A stretch of DNA of 64,000 nucleotides from Heterodontus francisci (taxonomy: Eukaryota), in NCBI RefSeq assembly GCF_036365525.1, contig NC_090386.1, positions 62,514,956-62,578,955 on the forward strand, in the 5' to 3' direction. The stretch's first letter is position 1; each line of letters starts with the position of its first letter. The translations under genes and the position numbers were made by a program. Below, piece by piece: positions 1 to 64,000 of this stretch. The notes beneath the pieces are model-generated. The model was given only the letters and a program-made list of their open reading frames with translations, had not been told where the DNA came from and did no database searches.

Positions 1-476
1 AACAACACTCAGGAAGCTTGACACCATCCCAGACAATGCAGCTCGCTTGATCGGCGCCCCATCCACCACCTTAAACATTCACACCCTCCACCACCGACGC
101 ATAGTGGCAGCAGTGTGCACCATCTACAAGATGCAGTGCAGCAACTTGCCAAGGCTCCTTCAACAGCACCTTCCTTACTGTGAACTCTACCACCTAGAAG
201 GATAAGGACAGCAGACGCATGGGAACATTACCACCTGCAAGTTCCCCTCCCAATTACACACTATCCTGACTTGGAAATATATCGCTGTTTCTTCACTGTC
301 ACTGCATCAAAATCCTGGAACATCCTTCCTAACAGACTGTGGGTGTACCAGCATCAGACGAACTGCAACAGTTCAAGAAGGCAGCTCATCACCGCCTTCT
401 CGAAGGCTGTTAGGGATGGGCAAAAAATTCTGGCCTTGGCAGTGTTGCCCACATCCCATGAAAGAATCTTAAAAAA
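1..476 (+). mobile_element. 3' end fragment of the tRNA-headed single-ORF LINE family
   Basis: Homologous to 15300-15738 and 58300-58776; ends cccacatcccatgaaagaat followed by an A tract. Confidence 0.9.
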
Positions 477-477
477 G

Positions 478-1240
478 CATTCCAAAGGGACTGTTCCCTC
501 CGCGATACTCTGGTCCACTCCTTAATCATCCCCAACACCCTTTTACCTCCTCCTTTCTCACCATTCAAGGCCCCAAACTCACTCTCCAAGTGAAATGGCA
601 TTTTACTTGTACTTTTTTCAAATTATTATACTGTATTCACTGTTCATGATGGGGTCTCCTCTACATTGGGAGACTAAATACAGGTTGGTTTGCAGAACAT
701 TTTCGTTCAGTACACAGGCATGTCCCCACGCTTCTAGCAGCCTGTCATTTTAATTCTCCGCTCCATTCCCACTCAATCCTTAGCCTCCTGCAATGTTCCA
801 ATAAAGCTCTATGCAAGCTCGAGGAACAGCACCTCAACTTTCAATTAGGAATTTTACAGCCTTCCGGATAGAACATTGAGTTCAACAATTTCAGATCTTA
901 ACTTGGACCCCCATTTTCTGTTTTTTGGTTTTACTTTTGGATGGCAGCTATTAGTGATGATTCTGTTTTCCCAACTGCACCACTGGACCATCTTTTGTTT
1001 ATATACTTATCCCATTATCATGCCCTTTTGTCACTTAATCTTTCCCCTCTTCTACCCTATCACAGGGCTTTGTTCTATCCTCCCCTTCCCCTGATCTGCT
1101 TAAACCCATCAATTCTCTAACTTCTTCCAGTTCTGATAAAAGGCCATTGACCTCTCCACAGATGCTGTCAGATCTGCTGAATATTTCCAGCATTTTCTGT
1201 TTTTGTTTCTGATTTCCAGCAACCGCATTATTTTGCTTTG
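478..1240 (+). mobile_element. Degenerate Penelope-like element (GIY-YIG endonuclease C-terminus plus terminal repeat)
   Basis: Decayed FTCT..YCI.C..GLLYIG and KLEEQHL..LG.LQP.G.NIEFNNF motifs at about 600-895. Followed by the tail ccacagatgctg...gaatatttccagcattttctgttt, which recurs at 17.7 kb. Confidence 0.75.
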
Positions 1241-2349
1241 GATCTCACAAAATGACCAAGTTCAGACTAAAGAATTATAATTCTAAATGTATTTCCATTT
1301 TAATTTATTTGCAAATGCAAGGAAAAACAACCTTTACAAATCTTCTAGGAGAAAAGGGGAAGGCGTCACAAAAAAGTACAGCACGCTTCAAAATCAGCAG
1401 GGTGTAGGAAGACCTGGGGAGGGGGGTAAAAACAAAAAAAAACAGTAGAGGCTGAGAAATTTTAAAAAACAGTTTTACAACAATTAGGGGTAGTGAGAAA
1501 CCATGAAAACATGCAAAATGGACTTGAAACTGAAGACCAACATCTCGTCTTTCTTTAGTTGCACGCAGCTTATTCACTTAAGTGTGCAATACGTGTAAAT
1601 TGTTCTGTGCAATCGCATGCTATCTTAAAGGGGACAACTTGTGCAAAGCACTTTGAGTTGAACAGCTTAAGAGGGAATAAACGTTCTCAAAGATTATTTC
1701 CTCCAAGTAGAAAGAAAACCAATGTACAATATCCAGATAGAGCTAACTCAAGTAATATCAAGATGATGATGAAATCAAAGTCCCTAACTAGCTAAAAGTG
1801 ATCAAAACAAATTAATGTCCAGGCATAGATGGTATTTATGCAAGTGTTCAGAGAGACGAGAGAAGAGATGTGTGAAGCACATTTTCCAAAAGAGAGAAAA
1901 TAGAATTGACTTGCTATTGTTTGCAACTATCTATTGTTTAGACAGCTTACTAAACCTCTGCAACCTTTAATAGCCACAAAAACATGACTTCACTGATCTT
2001 TACTGAATGAGAGTATTATTAAGTCAGAAACATCTTTAGGAAATGTCTTCTCTGAGTTCCACACAGACTTGCCAGTCAGTCAGTCCCAAGGGTAAACATT
2101 TGTACTACTTCCTGAAATTGTTCTTCGAAGAAAATTCAAAAACATTGTTGCCAATACAAAAGGCATCGCTTAGTAACAGCTTTGTGAAAAGATTTTCACT
2201 TTTTTCAGGAATAAAACATTTTCAGGATGTAAAGATTCAAAACCAAACATCGATATTTTAATCCACCAACGCCAAGAAATATTGGTCTCACAACAGATGC
2301 ACTGAAGTAGAAAAGTCTGGATTGGATGACTCTTCCAACCCTCCTCAGA

Positions 2350-4173
2350 TATATGAGCGGTGTCAGAAAACCGGAGGATTACAAATATTACCCCTGTTCA
2401 ACAAAAGGAAAGTGGGCTAAACCTTTTTGAAAACAATAATCAAGCAAAATAATTGGCACTTGAAAACATGTGGGTTAATAAATGAAAGCCAGGATTTGTT
2501 ACAGATAGTGTTTGGCTAACTTGATTCAATTCTTTGATAAACTAAGAGGATTGTGAGGGTAGAGTGGTTGCTGTGTGCATGGAATTTCAAAAGGCTTTTG
2601 ATAAACTGGTTAACCAAATTAAAGGACATTGGATTAAAAGGGGCAGTGTCTGTGTTGAAACGAAATTAGCTAAAGGACAGAAAGTGGAGCGTAGTGGTGG
2701 ACAGTCATTTTTCAGACTGAAGGGAAGGCCCCCAGGTTTGTGCATTAGGACCACTGCCCTCTTGATATCTATTAATGACCTGTACTTGGGTGCACAGGGT
2801 ATAATTTCAAAGGTTACAGATGACACAAAACTTGGAAATGCAGTAAACAATGAGAAGAATAATAAACAACTTCAGGAGGACATAGATGTACGGGTGAAAT
2901 GGGCAGACAGATAGCAGATGAAATTTAACAGAGAAGTGAAGCATGAAGTGATACATTATTGTAGGAAGAATGAGAGGCAATACAAACTAAATGGTAGAAT
3001 TTTAAGAGATCTGGGATGAGCATGCACAAATATTTGGAGGTGGCAGGACAAGTCAAGGTGGTTAATATAAAGGCATACAGGATCTACCATCAACAAGGCG
3101 CAAATCAGGAGCATGCTGGAATAATCTCCACTTGCCTGGATGAGTGCAGCTCCAACAACACTCAAGAAGCTCGACACTATCCAGGACAAAACAGCCAGCT
3201 TGATTGGCACCCCATTTTGCCATTAGCTACAAGGTGCACTGCAGCAACTTGCCAAGGCTTCTTAGACAGCAACATTTAAATCCATGACCTCTAACCACCT
3301 AGAAGGACAAGGGCAGCAGATGCATAGGAACACCATCGCCTGCAAGTTCCCCTCCAAACCACACACCATCCTGACCTGGAACTATTATCACCATTCCTTC
3401 ACTGCCACTGGGTCAAAATCCTGAAACTCCCTCCCTAACAGCACTGTATCTGTGCATACGCGAGATGGGCTGAAGCGGTTCAAGAAGGAGGCTCACAGCC
3501 ACCTTCTCAAGGGCAATTTGGGATGGGCAATAAATGCTGGCCCTGCGAGCAATACCCACATCCCATGAATGAATAAAAAAAATACAGGATTCATGGCTAT
3601 ATAATTAAAAGGCATAAAGTACCAAAGCAAGGAAGTGAAGGAAAATCTTTGCAACACACTGGTTAGAAACCAACTGGAATATTGTGGCCAATTTTGGGCA
3701 CCGCACTTTAGAAAGGATATCAAGGCCTTGGAGGGGTGCAGAGAAGTTTTAGAACAATGATACCAAGGATGCAGGATTTTAGTTATGTGCAAATATTAGA
3801 AAAGATGTGATTGTACTTACAGCAGAGAAGGTTAAGGGAAGATTTGATAGGAGTCTAAATGCATGAATGATAATGACAGAGTAAGTAAAGAGAAACTACT
3901 TCCAGAAAGATTAATAACACAAGGACAGAGATTTAAGATGATTGGCCCAAGAACCATGAGGAAAGAAAACTTCTATGCTGCAAGTTATAATTTAGAATGC
4001 ACTCCCTCAAAAGGATGGTGGAAGCAAATGCAATCATGGATTTCAGAAAGGAATTAGACAAATCCTTGAAGGGGAAAAATTCCAGAAGTGTGGAAAAAGG
4101 GCAGGGAAGAGCAACTCATTGTCTAGTTCTTTCAAAGAGCTGGCACAGGCACGATGGGCCGAATTGCTTCTAT
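2350..4173 (+). mobile_element. Degenerate CR1 (HER1-like) LINE, RT region to 3' end, interrupted at about 3085-3582
   Basis: ORF 2564-2914 has FQKAFDK and ISKVTDDTKLG (FADDTK equivalent). Continues after 3585 with LVRNQLEYCGQFWAPH-type sequence and ends in the gatgggccgaa tail. Confidence 0.8.
3085..3582 (+). mobile_element. 3' fragment of the tRNA-headed single-ORF LINE nested in the CR1
   Basis: Matches the family 3' end and terminates catcccatgaatgaataaaaaaaa. Confidence 0.85.
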
Positions 4174-5159
4174 TGTTACAACCGAGGCGGGAGCAACGCA
4201 CTGTCAATTCAGTCCCGTCACTCTATAGGTCACAGCAAATTAAAGTTTTCTGACCCAACCGGAAAACAGCAAAATTAAACACTCTAGTAATTCCCAGAAT
4301 AAAACAGACCAAACCAGGTATCTTTAGATAACAAATTGACTATTTATTAAAACTAAATCTTAAAACACTATTAAGATAAACCTATGCCTAAAGACCTTAT
4401 AACTCCTTACTTTAACTCAACTCCCCATTCACACACATACATTCAAAAATCATGGTTAATCAGTTTCTTTTAAAAAAGTTACTTTTTTTAAAATTAGTTG
4501 TTTAAGAATAAATAAATGTCTTTTGTGGGTTATCTTCCTGATGGGTGAGGTATTCTAATATAGAAACAATCAAATGCTACTCGAGGTCTCCACGCGGATT
4601 TGATGAAATAGTCTCTTCAGTAGATAGGCATTCAAAACACTTCGGCTGCGACAGGCATCAAACAGGCCTATCAACCATGAACACAGCGATAGGTCAGCTT
4701 ATATTTTAAACCCGAAACTTTACTTCGAATTCCTGCAATCAGTCATGAGAGATTTAATCTTGAAGCAAATATCTCCTGGCTTGGAAGTAAAGAAAAGGAG
4801 TTTGGCTACCTTTAGCAATACAAATGGTCCCTTCAGAAAAAAAAAGGTTTATTTTTTTCCTTAGGCAATTAACTCGGCCTGTAGCTCCTTGTAGAACTTG
4901 TGCGAGAGAGAATGGACAGCTCTTTCCTTCGGCACGCTTTCTGGTGATCTCACAAAACAAACTGGTTCAGACCAGTTTGACACACTGTCAAATCAAAAAA
5001 TTACTGACCCCTCTCTCCTACTGACATCTAGGTAACAAATGCAGCTATTGTCACAGAAATCCAAAACTTCTCTCCATCTTAAAGACACATGATTTCAAAC
5101 AGAGTCTTAAAGGCACACTGTTTTTAATCAGAGGAGAAAATAAATACAATTCCATGGCA
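4174..5159 (-). mobile_element. Probable solo LTR
   Basis: TGTTACA...CATGGCA termini with near-match 4 bp flanks (ctat/ctgt). It splits the CR1 3' tail, and tttatt on the plus strand gives a minus-strand AATAAA. Confidence 0.55.
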
Positions 5160-5174
5160 CTGTTCTGTGGTGTA

Positions 5175-6393
5175 TCAGCCAATCCAATTCACTCGTGATA
5201 CCAAGAAATGGCTGAAGACACTGAATACTGCAAAGGCTATGGGCCCTGCAACATTCCGGCAATAGCACTGAAGATTTGTGCTCCCAACCTAGCCGCACCC
5301 CTAGCCAAGCTATTCCAGTACAGCTACAACACTGGCCTCGACCCGACAATGTGGAAAATTGCCCAGGTATGTCCTGTCCACAAAAAGTAGGACAAATCTA
5401 ACCCGGCCAAATATCACCCCATCTGTCTACTGTCCATCATCAGCAAAGTGACGGAAGGGGTCGTCGACAGTGCTATGAAGTGGTACTTGTTCAGCAATAA
5501 CCTGTTCACTGACACTCAGTTTGGGTTCTGCCAGGGCCACTCAGCTCCTGACCTCATACAGCCTTGGTTCAAACATGGACAAAAGAGCTGAACTCCAGAG
5601 GTGAAGTGAGAGTGACTGCCCTCGGCATCCAGGCAGCATTTGACCGAGTATGGCATCAAGGAGCCCTAGCAAAACTGGAGTCAATGGTAATCAGGGGGAA
5701 AACTCTCCCCCGGTTGGAGTCATACCTAGCACAAAGGAAGATGGTTGATATCACAGAGTTGTTGGAGCTGTACTCCATCCAGGAGTATTCAATCACACTC
5801 CTGACTTGTATCTTGCAGATGGTGGACAGGAACTGGGGAGTCGGCAAGTGAGTTACTCGCCACAGAATTCCCAGACTCTGACCTACTCTTGTAGCCACAG
5901 TATTTGTGTGTCTGATCCAGTTCAAGAAGTTCGACACCATCCAGGACAAAGCAGCCTACTTGACTGGCATCCCATCCACCACCTTCAACATTCACACCCT
6001 CCATCACCGACACACAGTGCCAGTAATGTGCACCATAAACAAGACGCAATGCAGCAACTCACCAAAGCTCCTCCAACAGAACCTTCCAAACCCGCAACCT
6101 CTACCACTTAGAAGGACAAGGGCAGCAGATGCATGGGAACACTACCACCTGCAGGCTCCCCACCAAGCCACACACCATCCTGAGTTGGAACTATGATCGC
6201 CATTCCTTCACTGTCACTGAGTTAAAATCCTGGAACTCCTTTCCTAACAGCACTGTGGGTGTACCAATACCCCAAGGACTGCAGCAGTTCAAGAAGGCGG
6301 CTCACCATCACCTTCTCAAGGGCAAGTAGGGATGGGCAATAAATGCTGGCTTAGCCAGCGATGCTCACATCCCATGAATGAATAAAAAAAAAA
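5175..6393 (+). mobile_element. Rearranged copy of the tRNA-headed single-ORF LINE (RT to 3' tail) with an internal inversion
   Basis: RT peptides LKICAPNLAAPLAKLFQYSYNTG and AAFDRVWHQGALAKLESM. Segment at about 5756-5924 is inverted. Ends in a polyA tail. Confidence 0.88.
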
Positions 6394-7097
6394 GCTATGA
6401 TTCTATTCAAGACAATTTAAAATCACAAAAAACTTTCTAATATGGAAATCTTCAACTCATTGCTTTAACTTGGAATGGCTTTGTGCTGGACTTTCCTAGC
6501 CAAAATTTAGAATGTCTTAAGCCTTTAAATTCTAAAGTTTCTGTCTACTCATGTGCCAGAGTTAAAATTACTACATATCCAGCACATATATAATTACCCC
6601 AATGATGTCACAGAATAAAACTCCAGATGGCTATCCGTCTTCAAGCAATAACTGCTCAACTTACCAAGGAAAAGTTGTTATATTCCTCACTTAAGTAATT
6701 AGTACACAATTCTCATCGTTAGCCATGTCAAACTCAGTTGTCTGTCACTCCCCGGCCGAAGCAACACGAATTTTCTGAAACGGATATACTTCTAACCAAA
6801 TCACTGCATAAGTTGAACAAAACTCCCAAAATGGAACACCAGGCTATCTGAATTGTGAACCACCTGCCCACTATCCACTGCAAACAGTACAGAGAAGGCA
6901 TAGAAGGCTGATTACCTATCAGAGGGCTAATTGATCAGGAAAGGTTAGAAAAAAACCTAGACTACTTTGACCTTGAGAAAAGGTCTATGAGGGGACCTTG
7001 TAGGTAAAACAGAAAAGATGGATTCACAGCATTGTTTTAAACAAACATAACTGCAGGACAAGGAGTCATTGGTCCTGAGTTTCTTTATGTAACGAGA

Positions 7098-7981
7098 TGT
7101 TACGACCAGGTGAGAAAGGGGTCTAGGGGTTCCCTCGCAGCCTTTTCCTGGTTTGGCCGTAACAGGGTTTAAGTTTTAAAACACTGTATTTTTAGCTTCC
7201 CTTCGGTGAATCCTTGTTCATTTCTCTCCAATTGTAATAGCAAAGCAATCAACCAGACAGGTTTTCTTAGATTTAAGCAAGAAAGGAGTAAGTTTATTAA
7301 CCTCAAAACTCTAATTCGGTTAAAACTACTAATAATATGCACACAACCACGCTAGCATGCATACACGATAAACACACGCAGATAGAGACAGAAAAGGAGA
7401 AAGAAAGAATCAAGGAGAAAGAATCAAGGGTTTGAAGGTTTGAGTTTGATGCAAAATCTTTGATCGTAGTTAAATCTTGCTGTCTCATTGGGACCCAGTA
7501 CACTCTTTCAAACTTGTTTCAATGGTTTTCTGTCCTGGCTTAGTTGCTTTCATGGGGCCCTGACTTTGCGCGAGAGGGAGAGACCTTCCTCGTATTTTGT
7601 CTTCAAATTGCAGTCTGACCCAAACTGTTCTGTGAACACAATTCAAACCAAACCTGGGCCAGCAGGCCAGTCTTGTGACTAGCTCCCCATCTGGATTGTA
7701 TGTGGATTCTTTCAATCTCAGTAGACACCCTCAGTAGGGGGTCTGGAACTCTAGCTTTCATACACTCATTCTTTTGATCAAAATCCATTTGGTTAATTGA
7801 ATCAGGGAGCAGGTCCATTGTCTTCTCCAGGCAACTGTCTCTTAGAATGTAAATGTTTCCAGCCACTGTCCTTTTAGAATGCAGGTGTCACCATGTTTTC
7901 ATTCCAGTAAGAGTTTAAAATTAATGTTCCATATGATGAAATTAATATGCCTCATTCTTGACAGGTGTGGTTTTCATCACA
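7098..7981 (-). mobile_element. Probable solo LTR, with related pieces elsewhere in the window
   Basis: TGTTACG...CATCACA termini. Ends are homologous to 23944-24135, 25391-25505 (opposite strand), 33594-33880 and about 63300-63532. Confidence 0.65.
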
Positions 7982-9307
7982 GAGCGAATACAATAATTAT
8001 CCTCCAGGTAGAATATTGTAGGCTAAAGCTCTAGAGTCCTTCAAGAGGCAGTCAGATCCTGCATTGTTGGGAGGGGGAACTGGGTATGGGCAGTAGATTT
8101 TAAGTTTGTATGCAAGGATCAGCTGGATAGACTGAATGGTCTTCTTCACCAGTACTAAACTTTGTGCCCCAACCACCTCCATTTCCAGTTCACGAAGAGG
8201 GTGCGTTAAATCACTGGATGCATATCGTGGGGAACAATGCAGATGGCTATTTTCAAGGTTTCAATAAATCTTTAAAAAGGGACAGAAGCAGCAGCACTAG
8301 GTCACTGCAGTCAACTTCATTTCACAAAGGCAGGCCACTCAGCACATCAAGTTCATCCTGCCAAAGAATTCTACAGTCCTCATCATTTCCAACTGTGTGT
8401 TGGCTGGTTTCTGAGATTTTGCTTCCAATATCCTGGCAAGAAGACTATTCCAGGTATTAAATCACTCTTTGCATGAAGTACTCCTTAATATCAGTCCTGA
8501 GCTTGGATTTTTACCAGTTTTACCCAAGTCCTTGTGCCCTGCTATCATTATGTAACTTAATTGACTCCAACATGTTTTACTAAATACTGTCAAACAGAAT
8601 GGAGCTTTTTAATGAATGCAAGGTTGGATCTTGAAAAACGGCCATGGGAAAACACTTTTGCATTATATATTGTAAATAATGCAACTTGTTATGATCCCCA
8701 TGTAGATCACCAACAAATGAAAAGAATCAAATCCACTGCTGGACCCCAATTTAGGGAATCGAATCAAACAGACAAGATTTCACTTTTATAAAAAAGTTTA
8801 CTTTAACACTCAAACCAAAACCAACATAAATTAAACATGCAGCAACAGACAGATCATGGCCAATATAAATTTAATATAAAACAAATTACCCCTTGACTAT
8901 CAGATACAGCATAGATAGTCTCAGTTTCAGTGGGCAGTCCACCCAGCATATATGGCACCAAATTATAGTCACTGTTCTTCACAACACAAGTTTCTCAGGT
9001 AGATTTTCAGCTTCTTTCTGTAAGGATGTAGCCAGTTCATCTTCCAACAGCAGTTCCCTTTAAATCCAAACTCCATGGGTGTAGTCACCATCACAAGGCA
9101 CACTTCTCCAAAACCACCTCAGCTGTGCTCACGACAGTCTTGATGGCGTGTATTTACCAGTCGTCCCTTTATCAGAGTCCTTCCAAGACAAGCGTCTGGC
9201 CGAGTATGGTTAGGCGGCTACTTTAAGTAGCTGAAACAGCTCCTGGATTCCATCTTAACTTTCTTCTGTTTGCTGGTGCTCCACTCCTGCCTGGTCTGGG
9301 GAGGACT

Positions 9308-9713
9308 CTTTTTTTTTTTTTAATTCTTTCATGGCATGCGGGCGTCGCTGGCAAGACCAGCATTTGTTGCCCACCCCTAATTGCCCTTGAACTAAGTGGC
9401 TTGCTAGGCCATTTCAGAGGGCAGTTAACAGTCGACCACATTTGCTGTGGGTCTGGAATCACATGTAGGTCAGACCAGGTAAGGATGGCAAATTTCCTTC
9501 CTTAAAAAGGACATTAGTGAACCAGATGGGTTTTTACAACAATTGACAATGGTTTCATGGTCACCATTAGACTAGCTTTTAATTCCAGTTTTATCAATTT
9601 AATTCAAATTTCACCATCTGCTATAGGGGAATTCGAACCCATGTCACCAGAGCGTTAGCCTAGATGTCTGGATTACTCGTCTAATGACATTACCACTATG
9701 CCACCTCCTCCCC
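9308..9713 (-). mobile_element. tRNA-derived SINE made of the 5' end and 3' tail of the single-ORF LINE
   Basis: A box TGGCATAGTGG (9693-9703), B box GGTTCGAATTCC (9628-9639). Body is homologous to 43208-43506 and the tail to the LINE 3' end, followed by polyA. Confidence 0.9.
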
Positions 9714-10199
9714 AATCACCTTTAATCTGGTTCTAACCAGAGTCAGAGTCAGTTTCCCCAGGAACCTGAAGAAGTTTTATTTTAACTTCTGTTCCAGTTT
9801 TGGTTTTCATTTCTGTTTCAGTTCTAGATTCCCTTTCAGTTAGGATCTGTCTCAAAACAAAACAAGGTTTGCAACCACAGATTCCATTACAAACTATAGA
9901 GCCAAGTTGGAACAAAAAATTTCAACATTTCCATGCTCAAGAAATCTTGCACTGTAATGTCAAATGGCTGTAAAATTTATTCTTATCTCAAGATTAGGAA
10001 CATAGCAACACGAGTAGGCCATACAGCCCCTTGAGCCTGTTCCATTGATCATGGCTGATCTTTATCTTAACTCAATTTTCCTGCCTTGGTTCCATAACCC
10101 TTAATACACTAACCCAACAAAAATCTATCAGCATTTTAAAACTTTCAAATTGACCTAGCCTCAGCTTTCTTGGGGATGAGCAAAAGACATTAATGATAG

Positions 10200-11330
10200 T
10201 GGCAACAACTTGTATTTATATAGCGCCTTTAATGTAATAAAACATCCCAAGGTGCTTCACAGAGGCATTACAAAACAAAATAAGGCACTGAGCCACATAA
10301 GGAGATATTCGGTTACATTACCAAAAGTTTGATCATAGAGGTAGATTTTAAAGAGTGTCTTAAAGGAGGAAAGTGAGATGGAAAGGTGGAGAGGTGTAGA
10401 GAGGGTCTTCCAGAGCTTAGGACCTAGGCAGCTGAAGACAATGGTGGAGTGATTAAAAGCGGGGATGCACAAGAGGCTGAAATTAGAGGAGTGCAGATAT
10501 CTTGGAGGGTTGCAGGGTTGGAAGAGATTACAGAGATAGGGAGGAGCAAGATCAAAAGGGATTTGAAAACGATGAGAATTTTAAGATCAAGACGTTTCTC
10601 ATTGGAGCCAGCGTAGGTCAGCAAGCACAGGGTTAACAGGTGAATGGCATTTGGTGTGAGTTAAGACAAGGGCAGCAGAGTTTTGGATGACCTTATGGTA
10701 GAATGTGGGAGGCCGACTAGCAGTGCATTGGATCAAATCTAGAGCGAACAATGATATCAATGAAGATTTCAACAGAAGAGCTGAGGCAGGTGCACTGAAG
10801 GCCAACATTACCAAGGTGGAACTAGGCAGTCCTGGTGCCATACAGATGTATGGTTGAAAGCTCATCTTGGGGGTCAAATGGCATCAAGGTTGCAAACAAA
10901 CAGTCTAGTTCAGCCTCAGACAGTTGCCATGGAGAGGGATGGAATTGGTGGCAAGGGAGCAGAGTTTGTGGTGGGGACCAAAGACAATGACTTCATTCTT
11001 CCTAATATTTAATTGAGTACTTGACGAGCAGAAATTTCCAATGTCAGATATGTAGTCTGACAATTTAGAAACAGTGGAGGGATCGAGAGAGGTGGTGGTG
11101 AGGCAGAGTCGGTGCCATCAGCGTACATGTGAAAACTAACGCGATACTTTTGGATGATACCACTGGCAGCATGCAGATGAAAAGTAGGAAGGATGCAAGG
11201 AAAGATCCTGAGGGACACTAGAGGTAACTGTGCAGGAATGGGAAGAGAAGCCAGAGAATCATCATCAATGGCTACATCTAAATAAATAGAATGGAACCAG
11301 GTGCGTGCAATCCCATCTAGCTGACCAGTG
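10200..11330 (-). mobile_element. Degenerate L2-type LINE, RT region to 3' end
   Basis: FHMYADGT (YADD equivalent), KVIQNSAALVLT and SPVNPVLADLRWL peptides; 3' tail aggcgctatataaatacaagttgttg. Confidence 0.8.
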
Positions 11331-11674
11331 AAGACTCATTCAAAAATGCTTAAAATCAGTTCAGTCAGGCAAATATTATTAATGAATTTGATCAAAGTCT
11401 GCTCTGGTGGTTTCAAGTTCCAAATGAAATGAATTTGGGAAAGCTTCAATCGAGTTTCCATTCTGGATGTCACCAGACAACATGACCATTCACTTGATCC
11501 TTCCCAATCAAAGTCTTAACATAAGATTGGTACAGTTGAGTATTCATTTCAGAAGCTATAGGCAACTTCCATCAATCACTATTTTGTATGGTTAAAATGC
11601 TAATACAGGGGAGATCACCAGACCAATAACCCCAATATGATAGTCAGATACTAATGACATCAAAAGACACTAAT

Positions 11675-12032
11675 GCACAGTGGCGCAGTGGTTAGCACCA
11701 CAGCCTCACAGCTCCAGCGACCCAGGTTCAATTCTGGGTACTGCCTGTGTGGAGTTTGCAAGTTCTCCCTGTGTCTGCGTGGGTTTTCTCCGGGTGCTCC
11801 GGTTTCCTCCCACAAGCCAAAAGACTTGCAGGTTGGTAGGTAAATTGGCCATTATAAATTGCCCCTAAAATAGGTAGGTGGTAGGGAAATATAGGGACAG
11901 GTGGGGATGTGGTAGGAATATGGAATTAGTGTAGGATTAGTATAAATGGGTGGTTGATGGTCAGCACAGACTCGGTGGGCCGAAGGGCCTGTTTCAGTGC
12001 TGTATCTCTAAACTAATCTAAACTAAACTAAA
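11675..12032 (+). mobile_element. HE1-like V-SINE
   Basis: A box TGGCGCAGTGG, B box GGTTCAATTC, V-domain tgtgtggagtttgca..ttctccctgtgtctgcgtgggttt, CR1-type tail gggccgaagggcctgtttc and (TAAAC)n. Confidence 0.92.
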
Positions 12033-12728
12033 ACCATTCCTCCAAACTTGACCTGCCTCTACCATGTTGCCAACTGGAACACGACACAGAGGTCTATATC
12101 AGTTGAGGCATTAGGCAAATATGGGGAAGATCATGGCACCTTGAAGCAGCGTAGCTGCTACCACCCAATTATAGTGCTTTTAACAATTGCCATAGAAGAC
12201 TCCAATTCAGATAATCCCACCCTACTGATTGTAATAAATCTAAATTTGACTTCAAATGAGCAAAAATGGAAACAAATATGTTTCAAACTTACAATAACCT
12301 ACAAATTATTCAAATTGGTTTCTTTCAATTAAAAGATTATTTATAGAAGTAGAACCAATTTTTCCAAAGAACCATGAGCTTCCACCACAACTATTATGCA
12401 CTGTCTCTCAAAAGGCAATAAGGAAACCAAGCAGGAATAAAACTAAAGATTGAGGTTTAAAATCATACTACTGAGAAATCTATCAGGTTAAAAGGACTGA
12501 CCAAGCAACATGAAACAAAACACAAGCTTCTTTCTATAAACAACATCTCTCATTTTACTCACTGAACAAGTTGGTTATCAGAAGGTCATTAAACAACATC
12601 CTCCTTAGATCCAGTTTTAAACGAGTATTATTGGGTGGTCCAAGGAAAAGGTGGGGTGGGTAGTGAGTAGGGTGTTGAGGGTTGGTGGTGGTCAAAGAGA
12701 AATGGATAAAGAGATAAAGAATAATTTC

Positions 12729-15700
12729 CACTAATGTCCTTCAGGGAAGAAAATCTGCTGTCCTTACCTGGTCTGGCCTACACATGACTCCAGACCCACA
12801 GAAATCTGGTTGACTCTTAAATGCCCTCCGAAATGGCCTAGTAAGCCATTCAGTTGTATCTAACTACTACGAAGTCAATAAAGGAATGAATACGGACGGA
12901 CCACTTGGACTTGACCTAGGCACCGGAAAGAAAAACGGCAAATCTAGCCCTGTTGACATTGCAAGGTCCTCCTTACTAACATCTGCAGGCTTGTGTCGAA
13001 GTTGGGAGAGCTGTACCACAGACTAGTCAAGCAATGGCCTGGTATTGTCATACTCACCGAATCATACCTTACAGACAATGGCCCAGACAGAGTCATCATC
13101 ATAGCTGGGTATGTCCTGTCCCACTGGCAGGACAGACCCAGCAGGGGTGGCAGCACTGTGGTATACAGTCGAGAGGGAGTTGCCCTGGGAGTCCTCAACA
13201 TTGACTCCAGACGCTCATGGCATCAGGTCAAACATGGGCAAGGAAATCTCCTGCTGATTACCACCTACCCACCATCCCCCACTCTCCTTCAGCTGCTAAA
13301 TCAGTACTCCATGTTGAACGGCACTTGGAGGAATTACGGAGGGTGGCAAGGGCACAGAATGTACTCTGGGTGGGGGACTTCAATGTCCATCACCAAGAGT
13401 GACTTGGTAGCACCACTACTGACCGAGTCCTAAAGGACATAGCTGCTAGACCGGGTCTGCAGTAGGTGGTGAGGGAACCAACAAGAGGGAAAAATATACT
13501 CGACCTCATCCTCACCAATCTGTCTGCCGCAGGTGCAAATGTCCATGACAGTATTGGTAGGAGTGACCACAGCACAGTTCTGGTGGAGACCAAGTCCCAT
13601 CTTCACACTGAGGATACTCTCCATCGTGTTGTGTGGCATGACCACCGTGTTAAATGGGATAGATTTTAAACAGATCTAGCAATGCAAAACTGGGCATCCA
13701 TGAGGCGCTGTGGGCCATCAGCAGCAGCAGAATTGCACTCAATCACAATCTGCAACCTCATGGCCCGGCATATCCCCCACTCTACCATTACCATCAAGCC
13801 GAGGGACCAACCCGGGTTCAATGAAGAGTGCAGGAGGGCATGCCAGGAGAAGCATCAGGCATACCTAAAAATGAGGTGTCTACCTGGTGAAGCTGCAACC
13901 AGGACTAGTTGCATGCCAAACAGCATAAGCAGCATGCGATAGACAAAGCTAAGAGATCCCATAACCAATGGATCAGATCTAAGCTCTACAGTCCTGCCAC
14001 ATCCAGCTATGAATGGTGGTGGACAATTAAACAACTAACAGGAGGAGGAGACTCCACAAATATCCCCATCCTCAATGGTGGAGGAGCCCAGCATATCAGT
14101 GCGAAAGATAAGGCTGAAGCATTTGCAACAATCTTCAGCCAGAAGTGCCGAGTTGATGATCCATCTTGGCCTCCTCCTGAAATCCCCAGCATCACAGATG
14201 CCAGTCTTCAGCCAATTCCATTCACTCCACGTGATATCAAGAAACGACTGAAGGTACTGGATACAGTGAAGGCTATGGGCCCTGACAATATTCCGGCAAT
14301 AGTCCTGAAGACCTGCGCTCCAGAACTTGCTGCTCTCCTAGCCAAGCTGTGCCAGTACAACACTGGCATGTACCCGGCAATGTGGAAAATTGTCCAGGTA
14401 TGTCCTGTACACAAAAAGCAAGATAAATCTAATCCGGCCAATTACCGCCCCATCAGTCCACTCTCAATCATCAGTAAAGAGATGGAAGGCGTCATCAACA
14501 GTGCCATCAAGCGGCACTTGCTTGGCAATAACATGCTCAGTGACACTCAGTTTGGGTTCCGCTAGGGCCACTCAGCTCCAGACCTCATTACAGCCTTGGT
14601 TCAAACATGGACAAAAAAGAGCTGAACTCCAGAGGTGATGTGAGAGTGACTGCCCTTGATATCAAGGCAGCATTTGACAGAATATGGCATCAAGGAGTCC
14701 TCACAAAACTGGAGTCAATGGGAATCAGGAAGAAAATTCTCCACTGGTTGGAGTCATACCTAGCACAAAGGAAGATTGTTGAGGTTGTTGGAAGTCAATC
14801 ATCTCAGCTCCAGGACATCACTGTAGGTGCTCCTCAGGGTCGTGTCCTAGGCCCAACCATCTTCAGCTGCTTCATCAATGATAAGGTCCGAAGTGGGGAT
14901 GTTCACTGATGATTGCACAATGTTCAGCACCATTCGCGACTCCTCAGATACTGAAACAGACTATGCAGAAATGCAGCAAGGCCTGGACAATATCCAGGCT
15001 TGGGCTGATAAGTGGAGAGTAACATTCGTGCAAACAAGTGCCAGGCAATGACCATCTCCCCTTGACAGTCAATGGCATTACCATCGCTGAATCCCCCACT
15101 ATCAACATCCTGGGGTATCTGTTGACCAGAAACTGAATTGGAGTAGCCATATAAATATATGCAAGAGCACATGAGATGCGAGGAATCCTACGGCGAGTAA
15201 CTCACCTCCTGACTCCCCAAAGCCTGTCCACCAGCTACAAAGCACAAATCAGAAGTGTGATGGAATACTTTCCACTTGCCTGGATGGGTGCAGCTCCAGT
15301 AACACTCAAGAAGCTCGACACCATCCAGAAAAAAGTAGCCCGCTTGATTGGCACTCCATCTACAAATATTCACGCCCGCCACCACCGATGCACAGTGGCA
15401 GCAGTGTGTACCATTTACAAGATGCACCGTGGCAACGCATTCAGGCTCCTTCAACAGCACCTTTCAAACCAGTGACCTCTACCACCTCGAAGGACAAGGG
15501 AAGTAGATGCATGGGAACACCACCATCTGCAAGTTCCCCTCCAAGCCACACACCATCCTGACTTGGAACTACATCGCCGTTCCTTCACTGTCGCTGGGTC
15601 AAAATCCTGGAACTCCCTTCCTAACAGCACTGTAGGTGGACTGCAGCGGTTCAAGAAGGCAGCTCACCACCACCTTCTCAAGGGCAATTAGGAATGGACA

Positions 15701-15738
15701 ATAAATGCTGGCCTAGCCAGAGACGCTCACATCCCAGG
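12729..15738 (+). mobile_element. Near full-length copy of the tRNA-headed single-ORF LINE (APE endonuclease + RT, disrupted)
   Basis: Endonuclease motifs IVILTESYL, LWVGDFNVHH, ILDLILTN and GRSDH. RT motifs YRPISPLS, DIKAAFDRIWH and GAPQG..LGPTIF. Several frameshifts and stops; polyA tail. Confidence 0.93.
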
Positions 15739-16559
15739 AACGAATATAAAAAAAAAATACTCCCTGTGGTGACAGTAGAAATTGTAATTTCCCTGCCATT
15801 AATGCTTCACTTTGAAGTTCCACGGAAACTTCTTAGCTGTTGGCACCCATTTATACAAAATGTCACTGTTGTGAGTTTTTCCTAACATTGGTAATGTGCA
15901 ATCAAATGGCAGTTTATACTGTTTTATAGAAGGATGATTTTTCAACAGTGAACTGCTCAATTCAAGCATCTGTTTTAACATAGAATTTAGATAAAGCGTA
16001 GTTGAAATTTTGTCCGTTAAACAAAAAATTTGGAAATATTGTTGATCAGAGTCAAATAATCAGAATCAAAAGTAGTCTTAACCAGCCTTGCTTAGTGGAA
16101 TGATTCTGTTTAAACAGAAGGACAAAATGGGAAAGTCAGTGGTTTAGTCTCGAACTGACCACTTAAGCTTCCTTTACTTTTCATGATTCTAGAGCAATTA
16201 TTTTATTTCAAACTTTATCAGTTTGTGACTAATTTAATAATTATCGTGCTTGCAGCAAAGTAGTGACTGAGGACGTTAAATCATCAGTAGTTTTGATTCA
16301 TTTTGCAGCTTTACCTCACTTGTGGTCATTTTGACATTATGTTGCCGTCATTGTGACCTACATAGGGTGACCACCAACAACGCATGAAACTGCAAGTTAC
16401 TCAGATAGATATTCATTTCCGAATTGGTTTTCTTCATAGTGTGTTTAAACAAATGGTGATCAAATGTAACATGTCAGATTAAATCCTCAAATTCGAATAT
16501 GATCTCTTCTTGCAGCACCATAGGGGTACTACATGTTTCAGTGGCACTGTTAGAGGAAT

Positions 16560-16978
16560 TAGTGTCTCAACACAGATTTCAGTTCACTCTAGAGACCAGA
16601 GCACAAAATCTAGCACTTCAGTGCAGTATTAAGAGACTGCTACACTGTGAAAAGAACCAACTACAGCTGAGATGTTCAACCGTGGACCAGCTGCTCTCTT
16701 AGGTTAACGTAAAATATTCCAGGACACTACTTTATAGAGAAGCACAGGCGTTCTCTCCACCAACCAGTACTCTGATCAATTCTGATCTCTGAACCAACAT
16801 TACTAAAACAGATCATCTGGTCATTATCACAGTGCTGTTTGTGAGACCTTGCTGTGCACAAATTGGCTGCCATGCTTCCTACAATACAACAATAACTGCA
16901 ACTGCAAAAACTCAATTGGCTGTAAAAAGCTTTGGGATGCCCAAAGGTTACAACAGGTGCTATATAAATTCAGTTCTT
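16560..16978 (+). mobile_element. Deu-domain SINE (SacSINE1/AmnSINE1-like), degenerate
   Basis: Contains aaacagatcatctggtcattatcaca.tgctgtttgtg.gaccttgctgtgcacaaattggctgcc and an L2-type tail ggtgctatataaat; homologous to 32392-32715. Confidence 0.75.
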
Positions 16979-17212
16979 GTTTGTTTTCTTATTTGAACGA
17001 ACAAAAAAAATAATTATTTCTTCCCATGTTTCAAGCCTTGAAAACACATTTTCCTTCTCCCACTCATATTCCATCAACTGTACACTGAATGGAGATGGGG
17101 TAAGACCAAGAGCAAGCATGAAGCTGGTCTTATGCTCCAGTACAACCTATTATTACCACAAAAGAAAAGTTCAGCCACAAGTGCTCACCTGATACCCCTT
17201 CACAGGAAGGGG

Positions 17213-17428
17213 TAGTTTTTTAGTTTTTAGTTTTAGAGATACAGCACTGAAACAGGCCCTTCGGCCCACCGAGTCTGTGCCGACCATCAACCACCCATTT
17301 TATACTAATCCTACACTAATTCCATATTCCTACCACATCCCCACCTGTCCTTATATTTCCCTACCACCTACCTATACTAGGGGCAATTGCTAATGGCCAA
17401 TTTACCTATCAACCTGCAAGTCTTTGGC
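17213..17428 (-). mobile_element. 3' half of an HE1-like V-SINE
   Basis: Reverse complement of 11820-12030 with a (TAAAAAC)n tail. Confidence 0.9.
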
Positions 17429-17654
17429 ATGATGATGTATGTATGTAGATGATGTATCTGTGGTCAAAGTGGCTCCAAGGGGTCAGGTATACTGACAGAA
17501 GCTTGGAACTAAGTCAAGTCAAAGGTACTGTTTTATCAAGTCTGGCACATTCAAGTCTGCAGTATTGCAAGGTGCTATTAATGACTGACCAGCCATCCTC
17601 GCTCACTAAAGAACTGGGGTACACATTTTTACTGGGAGCTGGGATTCTTACCAT

Positions 17655-17780
17655 CAGATGAAAAGTCATAGACCTGAAAATTTAATTCTGTTTTCTCCAC
17701 ACAGATGTTGCCTGACCTAAGTATTTCCAGCATTTCTGTTTTTATTTCACATTTCCAGAATCCGCAGTGTTTTGCTTTTC
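17655..17780 (+). mobile_element. Penelope terminal-repeat fragment
   Basis: Homologous to 1130-1240. Confidence 0.65.
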
Positions 17781-18199
17781 TATACAAATGCAAGTTGTGA
17801 TAGCAGGGAACTCCTGTTTTTGTTTTAACTTGTCAAAGGTAGTGTCAGCTGCCCAAAAGGAGAATAGTGATATTTTTTCTTCTAATTGGTGTGCTGATAA
17901 CGCAACAAATACAGGAAAAAAACAGGATTTCTAAGGGATTGCAGTGCACATCATGCCAGGTAGGACAGAAAAATGACTTATGATCCCAATTTGAAAACTT
18001 ACAGGGTTAAGTACATAATATTTTTTAAATATTTGAAATTTCATCCCAACTTTACATTTAACATAAACTGCAAGAAATGGTTACCTATGCTTCACTTTGT
18101 AGCATAAAGGAGAGAGAAAGCCAGATTCTACATTTGGAAAAGAGCCACTGGAAACAACTGCTTGATTCTACAAGAGATGCTTACTACTCCCTATAATTC

Positions 18200-20920
18200 A
18201 ATCTTTCAATCTTTGGCCTCCTTGTCTCGAGAGACAATGGGTAAGCGCCTGGAGGTGGTCAGTGGTTTGTGGAGCAGCGCCTGGAGTGGCTATAAAGGCC
18301 AATTCTAGAGTGACAGGCTCTTCCACAGGTGCTGCAGATAAAATTGGTTGTCAGGGCTGTTACACAGTTGGCTCTCTCCTTACGCTTCTGTCTTTTTTCC
18401 TGCCAACTGCTAAGTCTCTTCGACTCGCCACGCTTTAGCCCCGCCTTTATGGTTGCCCGCCAGCTCTGGCGATTGCTGGCAACTGACTCCCACGACTTGT
18501 GGTCAATGTCACAGGACTTCATGTCGCGTTGGCAGATGTCTTTAAAGCAGAGCCATGGACGGCCGGTGGGTCTGGTACCAGTGACGTGCCCGCTGTACAA
18601 TGTGTCCTTGGGGATCCTGCCATCTTCCATGCGGCTCACATAGCCAAGCCATCTCGGGCGCCGCTGGCTTAGTAGGGTGTATATGCTGGGGATGTTGGCC
18701 TCCTCGAGGACTTCTGTGTTGGAGATACGGTCCTGTCACCTGATGCCAAGGATTCTCCGGAGGCAGCGAAGATGGAATGAATTGAGACGTCGCTCTTGGC
18801 TGACGTACGTTGTCCAGGCCTCGCTGCCATAGAGCAAGGTACTCAGGACACAGGCTTGATACACTTGGACTTTTGTGTTCTGTGTCAGTGCGCCATTTTT
18901 CCACACTCTCTTGGCCAGTCTGGACACAGCAGAGGAAGCCTTTCCCATGCACTTGTTGATTTCTGCATCGAGAGACAGGTTACTGGGTGATAGTTGAGCC
19001 TAGGTTGGTGAACTCTTGAACCACTTCCAGAGTGTGATCGCTGATATTGATAGATGGGGCATTTCTGACGTCCTGTCCCATGATGTTCATTTTCTTGAGG
19101 CTGATGGTTAGGCCAAATTCATTGCAGGCAGCCGCAAACCTGTCGATGAGTCTCTGCAGACACTCTTCAGTGTGAGATGTTAATGCAGCATCGTCAGCAA
19201 AGAGGAGTTCCCTGGTCAGGACTTTTCATACTTTGGTCTTCGCTTTTTGACAGGCAAGGTTGAACAACCTGCCACCTGATCTTACGTGGAGGAAAATTCC
19301 TTCTTCTGAGGACTTGAATGCATGTGAGAGCAGCAGGGAGAAGAAGATCCCAAACAGTGTAGGTGAGAGAACACAGCCCTGTTTCACGCCACTCAGGATT
19401 GGAAAGGGGTCTGATGAGGTGCCGCTATGCTGAATTGTGCCTTTCATATTGTCATGGAATGAGATGATGATACTTAGTAGCTTTGGTGGGCATCCAATCT
19501 TTTCTAGTAGTCTGAAGAGACCACTTCTGCTGACGAGGTCAAAGGCTTTGGTGAGATCAATGAAAGCAACGTAGAGGGGCATCTGTTGTTTACGGCACTT
19601 CTCCTGTAGCTGGCGAAGGGAGAACAGCATGTCAATGGTGGATCTCTCTGCTCGAAAGCCACACTGTGCCTCAGGATAGACACGCTCAGCCAGTTTCTGC
19701 AGCCTGTTTAAAAGCGACACGAGTGAAGACTTTCCCCACTATGCTGAGCAGGGAGATTCCACGGTAGTTGTTGTAGTCACCGCAGTCACCCTTGTTCTTA
19801 TAGAGGGTGATGATATTGGCATCGCGCATGTCCTGTGGTACGGCTCCCTCATTCCAGCACAGGCAAAGCAGTTCGTGCAGAGCTGGAAGTATAGCAGGCT
19901 TGGCACTCTTGATGATTTCAGGGGTAATGCCGTCCTTCCCAGGGGCTTTTCCGCTGGCTAGAGAATCAATGGCATCACTGAGTTCCGATTTTGTTGGCTG
20001 TTCGTCCAGCTCATCCATGACTGGCAGAGACAGGGTTGCATTGAGGGCAGTCTCAGTGACAACATTTTCCCTGGAGTACAGTTCTAGGTAGTGTTCCACC
20101 CAGCGGTCCATTTGTTTGCGTTGGTCAGTGATTGTGTCCCCCGATTTAGATTTGAGGGGGGCAATCTTCTTGACAGTTGGCCCAAAAGCTCTAATGCCAT
20201 CATACATCCCTCTGATATTTCCTATGTCAGAGGCCAGCTGGATATGACTGCATAGGTGTTGCCAGTAGTCATTTGCGCAGCGCCTGGCTGTTCTTTGTGC
20301 AGCTCTTCTGGCAGCTTTAAGTGCTACGGATGTTAACTCGCTGGGGGCTTTCTTGTAGCTCAGCAGTGCAATGTGCTTAGCGGCTATGACAGGTTCCAGC
20401 TCTTCAATGTGAGATTGAAACCAGTCTGCATTCCGCTTCACACAATTGCCATAGGTGGTCATTGCTGAGTCATAGATGGCGTCTCTGATGTGGGCCCACT
20501 TGGTCCCTGCATCCCCTGTGGGAGTGTTTTGGAGGGCTTTTTCAAGTGAATTTAGAAACTTGCTTAACAGCTGTGGATGAGAAATTCTGCTGGTGTTGAT
20601 GCGCGGGCGGCCCTTCTGCTTGGAGTGATGCAGCTTCTTTGGTTTGAGGCTAACCTTGCTGCAGACCAGGGAGTGGTCGGTGTCGCAGTCCGCACTGTGG
20701 AAGCTGCGTGTGATTTGAACACTGTTTAAAGAGGCTCGCCTTGTAACGATGAGGTCCAGCTGGTGCCAACGACGTGATCTTGGGTGCCTCCAAGAAACCT
20801 GGTGACAGGGTTTAGTGTGAAAGAATGAATTGGTGATGCAGAGGTTATGATAGGTACACAACTCAAGCAGTCTCTGTCCATTCTCATTCATCCTTCCAAT
20901 GCCAAAGCGCCCAAGGCAGG
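18200..20920 (-). mobile_element. 5'-truncated RTE-clade LINE (endonuclease C-terminus + RT), frameshifted
   Basis: ORF 19686-20891 (NENGQRLLELC, WHQLDLI, ADCDTDH, YRGISLLS), ORF 19226-19720 (FIDLTKAFD, GVKQGCVLSP) and C-terminal C-x2-C GRACHSRIGLYSH. Confidence 0.93.
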
Positions 20921-21802
20921 AAGGCCTAAAACTACATTAAATCAGAAATGCCTAGAAGAACAGCTTTTGTCAACTTCAGGTCATTTTGAATTTAGTTTGC
21001 TTCAAAAAAGAAACCATACTTGCACCAGATCTTTACAGGGACTAGGTTTCAAGGCTATTGTGTTCAGAGGTCATTTGAAAATTGTCTCAAGCTTTATTCC
21101 CGTGGTTTACTAGATCAGATAAATAGCAATACTGCCAGTTACAACATTCATGAATTTATTACATTATAAATTATAGGGAATTAGAAAGATCATATATATC
21201 TAATCGATTTATTAAGCACCTGCGTTTTAACAGAAGTGCAACTGGCACCAGACGAAAACAAATATCAGAATGGACATTCTTTTTTTGGGGGGGGGGGGGG
21301 GGGGGGGGGGGTAGGGTGGGCGGGGGAAGCAGTTGGGAAAACAAAGAACAATGCTAAAATTGCAGTTTAAATGGAAATGAGCATTTAGATTTCACCATGA
21401 TGAAATCTCACAACCCTCATTGCCACAATGAGTTCAATATTATATAGTGCTGCACAATTTCAGGATGCAGCTTGACCCACAATTCCCAACACAGTCAGTT
21501 CATGATTGTTGTCTGGTCATCACAAGGCAACAACCAGCTGAAGAGACACTTTCCCCACAAAAAGTGAACTAAGGACAATAACACCCTCCCCCCACCCACC
21601 CACAACCCCTTCCTCATTACACTTGCAAATGAACATAATAGTGCGGACAACAAATTGTGCTTTTCATTTGTAGTGGTCTATCTGAAGGCAGACTTCAAAA
21701 CTTGCATTCAAAGAGATAACTCCAGACACAGCAAATAACAAAATAACAAAATAAAACACTTATTGGCACCAGTAACAGAAATACTTCCTTTGTATCATTT
21801 CA

Positions 21803-23175
21803 AGAACAACAAAGAACAAAGATAATTACAGCACAGGAAGAGGCCCTTCGGCCCTCCAAGCCTGCGCCGATCCAGATCCTCTCTCTAAACATGTCGCCTA
21901 TTTTCTAAGCTTCTGTATCTCTTTTCTTCCTGCCCATTCATGTATCTGTCCAGATACATCTTAAAAGACGCCATCGTGCCCGCATCTACCACCTCCGCTG
22001 GCAATGCGTTCCAGGTGCCCACCACCCTCTGCGTAAAGAACTTTCCACGCATATCCCCCCTAAACTTTTCCCCTTTCACTTTGAACTCGTGTCCTCTAGT
22101 AATTGAAACCCCCACTCTGGGAAAAAGCTTCTTGCTATCCACCCTGTCTATACCTCTCATGATTTTGTACACCTCAATCAGGTCCCCCCTCAACCTCCGT
22201 CTTTCTAATGAAAATAATCCTAATCTACTCAACCTCTCTTCATAGCTAGCGCCCTCCATACCAGGCAACATCCTGGTGAACCTCCTCTGCACCCTCTCCA
22301 AAGCATCCACATCCTTTTGATAATGTGGCGACCAGAACTGTACGCAGTATTCCAAATGTGGCCGAACCAAAGTCCTATACAACTGTAACATGACCTGCCA
22401 ACTCTTGTACTCAATGCCCCGTCCGATGAAGGAAAGCATGCCGTATGCCTTCTTGACCACTCTATTTACCTGCGTTGCCACCTTCAGGGAACAGTGGACC
22501 TGAACACCCAAATCTCTCTGGACATCAATTTTCCCCAGGACTTTTCCATTTACTGTATAGTTCACTCTTGAATTGGATCTTCCAAAATGCATCACCTCGC
22601 ATTTGCCCTGATTGAACTCCATCTGCCATTTCTCTGCCCAACTCTCCAATCTATCTATATTCTGCTGTATTCTCTGACAGTCCCCTTCACTATCTGCTAC
22701 TCCACCAATCTTAGTGTCGTCTGCAAATTTGCTAATCAGTCCACCTATACTTTCCTCCAAATCATTAATGTATATCACAAACAACAGTGGTCCCAGCACG
22801 GATCCCTGTGGAACACCACTGGTCACACGTCTCCATTTTGAGAAACTCCCTTCTACTGCTACTCTCTGTCTCCTGTTGCCCAGCCAGTTCTTTATCCATC
22901 TAGCTAGTACACCTTGGACCCCAAGCGCCTTCACTTTCTCCATCAGCCTGCCATGGGGAACCTTATCAAACGCCTTACTGAAGTCCATGTATATGACATC
23001 GACAGCCCTTCCGTCATCAATCAACTTTGTCACTTCCTCAAAGAATTCTATTAAGTTGGTAAGACATGACCTTCCCTGCACAAAACCATGTTGCCTATCA
23101 CTGATGAGCCCATTTTCTTCCAAATGGGAATAGATCCTATCCCTCAGTATCTTCTCCAGCAGCTTCCCTACCACT
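21803..23175 (-). mobile_element. Young 5'-truncated CR1 (HER1-like) LINE with an open RT frame
   Basis: Uninterrupted 429-codon ORF 21885-23174 (YMDFSKAFDKVPH, GVPQGSVLGP, FADDTK). 3'UTR gggccgaagggcctcttcctgtgctgta with a (TTTGTTC)-type tail. Confidence 0.95.
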
Positions 23176-23422
23176 CCCGTTGAGAGTTACAAAGCAATAG
23201 TGAGACATTAGTCTTTTTTTTTTTTAAGTTTTACAGAATCCAATAGGAATGCCTAACAATTCTGCAAAGGTTTCTCCTAAGCATGGCATGCAAAGGAACT
23301 TAAGGCATCTTTGTCTTTAAAATATAAATTTATGGTACAATTTTGCTCAGGTTAGTTTATTCAAAGTTTCTACTGTCATCCTCTCTGTTAAGAGTAGGAT
23401 GGCCTGACCAGCCGACAGCTCT

Positions 23423-23833
23423 TTTTTTTTTATTTCCAAAATATACTTTATTCATAAAAATCTGTAAAAATTACATTGCCAAACAGTTTCCAAACAGCAC
23501 CAAAAAATACAAACATTGCAAGGGAGATCAGTTTCCTTCAATACTGTCATGAGTTTCTTCACAACCCTTCCGTTTCACAATTGTCATGTCAATTACAGTT
23601 TTACATTTACAGCAATTCAGAATATTAACGATACAGTTCGAGGGGTTTCCCATGGATCCAGCCCCTCAGTCCAGCTTGGTGGGGGAACCTTACACTGTGG
23701 TCTTTCCCCATTGAGCCTTTGCTGCGGCTGCCCCAAGCTTTAGTGCGTCCCTCAGCACGTAGTCCTGGACCTTGGAATGTGCCAGTCTGCAACATTCGGC
23801 GGTGGACAACTCTTTGCGCTGGAAGACCAGCAA
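23423..23833 (-). mobile_element. Short 3' fragment of a Tx1/L1-clade LINE with a 17 bp TSD
   Basis: Nearly identical to 59938-60350. TSD gaccagccgacagctct at 23406-23422 and 23834-23850. Confidence 0.95.
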
Positions 23834-23943
23834 GACCAGCCGACAGCTCTGTTGCAGCTATAAATGCCACTGATTGTTTAGACGGAAATGTACTTCTTTC
23901 TGCATACCAACACTGATCTTTGTAGTGCATCATCTTACACTCA

Positions 23944-24135
23944 TGTTAGGACCAAGTGAGAAAGGCGTCAAGGGTTCCCTCTCAACCTTCACCAGGTCTT
24001 ACAGGGTTTAATTTGAAACACACTGTTTTTAACTCCCCCTTGGTGAATCCTTGTTCACCGCTTTCCAATTATAAAGCAAAGAAACTAGCATAAACAGGTT
24101 TTCTTAGGTTTAAAGAAGATTGAAATTTATTAAAC
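23944..24135 (-). mobile_element. LTR fragment (7098 family)
   Basis: Homologous to 7098-7300. Confidence 0.7.
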
Positions 24136-24139
24136 TGGT

Positions 24140-24830
24140 TAACAAAATTCTATCAATTTCAGATTTAAAAATTAACAACTGAACAAGCAACAATTGCCAT
24201 TTGATGAAGAGTGTGCCAAACTTCTACCACCCTTTGTGTACTGAAATGTTTCCTAATTTCACTCTTGAAAGGACTGGCTCTAATTTTTAGACTATTCCTG
24301 GACTCCCCAACCAGTAGCAATAGTTTGTATCTATCTACTCTATTTATTCCCTTTGATATCTTCAAAACATCGATCAAATCACCCCTTAACCTTCTAAATT
24401 CCAGGAAATACAACCCTCGTTCATGTTCAAGTAATCTGTCCTTGTAATTTAACTCTTGGAGACCAAGTGTCATTCTAATAAATCTAAATCCCTCCAAGAC
24501 TAGTATATCCTCCCTAAGTTGTGGGTACCCAGAAATGCTCAGAGTCCTCCAGCTGTGGTCTAACCAGGGCTTTGTGTCGCTGAAACATGACTTCTGCCTC
24601 CTTGTATTCTAGTCCTCTAGATCGAAAAACCAGCATTCCATTAGCCTTTTTGAAAGTTATTTTCTGAGCCTGCTTGTGACATTTTAATGATCTGTGCATT
24701 TGGGCTCAAAAATCTCTGGACCTCAACTGTGGTTAGTTTTTTGCCTATTCACTTAATGTGTCAATATATCTTAGTAATTTTATGCTTCCATCTAGGCTGT
24801 TTACGATGCTGCCTATTTTTGCGTCATCAA
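24140..24830 (-). mobile_element. Degenerate CR1 LINE 3' region
   Basis: LEFRRLRGDLIDVLKI and ALVRPQLE peptides. Confidence 0.8.
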
Positions 24831-25390
24831 CAGTTTAAGTTCTGTTACAATGAAGGTGCTTAAACCTTAATAAAATTATTAAATATGCATGATTTTTTCC
24901 AATTGGTTTACATTCTAGGCAATCACAAATAATACTATATGGTCACTCCAAGACCAACTGACTGATTTAATAACTACACTTAAAGCGTTCATTATACACT
25001 TTCTTGCCGAATTATTTTAAAATCTCAACTCATTCCCTCATTATGTTTTTGATACTGTTGAGTGATGGTGCATGCAAACATGTCCCACTATACCAGATGC
25101 TCCCATCTGGTGAAATACAAAAGGAATTTAACAATACCTTCTAATACATAGTAAGAATAATGTTAAAGCCCTGCTTAGAACTGTGATTTTAAATTAATTG
25201 TTGATATGCTAGGTGTTTTCTATCTGCTCCTGTTGCTTTTCCATTAAGAGGTTTTGATATTTGTTCATTGATTTAAAATTCTTCCCCTTTCCCCCAGCAG
25301 TGGTTTAGTTTTTCTCTTTTTTTGGGCCAACAAATGAAAAGCTTCCAGTGATCTGAGTGTTTGATCTCTGTGCATGGTGTGTGCCGAGGG

Positions 25391-25505
25391 TCATGCTAGG
25401 CCCCCACCTGCCAAGAACGAGGCATATTAATTTTGTCATGAACATTGATTTTAAACTGTTACTGGAGTGAAGAAAGGACTTGTAAAACAGATCAGCCATG
25501 GCTGA
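25391..25505 (+). mobile_element. LTR 5'-end fragment (7098 family)
   Basis: cccacctgccaagaacgaggcatattaatttt matches the reverse complement of 7900-7981. Confidence 0.6.
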
Positions 25506-25830
25506 ATACCTATTGGAGAGTGAGACGCATTTAGGGGTCTCCTGCACTAACTGCCTGTTTCTTCTTGACTGTCTGGTGGTCACCCATTCCCTCTCTCCCT
25601 GCACGCTCTTAAACTGTGGAGTGACCGCATCTATAAATGTGCTATCCCAAAGTTCTCCTCCTCACGGATGCACTGCAGTGATGCCAGCTGCTGCTCAAGT
25701 TCCGCAACCCGGAACTCAAGCTGCTGGAGCCGATGACACTTCCTGCACATATGGTTAACTAGGACCCGAGGAGTGTCCTGTAGTGGCACATAGCACAAGA
25801 TGTGCACTCCTGAGGATGGAGTAGCCCTGC
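25506..25830 (-). mobile_element. CR1 ORF1 fragment
   Basis: WVTTRQSRRNRQLVQETPKCVSLSNRYS resembles the WVT..R..VQE.P...LSNRY segment of CR1 ORF1. Confidence 0.55.
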
Positions 25831-26434
25831 CATTTCTTTATCTAGTAGATAATAAACCTTGATACAACAAATAAACCCTCATTTTTTTTTCCATTTAACA
25901 CGGATCCCTCAATTAAAGATATTCACCCACCAACTTCTGAGCGAGGGCAGGGAACATATGCGACAGTCATGTTAACACATAAGGCACAGCGAGTTGTGGT
26001 TATTGGATATGCTTGTTGCTAAAGGTTTCAGTTCACACATTAACTCTGTTTGAAGGTTAGATTCCCAATAAAAAGAGCTAGATCCTGTAAAGTTGTACGC
26101 AATTAACTGCAGCTACTTTTCTTGTACAATTAAAATATGTGCAACATTTCCAAGCTACATTACTTTTAATTGTAACAGGATTATAGTTGCTTAATTTTGA
26201 GGCAGGGTGAAGAGGCCATGCCTCTAGGCTTTACTAGGAAATAGCTCTTGAGCTTTTCGCATTTACAGAATTCTGTCACTAACTGCTAAATTCACCACTG
26301 CTGCAAGTTTGATTTTTATGTACTTCCGTGTTCCCCTCCCACCCCATGTAATAGAATGTTGGCCCTGTGTTTTAAGTTATGAAAAACTAATATCCCACTG
26401 TACTTTTAAATTTCCAACTATTTTCCCTTTGACC

Positions 26435-26797
26435 TAAAGGCCTGCTACCTGACCCGAACCCGACAGGACCTGACGACATGAGTCGGGTTCGGGTCACACT
26501 TCTGAGTCCGGCATTCGGGTTCGGGTCAGGTCGGGCCAGGCCGGATAGGACACGGTCGATCACTGCCTCTGGTAAGTGACTCTAATGTTAATTTACTTTT
26601 TGGACTTGAAAGGTGGTTTTGTTAGTTATTTTAAGCTAGTGCAGGTAAGGAACAAAGTGAAAAATGGAAGGTAGGTTAACTGTTGGTTGGGTTAGGTGCA
26701 GGAAAAAAAAAATGGAAGGACTTGGGCCAGGTCGGGATCGGATGGGGTTTTGTCGGGCTCGGGTGTGGTCTCATTTGCAGACCCGAGCAGGCCTTTA
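26435..26797. mobile_element. hAT-type MITE
   Basis: Perfect 12 bp TIR TAAAGGCCTGCT/AGCAGGCCTTTA, 8 bp TSD ctttgacc/ctttgact, subterminal GACCCGA/TCGGGTC repeats. Confidence 0.88.
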
Positions 26798-26869
26798 CTT
26801 TGACTAACAAATCAATGATATTCTGCAGTTACTAATTTATTAAATCACACTCTCTCCCCCACTTTAAAT

Positions 26870-28660
26870 GCCCTTGTCCCCATTAGAACTATTATTCTTC
26901 CCCAAATCATTCCCCATCGGTATTCCCCTCATCTCCGCTCCCTCAAGTCCAAGGGATGGAGATTTGAATGTCTATAGTGCACAACTGGTTTAACCATCCA
27001 CTGGCAGATCTGAATGGACTACATAAAGCTTTATTGGATTATACTCTCCATTGCAAAAAATTTTCACTATTCTAAGACCCTCCAGGAATGCTTCTCCACC
27101 ATAAAATAGTCTTAAACCACCCTCTCCTGTCTTGTCCACACTCACTTCTAACACTGACTGCAAGGAGCTCATCGACTTTTTTTGTCACAAGAATAGAAAC
27201 CATCTGTTTTAGCTGCCTCTGCCACTTCTCCCCCTTTACCAGGCCAGAGACTAACCTCCCAAAATGTTGCTCATTGCCCTAGCCCTGAACTTGTGCCTTC
27301 CTCTAGATTCTATCCCATCTCCTGCAAAACTCTCTCCAACTGGTCTGAGACCCACCCCCTGCTCCCTCGATCCTATTGCACCCAAACTGCTAATCACTCA
27401 ACTTCACTTCCTAAGCCTCATGTCAGCTGATATTGTTAAATGGTTCCCTCTCTTCAGATACTGTTGTTCCTCCACCCATTTCAAACCTACTGCCGTCACC
27501 CCTCTCAAGAAAACCTATCCTTGACCCCTCTGCCCTTGCCAACAACCACCATGTCTCAAATCTACCTTTCCCCCCCCCCAAAGTCCTTTAACATGGTATG
27601 GTTTCCCAAATCTATACCCATCTTTCCTGTGTTTGAATCTCTCCAAATCAGGTTTCTGGCCTGACCACAGTACTGAAAGCCCTTAAAGTTACTAATGAAG
27701 TTCTTTGTGATGGTGACCATGCAAAGTTATCCCTCCTCAAAGTTATCTGCAGCTTTCAACATAGTTGACCACACTATCCTCCTCCAATGTCTCTCCTATG
27801 ACATCTAACTGAGTCAAAGTCCTCTTGGTCGATTCCATGCTTATCAAATCAAAAACAGAGTATCTGCAATGGGTTCCCCTCTCACCCCCACACTGTTAAG
27901 GCTGGAGGCCCCCAAGGATCTCTCTTTAGACTCCTATTTCTCATCCACATGCTACGCTTCAAAAGTTATCATCTGAAAGGACAGCATCATGTTCCACATT
28001 TATGCAGATGACACTCGGCTCTATCTCATCAACACATCTTTAGACCTCTCAATCGGTCTTTAATTTGTCACACTGCTGGTCCGACATCCAATATTGGATG
28101 AGCAGAAATTTCCACCAACTTTATATTGCCAAGACTAAAGCCATTATCTTTGGTGCCTGCCACAAACTCCATTCCTTGACCTTAGATTAACAAAGGCCAC
28201 TCGCAGCTTTGGTCTTATGTTTGACACAGAGAGGAGTTTCCAACCTCATATCCACACCATCACCAAGACTGCCGAACATCTACCTGCGTAACATCGCTCA
28301 ATTCTGACTGTGCTTCAGTTCATCTGTCCCCATCCATACTTCTTTGCCTCTACACTTCACTATCCCAATGTACTCTTGGCCGACCTCCTACATGCTATCG
28401 TCTGTAAACTTGAGGTCATCCAAAACTCTGCGGCCCGTGTCCTTACTCACATGACGTCCCCTTCACCCATCAGCCCTAGTCTTGCTGACCTTCACTGGTT
28501 CCCAGTCCAACAACACATCACCATTGGTGGCCATGCTTTCAGATGCCTTGCCCAGAGGCTCAAATTTTCTCCCTACATCTCTCTCTCTCTTTTTAACATG
28601 CTCCTAAAAACCAACCTTCTTGATCAAGCTTTTGGTCAACGGTCCTGGAAACGCTTGAAA
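26870..28660 (+). mobile_element. Degenerate L2-type LINE
   Basis: PTPCSLDPIAPKLL, ttccacatttatgcagatgacact (FHIYADDT), KLEVIQNSAARVLT and LADLHWFPV. Confidence 0.82.
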
Positions 28661-31600
28661 TAACATCTACCCTGGACATAAAGCACCATGTTTAAAAAGC
28701 TGTTTACTGGCAATGCTAGCAACTCATTCACCTAGAATTTCCATTAGCATGATGGATTAAAAGCATTAACAGAACTTTAATTGAAGCTTTCAATATTAAT
28801 GACATTAATTTTGCATTCAGATGGCCATTCTATTTCTTCAGCCAAAGGCAAAACACATATCCAGCAGAAGTTAGGACAGCTGCTAGGAATAAAAATTTCC
28901 AACAAAAAATTCTAAAAATACAGTGACCACCACAAACCAACAAGGCCTGAGCATCTAATGCTATGTACATCTCTAACTGAAGAATTCTCATCTTAGGAAG
29001 TGAAAATTGGCAGCCTGCTTTGAGTGAATTTTCCCTATCCAATCAGACTGGCAAATGATGTAATTGCATTACAAATACAAAAGACAATTTTAAAATATTA
29101 AGTTTCTACTGCAGTAATCACAACATTAAACTGCAAGCTTCACAGCAAATATCTTAATGCTTACCACAAAGTCAGGATTAAAACTGTATTGCTTTCCTTC
29201 CCAAGCAATATTAACTACTGGTCTTATTATGATCGGTTTAAGAAATTAGACAAACTTTTTCAAGTCTGACCAAAAATAACTGGTTTTGAAACCAAATCAA
29301 AACTGTGATCAACATAGCGCTCTTTGTTCACACTGTTGTGTTCCCATAAAAACTCAGTGCATTGTTAATTAACTCTTCAATCCATACAAACACAGTGAGG
29401 AGCATGCCTCAAGGATCACATGGAACTAGTGGGACTAGTACCGGGCTACAGATTCTTTCTTCCCAGATGTGTATCTGCAGTTCCTGATGGACAGTGTCCA
29501 GAACAATTCATTTTTCTCCATACACAATATAAACTCAGAAGGTTACTGCAGTAAATCTGGTAACTAAGCAATGAATCACAGGAGAGCTCTTATGATCTAA
29601 AGCATTATACAGAATAGTATATCAAAAGAAATGTTTTGTTTTCATTCAAGTCATAGTTGCCATCTTGTTTATAGGCATGTACAAAACTTAAATCTGTTCA
29701 ACAAAAACAAGTTACTCAGAAAATGCACTACCAATAAATTCATTATTTTTGCAGAGTCCATTTTTGGCTCATTAATGAAACTCATCTCTTGTTAAAAAAA
29801 AGCAGCCTGTCTGCTCTTTGGCATGAAATAGAATAAAACCCCTATTGTCCAAGAGCCCAGCAGAGTGGGACAAAGGCCCAGTTGCTCCATGGTGTGTGTG
29901 AATGACAGCAAACTTCCCCCTTTTCTCTTTCATAACCAACAGTGTTCCTTGGCAAATACAAGAAAACTAAGTATTTATTCATGACTGGTGTTTTGAACAG
30001 CTAAAGCTTGATGCACGCTTTCCTCCAACTGAAGGAAATTTAAAGTGGCAATGGCTTTGTAATAAAAAGTTTGGCAAATCTTTTTCCTCTGTTTGCAGAT
30101 ACACATGGCAATGGCAAATCACGTATCATCCAAAAATGATGCACAGGTCTGCGTGCATCTCAAAGTAAAAAAAAACGACCAAAATCACTTTTTCTGTGAA
30201 GTTAGTGCTCAACTCAAAGTTTGGCATGTCTCATTTTGAGCAATGATATGGCTTCTTGTCATCAAACTGGTCAATAAACTCCATTCAGAGCAATATCCCA
30301 CCGAAAAAAATAAGTTTAACATGAAGGCAATTTGGCAAACACAGGTAGCTACAGTGGAACTGTTTATGCATGTAGGAAGTTTGCATTTCCAAGTCAATGT
30401 TTATTGTCAATACTTCTTGACCAAACAAAAAGTAGTATTTTGACCAAGATGGTGCTTAATTAAATTAATTGTTTACAGTAATAGGACAAATTCTGAAGCA
30501 TGCACACAAAGTACTTTAATGGAACATATACAATTTCATTATAAAAACACTGGGGGAAAAAGGAAGATGAATTCAGATACCTCGGAGGCTTCTCAGTCAT
30601 CTGTATGCAATTGGTCTATTGTACTTGCAATTTTCTTAGGACAAATTTTTCATCAAGCATAAAATGGTACATATACTTGAAACAGCAATTGTACAAATGT
30701 TCAGTCAACTTGTATTATGACAAAAATTTAGCTCAATTTGGGGCTTTCTTTCCCAAATTATTCATAAAATCATTACATTCAAGACAATTGTTTTGACAAA
30801 TTTTCTAATAGATTAGTGTTCTCTGTGCACTAATTTCAGCAGCTGCAAACAAACCATATTGTTTGTACTTGAGCTCGCACAACCAAGCAATTTTTATTCA
30901 CGAATATGAAGGTCATCACTGCTGACTACAACATTGATACTCAATATCCAGTTTCAGAACAGCAATACTTAGGTAGGCTGGACTATTTTAAGTGATTAAT
31001 CTGACTTCTGGAGAGGCATAGGCTGATAGCACACAACATCAAGAGCTTAAAAGATTAAATCTTTGCTTTATGTTTTATAACAATGACAAGGAGTGCCTGC
31101 ATTTGAAAAATATGGTACGATCAGAATTTGTTGCACCATTATCTCAAATCAATCCATTCACCATTTTATGATGCACATAAATACTCGACAAAGTTTATTT
31201 TATTCTGAAGAGAATAAGCAATTTTTCCATTTATAAAAGACCAATCACACAGAGAAGACTCAGCAGTCTGAGGTGTATGAAATTATTAATAAAAACAGCC
31301 AGCTAATTTATGCACAATTTACCATGATAGGATGACGCACAATCCACCCCAATGTTGAAACGGTTGTGTCCGAGAACTAGCATACTTCCTATCCAAGTAT
31401 AAATCTCTGTACAATAAATAAAGCAGAGATAGTGTACTTGTAACTTGGGCAAATGCACTTCAAATTAGTCAAGTTAAATCTATGAATATTATATGATACT
31501 ACATATCAGTTAGACAAATCCTCAAAAGATTACAAACTCCACCCTTCTGGAGAAACTGATACATCATATGACAATGATCCATTGGGATGAATTCTATGTA

Positions 31601-32391
31601 AGAAAGAATGCCAGATTAGTAAAGGATAACACTACATGATAGGTTTAGCAGCCAACCAAACTTTCATTTATCCTTACATTTTTAAAATGCCGAGCATTGG
31701 AGTTTTTGTTTTAAATAAAAATATAAATAGTCAAATGCAATTAATATTGCACACTTTGGTACAATTAAAGTGGCAATAATTGTCATTTTACATGCATCTT
31801 GGATGAAGGAATGGGGACCAGATGACAACTGATATTTGTAAACATACACAATGGTAAAGCTCGAAAAGTCTTTTGAAGAACTTTCAAAATTACTACAAAG
31901 TCTGTGGAGCTCTGCAGCTTTGAGTCTGTTAACACCTTTCAGAAAGAGCACACAAAGCAAAATTGGGTTTAATTACAATTCAAGAAAGGAAAAATGGAGT
32001 CAAAAGAAACAAACATGCAGATTAAGATCACTCCTTCTTTAGAGCATATCTCCCTCTTGGATGTTCTGCTAAATTTTCCCTCCAATTTTCCGACCTCAAC
32101 ACTTCTTTGCTAAAGGTGGTGATGCATGCTGTATCAATAGCGTTAGCCCTCTAATACCTCACCTGAATGGCCATTCATCATATAAAAGCCTGGATGTCAA
32201 GTGCTAGATATCCATTTCAGCATAAGATACATCACAACCAAAATCAGCCTCATCTTTAACCAATGTCCCATAGTGCACTTCCAACACAGGATCAAATATT
32301 GAATAGGAGCAGGAATCTGTATCAATCTCCCTCCGCTCCCAACCTAGAGTACTGAAGATGTGCCTTTGTGGGTTCTTTGATGAAATCAGCT

Positions 32392-32715
32392 GAAAAAAAA
32401 ACTTGCATTTCTACAGTGCCTTTCAGAACATCAAGATATCCCAAAGCACTTTGCAGCCAATTAAGTACTTTTGAAGCATAGTCACTGTTGTAACGTAGAA
32501 AATGCAGCAGCCAATTTGCAAACAGGAAGCTCCTACAAACAGCAATGTAATAATGAACAGGTAATCTGCTTTTGTGGTGTTGACTGAGGAATAAATAGCG
32601 GCCAGGACACAGGGGATAACTCCCCTGCTCTTCAAAATAGTGCCATGGGATTTCTACATCCACCCGAGGGCAGGCAGGACCTCGGTTTAACACCTCATCT
32701 GAAAGCCAACAGTAC
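32392..32715 (-). mobile_element. Deu-domain SINE fragment
   Basis: Reverse complement homology to 16670-16978. Confidence 0.78.
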
Positions 32716-33593
32716 AAACCATGGAATGAAAATTGAACCTTCCTGACTGGTTATGCCTGTGTGCAGTATCACAGAATGCATTTACTCAGTCATCTGAGTT
32801 GATGGACTTCCTCAAATATTAATGCTGATAATGTCTGAAGGAGTTGCAATGGACAGATCAGACATAGGCGACATGATTTTCAAAGAGACTGCAACAAGCT
32901 TTCGAGGCCCATAATAACAAAAATTAAAAAAGATTACAACAGGAGCTAATTTAAAGGAGCATATAAAAAGATATTTTTACATTGCATTTGGGATATCTGG
33001 TAACCAAAGATAACTTAGCCAGATGTCAATATCTTAATTAATTCAAGAAGTTTTTAAATAATACATATGGTCAAGCCTTTTTGTTAAAACAAAAAGAAAA
33101 ATCAATTCATACTTAAAGCCATGGAACCAAAGCAGAGAAATTCAAATCTTAAACAAAAAAAAAAGACTGGTGTCAGTGAAATATGAGAAGTTATTGACTT
33201 AATTAAAAAGGAGGAATCATTCAAGGACAATGAAAAATTTGGCATGGATTTTTCCCCATAGATAAAGCTTTATGAGCAGGTTTGAACAGATGAGGATCAA
33301 AGGCCTTGATATAGTTGGTCATTCAAAGGTTGCAAAATGTGATAAGTCATAAAGATCTCTTAATCAATGCTGGAAGTGTTATTTAGCATCACTATTCTGT
33401 CTTCACAAAATGCCAGAAGACATACCCAGAGGTTGTAAAGATTCAAGTAACTTGAAAAAAAATCCTCCATCTGCTCACACTAATTATTTACTTAAAGAAA
33501 ATACTGGATATTAAACACAACCAGCACACTACCATTAATATACTATACAAGTCTATTATTTGAAAATATATATATTGGTCAATTATTGACCAC

Positions 33594-33880
33594 TGTTACG
33601 AACCAGGTGAGAAATGGTTCGGGCTCCCCCTTTTGTGAATCCTTGTTCACAGCTTTCCAATTATAAGGCAAAGAAACCAACACACCAGGTTCTCTCAGGT
33701 TTAAAGTCTGACCACTTCTTCTGTGTATTGGGGAAGCAACGACTGGGTGCCCTTTGTTCCAACACTGTCGGTTACTATGCAAATGTCTTTCCAGTCAGGG
33801 ACTTGCAATTTTAAGTTTTAATGTTCATGTGGCAAAATCATGTGTGCCTCAGTCTTGGCAGGTGGGGGGTTTGCCTGACA
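33594..33880 (-). mobile_element. Internally deleted solo LTR (7098 family)
   Basis: TGTTACG...CTGACA termini with flanks accac/gccac; both ends match 7098-7981. Confidence 0.65.
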
Positions 33881-34373
33881 GCCACCAACAAATATCAAAC
33901 ACATCATCATTTCAGTCAAAGTTCTGAGAAAAATCAAGTGGCACATAATCCTACATAGCTGTCATTCACCAGCCTTTTCATCATTTAAAAAGGACATCTG
34001 GGAACCAGTACTTTCAGCCAAATGGGGTTTGAGTGGGCTTCTAGCATTCTGGTTTGCACTGCAATTCTATCACACTTTCCATTCTGAACAATTCAACTGA
34101 CTCTGAAAATTCATTTTAATAATGCTCCGACAATACCCACAATTACCTTAAAAATGCCATGTCATGAAAAAACTATTTTTCCTTTGTACAGCACATTTTC
34201 TAAGTCTTAAACCCAGAACTCCATTTTAGCTAATTTATAAAGTCCAAACTTTTCCTGCAGCCTTTCTGCAAAATGCACACTGGAAGCTAAGTGTTGCACC
34301 ATCAATGACTTCACTTATCGAAGTAAAATAAACCATATTTTCCAATTTTAAATTAAATTCGAGGCTCCAAATC

Positions 34374-35315
34374 CTTCCTTTCTTTCTTTGGCCTCCTTGT
34401 CTCAAGACACAATGGGTAAGCGCCTGGAGGTGGTCAGTAGTTTGTGAAGCAACGCCTGGAGTGGCTATAAAGGCCAATTCTAGAGTGACAGACTCTTCCA
34501 CAGGTGCTGCAGATAAAATTGGTTGTCGGGGCTGTTACACAGTTGGCTCTCCCCTTGCGCTTCTGTCTTTTCTCTGCCAACTGTTAAGTCTCTTTGACTC
34601 GCCACACTTTAGCCCCGCCTTTATGGTTGCCCGCCAGCTCTGGCAATCACTGGCAACTGACTCCCACGACTTGTGATCAATGTCACAGGACTTCATGTTG
34701 CATTTGCAGATGTCTTTAAAGCGGAGACATGGACGGCTGGCGGGTCTGGTACCAGTGACGTGCTCGCTGTACAATGTGTCCTTGGGGATCCTGCCATCTT
34801 CCATGCGGCTCACATGGCCAAGCCATCTCAGGCGCCGCTGTCTCAGTAGGGTGTATATACTGAGGATGTTGGCCGCCTCAAGGACTACTGTGTTGGAGAT
34901 ACGGTCCTGCCACCTGATGCCAAGTATTCTCCGGAGGCAGAAAAGATGGAATGAATTGAGACGTCGCTCTTGGCTGACATACATTGTCCAAGCCTCGCTG
35001 CCAAAGAGCAAGGTACTGAGGACAAAGGCTTGATACACTCGGACTTTTGTGTTCCGTGTCAGTGCGCCATTTTCCCCACACTCTCTTGGCCAGTCTGGAC
35101 ATAGCAGTGGAAGCCTTTCCCATGCGCTTGTTGATTTCTGCATCGAGAGACAGGTTACTGGTAATAGTTGAGCCTAGGTAGGTGAACTCTCGAACCACTT
35201 CCAGAGCATAGTCGCCGATATTGATGGATGGAGCATTTCTGATGTCCTGTCCCAGGATGTTAGTTTTCTTGAGGCTGGTGGTTAGGCCAAATTCGTTGCA
35301 GGCAGCCGCAATCCT
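34374..35315 (-). mobile_element. 5'-truncated RTE LINE with ~90 bp flanking direct repeats
   Basis: Homologous to 18210-19140; direct repeats at 34286-34373 and 35316-35408. Confidence 0.93.
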
Positions 35316-37880
35316 GCTAAGTGTTGCACCATCAATGACTTCACTTATATAAGTAAAATAAACCATATTTTCCAATTTTAAATTAAATTAAATTCTGGGC
35401 TCCAAATCAGACTCCAAAATACTGGACTAAAAGCAGGGGTTACGGAGGACCGAGTGTCAAATCCAAAGTACCACCCTTGCTTTGCCCCTAACCTGGAATC
35501 AGACCAACACAAAAAGTTGTTGCTACGTTTAAGACTCTCCAAACCAAACTACTGAGAAATTCACACAAGTAAATATCAAACACTCACTTTCTCCTCTTCT
35601 CTCTTTCAGTTCCACTTACCAAGCTCCAGAGAGTTTGGTCAAAGATTGGCAATAGCCAAGGCTTGGGGGTTCCTGAAAGTGTATTATACTGGATTTTAAC
35701 CACCTAAAACCACAAGGCTTACCAGTGCAAAGTTACCTGCCAGATCAGACCACTATCAATTAAAGCATATAGCTTGCAGGGTTATCTGGAGCTGACTGGA
35801 AAGAACTTGAGCTCTCCATGACAAATTTACCCCTCATTGCGTATAAGCAAAGCTAAAAAAAAGTACACAGGACTATGCCAACCTTTCTGGCTCAGATGGC
35901 CAGAGGGTTGGCTCAAATTGCAATTCTTCCATCAGGTGTACTGTATTACAGCCAACATGATAGCCAAGATGTTCCACTTAGCCCTGCTCTCTCTTTGCCT
36001 CCTTCTCCACCATTGACAGCCACACCTGATGATAGTCACTGGTTGGTCATTAGACAACTACAGAGTAGGAGTTTGAGTACTCCACTTGGAAGACAGAAAA
36101 CTTCAAGCATTTCTCAAAACACACATCATCATCCACCCAAACACATCATGAGTAAACACATGGTTCCACCAGTTAAGATGCAGAGCAACAACTGCTTACT
36201 TCTTGCACCCAGTTATGACAGGCATCAAACCTTGGAGATCGAAGCAAATCATTTTATAACCAGCCTTGAAATAACACCTTCTGCCAAGGCTTAGAATTTC
36301 CTCATCAGCTGTGTGACAGATGTGCCTTCAGCGTGGTGCAAAGACTGATACATGGCAGATTATGATATGCAGCCACCTTGATGTTCTAGGCATCAACATG
36401 CAATGCCTGCACGAGGCTACTTGAACACATCTGCTAAATGCATTTTCTTGTAGAAGTAGTTTTGAAAAAGTGATGCATCTGCTGTGAGGTTAACTGTCCC
36501 TCTTGGGTGCTGAGTGACAGTCTCATGTAGGCCAGAGCGCTCTCACTGCAATAACTTCCCTTTTCTAACCAGAAATTCATCTGTCAACTTGGTTTTTGCA
36601 CATATGCCACATGGAACTCTTTGCATGCCATTAACTTATAAAATGTTCAGGACTACTATTTGGATACATCTTATATGCCACAAGTTTAACCAACATGAGG
36701 ACTCGCAGTTACTGAAAAAAAAAGATAGAAAATCCAAAAGCACCTTAGATCACTCAGCGAAGCCATGGCAAACTCTGCAAGCTGACAGACATATATCAGA
36801 ACCTCAGGTACTGACCAAACAATTGGGACAAATGTTCCCGGTGTTTTTCAGTCAATACCTTCAGGATTCCCATTTCAATGGTGAAAAGCCATATACAGCA
36901 TTTAACTGCAGCCAGCACCATATCCCACTGTTAGGTCCACTTTTGGATGGTCAGTAGAGATTACCTGATTCCCAGATGAGTCCAACAAACAAGCAATGCA
37001 GTTCTTTCAGTAATGCCTGGAATGGGCACTTCTATGATGATCCTTGAAGATACCAAAGATATCACTGATGAAACTGGCCAATCTGGCTTCATTCTCAATA
37101 GTTTTAGCAGGCCTCTATCAACACAAGTGTCTCAGAGCTGGAGAAAGCAGCTCATATAAAATCTACAATTTTTTTTTTATATTCATTCATGGGATGTGGG
37201 CGTTGCTGGCTAGGACAACATTTATTACCCATCCCTAATTCCCCTCGAGAAGGTGGCGGTCAGCTGCCTTCTTGAACCGCTGCAGTCCATGTGGTGTAGG
37301 TACAACTACAGTGCCATTGGGAAGAGAGTTCCAGGATTTTGACCCAGCAACAGTGAAGGAACGGCGGCGATACTGTTCCAAGTCAGGATGGTGTATGGCT
37401 TGGAGGGGAACTTGCAGGTGGTGGTGTTCCCATGCATCTGCTGCCCTTGTCCTTCTAGGTGATAGAAAAGTCACAGGTTTGGAAGGTGCTATCTAAGGAG
37501 CTTTGGTGCATTGCATCTTGTAGATGGTACATACTGCTGCCACTGTGTGTCAGTGGTGGAGGGAATGAATGTTTGTGGATGGAGTGTCAATCCAGAGGGC
37601 TGCTTTGTCCTGGATGGTGTCGAGCTTCTTGATTGTTATTGGAGCTGCACTTGTCCAGGCAAGTGGAGAATGTTTCATCACACTCCTGAATTGTGCCTTT
37701 TAGATGGTGGACAGGCTTTGGGGAATTGGGAGGCGAGTTACTCATCACAGGATTCTTAGCCTCTGACCTGCTGTTGTAGCCACGGTATTTATATGGCGAC
37801 TCCAGTTCAGTCTCTGGTCAATGGTAACCCCCAGGATCTTGATAGTGGGGGATTCAGCAATCGCAATGACTCTGAATGTC

Positions 37881-40800
37881 ATAGAATCATATAATCATAG
37901 AAAGTTTAAAGCACAGAGAGAAGCCACTTGGCCCATCATTCCTGTGCCAGCCGAAAAACGATCCACCTTTTCTAATCCCACCTTCCAGCATTTAGTCTGT
38001 AGCTCTGCAGATTACAGCACTTGAGGTGCATATCCGGACTCCTTTTAAATGAGTTGAGAATCTCTGCCTCAGCTACCCTTTCAGGCAGTGAGTTCCAGAC
38101 CCCCACCACCCTCTGGGTGAAAAAGGTTTTTCCTCATCTCCCCTAATTTTTCTACCAATCACTTTAAATCTATGCCCCCTCGTCACTGACCTCTCTGCTA
38201 CAGTAAATAGACCCTTCACCTCCACTCTAACCACGCCCTTCAAAATTTTGTACATTTCAATCAGATCTCCTCTCAGCCTTCTCTGTTCCAAGGAGAACAA
38301 CCCCAGCCTATCCAATCTTTCCTCATAGCTGCATGTTTCCAGTCCTGGCAGCATCCAAATAAATCTCCTCTGTACCCTCTATAGTGGAATTACATCCTTT
38401 CTGTAATGAGGTGACCAAAACTACATACAGTACTCAAGTTGTGGCCTAACCAAAGAGTTATACAGTTCCAGCAAAACCTCCCTGCTCTTATATTCTATAC
38501 CGCAGCTAATAAAAGAAAGGATTCCATATGCTTTCTTAACCATCTTATTGATCTGTCCAGCTACCTTCAGGGAACTGGGGACATTCACTCCAATGTCCCT
38601 CACTTCCTCTACACTTCTCAGTATTTTCCCATTAATCGTGTATTTCTTTGCCTTGTTTGACCTCCCCAAATGCTCAAACTTCTCCAGGTTGAATTCCATT
38701 TGCCACTTTTCTGCCCATCTGACCAGACCATCAATCTTCCTGCAGCCTACAGCTATCCACCTCACTATCTACCACACGGCCAATGTGTCATCTGCAAACT
38801 TCTTGATCATGCCCTCTGCATTTACATCCAAATCGCTTATACCACAAAAAAACAGGGGACCCAGTATTGAGCCCTGCGGAATACCACTAGAAACAGCCCT
38901 CCAGTCGCTAAAACACCCGTCAATTACCCTTTGTTGCCTGCCACTGAGCCAATTTTGTATCCACCTTGCTGCATTTCCCTGGATCCCATGGGATTTTATT
39001 ATTTTTTTTAAACCAGTCTGCCATGTGGGACCTTGTCAAAAGCCTTGCTAAAATCCATGTAGACCACATCAACTACACTACCCTCATCTACCTTCCTTGT
39101 TACTTCTTCAAAAAATTTGATCAAGTTGGTCAAACAATATCTTCCCTTAACAAATCCATGCTGACTATCCTTGTTTAACCTATGCCTTTCTAAATGACAG
39201 TTATCCTACCTCTCAGAATTGATTCCGAAAATTTGCCTACTACGGAGGTTAGACTGACTGGCCTGTAATTATTGGGTCTATCCCTCGCTCCCTTTTTAAA
39301 CAGAGGTACAACCTTAGTAGTCGTCCAATCCTCTGGCACCACACCTGTATCCGGGGAGGACTGGAAAATGATGGTCAGACCTTCTACGAGTTCCTCTCTT
39401 GCTTCTTTTAATAGCCTAGGGTATATTTCATGTGGCCCTTATGATTTATCAACTTTCAAGGATGCAAATCCCTGAATACTTCCTCTCTCCCTTGTTCATC
39501 ACATTCAGTCCTTCACACTCCGCCTCCTTAACTACAATATCTGCATCATCCCCCTCTTTTGTGAAGACAGACGCAAATATTCATTAAGAACCATACCAAC
39601 ATCGCCTGCCCCTACAGGTTACCTTTTTGGTCTTTTATAGGCCTGGCTCTCTCCTTAGTTATCCTTTTGCTCTTAATGTATTGATAAAACATCTTTGGGT
39701 TCACCTTAATTTTGCTCGCCAATATTCTTTCATGCCCTCTCTTTGCTTTACTAATTTCCTTTTTGATTTCACCCCTCCACTTTCTAGAAAGCGGAGAGGA
39801 GTTTTGAGTTCTCGGTGTCATACATAAGCTTTCCTTTTCTGCCTTATCTTACCCTGTAGGCTTCTTGATATCCATGGGGCTCTAGATTTGGCCATTTCAC
39901 CCTTGTTCTTTGTGAGAACATGTTTACTCTGACCCCCTTGAATCTCCCCATTGAATGCCTCCCACTGCTCTGACACTGATTTACCTTCAAGTAGATGTTT
40001 CCAGTCCACTTTCGCGAAATCACTACTCAGCTTAGTAAAATTGGCCTTGCCCCAATTGAGAACTTTAACTCCTGTTCTATCCTTGTCCTTTTCCATAATT
40101 ATGTTAAAATTAACGGAATTATGATCACTACCACCAAAATGCTCTCCAACTGCCACCCCTTCCACCTGCCCATCTTCATTTCCTAAAACCAAGTCTACAA
40201 CTGCATCCTCTCTTGTTGGACTTGCTACATACTGGGCAAAAAGGTTCTCCTGAATGCACCTCAAGAATTCTGCTCCCTCAATTCTTTTCACACTAAAACT
40301 ATCCCAGTTAATATTGGGGTAGTTAAAATACCTTACTATTATTTCCCTATTGTTCTTGCACTTCTCAGAGATTTGCCTACATATCCGCTCTTCTATTTCC
40401 CTCTGTTTGGGGGTAGAGCATGGCTACCCGACCCTAACCCAACAACACGTGTCAGGTTCGGGTCTGGTCACTCTTCCGGGTCCGGCATTCGGGCTCAGGT
40501 CAGGCTGGGTCGGACACAGTGACAGCCAGGACGTCAAGGTGGGAAACACTCTGCACTAGTCTGCAGTGAGCGATTACATCCAAGATAGAGCACAACCTCT
40601 TTAATATAATCAACTTTATTCCGGTGGTCAGGTCGGGCGAAGGAAAAAATGAAAGGACTCGGGTCGGGTGTGGTTCTGTCGGGCTCGGGTCCGGTTTCAT
40701 TTGCAGACCCAAGCAGGGCTTTATTTGGGGGTCTATAGTACACTCCTAGCAGTGTGATTGCCCTTTTTTTGTTCTTTAGCTCAATCCATATGGCCTCATT

Positions 40801-40980
40801 TGATGAACCTTCCAACATACCATCCTTCCTCACAGCTGTAATAGTTTCCTTCACCAAAATTGCCACTTCCCCTCCTTTCTTATCCCCCTCCCTATTGCAT
40901 CAGAAAACCCTGTAACCAGGAACGTTGAGCTGCCATTCCTGTCCCTCCTTAAGCCATGTTTCTGTAATAGCTATAATATC
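37881..40980 (-). mobile_element. CR1 (HER1-like) LINE, ORF2 endonuclease to RT, nested
   Basis: AITETWL, LLGVYYRPPN, DLVLGNE, GGSDHNSV and LEQRRLRGDLIE peptides; (ATTCTATG)-type microsatellite tail at 37881-37900. Confidence 0.9.
40414..40723. mobile_element. hAT-type MITE nested in the CR1 endonuclease region
   Basis: Perfect 8 bp TSD tttggggg (40406-40413, 40724-40731), imperfect TIR TAGAGCATGGCT/AGCAGGGCTTTA, TCGGGTC repeats. Confidence 0.88.
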
Positions 40981-43949
40981 AAGGGCAGATGGTTAGATTC
41001 TGTCTTGTTGGAGATGGTCATTACCTGTCACTTGTGTAGCATGAATGTTACTTGCCACTTATCAGCCCAAACCTGGATATTGTCCAAGTCTTGATGCATT
41101 TCTACATGGACTGCGTCAGTACCTGAGGAGTCGTGAATGGTGCTGAACATTGTGCAATCATCAGCGAAAGCAAACATCCCCACTTCTGACCTTATGATTG
41201 AAGGAAGGTCATTGATGAAGCAGCTATAGATGGTTGGGCCCAGGACACTACTCTGTGGAACTCCTCTAGTGATGTCCTGGAGCTCAGATGATTGACCTCC
41301 AACAACCACAACCATTTTACTTTGCGCTAGGTAAGACTCCAACCAGCGGAGTTTTCCTCCTGATTCCCATTGACTACAGTTTTGCTAGGGCTCCTTGATG
41401 CCATACTCGGTCAAATGCTGCCTTGATGTCAAGGGCAGTCACTCTCACCTCTGGAGTTCAGCTCTTTTGTCCATGTTTGAACCAAGGATGTAATGAGGTC
41501 AGGAGCTGAGTGGCCCTGGCGAAACCCAAACTGAGCATCACTACGCAGGTTATTGCTGAGCAAGTGCCGCTTGACAGCGCTGTTGACGACACCTTCCATC
41601 ACTCTACTAATGGTCGAGAGTGGACTGTAATTGGTCGGGTTGGATTTGTCCTGCTTTTTGTGTACAGGACATACCTGAGCAATTTTCCCATTGCCAGGTT
41701 AACGCCTGTGTTGTAGCTGTGCTGGGACAGCTTAGCTAGGGGCGCGGCAAATTCTGGAGCACAAGTCTTCAGTGCTAGTGCCCGAATGTTGTCACGGCCC
41801 ATAGCCTTTGCAGTATCCAGTGCCTTCAGTTGTTTCCTGACATCACGCGGAGTGAATGGAATTAGCTGAAGACTGGCATCTGTGATGCTGGGGACTTCAG
41901 GAGGAGGCCGAGATGAATCAGTCACTCGGCACTTCTGGCTGAAGATTGTTGCAAATGCTTCTGCCTTATCTTTCGCACTGATGTGCTGGGCTTCCTCCAT
42001 CACTGAGGATGGGGATATTTGTGGAGCCTCCTCCTCCAATTATTTTTGTTTAATTGTTCACCACCATTCACGACTGGATGTGGCAGGACTGCAGAGTTTA
42101 ACTCTGTCTATCACATGCTACGTACACTGTTTGGCATGCAAGCAATCCTGGTTGTAGCTTCACCAGGTTGACATCTCATTTTGAGGTATACCTGGTGCAG
42201 CTCCTGGCATGCCCTCCTGCACTCTTCATTGAACCAGAGTTGGCCCCCCGGCTTGATGGTAATGGTAGAGTGGGGGATATGCCAGGCCATGAAGTTACAG
42301 ATTGTGGTTGAGTACAATTCTGCTGCTGCTGATGGCCCACTGCGCCTCATTGATGCCCAGTTTTGTGTTGCTAGACCTGTTTGAAATCTATCCCATTTAG
42401 CATAGCAGTAGTGCCACACAACACGATGGAGAGTATCCACAATGTGAAGATGGGACTTCGTCTCCACAAGGACTGTGCGTTGGTCACTCCTACCAATACT
42501 GTCAACAACAGATGCTTCTGTGGCAGGTAGATTGGTGAGGACAAGATCAAATATGTTTACCCCTCTTGTTGGTTCCCTCACCACCTGCCACAAACCATGT
42601 CTAGCAGCTCTGTCCTTTAGGACTCGGCCAGGAGACGTGCTACTGAGCCATTCTTGGTGAGAGACATTGAAGTCCCCCACCCAGAGTACATTCTGCACTC
42701 TTGCCACCCTCAGTGCTTTCTCCAAGTGCTGTTCAACATGGAGGAATACTGATTCATCAGCTGGGGGGGGGGGGGGGGGGGGGGGCGGGGATGGGTGGGT
42801 AGGTGGTAATCAGCAGGAGGTTTCCTTGCCCATGTTTGACCTGATACCATGAGACTTCATGGTGTCTGGAGTCGATGTTGAGGACTCCCAGAGCAACTCC
42901 CTCCACTGTGCTGCCACCTCTGGTGGGTCTGTCCTGCTGGTGGTACAGGACATACCTGGGGAATGGTGATGGCGATGTCTGGAACATTGTCTGCAAGGTA
43001 TGATTTGGTGAATATGACTGTCAGGCCATTGCTTGACTCGTCTGTGGGACAGCTCTCCAAACTTTGGCACAAGTCTCCAGATGTTAATAAGGAGGACTTT
43101 GCAGGGGCCAACAGGGCTGGGTTTGCCGTTGTCATTTCCAGTGCCTAGGTGAATGCCAGGTGGTCCGTTCAGTTTCATTCCTTATTGACTTTGTAGCGGT
43201 TTGATACAACGGAGAGGCTTGCTAGGCCATTTCAGAGGGCATGTAAGAGTCAACCACATTGCTGTGGGTCTGGAGTTACATGTAGGCCAGAGAAGGTAAG
43301 GACAGCAGATTTCCTTCCCTAAAGGACATCAGTGAACTAGATGGGTTTTTTCGACAATGGTTTCATGGCCATCATTAATTCCAGATTTATTAATTGAATT
43401 GCAATTCCACCTTCTGCGATAGTGGAATTCGAACCCATGTCTCCAGATCTATACCCTAGGTCTGAGTTACTAGTCCAGTAATAATACCACTATGCCACCG
43501 CTTCCCTGCAATTCAGCTACCTACTCCCACAAATCCCCTACATCAGCCTGTGCATCATGGGCAGCTCTGAAATAAGTCGGCAGTTCACACCACTTATCTC
43601 AAAAGATCACCACCATCCCCCCAAAAAACTCCATTTAGAGCAGACTTCAAGAATCTGGCACAAAATGTCATCCACACTTGACAGCCAACCAATAAGCCAG
43701 ACAATGAAGTATGAAACATATTGCCACTCAGCCAACTGATGGGGACGGGGGGTGGGGGGGGGGGGGTGGAGAAGAAGTGGAGAAATAGGATAGACAAGAG
43801 AGGGAAACTCTCACCACTGTTGCCTCACATCCATTACAAATCAGATTCCAGGTGAAGCCTTAATCTAGCTTTCCCAAAATATACAATCAGGATTGGAGAT
43901 CTGAAATTAGTTGCCCTGTCGGTTTGTTCAAAAGATACTGCAAATTAAG

Positions 43950-46300
43950 TCAGGTTGATTTAGGTCCCAAAAGACTGCTCGAGGGGCTGCGGCCAAATGC
44001 TTAGATGTTGAATCAGGAAGGACGGAGACTGATTTACTGCGCCTCCCTTTAACCTCATTGTGTCTGCAGAGCGCGCATTTGACTTTACACAAACCATATG
44101 GCACACCTTTCAGCTCCCAGTACGCCTCATCGGCAGCAAACGAACCTGCTAATCGATGTCGCTCTGTTTCAACAGGAAACCACAGAACAACAAGTGGGCT
44201 TAATTTTACACCAAAAATGAGGATACATCAAATCAATTTCGCAATCACTCTCCCACAATAATCGATTAGAAAAAATTATTGAAAATGGTTCAGACAGAAT
44301 TCGAAAAAGGTGGAAGATGTAGAATTGATATTTCGGTTTAGTAAATGTCCAACAATACTTGAAACATTAACGTTTCAGGGGTTTTCACCCATTCTTGGGC
44401 TTTTTGTAGCTGAAACCCACTCCAAGATGTACATTGATTCCACGTACATTATTAATGTTGGTCCCAAGCAGCTTTCAGATGCCCGATGGATCGATTCCTC
44501 ATTCTAACTGAGCTCGCTGATGAATTGGTGCAACTTCACTGCGCTAAAATTAATCAGACTACAGGAACTTGAAGCGCCACTTCCCCAAATTACAATTTCG
44601 AAGCCTTTTTAACAAAGTATCTTACAGTTATGTTGGCCCTAGCAGCCAGTACATCAGCTTCAAAGGCAAGTTTGACTCTTGACACAAGAGTTTCAAATGA
44701 CAACAATAGCAGCAATTTAGGAGTTAGTAGGTTAGTAATTGAAAGGGAATGGCAAAGCCTTACCATCTGAAATTAAACTGGCGCTACCATTATGTTAGTA
44801 CACCCACTGTATCATATTAACCTTGATTTATTGATTCCACACCCGATGAAGTAAAAGAACTAGAGACTTTAGAACAGCGGGACTGATTTTTAAAAAAAAC
44901 ACTTACAGACTTAAGAAATTTTAAGGACCCCACGTAGTCCCTCTCCGTTTTTAAAATCTCATTCATCACACAAACTCGTAAACGAAGCTGTCGATCCGTG
45001 TCCCTTCCACTCGCCACTCCATTTTCTTGGTGACTTTCTTCATCCATGTTCCAGTGCTACTAGAAGTAATCAAGACGGTTGAAAAAAAAAGACGAGAATG
45101 CAGATTTCGACTGCTCCACAACTAGCGGCTTCTCTAAACCACTTCGGAATCACTTTGGTTTAGATCCACTCTCATTTTGCAATACGGTTTTGACCATATG
45201 GAAAATACTTGGTTGAGTGAGCTGGCTTTCCTATTCCGTTCTGCTTAAAAACACAAGAGATTCCAAGGGAGCAGGGCACTGTTTTCCTGCTCTTTTCAGA
45301 AATCCCAACTGCACTCCGTTAGAAGTCACTTTTCAACATGAAACTGATCAGTTATTGCACATTTGTCCTGAAACTTCCGCCGGACTTGCTTTCAGGGGGC
45401 AAAAGAATGCCATAAACAAGCACCATAACACAATCCCAGAGAGAAGATGGAAGTGACGGGCAACAAATTGCCGAAATCTGCAGCAAATGCTACCGTCGAA
45501 CCAAATTCCGCTTTTTTTACCAATGAGACAACAGGCACATGCTCAGGAAACCGAGTGAAGGGACCGTCGCCAAAATCTCATTTAAAACACAAATGGAATC
45601 GTGCAGCCCAAAAGCAACTCAGCTTAAATGAGAACACGTCGACATCGAAAAGTTCAATTTTTTCGAAATAATAAGTTATTTTCTACCTTTGCCAGATTCA
45701 GATGAGGAGATTCGCATATCGAGAACAAAAGGCTCTGCTTTATTCGGTCAAACCTTTTGCAGACTCGAGGTGTTCGAAGTTAACAAAGCTGCCAGTGCAA
45801 GGCATAAATTTGACCAGTTTATAATAACTAAACTAGCTTTTACAGCAAATGTATTGTAAGACAAAGTTTTACCAGCTGACGTTGTATTTTATTTTATAGT
45901 TCAAATAATTCTAGAAAAGGGAACTACCTCTCAATACGCCAGACTCTGAAAATTGTAATATTAAAGACGGTCCCTTACTTTTAGATTTCGCGTTACCTAT
46001 AATTCTGTTGCTCTGTTCCACAACATGATTCTTGTTTGTCAGCGAGGAAGCATGCATAAATATAAAGTGGAGTTTATTTAATTTTTATTAGGACGTAAGT
46101 AACACATAGGGAGAAACTCAGAAACACGAATAATTAATATTCGTAAGACTATGTACCTTTTACTCTAGAGGGCGATCTTTACAGATGTATTTTACAGACC
46201 AATCTCAGTGACTGACTTGCATAAAACCTTGACAATCCTCAGCTGCAAAGAAAACCTCCCGTACTATCAAAAGACTGTGAAAATTAAGAACACCTAAGTA
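43950..46300 (-). promoter_or_regulatory. CpG-retaining promoter, 5'UTR and intron 1 start of the PREX gene
   Basis: No recognisable TE, and visibly more CpG dinucleotides than other unique DNA in the window. ETS-type motif ACTTCCGC at 45373-45380 and ETS/CRE half-site GGAAGTGACG at 45449-45458 lie upstream of the ATG. Confidence 0.6.
44907..45047 (-). CDS. PREX1: First coding exon (47 codons) of a P-Rex family PIP3-dependent Rac exchanger, start of the DH domain
   Basis: Translates MDEESHQENGVASGRDTDRQLRLRVCVMNEILKTERDYVGSLKFLKS, matching the P-Rex DH start (RQLRLR.CV.NEIL.TERDYVG.L.FL.S). It ends in phase 0 at a canonical donor TCT|GTAAGT (plus strand acttac, 44901-44906). RQLRLR and NEIL favour PREX1 over PREX2, but the paralog call is less certain than the family call. 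Confidence 0.9.
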
Positions 46301-48144
46301 AAATAAGGCTGTTTTGCTTCGAACTGCATCGGATTTGAATACAAATATAAATTAGTCTGTTTTCCCCTCTGGTGAAATAATGTGACTGATACTTAGCCAA
46401 ATGTCAAATCAATGAATTATGAAAAAAGCGTAGAAAAACTTATCTCAATCCTTGCAAGGAATCAAATGAGAGGATTCTTGGAGAGATATGCAAGATACTA
46501 AGCGGAATAACATTTTTGTCAAACAATGCTGGCATAAATTGGTAAACGGCAATTTCAACAATGATGTGAGAAAGCACTTTTCCATCCTGGGGTGATCTTT
46601 TGGCTAGGTTTGTGGAGTTGAACAGCAAGTCAAGTACTCTATTTTAGAGAGGCTAGTGGGGTGACACCATCATACCGAACACCAAATATTCTGCAAGCAC
46701 CATCTTAAATTTGAGAGGGTGCCACTGATGAAACATCTCCTAGCTGTGTGATCCAGGTGACCAAAAATGAGCATCTAGGGAAACGTGCAGCCAAAAATCG
46801 TGGACTACCTCAAGTAACGATAAGGTGCCTTCAACCTTGCGCACTGCCTAGCAGTCAGTGCTGTGATGGAGGGACTAGAGGTTCGTTGTAGGATCGAGCC
46901 AGATGACTTTCCTCATCTGTATTTAGCTATGGGATAACCTGTTCAGCTTGAGCAACTACACAATCTGACACCACAACCAATTGAAATACTTAGGTTGTTT
47001 AGGTGAGTGTAGGGCACAAAGTCAAATCATTATGCCAGTTTAACTGATTTAGTTAATTTAGGGTACTACCAATCTATAGCAGGAAGTGTGTAACTCAAAT
47101 ATCCATGATGTATTTATGGTGGACCATTTCTGAATCTAGTGTTACTTTTTCAGGTTCAAATGCTTTCAGGCTAGTTAAATTGCACAGTTTGCATCAATAC
47201 TCTGGCTTCATATTGATGCAAACAATACAATGTAGTTTGGGTGCCAAGTACCCAGAAAGCAAAGTGAAGCGGAGTGAGAAAATCTCCAGAAGGTGTCTTA
47301 CATTGCTTCAGCTTCATACAGGCTGCAGTCTGACTGTTCACTAATGTTTTGAATCTTTTAAGTGTTACCAGTCCGCTCTCTGCTAAGATTCAAAATTTAA
47401 AACATGCAGTGCTCACAAGTGAAATGCTGCATATAGCCATTCCATTTCAATGGCTTGAGATGGACACATACTTGGCAGTATAACTCAGGTTTGTAAATTC
47501 AACATTACTCTCAGCCATAAGAGATGAGAGAACAATTACAATACACAGCTAACATTCCTTCGACTACAGAATAAAATTAACATTCCAATAACATGAATCC
47601 CATGCCCGTTAGAAATGCCTGCTGCAACTACTGTTAAGATATTATACTACCAACACTCCAGTAAGTAAACCAGCATACAATTTTACTTTTCTGAAAATAA
47701 ATTCATGACCCTTAAATGTTACATCACCAGATCACACCATTTGGTCCATCGTAATTCAAACACACAGAATAGCCCAAAAATCTTCCCACTGAAGCATCTA
47801 ATTGGTTCTTAAATGGTTGCAGGGTTTTCAGTTCTACAAGTCTATCTAGAATTCCATTCCATGTATTGTTCAGTCTTTGTATGAAAAATAACTTGCTGAT
47901 ATCCATTCCAAATTTTCCTTATATTAGCTACTTTTATTAGTAGCCCTTTGTCTGATTCTTGCATTTTAATTTTAAATAATTTTATGGATTTATCTTTTCC
48001 ATGTCATTTATGTTTTTAAGTATCTCTGTGAGATTACCTTTCTGATGCTTCCTTTCACAGCTGAAAAGTTTCTGCAGTCTTTCCTGATAGGCTTGAGTGA
48101 AGTATCCACGCCGACATGGACTGGTTGGGCCAAATGGCCTTTTT

Positions 48145-48776
48145 CAATATTAATTTCATGGGATGTGGGTGTCATTTGTTGCCCATTCATAATTGCCCCT
48201 GAGAAGGTGATAGTGAGCCGCCTTCTTGAACTGCTGCAGTCTATCTGGTGTGGGTACACCCACAGTGCTGTTAGGGAGGGTGTTCCAGGATTTTGACCCA
48301 GCGACAGTGAAGGAACTGCGATATTTTCCAAGTCAGGGTGATGTGTAGCTTGGAGGGGAACTTGCAGATGGTGTTGTTTCCACATGTCTGCTGCTCTTGT
48401 CCTTCTAGGTAGAAGAGGTCGCAGGTTTGGAAGGTGCTGTTGAAGGAGGCATGTGAATTGCTGCAGTTCAGATTGTATATGGAGGGAGTGAATATTTAAG
48501 GTGGTGGATGGGGTGCCAATCAAGCGGGCTGCTTTGTCCTGGATGGTGTTGAGTTTCCTGAGTGTTGTTGGACCCACACTCAACCAGACAATTGGGGAGT
48601 ATTCCATCACACTCCTGACTTGTGCCTTGTTGATGGTGGCCAAGCTTTGGAGAGTCAGGAGCTGGGTTACTCACTGCAGAATTCCCAGTCTTTGACAGTT
48701 CTTGTAGCCATAGTATTTATGTGGCTGCTCCAGTTCAGTTTCTGGACAATGGTAACCCCATGGATGTTGATAGTGT
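48145..48776 (-). mobile_element. 3' fragment of the tRNA-headed single-ORF LINE
   Basis: KAQVRSVMEYSP and LRKLNTIQDKAARLIG peptides plus the family 3' tail. Confidence 0.88.
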
Positions 48777-48836
48777 AATTCTATATAATTCTATGTACTA
48801 ATTTAATCTAATTTAAGAATTGCGATACACCTGTTG

Positions 48837-49165
48837 TAAAGCCTGGCTACCCGACCGGAACTCAACTAGGCCCAACTACATGTGTAGGGTATGGGTTGGG
48901 TAGAAATTCCAAGTCCAGCGTTCGGGCTCGGGTCAGGTCGGGCTGGACAGTGCTGCTTCCGGAAGTCACAGGATTAGGCTTACCCATGATTCCCCACAAC
49001 TCCATCTGCAGGAATAGCCTGATGCCGGAATAGATGAAGGATATTCATGTCGGGTCAGGTCTGGTGCAAAAAAATTAAAGGACTCGGGCTCAGGTCAGGT
49101 TTGGGTTGGCTGTGGTCGGGTTGGGCTCGGGTCGGGTTTAAATTTTATACCCGAGCCAGGCTTTA
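48837..49165. mobile_element. hAT-type MITE
   Basis: Perfect 12 bp TIR TAAAGCCTGGCT/AGCCAGGCTTTA, 8 bp TSD acctgttg/gcctgttg. Confidence 0.88.
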
Positions 49166-49299
49166 GCCTGTTGCTCTTCTTTGCACTGTCTCCAGTGCTT
49201 GAATAATTCCTCTGTGTCTCAGTAGCAGCTTACTTCAGCAGCATCTCTCAGCCTTGTGACCAAAACCACAGTAAGGGATCAAGTTGAGCAAGGTGATGC

Positions 49300-49533
49300 G
49301 AATAACATCAACCTGCAAGTTTCCCTTCAAATCACACACTGTCCTAACTTAGGATATGTATTACCATTCCTCATTATCAGTGAGTCAAAATCCTGGAACT
49401 AACTATTATGGGAGCAGCATCAACACAAGGACTTCAGCAATTCAAGGAAAAATGCACAATCTTCTCAGGGCAACCAAGAATGGGCAATAAATATGGCCTT
49501 GCCAGAGTCACCCATTCTCCTGAACAAATTAAA
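49300..49533 (+). mobile_element. Old 3' fragment of the single-ORF LINE family
   Basis: acctgcaagtttcccttcaaatcacac...tgggcaataaat, a diverged match to the family tail. Confidence 0.7.
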
Positions 49534-51128
49534 AAGAACTGGACACAGTATTCAAGTTTGGTGTGGTCAGAGCACTACACAGTTTAATGATAACTTCCCC
49601 TGCCTTATATTCTGCTGTTTGGGCTATATAATTCAATATTCTCTTGGCTTGTTGATTGTTGCTCTGAAGGGGTGGATATTTAGACCATCAAGTCTACTAA
49701 GATCCTTAGGTATCTTTCAACTTCAACCTGAGTTAATTTAACATCATTCAGACAGCAAATATGTTGATCATTTTCCTTCCTATGTGGCAGACTTTACATT
49801 TGTTTGCATTAAATTTCATCTGCCATTGTTCTTCCCACTAACATCTTTAGTCCATCTCATGCTATAGTTTCTGAGCAGCTTCCTCTGAATCCACTGCTCT
49901 TAATATCATCTGAAAATTTGAACAATTTGGATTAGGTTTCTGTTATAAATTCTAAACAGTAGTAGTCCCAACATTCATCCCTGGGTACCCCACTCACTAC
50001 TTACTCCTGCCCTGATGAAACTCCTCTAACATGTACCCATTCTTTTATACACTTCAGTCAATTTCTTAACCAGACCCACGATTTACCCTGATTCTCACAA
50101 CATTGAATAAACTAATAGCCCTTTGTGTGAAACTTTACCATGTTCAATGGGTTTATTTCATGGTTTGTAATGTGTTTATTTTTAATAATTAGCATTTTCA
50201 AATAAAGTTCAGTATATATAAAAATATACTCTGAAATTGGGTGATTTGTCTTTCATTTCTTACTTGCTTTTTACCTTATATACTTGTTTCTTTTCCATGA
50301 TGCTTTTTTTTCCAAATTCTACCTCTGAATTCATTTCTGTCCGTAATCTTTCCATGACTCTATTTCTTCCTATCAACCTCACCATCATCCTTTGCACACT
50401 TCCCATCTTTTATTCTCCTGCAATTATAGTGTGCTGCTTTGCTGCCCTTCTGCAGTTATGCAATTGTCCTATCTTAAATAGTCACATTACATGCTTCTCT
50501 CCTGCAAACTCAGTCTACTCCTGATAAAAACATGTACTTACATATTACTTTTCAAATATATGTTACAATGTTACTTACTGTTAATTCTGGTCTGTTGCTT
50601 GCAGAAAAAAATGGTTGCACTTTTTGAGGAAAAACCAAGATGTTGAAGGTGGCAGTTGATGGAGGTGTTTCACCAAAGCAAAATCAATAGCTCCTTTTCA
50701 ATCAAGACCTTATATTTTTAAACAGTGCATAAAACATCATCACAAAATTGGGACAATAGGCATTAAAATAAAACTGACAATTTATCCAACAAAATCTGAA
50801 TGATCAACAATTTAGAATACTTCACTTATAGTTTTGGACACATGGATAATTCCATTCATGTATTTACAAGCAATAGACAAGGCGATTTTACTTTAAAATT
50901 GACCTGCCTTAAATCAGAAAAATACAGTTTAAAAGATTCTTGCTTTACATTATTGTGAAACTGGCCAACTCCTGCACATCAAGCTGTCCAAAGTGCTGAA
51001 GGCAAGTTTGCATGTCACCAAGACAAGTTAGGAGCTAGCCTTTTGCTTAGCGTTAGCATTCCTGCCTCTGAGTTAGGAGATGCAGGCTTTGAATCCTGCT
51101 CTAAACAGTCCAGTGAGTGGAGACCAGA

Positions 51129-51853
51129 GGCTGGATTCTCATTCCAGGGTCCCGATCCTGACACAGGGCTGAATTCCCAGCCGGGAGCCCAGAATTGCTG
51201 GCAGCAGGACCATGGAAGCAATTTTTGAGGAGGTGGCATCCGAAAGCCCGGTCCAATAAAGGATGGTGGGTGGTCTCCCGAGGCTGAAGGGCCAATAGAA
51301 AGCCTCCAGCATTGACAGATTGGCAGTTCCACCGTCAGAGGTGGGAGCTGCCAATGTAGGTATGTGAAAGAGATGGAGGCACCGTCTGAAGACTTTTTAA
51401 AAACTTAAAATTGCAAAGAGGCCACAGCTGCCATCATGGAGGGGGAATCCCTCCACAGGAGGGTGTGGCTGCAGCTGTGGCCCTCTGCCAATCATGGTTG
51501 TAGGGGTGTTAAAGTGTAGGATGGAGCGCAGGTCCACTAGTCTGCCACAATGAGGTCGCCTCCATACCTCGGCCATGTTTCGACCTCAGCAGGGAGCCCA
51601 CCTGCCGATTGGAAAATTCCAGTTGGCGTCAACAGAATGGCCTTATTCGGCATTTTAGGTTGCCTAATTGGCTACCCGCCTCTAGCAGGCCAGTAGCCAT
51701 CGTCCATCAACTGCGCCCCGCCCCCCCAACCCTGATCAAGCCTGTTGAAAAATGGCCCGGAGGCGGGAAAATGCCTGCCCACCAGCCAGAAGCAGGAAAT
51801 TGCAGGCCCTCAAGCCTCCATGCTCATCTCTGCAGCCCTTTGAAAATCCAGCC
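51129..51853. mobile_element. Non-autonomous DNA transposon, superfamily uncertain (possibly PIF/Harbinger)
   Basis: 13 bp TIR with one mismatch, GGCTGGATTCTCA/TGAAAATCCAGCC, around a GC-rich non-coding interior; TSD unclear. Confidence 0.6.
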
Positions 51854-52839
51854 GAGAACTGTGGCTCTGAATTCTGGGTTGACAGCCAACAGAATATTTA
51901 TGTCTGGTGGATGTGGGCTGTGGGAGCTCATAAAATAAAAAGATGGTTACAGCAGTAGAGGGACTGTAGACATCATGGTCTGTTTGATTCTTAATCAGTA
52001 GATGAAGCTTTCCACTACTTCATACTATTCTTCAAGGTAAATCTGTCTTTCTCCTTCATGTAAATACGTTACTTAAGACTTCCTTTTTCAACAACATCCC
52101 AAGAAGCTCCTTTCAGAGACTTCCTGTCATTGGTAGAAATCTATGACAAATACAAATGTTTTCTGAAAGCAGGAAGTGAGGAACAGGAACTTCTTGAAAA
52201 CAGCTGTGAAAAAGTGAGATAAAGGGAGTAATTTTACTCCCTCCAAGTCGAGTGGGAAGGGGTATATATTTACCCATTTGTTTAATTTGTGAAACCTGAC
52301 CATGTGAACGCACTGACATCCGGTTTAACTGCTGCAGGTTTGGGGGCATCAGAGTATCCCACTCTGAAGAGGCAGATCCATGAATATAATATTTAAATGA
52401 GGCTCTGTTTGCAGGTTTTGGCAACCATATAAATTTAGTGCTGGATGGATGGGTTTGCCAGGGCTCGAGAAACCCAGCAAATAAGGGGAGTAGGAACACT
52501 GTTTGCTGGCTAGGAGTAACAGGAGTGCTTCCCCTGGCCCCTCAAACAAACCTGTCGTGATCTGCGTCCCTCCCCATTATCTTCCAAACCCCCCATCTCC
52601 CAACAATCCTGCGATCTTCAGAACCCACTTCCATCTGTCAACCTCCCCCACTATATCCTGAGATGTCCCTCCCTCCCTCCTCAGTGTCTTGCTTAGCATC
52701 CCCCAGCCATGTCCCAACTTAGTCCTCCCTCCCTCGTTGCTGTAGTCCAAACCTTGCTGGAGACATCTACCACTAGTTTTCTTGCCTCTCAAGCTGGCCG
52801 TCTGTAGGACAGGAAATGGAGTAAAAAAATGTGAATGAA

Positions 52840-53195
52840 GGGCGGCACAGTGGCGCAGTGGTTAGCACCGCAGCCTCACAGCTCCAGCGACCCGGGTTCA
52901 ATTCTGGGTACTGCCTGTGTGGAGTTTGCAAGTTCTCCCTGTGTCTGCGTGGGTTTCCTCCGGGTGCTCCGGTTTCCTCCCACAGCCAAAAGACTTGCAG
53001 GTTGATAGGTAAATTGGCCATTATAAATTGCCCCTAGTATAGGTAGGTGGTAGGGGAATATAGGGACAGGTGAGGATGTGGTGGGATTAGTGTAGGATTA
53101 GTATAAATGGGTGGTTAATGGTCGGCACAGACATGGTGGGCCGAAGGGCCTGTTTCAGTGCTGTATCCCTAAATCTAAAAAAAATCTAAATCTAA
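52840..53195 (+). mobile_element. Full-length HE1-like V-SINE
   Basis: Begins GGGCGGCACAGTGGCGCAGTGG, B box GGTTCAATTC, near-identical to 11675-12032, (TAAATC)n tail. Confidence 0.93.
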
Positions 53196-54433
53196 GCCCT
53201 GATGTTAAATTGGCAGAATCTCCATGTTTCCAGTATCTCTGATTTTCCTCCCTGCAAGCATGCACCCCAGCTCCCACTGTGCCTCTCCAAAAATATTGGA
53301 ACCAAAATGCCTACTCTCATTGCTTTCCCTCCCAGTTATTGGAAACCTAACTTTGCTCCATTACATACATTACTATAGCATAGTGACACTACGCCCATCT
53401 GAAATTTTAATGGAGAGTGGCACCCATTTAAACAGTAAGCTGTCACTCAACCACTTTTAAATCTTTCCAAATATCAGCTCTGAAATAAGAGCCCTGTTCC
53501 ACATTTTCAGTACCATAACTCCATACATAAATGCATACTATTCTACACATAAATAATAACTAAATAGACCACATTATAAGACTGTAATATAATTGACTCG
53601 CAGACTCAAATTACGTCAACAACAACTTGCTATTGTGTAGCACCTTTAAAATGTTCTAAAACACTTTACAGAGCGATAAGAAGAGGAATGGAATGCTGAG
53701 CCAGCAAGAGGGTTTGGGAATGTTTGGAGAAAAAGATGGGTTTTGAGAAAGTTTTTAAAGGATAGAGAAGTGAAGAAGCAGAAGGATTTAGGGAGGGAGG
53801 TGGCAGACCTCCAAACCAACAAAAAAAACCTTGCATTTTTCTAGCACTTCTCTCAACCTCACGACCTCCAATGGAAATTATTGAAAACAGAAGTGTTCAC
53901 AGAAACCATCTTTAAAAGAGGAACCAATGCTTTTCTTAAACAAGATAAAGCATGAACCTTTCAATATTTTTCAGGTAATTTTCCAGAAAAAAATTACTAC
54001 ATCCATGCTTAGATTCCATGGTTTTCCAACCTTTAAGATCAAGACCCAAAGCCTCCCGTCTCACTCTCCCCATCCCCAGAACCTCGCCCGCCTGTCCCTT
54101 TCCTCCACACGTCTCTACCCGCCTTATTATCTTGCGAACTTGAACTCCCTGCTCCTCCCTACCCCAATGTTTCTCTCTCACCCACACATATTCCTGAATC
54201 TCCCATATATGCCAATATCAGTTAGGGCCATGGCTCTCAATCCAGTGCAACAGAGACAATAGCACCAATAATCACAAACAACACAAGCATTCCAGCCCCA
54301 TGGATTGGCACCCCCATTCCCTCCAAGCCCTCGGACTCAACTTCCTGATTCATAAAAATGGATGCAGATGCCATGACACCACCACAGCCTTGACTTTACA
54401 CACTCTTACAAGAAATGAGCACTGCCCGCTAAT

Positions 54434-54861
54434 TCTTTTTTCTTTTTTCTTTCTCTTTTGGGCCTCCTTATCTCGAGAGACAATGGATACGCGCCTGGAG
54501 GTGGTCAGTGGTTTGTGAAGCAGCGCCTGGAGTGGCTCTAAAGGCCAATTCTGGAGTGACAGGCTCTTCCACAGGTGCTGCAGAGAAATTTGTTTGTTGG
54601 GGCTGTTGCACAGTTGGCTCTCCCCTTGCGCCTCTGTCTTTTTTCCTGCCAACTACTAAGTCTCTTCGACTCGCCACAATTTAGCCCTGTCTTTATGGCT
54701 GCCCGCCAGCTCTGGCGAATGCTGGCAACTGACTCCCACGACTTGTGATCAATGTCACAGGATTTCATGTCGCGTTTGCAGACGTCTTTATAACGGAGAC
54801 ATGGACGGCCGGTGGGTCTGATACCAGTGGCGAGCTCGCTGTACAATGTGTCTTTGGGGAT
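54434..54861 (-). mobile_element. Short 3' RTE LINE fragment with a 7 bp TSD
   Basis: Homologous to 18210-18615; cgctaat at 54427-54433 and 54862-54868. Confidence 0.92.
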
Positions 54862-55791
54862 CGCTAATACTGGCAGAGTATTGGTATAAAGGTCCAATCC
54901 ACACAAATGTATTAGCAACCCCAAAAGAGTACTATTATTTTTACAAAGGTTTCATTTGTCTTTTAATATTAGCATGTTGGTAACAAAAGCAACCAAGCTG
55001 ATTGGTAAATAATTATTCAAATCAGCAACAGGCGAATAGGAATGCTAGGAATATGCATGGTTATTTCTGTAGTGGTTCTTGCTAAAGGTGCCTGCAGTGC
55101 AAATTGAGACAGGTCAGTGAGTCAAAAGGTATCAAATTTCAGTGCTGTGCCCAGATTATGGAGCCTGGGCTCATCTGTAACTTTTAGCAATGAGTTCTAA
55201 ATTATGGACCAAGATAACGGACCAAGACTTTCCATTTCACCTATGATCTTTACTGTGAGCTGAGAAAGTATTTTATTCGATGAATTTCTACTCTACTCAA
55301 CTTTGTTTAGCTAACTTCTCCCCATCACAACTATATATTACTGACGAATTGTACTTTGAAGTGTTTTCTCAACAGTCATGTCTGTTGCTAAATTCTTCAG
55401 CTGTTTCTGAGATAGTGTAGATATTGGAATCAAACCAAAGAGTTAAATTAAAGACAGACTATTAATACACCGATACATCTGCTCACCATAAATTGAAGTG
55501 ATTTTGAGACTGTGCAGGTGTGCAGGACACTAACTATCACAAGTACCAAGAATATTTTTCAGGAGGCTTATTTAAGCCTTCTGGTTCACCTTTTTTGATT
55601 TGCAGTAAAGTGCATCCTCAGTAAAATACTTTCTTGATGATTGGATCCTCGTTGCTATTTTGATCTTCAAACATTCATTGTCTGGGATTCCACGACTGGG
55701 AACATTATAACAATAATGTATCTATTTTCTTTAGTTGCAAAAATCATATTTTAAATCAACATTCTTATCAAAGAGCAGTGATATAGTTGGT

Positions 55792-58776
55792 ACAGCAATG
55801 TGGTTGATGCTTAAATGCCCTCTGAAATGGCCGAGCAAGCTACTCAGTTGTATCAAACTGCTACAAGATCGAAGAAAAGGAATGAAACCAGACGGACCAC
55901 ACAGCATCGACCTAGGCACCGGAAACGACAACGGCAAACCCAGCACTGTCGACCCTGCAAAGTCCTCCTTACTAACATCTGGGGGCTTGTGCCAAAATTG
56001 GGAGAGCTGTCCCACAGACTAGTCAAGTAACAGCCCGCCATAGTCATACTCACGGAATCATACCTTGCAGACAATGTCCCAGACACCACCATCACCATCC
56101 CTTGATATATCCTGTCCCACTGCAGGATAGGCCCACCAGAGGTGGCGGGTGGACAGTCGGGAAGGAATTGCCCTGAGAGTCCTCAACATTGACTCTGGAC
56201 CCCATGAGGTCTCATGGCATCAGGTCAAACATGGGCAAGGAAACCTCCTGCTGATTACCACCAACTGCCCCCTCTCAGCTGATGGTGCTTCCCCATGTTG
56301 AACACCACTTGGAAGAAGCACTGAGGGTAGCAAGGGCACAAAATGTACTCTGGGTGGGAGACTTCAATGTCCATCACCAAGAGTGGCTCGGTAGCACCAC
56401 TATTGACCGAGCTGGCCAAGTCCTAAAAAACATAGCTGCTAGACTGGGTCTGTGGCAGGTGGTGAGGGAACCAAGAGGAAAAAACATACTTGACCTCATC
56501 CTCACCAATCTACCTGTTGCAGATGCATCTGTCCATGACAGTATTGGTAGGAGTGACCACCGCACAGTCCTTGAGGAGACCAAGTCCCGTTTTCATACTG
56601 AGGGTACCCACCATCGTGTTGTGTGGCACTGCTGCCATGCTAAATGGGATAGATTTCGAACAGATCTGGGAACTCAAAATTGGACATCAGCAACAGCAGA
56701 ATTGTATTCAACCACAATCTGTAACCTCATGGCCCGGCATATCCCCCACTCTACCATTACCATCAAGCCAGGGACCAAACCTGGTTCAATGAAATGTGCA
56801 GGAGGGCATGCCAGGAGCAGCACCAGGCAAACCTCAAAATGAGGTGTCAGCCTGACGAAGCTATAACACAGGACTAATTGCATAACAAACCATGGAAGAA
56901 GCATGCAATAGACAGGGCTAAACACTCCCACAACCAACGAATCAGATCTAAGCTCTGCAGTCCTGCCACATCCAGTTGTGAATGGTGGTGGACAATTAAA
57001 CAACTAACAGGAGAAGGAGGAGGCTCATAAATATCCCCATCCTCAACGATGGGGGAGCCCAGCACATCAGTGCCAAAGACAAGGTTGAAGCATTTGCATC
57101 CATCTACAGCTAGAAGTACCAACTGGATGATCCATCTCGGCCTCCTCCTGAGATTCTCAGCATCACAGATGCCAGTCTTCAGTCAATCCGATACATTCCA
57201 CGTGATATCAAGAAACAGCTGAAGGCACTGGAAAATGTAAAGGCTATGGGCCCTGACAACATTCCGGCAATAGTACTGAAGACTTGTGCTCCAGAACTAG
57301 CCGCGCCCCCTAGCCAAGTTGTTCCAGTACAGCTACAACACTGGCATCTACCTGGCAATGTGGAAAAGTGCCCAGGGATGTCCTGTGCACAAAAAGCAGG
57401 ACAAATCCAACCCGGCCAATTTCCGCCCTATCAGTCTACTCCTGATAATCAAAGTGATGGAAGGGGTCGTCGACAGTGCTATCAAGTGACACCTGCTCAG
57501 CAATAACCTGCTCACTGATGCTCTGTTTGGGCTCCGCAGGGGCCATTCAACTCCTGTCCTCATTACATCCTTTGTCCAAACATGGACAAAAGAGTTGAAC
57601 TCCAGAGGTGAGGTGAGAGTGACTGCCCTTGACATCAAGGCAGCATTTAACTGAGTATGGGATCAAGGAGTCAATGGGAATCGGGGGGAAACTCTCCGCT
57701 GGTTGGAGTCATACCTAGCACAAAGGAAGATGGTTGTGGTTGTTGGAGGTCAATCCTCCCATTCCCAGGACATCACTGCAGGTGTTCCTCAGGGTAGTGT
57801 CCTGGGCCGAACTATCTGTGACTGTTTCATAAATGACCTTCCCTCCATCATAAAGTCAGAAATGGGGATGTTTGCTGATGACTGCACAATGTTCAGCACC
57901 ATTTGCGACTCCTCAGATACTAAAGCAATCCATGTCCATATGCAGAAAGACCTGGACAACATCCAGACTTGGGCTGATAAGTGGCAAATAACATTCACGC
58001 CACACAAGTGCCAGGTAATGACCATCACCAACAAGAGAGAATCTAACCATCTCCCTGTGACATTCTATGGCATTACTATCGCTGAATCTCCCATTATCAA
58101 CATCCTGGGGTTCACCATTGACGAGAAACTGAACTGGACCAGCCACATAAATGCTGTGGCTACAAGAGCAGGTTAGATCCTGGGAATTCTACAGCGAGTA
58201 GCTCACCTCCTGTTTCCCCAATGCCTGTCCACCATCTACAAGGCATAAGTCAGGAGTGTGATGGAATACTCTCCACTTGCCTGGATGGGTGCGGTTGCAA
58301 CAACACTCAAGAAGCTCAACACCGTCCACGACATAGCAACCTGTTTGATTGGCACCCCATCCACCACCTTCATCATTCACTCCCTTCACCACTGACACAG
58401 AGTGGCAGCAGTGTGTACCATCTACAAGATACACTGCAGCAACTCACCAAGGCTTCTTCCACAGCACCTTCCAAACCCACAGCCTCTTCCACCTAGAAGG
58501 ACAAGGGCAGCAGATGCATGGGAACACCACCACCTGCAAGTTCTCCTCCAAGCCACACACCATCCTGACTTGGAACTATATCGCTGTCCCTTCACTGTTG
58601 CTGGGTCAAAATCCTGGAACTCCCTTCCTAACAGCACTGTTGGTGTACATACACCCCAAGGACTGTCACGGTTCAAGAAGGTAGCTCACTACCACCTTCT
58701 CCAGGGCAATTTGGGATGGGCAATAAATGCTGGCCTAGCCAGCAAGACCCACATCCCCCGAACTAATATGAAAAAG
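55792..58776 (+). mobile_element. Near full-length copy of the tRNA-headed single-ORF LINE (disrupted)
   Basis: KVLLTNIWGL, LWVGDFNVHH, GRSDH, GVPQGSVLG and FADDCT motifs. Starts inside the SINE-shared leader and ends in the family tail. Confidence 0.93.
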
Positions 58777-59496
58777 ATTCCAAGCCAAATATCACCATGG
58801 AAGAGCGTATTAAACTAACTGCAGCAGGAATGTATCTTCAATGCAAGATCTTCATGTTCTGCATCTGTCATTTTAACACCCTCCTTTGTTTGATGAGTAA
58901 TCCTTCGCGGAATGGTTCTCCACACAGCCATTTCATTCATTTGGAAGTGAACCAGACTCTCACTTATGCAATACAAGAGGCTCTTTGCTGAGTCTCGAAA
59001 AAGACCAAGTACATAGAAATCAGTATCACCTAGACAGGGCCTACCTTTGTACTACTGCAAGGGTCTGCCTTTATTCTTCACCTGCAAACTATATTTCAAC
59101 AGTCGACAACATGTTTCATTTGCATGAAATATGAAATAGTTCTGCCCATTCACATGGATGATTCCAAGCATCAGTTAATGGTACTAGAGGTCAAAATGAT
59201 CTGCAATTTTTTTTAAAATTGGACTTATCTGGGACTATCCTGCAGCAATGCCTGCAATCTTAATAACAAACTGCAGGCATGGGAGTAGCAGTTTTAAACA
59301 GTTGTATAGGCTCACTCAGTGTGAAATATCAACAGGGTGGGTCTGCATGCATGACACATCCAGAAGGGGAGTAGGTGGGAGGTAGGCTGGTACAAAGGGT
59401 GGGAAGCAGGCAGGATCGAAGACAAGAAGAGGGAGCAAGGTGGATGGTGGCATTGCAATTGTGGCTAGAATTGTCCTGGGACAGTTTCTACTCTAA

Positions 59497-59790
59497 TCAA
59501 CAACTTGCATTTATATAGCACTTATAACCGTAGTGAAATGTACCAAGGTGCTTTACAGGAGTGTTAACAAAGAGAATTTGACACTGAGCCACAAAAGGAG
59601 ATATTTGGACAAGTGAAGTGGGTTTTAAAGATAATCTTCAAGGAGGAGAGAGAGCAAGAGAGGTGGAGAGAAGGAATTCCAGAGCTTAAGGCCGAGGCAG
59701 CTGAAGGCATAGCCATCAATTATGGAGCAATTAAAATTGGGGATGCACAAGAAGCTATCATTGGAGGAGCACAGAGGTCTCACAAGCAGT
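59497..59790 (-). mobile_element. L2 3' fragment
   Basis: Homologous to 10200-10500 (caacaacttgcatttatatagc...). Confidence 0.7.
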
Positions 59791-59937
59791 GCTGTAAAGT
59801 CACTTAACTCATGGATTCAGTCCTTCATGCCACCTTTCAACTATCGTGTTTCCTAAGACCTAGGAAACCCAGCCATCTGTGGTTAAAAATAGAAGCACTG
59901 TTAAAATGAAAGCATGCACCCTCATTAAAATATTTAA

Positions 59938-62176
59938 TTTTTTTTTTATTTCCAAAATATACTTTATTCATAAAAATCTGTAAAAATTACATTGCCAAAC
60001 AGTTTCCAAACAGCACCAAAAAATACAAACATTGCAAGGGAGATCAGTTTCCTTCAATACTGTCATGAGTTTCTTCCCAACCCTTCCGTTTCACAATTGT
60101 CATGTCAATTACAGTTTTACATTTACAGCAATTGAGAATATTAACGATACAGTTCGAGGGGTTTCCCATGGATCCAGCCCCTCAGTCCAGCTTGGTGGGG
60201 GAACCTTACACTGTGCTCTTTCCCCATTGAGCCTTTGCTGCGGCTGCCCCAAGCTTTAGTGCGTCCCTCAGCACGTAGTCCTGGACCTTGGAATGTGCCA
60301 GTCTGCAACATTCGGTGGTGGACAACTCTTTGCGCTGGAAGACCAGCAAGTTTCGGGCAGACCAAAGGGCGTCTTTCACCGAATTGATAGTCCTCCAGCA
60401 GCAGTTGATGTTTGTCTCGGTGTGCGTCCCTGGGAACAGCCCGTAGAGCACAGACTCCTGTGTTACAGAGCTGCTTGGGATGAACCTTGACAAAAACCAC
60501 TGCATCTCTTTCCACACCTGCTTTGCAAAGGCACATTCCAGGAGGAGGTGGGCGACCGTCTCTTCCCCACCACAGCCAACGCGGGGGCACTGTGCGGAGG
60601 GGGCGAGACTTCGGGTGTGCATGAAGGATCTGACGGGGAGGGCCCTTCTCACCACCAGCCAAGCTACGTCTTGGTGCTTGTTTGAAAGTTCTGGTGATGA
60701 GGCATTCCGCCAAATGACTTTGACGGTCTGCTCGGGGAATCATCCGACATGATCCACCGTTTCCTTTTCCCGTAGGGCCTTGAGGACATTCCGTGCAGAC
60801 CACTGCCTGATGGACCGGTGGTCAAAAGTGTTTTCCCGCAGAAACTGCTCCACGAAGGATAGGTGGTACGGCACCGCCCAACTGCATGGAGCGTTCCGCG
60901 GCAATGTGACCAGGCCCATCCTTCGCAACACCGGGGACAGATAGAACCTCAGCACGTAGTGACACTTGGAGTTTGCGTACTGGGGATTTACACACAGCTT
61001 GATGCAGCCGCACACGAAGGTGGTCATCAGGATGAGGGCCACGTTGGGTACATTTTTCCCGCCCTTGTCCAGAGATTTGAACATCGTGTCCCTCCGGACC
61101 CGTTCCATTTTAGATCCCCAGGCGAAGCGGAAAATGGCTCGGGTGACTGCCACGGCGCAGGAGTGGGGTATGGGCCAGACCTGCGCCACGTAGAGCAACA
61201 ACGTGAGCGCCTCGCACCTGATGACCAGGTTCTTACCCACAATGGAGAGAGATCGCTGCCCCCACATGCCCAACTTTTGTCGTACCTTGGCTACTCGCTC
61301 CTCCCATGTTTTGGTGCACGCCCCGGCCCTTCCGAATCATATCCCCAGCACCTTCAGGTAATCTGACCTGACGGTGAAGGGGACACGGGATCGGTCAGCC
61401 CAGTTCCCAAAGAACATGGCCTCGCTCTTGCCGTGGTTAACTTTGGCTCCCGAGGCCAGTTCGAACTGGTCGCAGATGCTCATCAGTCTGCGCACGGACA
61501 GCGGATCCGCGCAGAAGACGGCGACGTCTTCCATGTACAGGGAGGTTTTGACCTGAGTGCCTCCGCTGCCTGGGATTGTCACCCCTCTTATGCTCGCATC
61601 CTTCCTAATAGACTCAGCAAAGGGTTCAATACAGCAAACAAACAAGACAGGGGAGAGAGGACAGCCCTGTCTGACTCCAGATTGGATCGGGAAACTTTCC
61701 GATTCCCACCCGTTGATTGAGACTGCGCTACTGATGTTTGTGTAGAGCAGTTGGATCCAATTGCAGATTCCCTCCCCAAACCCCATTTTGGAAAGCACGT
61801 CCATCATGTAGGTGTGCGATATCCTGTCAAAAGCCTTCTCCTGGTCCAGGCTGATGAGGCAGGTGTCCACCCTCCTGTCCCGTACGTAGGCGATCGTATC
61901 CCTGAGTAGCGCGAGACTATCAGAGATCTTCCTGCCGGGTACAGTACAGGTCTGATCGGGGTGAATCACCAGCTCCAGAGCAGACTTGACTCGACTGGCT
62001 ATGACTTTGGACAGAATCTTGTAATCAACATTAAGCAGTGAGATGGGCCCCCAATTTCTGATTTCTGCCCTCTCCCCCTTCTGCTTGTAAATGAGGGTGA
62101 TGATGCCTTTTCTCATGGATTCTGACATGCTGCCGGCCAGGAGCATACTCTCGTATACTTCCAGCAGGTCCGGGCC
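59938..62176 (-). mobile_element. 5'-truncated Tx1/L1-clade LINE ORF2 (RT + C-terminal zinc knuckle)
   Basis: ISLLNVDYKILSK, LDQEKAFDRI, GVRQGCPLSP, LYMEDV and C-terminal CPRVGCGGEETVAHLLLEC. Three collinear ORFs in one frame; AATAAA and polyA. Confidence 0.93.
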
Positions 62177-62749
62177 ATGACCAACCCCTCCCCCCTCCTA
62201 CGAGCACATTGGTCTCTCACTCCTCAACTCACCTCTATTTATACCAGAAGTGGGCGGGTTTGAGGTCAGTTGGCTTCCTGTTGCAGATTTTAAAATGTTA
62301 ACTTTTGTCCTGATCTCAAGCCACCCATTTTTGGAAGTTACGATACAGCCCATTGAACCTTTTCATACTCTGAGTTTTCATTTGTTCAACATGCATGCTA
62401 AAGAAAAGCAGCACAAAAGCAAAGTTGATCAATGTATTCCTTTTTGAATTGGCCCCAATTATACATTCTAACTTTTTCTAATGCTGAAGGGGATGTAATA
62501 CAAATGATAATGGTTTTATCCTGGAACTTTCTCCCAAGGGATGTACTTTCAGTGGTGAAATATTTTTCAAACCTGTGTCACACCAATATGCTTTGTTGAA
62601 TGATAATTTTCTTTAATCCACCGACTGAAGATCTGAATTTATATTTCTTTTGAAGACATTTAAAAAAGAACAGATAAAAAGTGACTTTGCTAGCATCTTT
62701 GGATGGCCACCTAATTCGCAACATTATATCCTGCATTGCAAGGCCTGTG

Positions 62750-63532
62750 AGGGAGACAAAATGTCTGCTCATTTTGCAGCAAGTGCCAAGACCCAGGAAG
62801 TTTAAGGGAACTACGTGTTCTTTTTAGCAAGAAGAGAAACTATGTTTAAATCACTGGGTGACTGTCATGTGACAAACCCTCCCCATCTGTCATTTTAAGC
62901 TTGCGTTTCTCTACAGCAACAAGGAGAAGCTTCTTGACTCTGACACATGCAGACCCAAGTGGGGGTCGCTCTCTCTCTCTCTCCATTCCAGCTTGAAAGT
63001 TTCAAATCCTGCTTGTTGACTGACCACCTTTGCATACTCTGGCTATAATCAGAAACCCCATTGGAGGAAATCATCTGTATCGCTGTCTCCAAGAGACCCA
63101 CCAAACCAGTTGTCTACCTCTTCAAACTAAAAGACTCAGGACCACTGAACTCAGGTAGAAGCCAGCTGAATCAAACGCCATAGACTGTATACCTCTTTTT
63201 TCTATGGACTCTAACTCAACCAATCTATCTTTCCCCACTTTTTAACCTAATGGTGTGTCTGTAAATCTTTAGTGTGTTTGTGTGAATGCAAGTTGGTGCA
63301 TAGTTTATTATTTTCATTAGTTTGGTTTAGGTACAATAAAGTTAACCTTTTTCTTTGTTAACTCAAGAAAACCTGTCTGATTGGTTCTTGTTATGATCAT
63401 AGCAAGTAAGTAATCAAACACCTACTGAATTGGCCAGTACATCCACTTTAAGAAAGAATTGAACCTGTTGTGGTCAAACAAGGAGAGGGAAAAGAGGGAC
63501 GCCCTTCGACCACTCCTCACTTGACTGTAATA
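62750..63532 (+). mobile_element. LTR-like element related to the 7098 family; left boundary uncertain
   Basis: The 3' ~230 bp (aataaagttaacc...aaacctgtctgattggtt...cctcacttgactgtaata) resembles the reverse complement of 7098-7300. Confidence 0.55.
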
Positions 63533-63780
63533 CCAGCTAAATAATAAATGACCATATTTCTGTGCTCTAGTGAAGTCAGACAATCAAGTTCATAATGGAT
63601 ATGTAATGGATACTAATAAATAATACTAATATTAATAATACTAATAAAAATGGTGTTTGGATATGGCGAGAAGCTAATTTAAAAATCATAATACCTAGTT
63701 CTTGTGTTGTAAATATTTTGTTGACCATTTTATGGATCATATGTTGTGACCCAAACACAATAGGTACCAATAAAAAATAT

Positions 63781-63880
63781 CATCAACGCAAACTCGAGGA
63801 GCAGCACCTGATCTTTTGACTAGGCACTCTACAGAGTGGCGGACTGAACATTGAGTTCAATAATTTCAGAGCATGACTGG
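63781..63880 (+). mobile_element. Penelope GIY-YIG C-terminal fragment
   Basis: QRKLEEQHLIF*LGTLQSGGLNIEFNNFRA, homologous to 810-895. Confidence 0.75.
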
Positions 63881-64000
63881 CCTTTTCTTATATTTTTCTA
63901 TTTTTTAAATTATTTTATTTTATATTTGAACCATGTGCCTGTTTTTCATGTAGACAGAGCTGCTCATTCTTCTGCCATTAACACTCTCTCTGAAACAATG

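Follow-up and report, generated by a model that had tools for sequence, protein, structure and literature searches.

LINEs are as a rule transcribed by RNA polymerase II (Pol II) and SINEs by Pol III, and a SINE takes from its partner LINE only the 3' tail. A short repeat at 9308..9713 (minus strand) in a 64-kb window of the Heterodontus francisci genome (the window being the whole stretch of 64,000 nucleotides that was analysed) raises the question of how a SINE came to have not one but both of its ends in common with a single LINE. The origin of SINE bodies has been described as open (PMC5786205) and the conserved domains of SINEs as not found in LINEs (PMC5804259), in the passages of the two papers that deal with them. 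A first reading of this DNA, made by a model from the sequence alone (the sequence-only reading), had aligned 9390-9713 with the first ~300 bp of a LINE and 9308-9389 with its end plus poly(A), and had left two ways for the pair to arise, an internal deletion of the LINE or the capture by the LINE of its own SINE.

The SINE copy is 406 bp long and, by self-BLAST of the window and alignments, is composed of a tRNA-like head, a body, a LINE tail and poly(A), all read on the minus strand. The head occupies 9628..9713, with an A box (TGGCATAGTGG) at 9703 and a B-box-like motif (GGTTCGAATTCC) at 9639. The body (9390..9627) aligned with the 5' leader of the LINE and is not of the V-domain type. The tail (9322..9389), delimited by alignments and folding, contains the final ORF codons and then a short 3' UTR, with a hairpin of two stems, and is followed by a poly(A) of 13 nt (9309..9321). 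The whole copy corresponds to the first ~300 bp of the LINE, the last 68 bp of the LINE and the poly(A), with no unassigned base at the join. Self-BLAST bore out both alignments of the sequence-only reading and its junction between 9390 and 9389, and narrowed the second segment to a tail at 9389-9322 and a poly(A) at 9321-9309. SINE positions 9395-9712 matched LINE positions 43213-43506 at 78.9% identity (E 6e-73), 9390-9519 matched 12729-12855 at 83.8% (E 1e-31), and 9390-9448 matched 55792-55849 at 84.7%, the last being part of a third LINE copy that was absent from the earlier list. The 3' part of the SINE matched six LINE 3' ends at 77.6-84.6%, with a partial match to a seventh.

The junction was sharp when compared from both sides. 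The 30 nt on its 5' side matched the LINE 5' side at 26-27/30 positions in 3/3 copies, compared to 9-10/30 for the LINE sequence ahead of the tail (5/5 copies tested), and the 30 nt on its 3' side matched the LINE tails at 24-27/30 (5/5 copies tested), compared to 8-12/30 for the LINE sequence past the 5' breakpoint (3/3 copies). These comparisons bear out the earlier proposal of an autonomous/non-autonomous pair with both ends in common. The LINE 5' side had been given as cagtt/gtatc, which is correct for the copies at 12.8k and 55.8k but not for the copy at 43208, which reads ccgtt/gtatc. Microhomology at the breakpoint is 1 nt, a single common T exactly at the junction; by eye, the LINE tail region has a GTTCAAG match ~28 nt 5' of this point, which would allow a two-step route of deletion. 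The SINE body contains upstream ATGs and one TTTTT, and the TTTTT is missing from both LINE copies that span the site.

The partner LINE is represented by one full-length copy (minus strand; BLAST and Pfam), two long truncated copies and several fragments. The 5' part of the full-length copy (40972..43506) contains the head (A box at 43497, B-box-like motif at 43435), the leader down to 43208, the endonuclease and the reverse transcriptase (RT), and the 3' part lies at 37168..37884 (BLAST). Between them is a nested CR1-type element of another family (37885..40971, minus strand; Pfam and BLAST), which stands outside the SINE/LINE pair and was used as a control; its sequence starts within the endonuclease region and closes with short tandem TTCTATGA-type repeats. 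As the LINE copy runs from 43506 to 40972 and resumes beyond the nested CR1 at 37884 to reach its poly(A) at 37168, a total of 3,252 bp, a single insertion bears head, ORF and tail. The two other long copies lie on the plus strand (BLAST): one at 12729..15758, 5'-truncated within the leader shared with the SINE and with tail and poly(A), the other at 55792..58783, 5'-truncated 58 nt ahead of the breakpoint and with the tail. LINE 3' fragments were found at 1..485 and 3083..3582 (plus strand) and at 48140..48775 (minus strand) by self-BLAST and tail alignment, and at 5175..6393 (plus strand) by self-BLAST. The last of these is rearranged: its middle piece (5755-5924) is inverted and borders the forward 3' piece at one and the same position of the LINE, the pattern that twin priming would leave. 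A small inverted LINE piece is also present at 49233-49538. Altogether the family accounts for about 20% of the window (~12.8 kb).

This LINE is a CR1-group element of ~3.25 kb with one ORF, coding for endonuclease and RT, and no ORF1. Pfam searches with pieces of the long copies identified the endonuclease (PF14529) and RT (PF00078) domains in a single ORF, preceded at the 5' end by the tRNA-like head and a ~330-nt leader. The endonuclease starts ~400 nt from the 5' end, which leaves no space for an ORF1. In 4/6 copies the stop codon of the ORF is the fourth codon of the tail, and in the other two the frame reads on. A leader ATG (43259/55798), a candidate ORF start inside the part shared with the SINE, has the same frame as another ATG beyond the breakpoint in two of the three LINE copies; a TAA follows ~25 codons after the leader ATG in the 43k and 12k copies, so that the frame is uninterrupted in the 55k copy alone. 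In an RT tree of 35 rows, two LINE copies of the window grouped with a horn shark protein only (100/99), apart from the other CR1s of the window; the tree contains no Zenon sequence, and the CR1/Zenon-like placement is by domain layout and length. Only generic endonuclease clusters came back from the ESM Atlas, DNA patterns gave no match in metagenome, viral and prokaryote collections, and neither protein scans of viral contigs nor an N-terminal peptide search returned a match. The named database proteins bearing pieces of the LINE were gene models of catshark, sawshark, horn shark and whale shark. Four shark gene models contain in-frame pieces of the LINE or its leader, annotated as an amino acid transporter (P0001), chitobiase-like (P0003) and a FERM-domain protein (P0014), with no named function for the fourth (P0009); these pieces are either exonisation or annotation error.

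The same join of leader to ORF was found in three LINE copies, and the complete head is present on only one. With SINE-body sequence directly upstream of the ORF, from the same base, in 3/3 long copies, it could be argued that the LINE inserts specifically into SINE copies and that the head is merely flanking sequence. Two of the copies are, however, truncated within the body, at different points of the leader, and no SINE tail follows the 3' end or poly(A) in any of the three long copies. The leader therefore belongs to the copied RNA and not to the target site. Target-specific insertion into SINEs was rejected on these 3' flanks and is, in our judgement, scarcely credible.

Only one SINE copy with the junction is present in the 64-kb window, and no target-site duplication was seen around it by eye, as would suit a one-off deletion in a LINE copy after its insertion at this locus, though the LINE copies show no duplication either. 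We searched 1.84 billion proteins by phmmer with the SINE open frame that spans the junction and obtained six matches. One of them, P0008, is the translation of a 589-bp contig from another assembly and spans the junction without gaps (25/34 identities), its residues 16-60 aligning with the LINE leader frame and residues 61-72 with the LINE tail frame. Over the last body segment, P0008 agrees with the window SINE at 14/17 residues and with the LINE likewise at 14/17 (counted by eye); being equally far from both, it is probably a separate copy rather than an orthologue. P0008 and the window SINE also have three residues in common where most or all LINE copies differ, which indicates a SINE master copy. 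The sequence-only reading had allowed for a junction unique to this locus, but the same junction, with the same diagnostic residues, occurs in this extra copy, which makes a one-off deletion very improbable. A further match, P0009 from whale shark, stops at the junction and is uninformative on it, and the remaining four were left out as long proteins of low identity with 5-17 matched stretches. The putative status of the SINE as a family rests on two copies, the window SINE and P0008.

Of the two origins offered by the sequence-only reading, internal deletion is favoured over capture because the 5' homology ends at the very base where the 3' homology begins and because the identities are equal. 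Body identity was 86-91% between SINE and LINE and 85-88% between LINE copies, and tail identity was 80.4% and 81.7%, respectively. A single internal deletion would create the border between body and tail unaided, and the SINE is thus probably an internal-deletion derivative of the LINE. Had the SINE come first, a template switch would have transferred the entire 5' part of an existing SINE to the LINE, in place of the LINE 5' UTR. This order has in its favour that tRNA heads are typical of SINEs and that exchanges of modules through template switches are well documented in the relevant sections of two papers (PMC4824008; PMC5786205). Neither the head nor the body of the LINE was matched among 80 distant RT loci (28-45% identity), and the head is therefore probably a late gain by the LINE, as capture would have it. 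The switch would, however, have to hit the exact base of the body/tail border of the SINE among ~400 possible positions, and the SINE tail differs from the LINE tails no more than these differ among themselves, giving no sign of an older, separate history of the SINE. On this balance capture appears unlikely. No near RT relatives of the LINE were found outside sharks. ARAGORN, applied to 38 of the 80 distant loci, detected no comparable head, a weak result since it misses the LINE's own head too. At one distant relative (L004) it called a tRNA-Ile at 1965-2039 (minus strand), lying antisense at the start of a stop-free RT frame.

Under internal deletion, we propose that the LINE probably acquired its head earlier, at an undated point, by a template switch onto tRNA or SINE RNA. 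A master LINE copy would then have lost its interior in a single deletion, starting where the leader ends and extending as far as the final ORF codons, and the remnant, consisting of promoter, leader, 3' hairpin and poly(A), would have spread as a SINE family by means of the LINE enzyme. Transcription would begin at the head and yield an RNA that includes the leader, the ORF, the tail hairpin and the A-tail; the ORF product would then bind this hairpin and copy the RNA into nicked DNA. The RNA of the SINE, which shares that promoter and hairpin, would use the LINE enzyme in trans, a mobilisation suggested by established LINE/SINE biology. The most likely reason for the head to have been retained is that the LINE itself would use the A and B boxes for Pol III transcription.

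The heads of the SINE and LINE both start 9-10 nt ahead of the A box, with the B-box-like motif ~62-64 nt further on, so that the boxes are in register between the two elements. The A box matches in both heads, and the B-box-like motif has one mismatch to the strict consensus in both. Neither ARAGORN nor Rfam detected a tRNA in the SINE or LINE head, and a two-sequence fold of the heads, which are ~20% apart, was not a cloverleaf; the head is called tRNA-like because of the A and B boxes and their spacing. An Rfam search of the LINE leader gave no credible match, to a ribozyme or otherwise. At the other end, the tail folds as a two-stem hairpin of which each of the 15 predicted pairs is kept in at least 5/7 copies, with covariation at 1/15 pairs and weak single-sequence z-scores. 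An AATAAA lies ~40 nt ahead of the poly(A) in 5/7 LINE tails, within the inner hairpin loop (e.g., 15679-15746); the SINE tail has AACAAA in its place, as does one LINE fragment.

A scarcity of T-runs on the LINE sense strand, missed by the sequence-only reading, emerged from counts of runs in the majority state. Pol III terminates at runs of four or more T. The test set consisted of nine LINE segments (11.8 kb), and the majority state was taken over 3,073 columns with at least two copies. Across these segments there are four TTTT runs, none of which occurs in more than one copy. The majority state contains no run of four or more T compared to 3.8 expected (P about 0.02) and four runs of three or more compared to 19 expected (P < 0.001), with no comparable deficit in runs of three of A (45), C (40) or G (32). 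After correction for CpG decay the expected values were 3.2 (none observed) and 17 (four observed). Scoring ties as T wherever any copy has T gave zero runs of at least four and nine of at least three, and the extreme bound, with every unresolved column set to T, gave three T4 and 13 T3 runs. The 172 nt of the head known from one LINE copy contain no TTT. Dinucleotide-preserving shuffles greatly weakened the depletion (four observed compared to ~10 expected; P < 0.05 in only 1/9 segments), and the TT dinucleotide of the LINE has an observed/expected ratio of 0.68, so that its low TT content absorbs much of the T-run deficit.

The observed/expected ratio of T3 was 0.64, 0.32 and 0.57 in the three long LINE copies, compared to 1.1-1.5 in the four other LINE ORFs of the window, which contain 4-21 TTTT each. 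Among 65 distant RT ORFs the median was 1.03 and the minimum 0.75; these controls are only 28-45% identical to the LINE and mostly T-richer. They were drawn from 80 metagenome RT loci, of which 15 with no stop-free RT frame of 250 codons were dropped, and one of the 65 (822 bp) is likewise without TTTT. The Phe codons TTT and TTC stood at 17:28 against 33:10, counts that come from non-independent copies and are supporting only.

Transcription by Pol III would account for the loss of TTTT from the LINE sense strand, and the A box at 9-10 nt from the 5' end of both elements also counts for it. That Pol III transcribes the LINE from the A and B boxes into a full RNA has, in our estimate, somewhat less than an even chance. 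We would put at about even the chance that Pol II, acting from the leader or from host promoters, makes the LINE RNA, with the head a relic and T-runs scarce for other reasons, for instance because U-rich signals for RNA-binding, splicing or decay are avoided; this alternative concerns only the transcription step. A Pol III transcript of 3.25 kb would be unusually long and uncapped, which counts for Pol II, as do the imperfect B box and the large part of the depletion that low TT content absorbs. Non-LTR elements are generally Pol II transcripts, as the pertinent part of one source states (PMC10886601), and the AATAAA of the LINE tails, which the SINE does not have, could mean Pol II processing. 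Pol II transcription fits less well with a TTT depletion that is missing from the other LINEs of the window and the 65 distant relatives and is confined to T and to the sense strand. In the full-length copy nine other ATGs come before the one close to the endonuclease, which argues against ordinary cap-dependent scanning; with so many, internal entry or re-initiation would probably be needed under either polymerase. The full picture, of an autonomous LINE wholly transcribed by Pol III from a tRNA-type promoter within it, with a 3.25-kb sense strand purged of oligo-T and cap-independent translation, and of a SINE that is the same element minus its ORF, is tentative, and we would sooner bet against it than on it.

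If the purge of T-runs does reflect Pol III transcription, the LINE would provide a natural protein-coding Pol III transcript of several kilobases, and the head and body of the SINE would descend from a LINE of an abundant vertebrate family (~20% of the window). All three modules of the SINE (head, body and tail) map to a single CR1-group LINE. For annotation, sequences from the 5' end of this LINE will be mistaken for SINEs.

Several other repeats are present in the window. Two 413-bp stretches (23422-23834 and 59938-60350), 99% identical and situated beside RT-coding elements, represent a recently active family. Another RT-coding family (18202-20936, 34286-35408 and 54446-54862), with copies 89-92% identical, was used as a T-run control. 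A MITE-like non-coding repeat (26435-26800, 40423-40726 and 48837-48943) has long, GC-rich ends that form imperfect inverted repeats, and a further family (7097-7303, 23943-24136 and 33624-33706) shows 75-87% identity between copies. A V-domain SINE family, at 52845-53195 (plus strand) and 17219-17425 (minus strand), has 90-94% identity between copies and is younger than the SINE considered here. The tail of this family resembles CR1 ends at 21827-21870 and 37907-37981 and not the LINE of the pair, and BLAST between the V-domain family and the SINE gave no match. We take the V-domain SINE and its CR1 partner to be probably HE1/HER1.

The HE1/HER1 (V-SINE) label was also tried for the SINE/LINE pair itself. 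HE1, a V-SINE, and HER1, a LINE, of sharks and rays form a SINE/LINE pair with a common 3' tail and a tRNA head, as here, in the portions of the literature that describe them (PMC3747384; PMC4824008). The SINE considered here is without the V domain of ~80 bp that comes behind the tRNA head in V-SINEs such as HE1, and the V consensus in the published excerpt differs from it (PMC6887750). A short V motif matched another repeat family of the window and not this SINE; as the V domain thus belongs to a family whose tail is shared with other CR1s, the label was dropped. Short-motif searches of gapped supplementary sequences gave no meaningful match to the Deu, Meta, CORE and UCON3 domains in the SINE. 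The SINE has traits of SINE2, with A and B-like boxes at its 5' end (the B box with one mismatch) and a tail in common with its partner LINE, and also the trait of a short internally deleted derivative (SIDE), the 5' and 3' ends of one autonomous LINE.

For the expression of the LINE, R2 offers a partial parallel, as its translation is uncapped. R2 is also a single-ORF autonomous element expressed without a Pol II promoter of its own, according to the section of the source that treats it (PMC5786205). It is co-transcribed with rRNA and released by a ribozyme, whereas the leader of the LINE here has no ribozyme match. RTE-1_DAn and related elements are LINEs with tRNA-like sequence, as here, but belong to the RTE clade, and their tRNA-like matches were removed as accidental and left unanalysed in the relevant part of the survey (PMC5786205). 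The same survey, where it discusses bodies, names RTE and Vingi as the only contributors of SINE bodies (PMC5786205). Bov-A/Bov-tA, AfroSINE, WALLSI2 and CoeSINE4/5 have a body and tail from both ends of one LINE, as here, in the sections that describe them (PMC5786205; PMC7245038). In these bipartite RTE/Vingi derivatives, the parent LINE is headless and it was the deleted derivative that gained a head, whereas here the CR1-group parent bears the head (PMC5786205; PMC7245038). The literature passages covered contain no tRNA-headed shark LINE and no T-run depletion of one; Repbase and Dfam, which may hold such an element, lay outside the search. A putative internal deletion of a LINE that itself bears a tRNA-like head is what appears to be new in this SINE.

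The closest precedent for the pair is Zenon (CR1) and Persaeus of Lepidoptera, as far as the excerpts of that study go (PMC6740152). Zenon elements are 3.06-3.74 kb long, and Persaeus elements, of high copy number, are 263-386 bp long (PMC6740152). The LINE here has the same CR1-group, Zenon-like layout, with a single ORF of apurinic-type endonuclease and RT, about 3.3 kb and no ORF1, and by eye the RT motif of Zenon-1_Hmel resembles its own (PMC6740152). A whale shark preprint names a 'CR1-Zenon like LINE' class, with its structure undescribed in the part available. Like the SINE here, Persaeus retains the 5' UTR and ORF start of its LINE together with the ORF end, 3' UTR and poly(A) (PMC6740152). 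The Zenon excerpts contain runs of five T, unlike the LINE here, and Persaeus is described there as lacking a Pol III promoter and any homology to tRNA, 5S or 7SL, and as having a middle part that varies (PMC6740152). The pair in this window differs from such Persaeus-type SIDEs in that there is no middle, and both partners bear A and B-like boxes at the 5' end, those of the SINE apparently inherited from the LINE.

Follow-up and report, generated by a model that had tools for sequence, protein, structure and literature searches.

A shark Zenon-type LINE whose head derives from a tRNA and whose coding strand is purged of Pol III stop signals, probably transcribed by Pol III

LINEs count as Pol II units, and in the relevant passages of PMC10886601 Pol III RNAs are described as uncapped and Pol III elements as short. 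Retroelements running on a captured Pol III promoter are nonetheless known: Cassandra, Helenus and Ajax (TRIMp3) share this trait with the element described here but, according to the same passages, are of LTR type, non-coding and at most ~1.3 kb long (PMC10886601). RTE-1_DAn and related elements are LINEs said to contain tRNA-like sequence, as Zenon does here; they belong, however, to the RTE clade and to insects, and the passage concerned gives no position of that sequence, no promoter role and no terminator analysis (PMC5786205). In sharks, a tRNA head, a body and a LINE-type tail are combined in the Deu-SINEs SacSINE1 and LmeSINE1, as excerpts from PMC5499810 and PMC3747384 describe them, and likewise in a 400-base form in the DNA studied here; these SINEs are short and non-coding, whereas the Zenon head and body front a selected frame of 975 codons.

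The Zenon family itself is defined in PMC13343379, as far as its main text and supplement were available, by the lack of ORF1 and by a poly-A tail, and the supplement provides seven elasmobranch consensus sequences from four shark species and one ray. These Zenons (CarCar, HypSab, RhiTyp, ScyCan and SquAca) have the same 5' sequence as the present element, a length of 3.2-3.3 kb, no ORF1, an A-tail and an APE endonuclease joined to a reverse transcriptase (RT). Zenons of Lepidoptera, hagfish, coelacanth and bivalves also consist of a single frame and an A-tail, but differ at the 5' end: for the lepidopteran one, an excerpt of PMC6740152 reports neither tRNA similarity nor a Pol III promoter (in a statement about the deletion derivative Persaeus), and the first 400 bases of two hagfish and one coelacanth consensus, read by eye, show no head and contain T4+ runs. 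In the main text of PMC13343379 the terms ‘tRNA’, ‘Deu’ and ‘polymerase III’ do not occur, and the head and the purge go unremarked there. The literature consulted, outside of which most subscription papers and the Repbase notes lay, held no paper on a tRNA-headed Zenon or on a Pol III-transcribed autonomous LINE. The family is known; its Pol III head and its strand-specific and motif-specific purge of terminators had gone unremarked in that literature.

The window, the whole stretch of 64,000 nucleotides analysed here, comes from a LINE-rich genome of 6.0 Gb and holds three long copies of the Zenon LINE and several fragments. The features are as follows.

9310 to 9713, minus strand: short SINE form, in which head and body (element positions 2-322) are fused directly to the last ~76 bases and the A-tail
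12729 to 15757, plus strand: Zenon copy 1, 5'-truncated, starting at element position 196 without tRNA head; 88% identical to the majority sequence
12729 to 12860, plus strand: remaining 5' untranslated region of copy 1, common to the short SINE form
12886 to 12888, plus strand: conserved AUG in frame +1 relative to the long frame, 74 bases upstream of the endonuclease domain
12960 to 15691, plus strand: decayed APE-endonuclease and reverse-transcriptase frame of copy 1
13664 to 13667, plus strand: sole sense T4 of copy 1, at a TTT of the majority sequence that is followed by CG
15700 to 15757, plus strand: 3' end of copy 1 with AATAAA (15700-15705) and a short A-tail
37173 to 37881, minus strand: 3' part of Zenon copy 2; a CR1 insertion lies between it and the 5' part
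37469 to 37466, minus strand: sole sense T4 of copy 2
40975 to 43501, minus strand: 5' part of Zenon copy 2 with tRNA-like head (A box 43497-43487, B box 43435-43425)
55792 to 58775, plus strand: Zenon copy 3, 5'-truncated at element position 265
56590 to 56593, plus strand: sole sense T4 of copy 3

A search with the first 672 bases of copy 1 returned 11,048 candidates, of which 40 were scored and 39 fetched at full length; 29 near-full-length copies gave a majority sequence, the 10 broken ones being excluded. It comprises 3290 bases and an A-tail and consists of a tRNA-like head, a body of ~330 bases, which we take to be of Deu type in LINE and short SINE form alike, and a single frame. The frame spans 975 codons from stop to stop and matches Pfam RVT_1 and Exo_endo_phos_2; the majority sequence contains no ORF1 and nothing coding upstream of the frame. 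At the 3' end, A-runs of 5-10 were present in 18/19 copies in which the anchor motif was found. The copy at 12729 and its relatives are the 3.3-kb elasmobranch Zenon family: a 12-base motif of the element recurs in 6/7 of the published elasmobranch sequences supplementing PMC13343379, and the first 400 bases agree by eye. A quick RT tree of 65 rows, none of them a labelled Zenon reference, places the protein beside lepidopteran proteins and apart from the genome's CR1 (support 87). A public shark gene model, P0027 (aldo-keto reductase 1B1-like), contains ~210 residues that are 85% identical to the Zenon LINE protein; it is either a mis-annotation or an exonised LINE copy. The window also contains another short repeat family, probably a SINE, at 11675-12031, 17219-17425 and 52845-53195 (90-94% alike).

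Full-length Zenon copies start with a tRNA-like head that bears A and B boxes, as in tRNA-derived SINEs. Their 5' ends cluster at element positions 1-3, the A box lies at 12, the B box at 76, and a G-run lies ~11 bases before the A box. When 30 copies were chosen by coding sequence alone, 17 extended to positions 1-10 and 13 were cut at scattered places, and their flanks look unrelated. A search with a distant protein, run under a stricter filter, gave 49 matches, from which 20 loci were fetched; 20/20 were of the Zenon family, 12 extended to positions 2-9, and no head-less Zenon family was found among these 20 loci. In 9/22 full copies another repeat flanks the element on either side, with parts that adjoin each other within that repeat (with an overlap of 3-6 bases in six and a gap of 4-21 in three), so that these copies were inserted from head to tail as one unit. 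The tRNA-derived head hence belongs to the inserted Zenon unit. Several further copies (L258, L277, L315, L290 and L292) carry an inverted or displaced head piece, or are SINE forms adjoining LINE pieces.

ARAGORN reported a tRNA-like fold in 9/12 loci, one of the three misses being 5'-truncated, and Rfam a weak tRNA-clan match in one copy (L041, E 0.17); a copy without head gave chance matches only, and ARAGORN found no tRNA in the 64-kb window, where the heads are too decayed. An older subfamily, whose copies are 70-85% identical to the young majority sequence and which as a subfamily is 93% identical to the young one, also bears the head; between the two, the A and B boxes, read against the general consensus of these boxes, differ at degenerate positions only, and the arm between them differs more. 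The published consensus sequences, compared by eye over the first 400 bases, have the head at their start in 7/7 elasmobranch and 0/3 hagfish or coelacanth Zenons (supplement of PMC13343379). The initial annotation had called the element a tRNA-headed LINE. This is right for the full-length copies of the family, but not for the copy at 12729, which begins at element position 196 and so is without the head; the window shows a head in copy 2, on the minus strand, and in the short SINE form. A fixed start immediately ahead of internal A and B boxes suggests a type-2 Pol III unit, in which transcription starts ~11 bases upstream of the A box.

Three of the counts by eye in that annotation were borne out. 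Each of the three long copies has one sense T4, at non-homologous places (13664, 56590 and 37469-37466), and twelve A4+ runs, which are thus frequent, and the CR1 at 21803-23175 has five sense T4+ runs, on the minus strand. The CR1 LINE at 37882-40974 (minus strand), which splits copy 2, belongs to a family rich in sense T4 runs. The T4 of copy 1 likely arose by CpG decay after insertion, to judge from the majority state; the same site also gives T4 in copies L032, L381 and L384. The expectation that the consensus lacks T4 was confirmed as well: the majority sequence contains 0 T4 and 8 T3 in 3290 bases, the older subfamily contains neither T4 nor any active terminator motif, and among full copies 16/22 have no T4, three have one and three have two. 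Whether this absence exceeds chance had been left to null models, and T4 alone answers only in part, since base shuffles expect 4.5 (P 0.011), but synonymous-codon shuffles only 2.1 (P 0.09) and dinucleotide shuffles 1.7 (P 0.16).

According to the part of PMC3141230 that was available, T3VT, TVT3, T2AT2 and T2CT2 likewise terminate human Pol III, but T2GT2 or a lone T3 hardly does so. These motifs were pooled with T4 into one set, which derives from a human in-vitro study and was assembled after a deficit of T3 had been seen: the frame holds 4 T3+ runs versus 12.6 expected, and 0/1000 codon shuffles were as low, while under the same null runs of A, C and G are not depleted. The pooled set is missing altogether. 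On the sense strand of the frame there are 0 active motifs versus 5.9 expected, a count reached in 1/1500 codon shuffles (P ~0.001), on its antisense strand 25 versus 26.2; the older subfamily has 0 versus 5.6, and in dinucleotide shuffles the deficit persists (0 versus 5.0, P 0.004, the range across tests being 0.001-0.004). Both T2VT2 motifs left in the element are T2GT2, the form described as inactive in PMC3141230. The frame, with neither T4 nor active motifs, thus lacks internal terminators, as a Pol III unit would. About half of the young copies have one TVT3 motif in the head, and the T-rich stretch at element positions 107-119 may act as a weak terminator.

Other LINEs of the same genome, with which a comparison had been proposed, show no such loss. 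In majority sequences built in the same way from 25 RTE, 25 CR1 and 14 Tx1-like loci, active motifs occur at 12 versus 14.4, 16 versus 15.1 and 15 versus 15.8 expected, and T3+ runs at 24 versus 24.5, 21 versus 22.6 and 23 versus 20.9, respectively. At synonymous sites flanked by at least two T, Zenon has T in 4/56 cases and the controls in 25/80, 26/58 and 24/105. Beyond this genome, 80 loci yielded 54 LINE frames of at least 500 codons (26 were dropped as short, ambiguous or off target); their ratio of observed to expected motifs ranges from 0.64 to 1.24 with a median of 0.98, and 0/54 have zero T4. L175, the closest outside relative of full length (38% protein identity), has 20 T4 and 46 motifs versus 49.8 expected, and no tRNA head. 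Its long 5' region (positions 1-950) contains a short duplicated motif and a structured-looking start, possibly a ribozyme or promoter. ARAGORN, run on 52 of the 80 outside loci, many of whose contigs may lack the 5' end, made one call, antisense within a frame.

RTE-clade copies, 91-96% identical to other genomic copies and used as control, lie in the window at 18203-20936, 34378-35408 and 54446-54951 (minus strand). A very young Tx1/L1-like LINE at 59938-62200 (minus strand), for which 39 other copies are listed at 98-99% identity, many on contig C41, is possibly still active; a 413-base stretch at 23422-23834 and 59938-60350 (99% identical) is the 3' end of this family.

Among the findings that the initial annotation had named as speaking against its reading, two are computational: conserved T4+ runs in the consensus, of which there are none, and a depletion explained by low T content or codon usage, which for T4 alone is not far from the data (P 0.09) but does not account for the pooled motifs. 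A T-poor and Phe-poor frame (T share 0.20, Phe 1.9%) would by chance contain few T-runs, as the values for T4 under the stricter nulls (P 0.09-0.16) allow; yet nulls that preserve codons or dinucleotides still expect five to six motifs where there are none, controls of equal T share (0.21 in RTE and Tx1-like) lie at expectation, and no outside frame is free of T4, which makes composition a highly improbable explanation. A mutational origin finds equally little in the data. Private C>T changes hit terminator-creating sites (40/1936) as they hit other sites (777/35690), changes to T at T-flanked sites after insertion occur at an ordinary rate, and T4 per kb climbs from 0.16 to 0.99 with copy decay; since terminators arise at the normal rate after insertion, the clean strand is maintained only in the replicating lineage. 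Comparisons between subfamilies have little power here: at terminator-creating sites, 0 substitutions versus ~2.8 expected separate the old subfamily from subfamily 1, and subfamilies 1 and 3 differ by one in each.

Purifying selection acts on the frame itself in the lineage that bears the head, with a dN/dS of 0.11 between the old and the young subfamily, 0.19-0.38 among three young subfamilies and 0.57 for copies against their own subfamily; 4/49 distant-protein matches have a frame without internal stop. Selection that removes Pol III stop signals from the sense strand would account for the purge and is well supported by the sequence, because the head is intrinsic, the depletion is specific for strand, for T and for the family, and neither base or codon make-up nor mutation bias explains it. 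Selection for Pol III read-through, as originally proposed, is upheld to this extent, but not by T4 on its own when set against the codon null. The single gain of the head is one evolutionary replicate.

Alternatively, an internal promoter in the head or body might drive transcription by Pol II. The tRNA head would then be a captured passenger or have a role in folding or translation, and the avoidance of U-clusters would have another cause, such as the stability of the RNA, pausing of the RT, pairing to the A-tail or immune sensing. This would agree with the view of LINEs as Pol II units (passages of PMC10886601) and with the AATAAA ahead of the A-tail, which is found in Pol II LINEs and counts against Pol III. 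A general cost of U-clusters may exist, since TT and isolated T3 are low too: TT has an O/E of 0.67 in the Zenon frame, the lowest outside frame having 0.74, and lone T3 stands at 4 versus 7.7 in the young (P 0.08) and 3 versus 7.3 in the old subfamily (P 0.04). Against this reading, there is no avoidance in other LINEs of the same genome, including the A-tailed Tx1-like family, nor in the head-less relative L175; moreover, the 5' end is sharp and lies ~11 bases before the A box, as expected of a type-2 Pol III start. Pol II transcription combined with U-cluster avoidance is thus improbable. Other marks do not discriminate: splice donors are depleted neither in the Zenon frame nor in controls or outside frames (225 versus 221), and AATAAA/ATTAAA and ATTTA are too few in the frame to separate Pol II from Pol III.

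How the frame is translated is less clear. The majority sequence contains no in-frame AUG ahead of the endonuclease domain. The out-of-frame AUG at 12886-12888 is kept in 61/63 young copies, in fewer old ones, and by eye in 6/7 published elasmobranch consensus heads (supplement of PMC13343379); no slippery site is conserved after it, as judged by eye. The start might be a non-AUG codon, or a frameshift or restart from this AUG. An in-frame AUG-GCC-UAG before the long frame was considered as a read-through start and rejected, because UAG prevails among young as well as old copies and the heads published for whale shark and dogfish, by eye, shift frame or stop after it. No ribozyme family was matched by Rfam in 650 bases of head and body, and folding of one 456-base 5' region gave a z of -2.2 and no firm structure. 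Pol III RNAs lack a cap and can be translated, though weakly; R2 RNA, too, is uncapped, being co-transcribed by Pol I and released by a ribozyme. Frames made without a cap-and-scan start have their precedent in R2 and other LINEs with non-standard translation. The excerpt of PMC3894237 discusses non-standard starts for LINE frames and, for the promoters of LINEs, speaks of ‘Pol II (or pol III)’.

Labour might also be split, the Pol III RNA being reverse-transcribed and the protein made from capped Pol II RNAs that originate from host promoters or introns. The lack of a cap and of an in-frame AUG would then pose no difficulty, and, as the SINE form shows, the machinery would act in trans. A dN/dS of 0.11, on the other hand, requires that source copies depend on their own frame, whereas supply in trans would relax selection, and even this unlikely arrangement implies that Pol III transcribes a 3.3-kb element.

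The 400-base form at 9310-9713 looks, from its joint, like an internal-deletion product of the LINE, or like the donor of its head. Being short and non-coding it would pass as a SINE, which the 3.3-kb element with its selected frame would not, and presumably both match the Deu-type SINE SacSINE1. Sharing the head and tail of the LINE, it would be mobilised in trans. Of 24 public runs considered, all of them assembled contigs, one is recorded as RNA. The joint is present in 4/4 public runs compared with the element, which also cover the whole of it, in assembled contigs whose RNA status is guessed and which carry no information on start, strand or polymerase.

Taken together, the sequence points to a Zenon-type LINE that has a tRNA-derived head as its own 5' end, a purged coding strand and a cis-coding RNA of 3.3 kb that is probably made by Pol III. 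Such an element could operate in the following manner: TFIIIC and Pol III would start at the G-run ~11 bases before the A box; Pol III would continue across head, body, frame and A-tail until the first T-run of the flanking DNA ended transcription, as is the case for Alu-type SINEs. In 21/22 full copies the first T4 downstream of the element lies 4-422 bases away. A source copy that gained a terminator would yield a short RNA lacking the 3' tail required by the RT; such a copy would leave no offspring, which would keep the strand clean. With less weight, we infer that the uncapped RNA may be translated in cis by a non-standard start. In the full scenario, an autonomous coding retrotransposon has been run by Pol III since before the split of sharks and rays, has an uncapped RNA of 3.3 kb and an enzyme gene recoded so as to contain no Pol III stop signals, uses a cap-independent, non-standard start, and gave rise by internal deletion to the shark Deu-type SINE; this is more tentative, and we would give it somewhat less than an even chance.

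If Pol III transcription of Zenon is true, an abundant LINE would break the printed rule that assigns LINEs to Pol II and short, non-coding SINEs to Pol III (as stated in passages of PMC10886601), and it would provide a natural long Pol III mRNA together with its translation. It would also offer a concrete route between LINE and SINE via a common head, body and tail, which bears on the origin of conserved SINE bodies (discussed in the passage of PMC5786205), and the strand-specific purge of terminators would serve as a cheap sequence test for further elements of this kind.

Follow-up and report, generated by a model that had tools for sequence, protein, structure and literature searches.

A tRNA-headed Zenon LINE of sharks and rays that is probably transcribed by RNA polymerase III

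INTRODUCTION

Retrotransposons are conventionally divided into LINEs, which code for protein and use RNA polymerase II (Pol II), and SINEs, which are short and non-coding and use Pol III. R2 is a site-specific, single-frame LINE that is co-transcribed with the ribosomal DNA by Pol I and is thought to be translated without a cap or a standard AUG. According to the available text of Kojima (2024; PMC10886601), LINEs depend on Pol II, the processivity of Pol III is poor and SINEs are confined to 100-700 bp. Kojima (2018; PMC5786205) described bipartite SINEs derived from RTE and Vingi LINEs. The available parts of PMC7245038 and PMC11481361 report that SINEs exchange modules and that Zenon acts as a partner of SINEs in bivalves. 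A SINE family, SacSINE1 or LmeSINE1, has been reported in sharks, chimaera and coelacanth (available parts of PMC5499810 and PMC3747384), while Deu domains are described as far more widespread, occurring with other heads and tails (available part of PMC4824008). Stuart et al. (2026; PMC13343379) reported Zenon LINEs in five elasmobranchs, all lacking ORF1 and having poly(A), and the published consensuses comprise CarCar, HypSab, RhiTyp, ScyCan and SquAca Zenon; the available text of that paper does not mention tRNA or Pol III.

Here we analyse a window of 64,000 nucleotides from Heterodontus francisci (NC_090386.1, positions 62,514,956 to 62,578,955). An earlier note, made from the sequence of the window, had proposed that one of its LINEs is an autonomous retrotransposon with a tRNA-derived Pol III head, no ORF1 and a single endonuclease-reverse transcriptase (RT) frame.

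RESULTS

The element lies on the minus strand. It is 85-86% identical to a natural full-length copy, L072, across L072 positions 8-3278, starts at 43506 and has its poly(A) at 37178-37169. Its parts and the related copies in the window are as follows.

37171..43506, minus: decayed full-length copy of the tRNA-headed Zenon LINE, split by a nested CR1
43411..43506, minus: tRNA-derived head, with ~20 extra nt separating the anticodon arm and the T arm
43487..43497, minus: putative Pol III A box TGGCATAGTGG (judged by the box consensus as generally known)
43424..43435, minus: putative Pol III B box GGTTCGAATTCC (judged likewise)
43208..43410, minus: SINE body, common with a 390-nt SINE, ending at the fixed junction CAGTT/GTA
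43222..43224, minus: TAG closing the long frame upstream (TAG in 33/51 LINE leaders)
43176..43178, minus: conserved ATG, one base out of the endonuclease frame (59/63 copies)
40975..43221, minus: 5' part of the single ORF, with a basic extension, an APE endonuclease from 43100 and RT
~37882..40974, minus, same strand as the host: nested 5'-truncated CR1-type LINE with a microsatellite tail
37235..37881, minus: 3' part of the ORF, with its terminal TAG at 37237-37235
37169..37247, minus: 3' tail common with the SINE, with the poly(A) end
12729..15754, plus: second copy, 5'-truncated within the SINE body, without the tRNA head
55792..58775, plus: third copy, 5'-truncated within the SINE body, without the tRNA head
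9312..9712, minus: 401-nt SINE copy, in which the LINE head and body run straight into the last ~75 nt of the LINE

The positions given by the earlier note for the A box (43497-43487) and the B box (43435-43424) were verified in the sequence, and the endonuclease motif that it placed about 400 bp past the head is present as KVLL.NIW at 43100, 406 nt from the start. Its description of an RT, a poly(A) tail and a length of about 3.2 kb without the CR1 also held, with a Pfam RT in natural copies and a host length of ~3.24 kb. The SINE body is putatively of the Deu type. In this copy the 5' ORF part is interrupted by stops and frameshifts. The nested LINE is bracketed by TGATATT/TGACATT (6/7 match) and has 66% DNA identity to the window element at 22000-23150, which is one basis of the CR1 label; the label also draws on what we take to be the usual look of CR1 tails. 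The two further copies, said to carry the same fused leader, begin at L072 positions 183 (12729-15754) and 252 (55792-58775); both retain the junction and the last part of the SINE body, but neither has the tRNA head. The proposed 7/8 target site duplication (TSD), AATTGCAG/AATTGTAG, is present as a match, but it gives weak support since long TSDs are not found across the family.

We examined the 5' end of the family across the 6.0-Gb genome, where a rough first look gave 9801 head-plus-junction, 10838 endonuclease and 7828 SINE candidates. The head start (positions 1-10) was reached by 21/29 copies picked by endonuclease DNA alone and by 14/20 picked by RT protein alone, the latter being 20 of 94 hits chosen for long open frames. 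The remaining copies were truncated at scattered sites and one (L248) was internally deleted. Sequence near the 5' end was common to only 1 of 3003 flank pairs, and the copies selected by endonuclease or RT had no common sequence upstream of the head and no ORF1. As 5' ends fall at the head and the flanks are unrelated, we conclude that no ORF1 lies upstream of the head. The junction was fixed in 51 LINE leaders. The earlier note had asked whether 5' ends and TSDs coincide with the head; the 5' ends do so, but no family-wide long TSD was detected in 28 full-length copies, for which the best exact match averaged 3.07 nt versus 2.75 nt for mismatched flank pairs (longest, 6). An A-rich 3' tail terminates all 28 of these copies. 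The flanks were adjoining parts of one other repeat in 11 of them; the clear cases show a 0-7 nt overlap or small deletions, and a few extra bases are often present before the head. Contigs from 4 sequencing runs of four organisms (4 of 24 listed runs) covered 30/30 element bins, bridged the junction and showed the skip of the SINE form; such contigs carry no start, strand or level.

A single frame without majority stops spans positions 307-3231 (975 codons), preceded by ~306 nt that are closed by stops in three frames. The claim of a single ORF without ORF1 was thus confirmed, although it is not the oddity that the earlier note took it for, since this is normal for Zenon (available text of PMC13343379). 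One natural headed copy, L233, has 937 open codons with Pfam PF03372, PF14529 and PF00078 (endonuclease and RT); no frame was intact from leader to stop among the copies examined. Variants common to at least 5 of 40 copies were 30 synonymous and 27 non-synonymous, giving a dN/dS of 0.28, versus 0.83 for singletons, and hence the frame of the source genes is under purifying selection for protein.

No in-frame ATG occurs between the TAG (304) and the endonuclease, and the first one, at 1159, lies past the endonuclease. The ATG that is one base out of frame (~353) is kept in 59/63 copies, with no conserved slippery site seen after it by eye. Headless relatives (L132, L134 and L194) have a normal AUG start, then a short extension and then the endonuclease. 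Two other routes into the frame were considered: ribosomes reading through the TAG, or initiating at the TTG that follows. Both are disfavoured by a TAA after the TTG in 5/63 copies, a young group, and in the Squalus consensuses, and by spacing that does not preserve the frame in Rhincodon and Squalus (by eye). Folding of the SINE body showed no unusual stability (z -1.1 to +0.4) and gave no hint of a stable IRES-like fold.

On its sequence features, the element is an elasmobranch Zenon LINE and neither a SINE nor a canonical CR1. It has no ORF1, a poly(A) tail and a single APE endonuclease-RT frame, as Zenon elements do. All seven elasmobranch Zenon consensuses, from five species, open with the head, body and junction in their first 400 nt (by eye), whereas the coelacanth and two hagfish Zenon consensuses have no head in the same interval (by eye). 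Within the first 400 nt of each available consensus row, the body motif occurred in 7 only, all elasmobranch Zenons. By eye, the A and B boxes are kept across the five species although neighbouring head sequence diverges; the Hypanus consensus has a B box one base short. The LINE resembles tRNA-derived SINEs (SINE2) in having a tRNA head that contains A and B boxes, but SINE2 elements are short (100-700 bp) and non-coding, whereas the LINE measures 3.27 kb and its 975-codon frame shows purifying selection. Neither an esterase ORF1 nor clustering with esterase-bearing relatives, as in canonical vertebrate CR1, was found. In a quick tree of 35 rows, none of them a named Zenon reference, the RT of the element grouped with butterfly, crustacean and amphioxus RTs and apart from the CR1-like RT of the window (SH-aLRT 91), to which it is ~31% identical. 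Relatives of the RT came from invertebrate elements, with identities reaching ~49%, apart from one fragment of the shark Heptranchias perlo (79% identical); PDB matches were to L1 and R2 proteins only. Metagenome relatives showed no A/B box pair or leader similarity in the upstream sequence available for part of 80 loci.

Among the true tRNA types retrieved, a set of Thr and Lys genes only, the best match to the head was Thr(AGT) (z 7.2), and Thr(AGT) may tentatively be named as the donor. ARAGORN and Rfam made no tRNA call on the head.

In vertebrates, four T residues are enough to stop Pol III. Termination occurs at T-runs of the non-template strand (available text of bioRxiv 10.1101/2021.08.27.457903). 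Across 3294 columns of 25 full-length copies there was no conserved coding-strand TTTT, compared with AAAA at 18 positions; conserved triplets numbered 6 for TTT, 62 for AAA, 63 for CCC and 52 for GGG, and no T3VT or T3VT2 was conserved. TTTT was wholly absent from 16 of these 25 copies and from 18/20 RT-selected copies. Each of 7 long natural frames had 4-6 runs of at least 3 T, versus 12-14 after synonymous codon shuffling; none of 1000 shuffles was as low for any of the 7 copies, while A, C and G runs were normal. The absence of TTTT is borderline when taken alone (P 0.04-0.18 by codon shuffling; 0.013-0.08 by base shuffling). Controls were drawn from the 80 metagenome loci: all 47 headless relatives with frames of at least 600 aa had at least 3 TTTT runs, including 6 with at most 24% T. 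Elsewhere in the window, four LINE-like stretches had 10-24 such runs. The three loci nearest in lineage had few, with 2, 7 and 4 in 1.7-2.3 kb. As all the shark copies belong to one lineage, the depletion counts as one evolutionary observation against many controls. This depletion of T-runs supports transcription of the element by Pol III, which probably initiates from the A and B boxes in the head.

The 390-nt SINE of this genome, which is probably SacSINE1 (its architecture and host group agree with the published descriptions), consists of the first 320 and the last 75 bases of the LINE. In 24/27 SINE copies the body is joined to the last ~75 nt of the LINE exactly where LINE-specific sequence begins. 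LINE and usual SINE leaders differ at 17/320 majority columns, a weakly supported split, and this suggests that head and LINE have evolved together; a LINE-type leader and tail were found in 3/27 SINE copies.

DISCUSSION

The unit described here is fixed from head to tail and joins the tRNA-derived head and body of a SINE to a single endonuclease-RT frame; the fusion of head to endonuclease is far beyond chance. A model of its life cycle can be proposed. Pol III would initiate at base 1 and read through 3.3 kb, which may be possible because oligo-T terminators in the frame have been removed by selection, and would halt on meeting the first T-run of the flanking DNA. The resulting RNA would lack a cap, and its translation may use a non-standard start; the best candidates are perhaps AUG-independent initiation and reinitiation following short leader frames. 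Binding of the protein to the 3' tail would then lead to integration of both LINE and SINE RNA through target-primed reverse transcription. The fuller picture, a 3.3-kb Pol III mRNA from a captured SINE promoter, a purge of U-runs that pre-dates the split of sharks and rays and cap- and AUG-free translation by way of the Deu body, is tentative, and we would put it close to evenly balanced. The statement on poor processivity in the available text of PMC10886601 counts against a Pol III reading of a 3.3-kb element.

The chance that a SINE merely lies beside a truncated LINE, or that the assembly is at fault, is negligible. Both elements are very abundant, with thousands of candidates, but neither chance nor artefact would yield a fixed junction in 51 leaders and five other species, a LINE leader distinct from that of the usual SINE or a junction at which the SINE tail is missing; the published consensuses and the copies selected without regard to the head refute this explanation, which the earlier note had also rejected. 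Transcription by Pol II, from host read-through or a promoter in the body, with the head as a passenger or a processing signal for 5' trimming, is unlikely. Pol II is the polymerase ascribed to LINEs (available text of PMC10886601), a capped RNA would be more easily translated and the TTTT test on its own is borderline. However, Pol II transcription leaves unexplained a depletion of runs that is specific to T and to one strand, as well as the retention of the boxes in five species despite divergence of the nearby head (by eye, and allowing for the base missing from the Hypanus B box). It is also conceivable, if very improbable, that the headed form is non-autonomous, its frame untranslated and its mobilisation due to headless Zenon elements. 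The late position of the first in-frame AUG and the early TAA of the young group are consistent with this, as are 3/49 copies that begin at 314-326, close to the junction; but variants common to headed copies bear the mark of purifying selection, and the truncated copies have no common alternative 5' end. We retain the reading of the earlier note, an autonomous type of SINE-headed retrotransposon, which is supported by the fixed junction, the lack of extension into an ORF1 and the agreement of the seven published consensuses; neither an upstream ORF1 nor variable junctions were seen.

The direction of origin is a separate matter, and either direction is compatible with Pol III. We lean towards capture by the LINE, in the ancestor of sharks and rays, of the head of a pre-existing Deu-type SINE, because chimaera and coelacanth reportedly have the SINE family (PMC5499810) but showed no headed LINE among the available consensuses. 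The reverse, in which the headed LINE is the older of the two and the shark SINE arose from it by loss of the coding middle, is somewhat doubtful though far from remote. The exact junction speaks for an origin of the SINE by deletion: the SINE is made solely of LINE 5' and 3' sequence, the junction is common to nearly all the SINE copies and a few have a LINE-type leader and tail. Set against a LINE-first origin are the chimaera and coelacanth reports, the restriction of the body motif to the seven elasmobranch Zenon rows (first 400 nt of each) and the much wider distribution of Deu domains with other heads and tails (available part of PMC4824008).

An abundant shark and ray family appears to straddle the division between LINEs and SINEs. 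If our reading is correct, it would provide a natural long Pol III mRNA, whose coding sequence has been remodelled to escape Pol III termination, and a direct assay for the role of the conserved Deu body. Were the Deu body to direct translation, a long-unexplained conserved SINE body would gain a function, and the LINE and SINE would be two lengths of one element. A practical consequence for annotation is that the 5' ends of headed LINEs will be masked as SINEs. The sequence family is already published, and its architecture and likely Pol III transcription appear to be unremarked: in a search of the openly available literature, neither a Zenon with a tRNA head nor a LINE transcribed by Pol III was described.

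Several known systems share parts of this design. Like R2, the shark element has a single frame and, as we propose, a transcript not made by Pol II, but the two differ in endonuclease and clade. The elasmobranch Zenon consensuses resemble it in length (3.2-3.3 kb in five of seven), absence of ORF1, poly(A) and, by eye, the same first 400 nt; the head, the depletion of T-runs, the missing AUG and the link to the SINE were found here and are unremarked in the available text of PMC13343379. SacSINE1 and LmeSINE1, like the local 390-nt SINE, have a tRNA head, a conserved body and a tail common with a CR1-4_DR-like LINE, but unlike the element they are non-coding, and their reported homology to a LINE is limited to the tail (available parts of PMC5499810 and PMC3747384). 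The bipartite SINEs of RTE and Vingi LINEs are, like the shark SINE, assembled from LINE 5' and 3' parts (PMC5786205). In those systems, however, the tRNA head sits on the non-coding derivative, whereas in the shark it sits on the coding LINE itself.

Junctions, leaders and truncation points of the LINE copies

The 5' truncation points taken from L032-L060 and L231-L250, together with the window copy at 12729, appear to cluster on the scale of the full-length reference copy L072, at about 100 (n=2), 183-187 (n=3), 314-326 (n=3) and 423-429 (n=2); such clusters could reflect pause sites of the reverse transcriptase or alternative RNA ends. In a few leaders (by eye, 3 of 51; the loci named are L003, L062, L066 and L057), an in-frame ATG occupies codon position 343; this ATG approximately coincides with the start site of the headless relatives and is possibly a relic or a revertant of the ancestral start.

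At the 3' end, a T-run lies immediately 5' of the poly(A) in several copies (L064, L068, L072, L077, L079 and L094), and the column preceding the poly(A) reads TTTT in 20% of 25 copies. This run may represent either tail decay or a built-in terminator of some subfamilies.

Other repeats and gene models

Two other LINEs with reverse transcriptase domains lie in the window, at 18203-23186 and 59500-62197 (minus). The former is CR1-like and has an upstream frame of 416 aa, without Pfam matches. Segments 23422-23834 and 59938-60350 are 99% identical and constitute a young repeat.

The nested CR1 contains an insert of about 300 nt (40415-40718), in which repeats of the GGGTC(A/G)GG type abound; a direct repeat of 14 nt brackets the insert (40401-40414 and 40719-40732; 12/14 identical). 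Pieces of this insert, possibly a small non-autonomous DNA transposon, match 26435-26800.

Pieces of the tRNA-headed LINE (identity, 58-79%) have been taken up into database gene models P0008, P0009, P0128 and P0123 and are likely to introduce false exons when shark genomes are annotated.

At the 5' junctions of loci L066, L082 and L108, a few additional bases upstream of the head repeat nearby flanking sequence, resembling what would be left after template jumps during integration.
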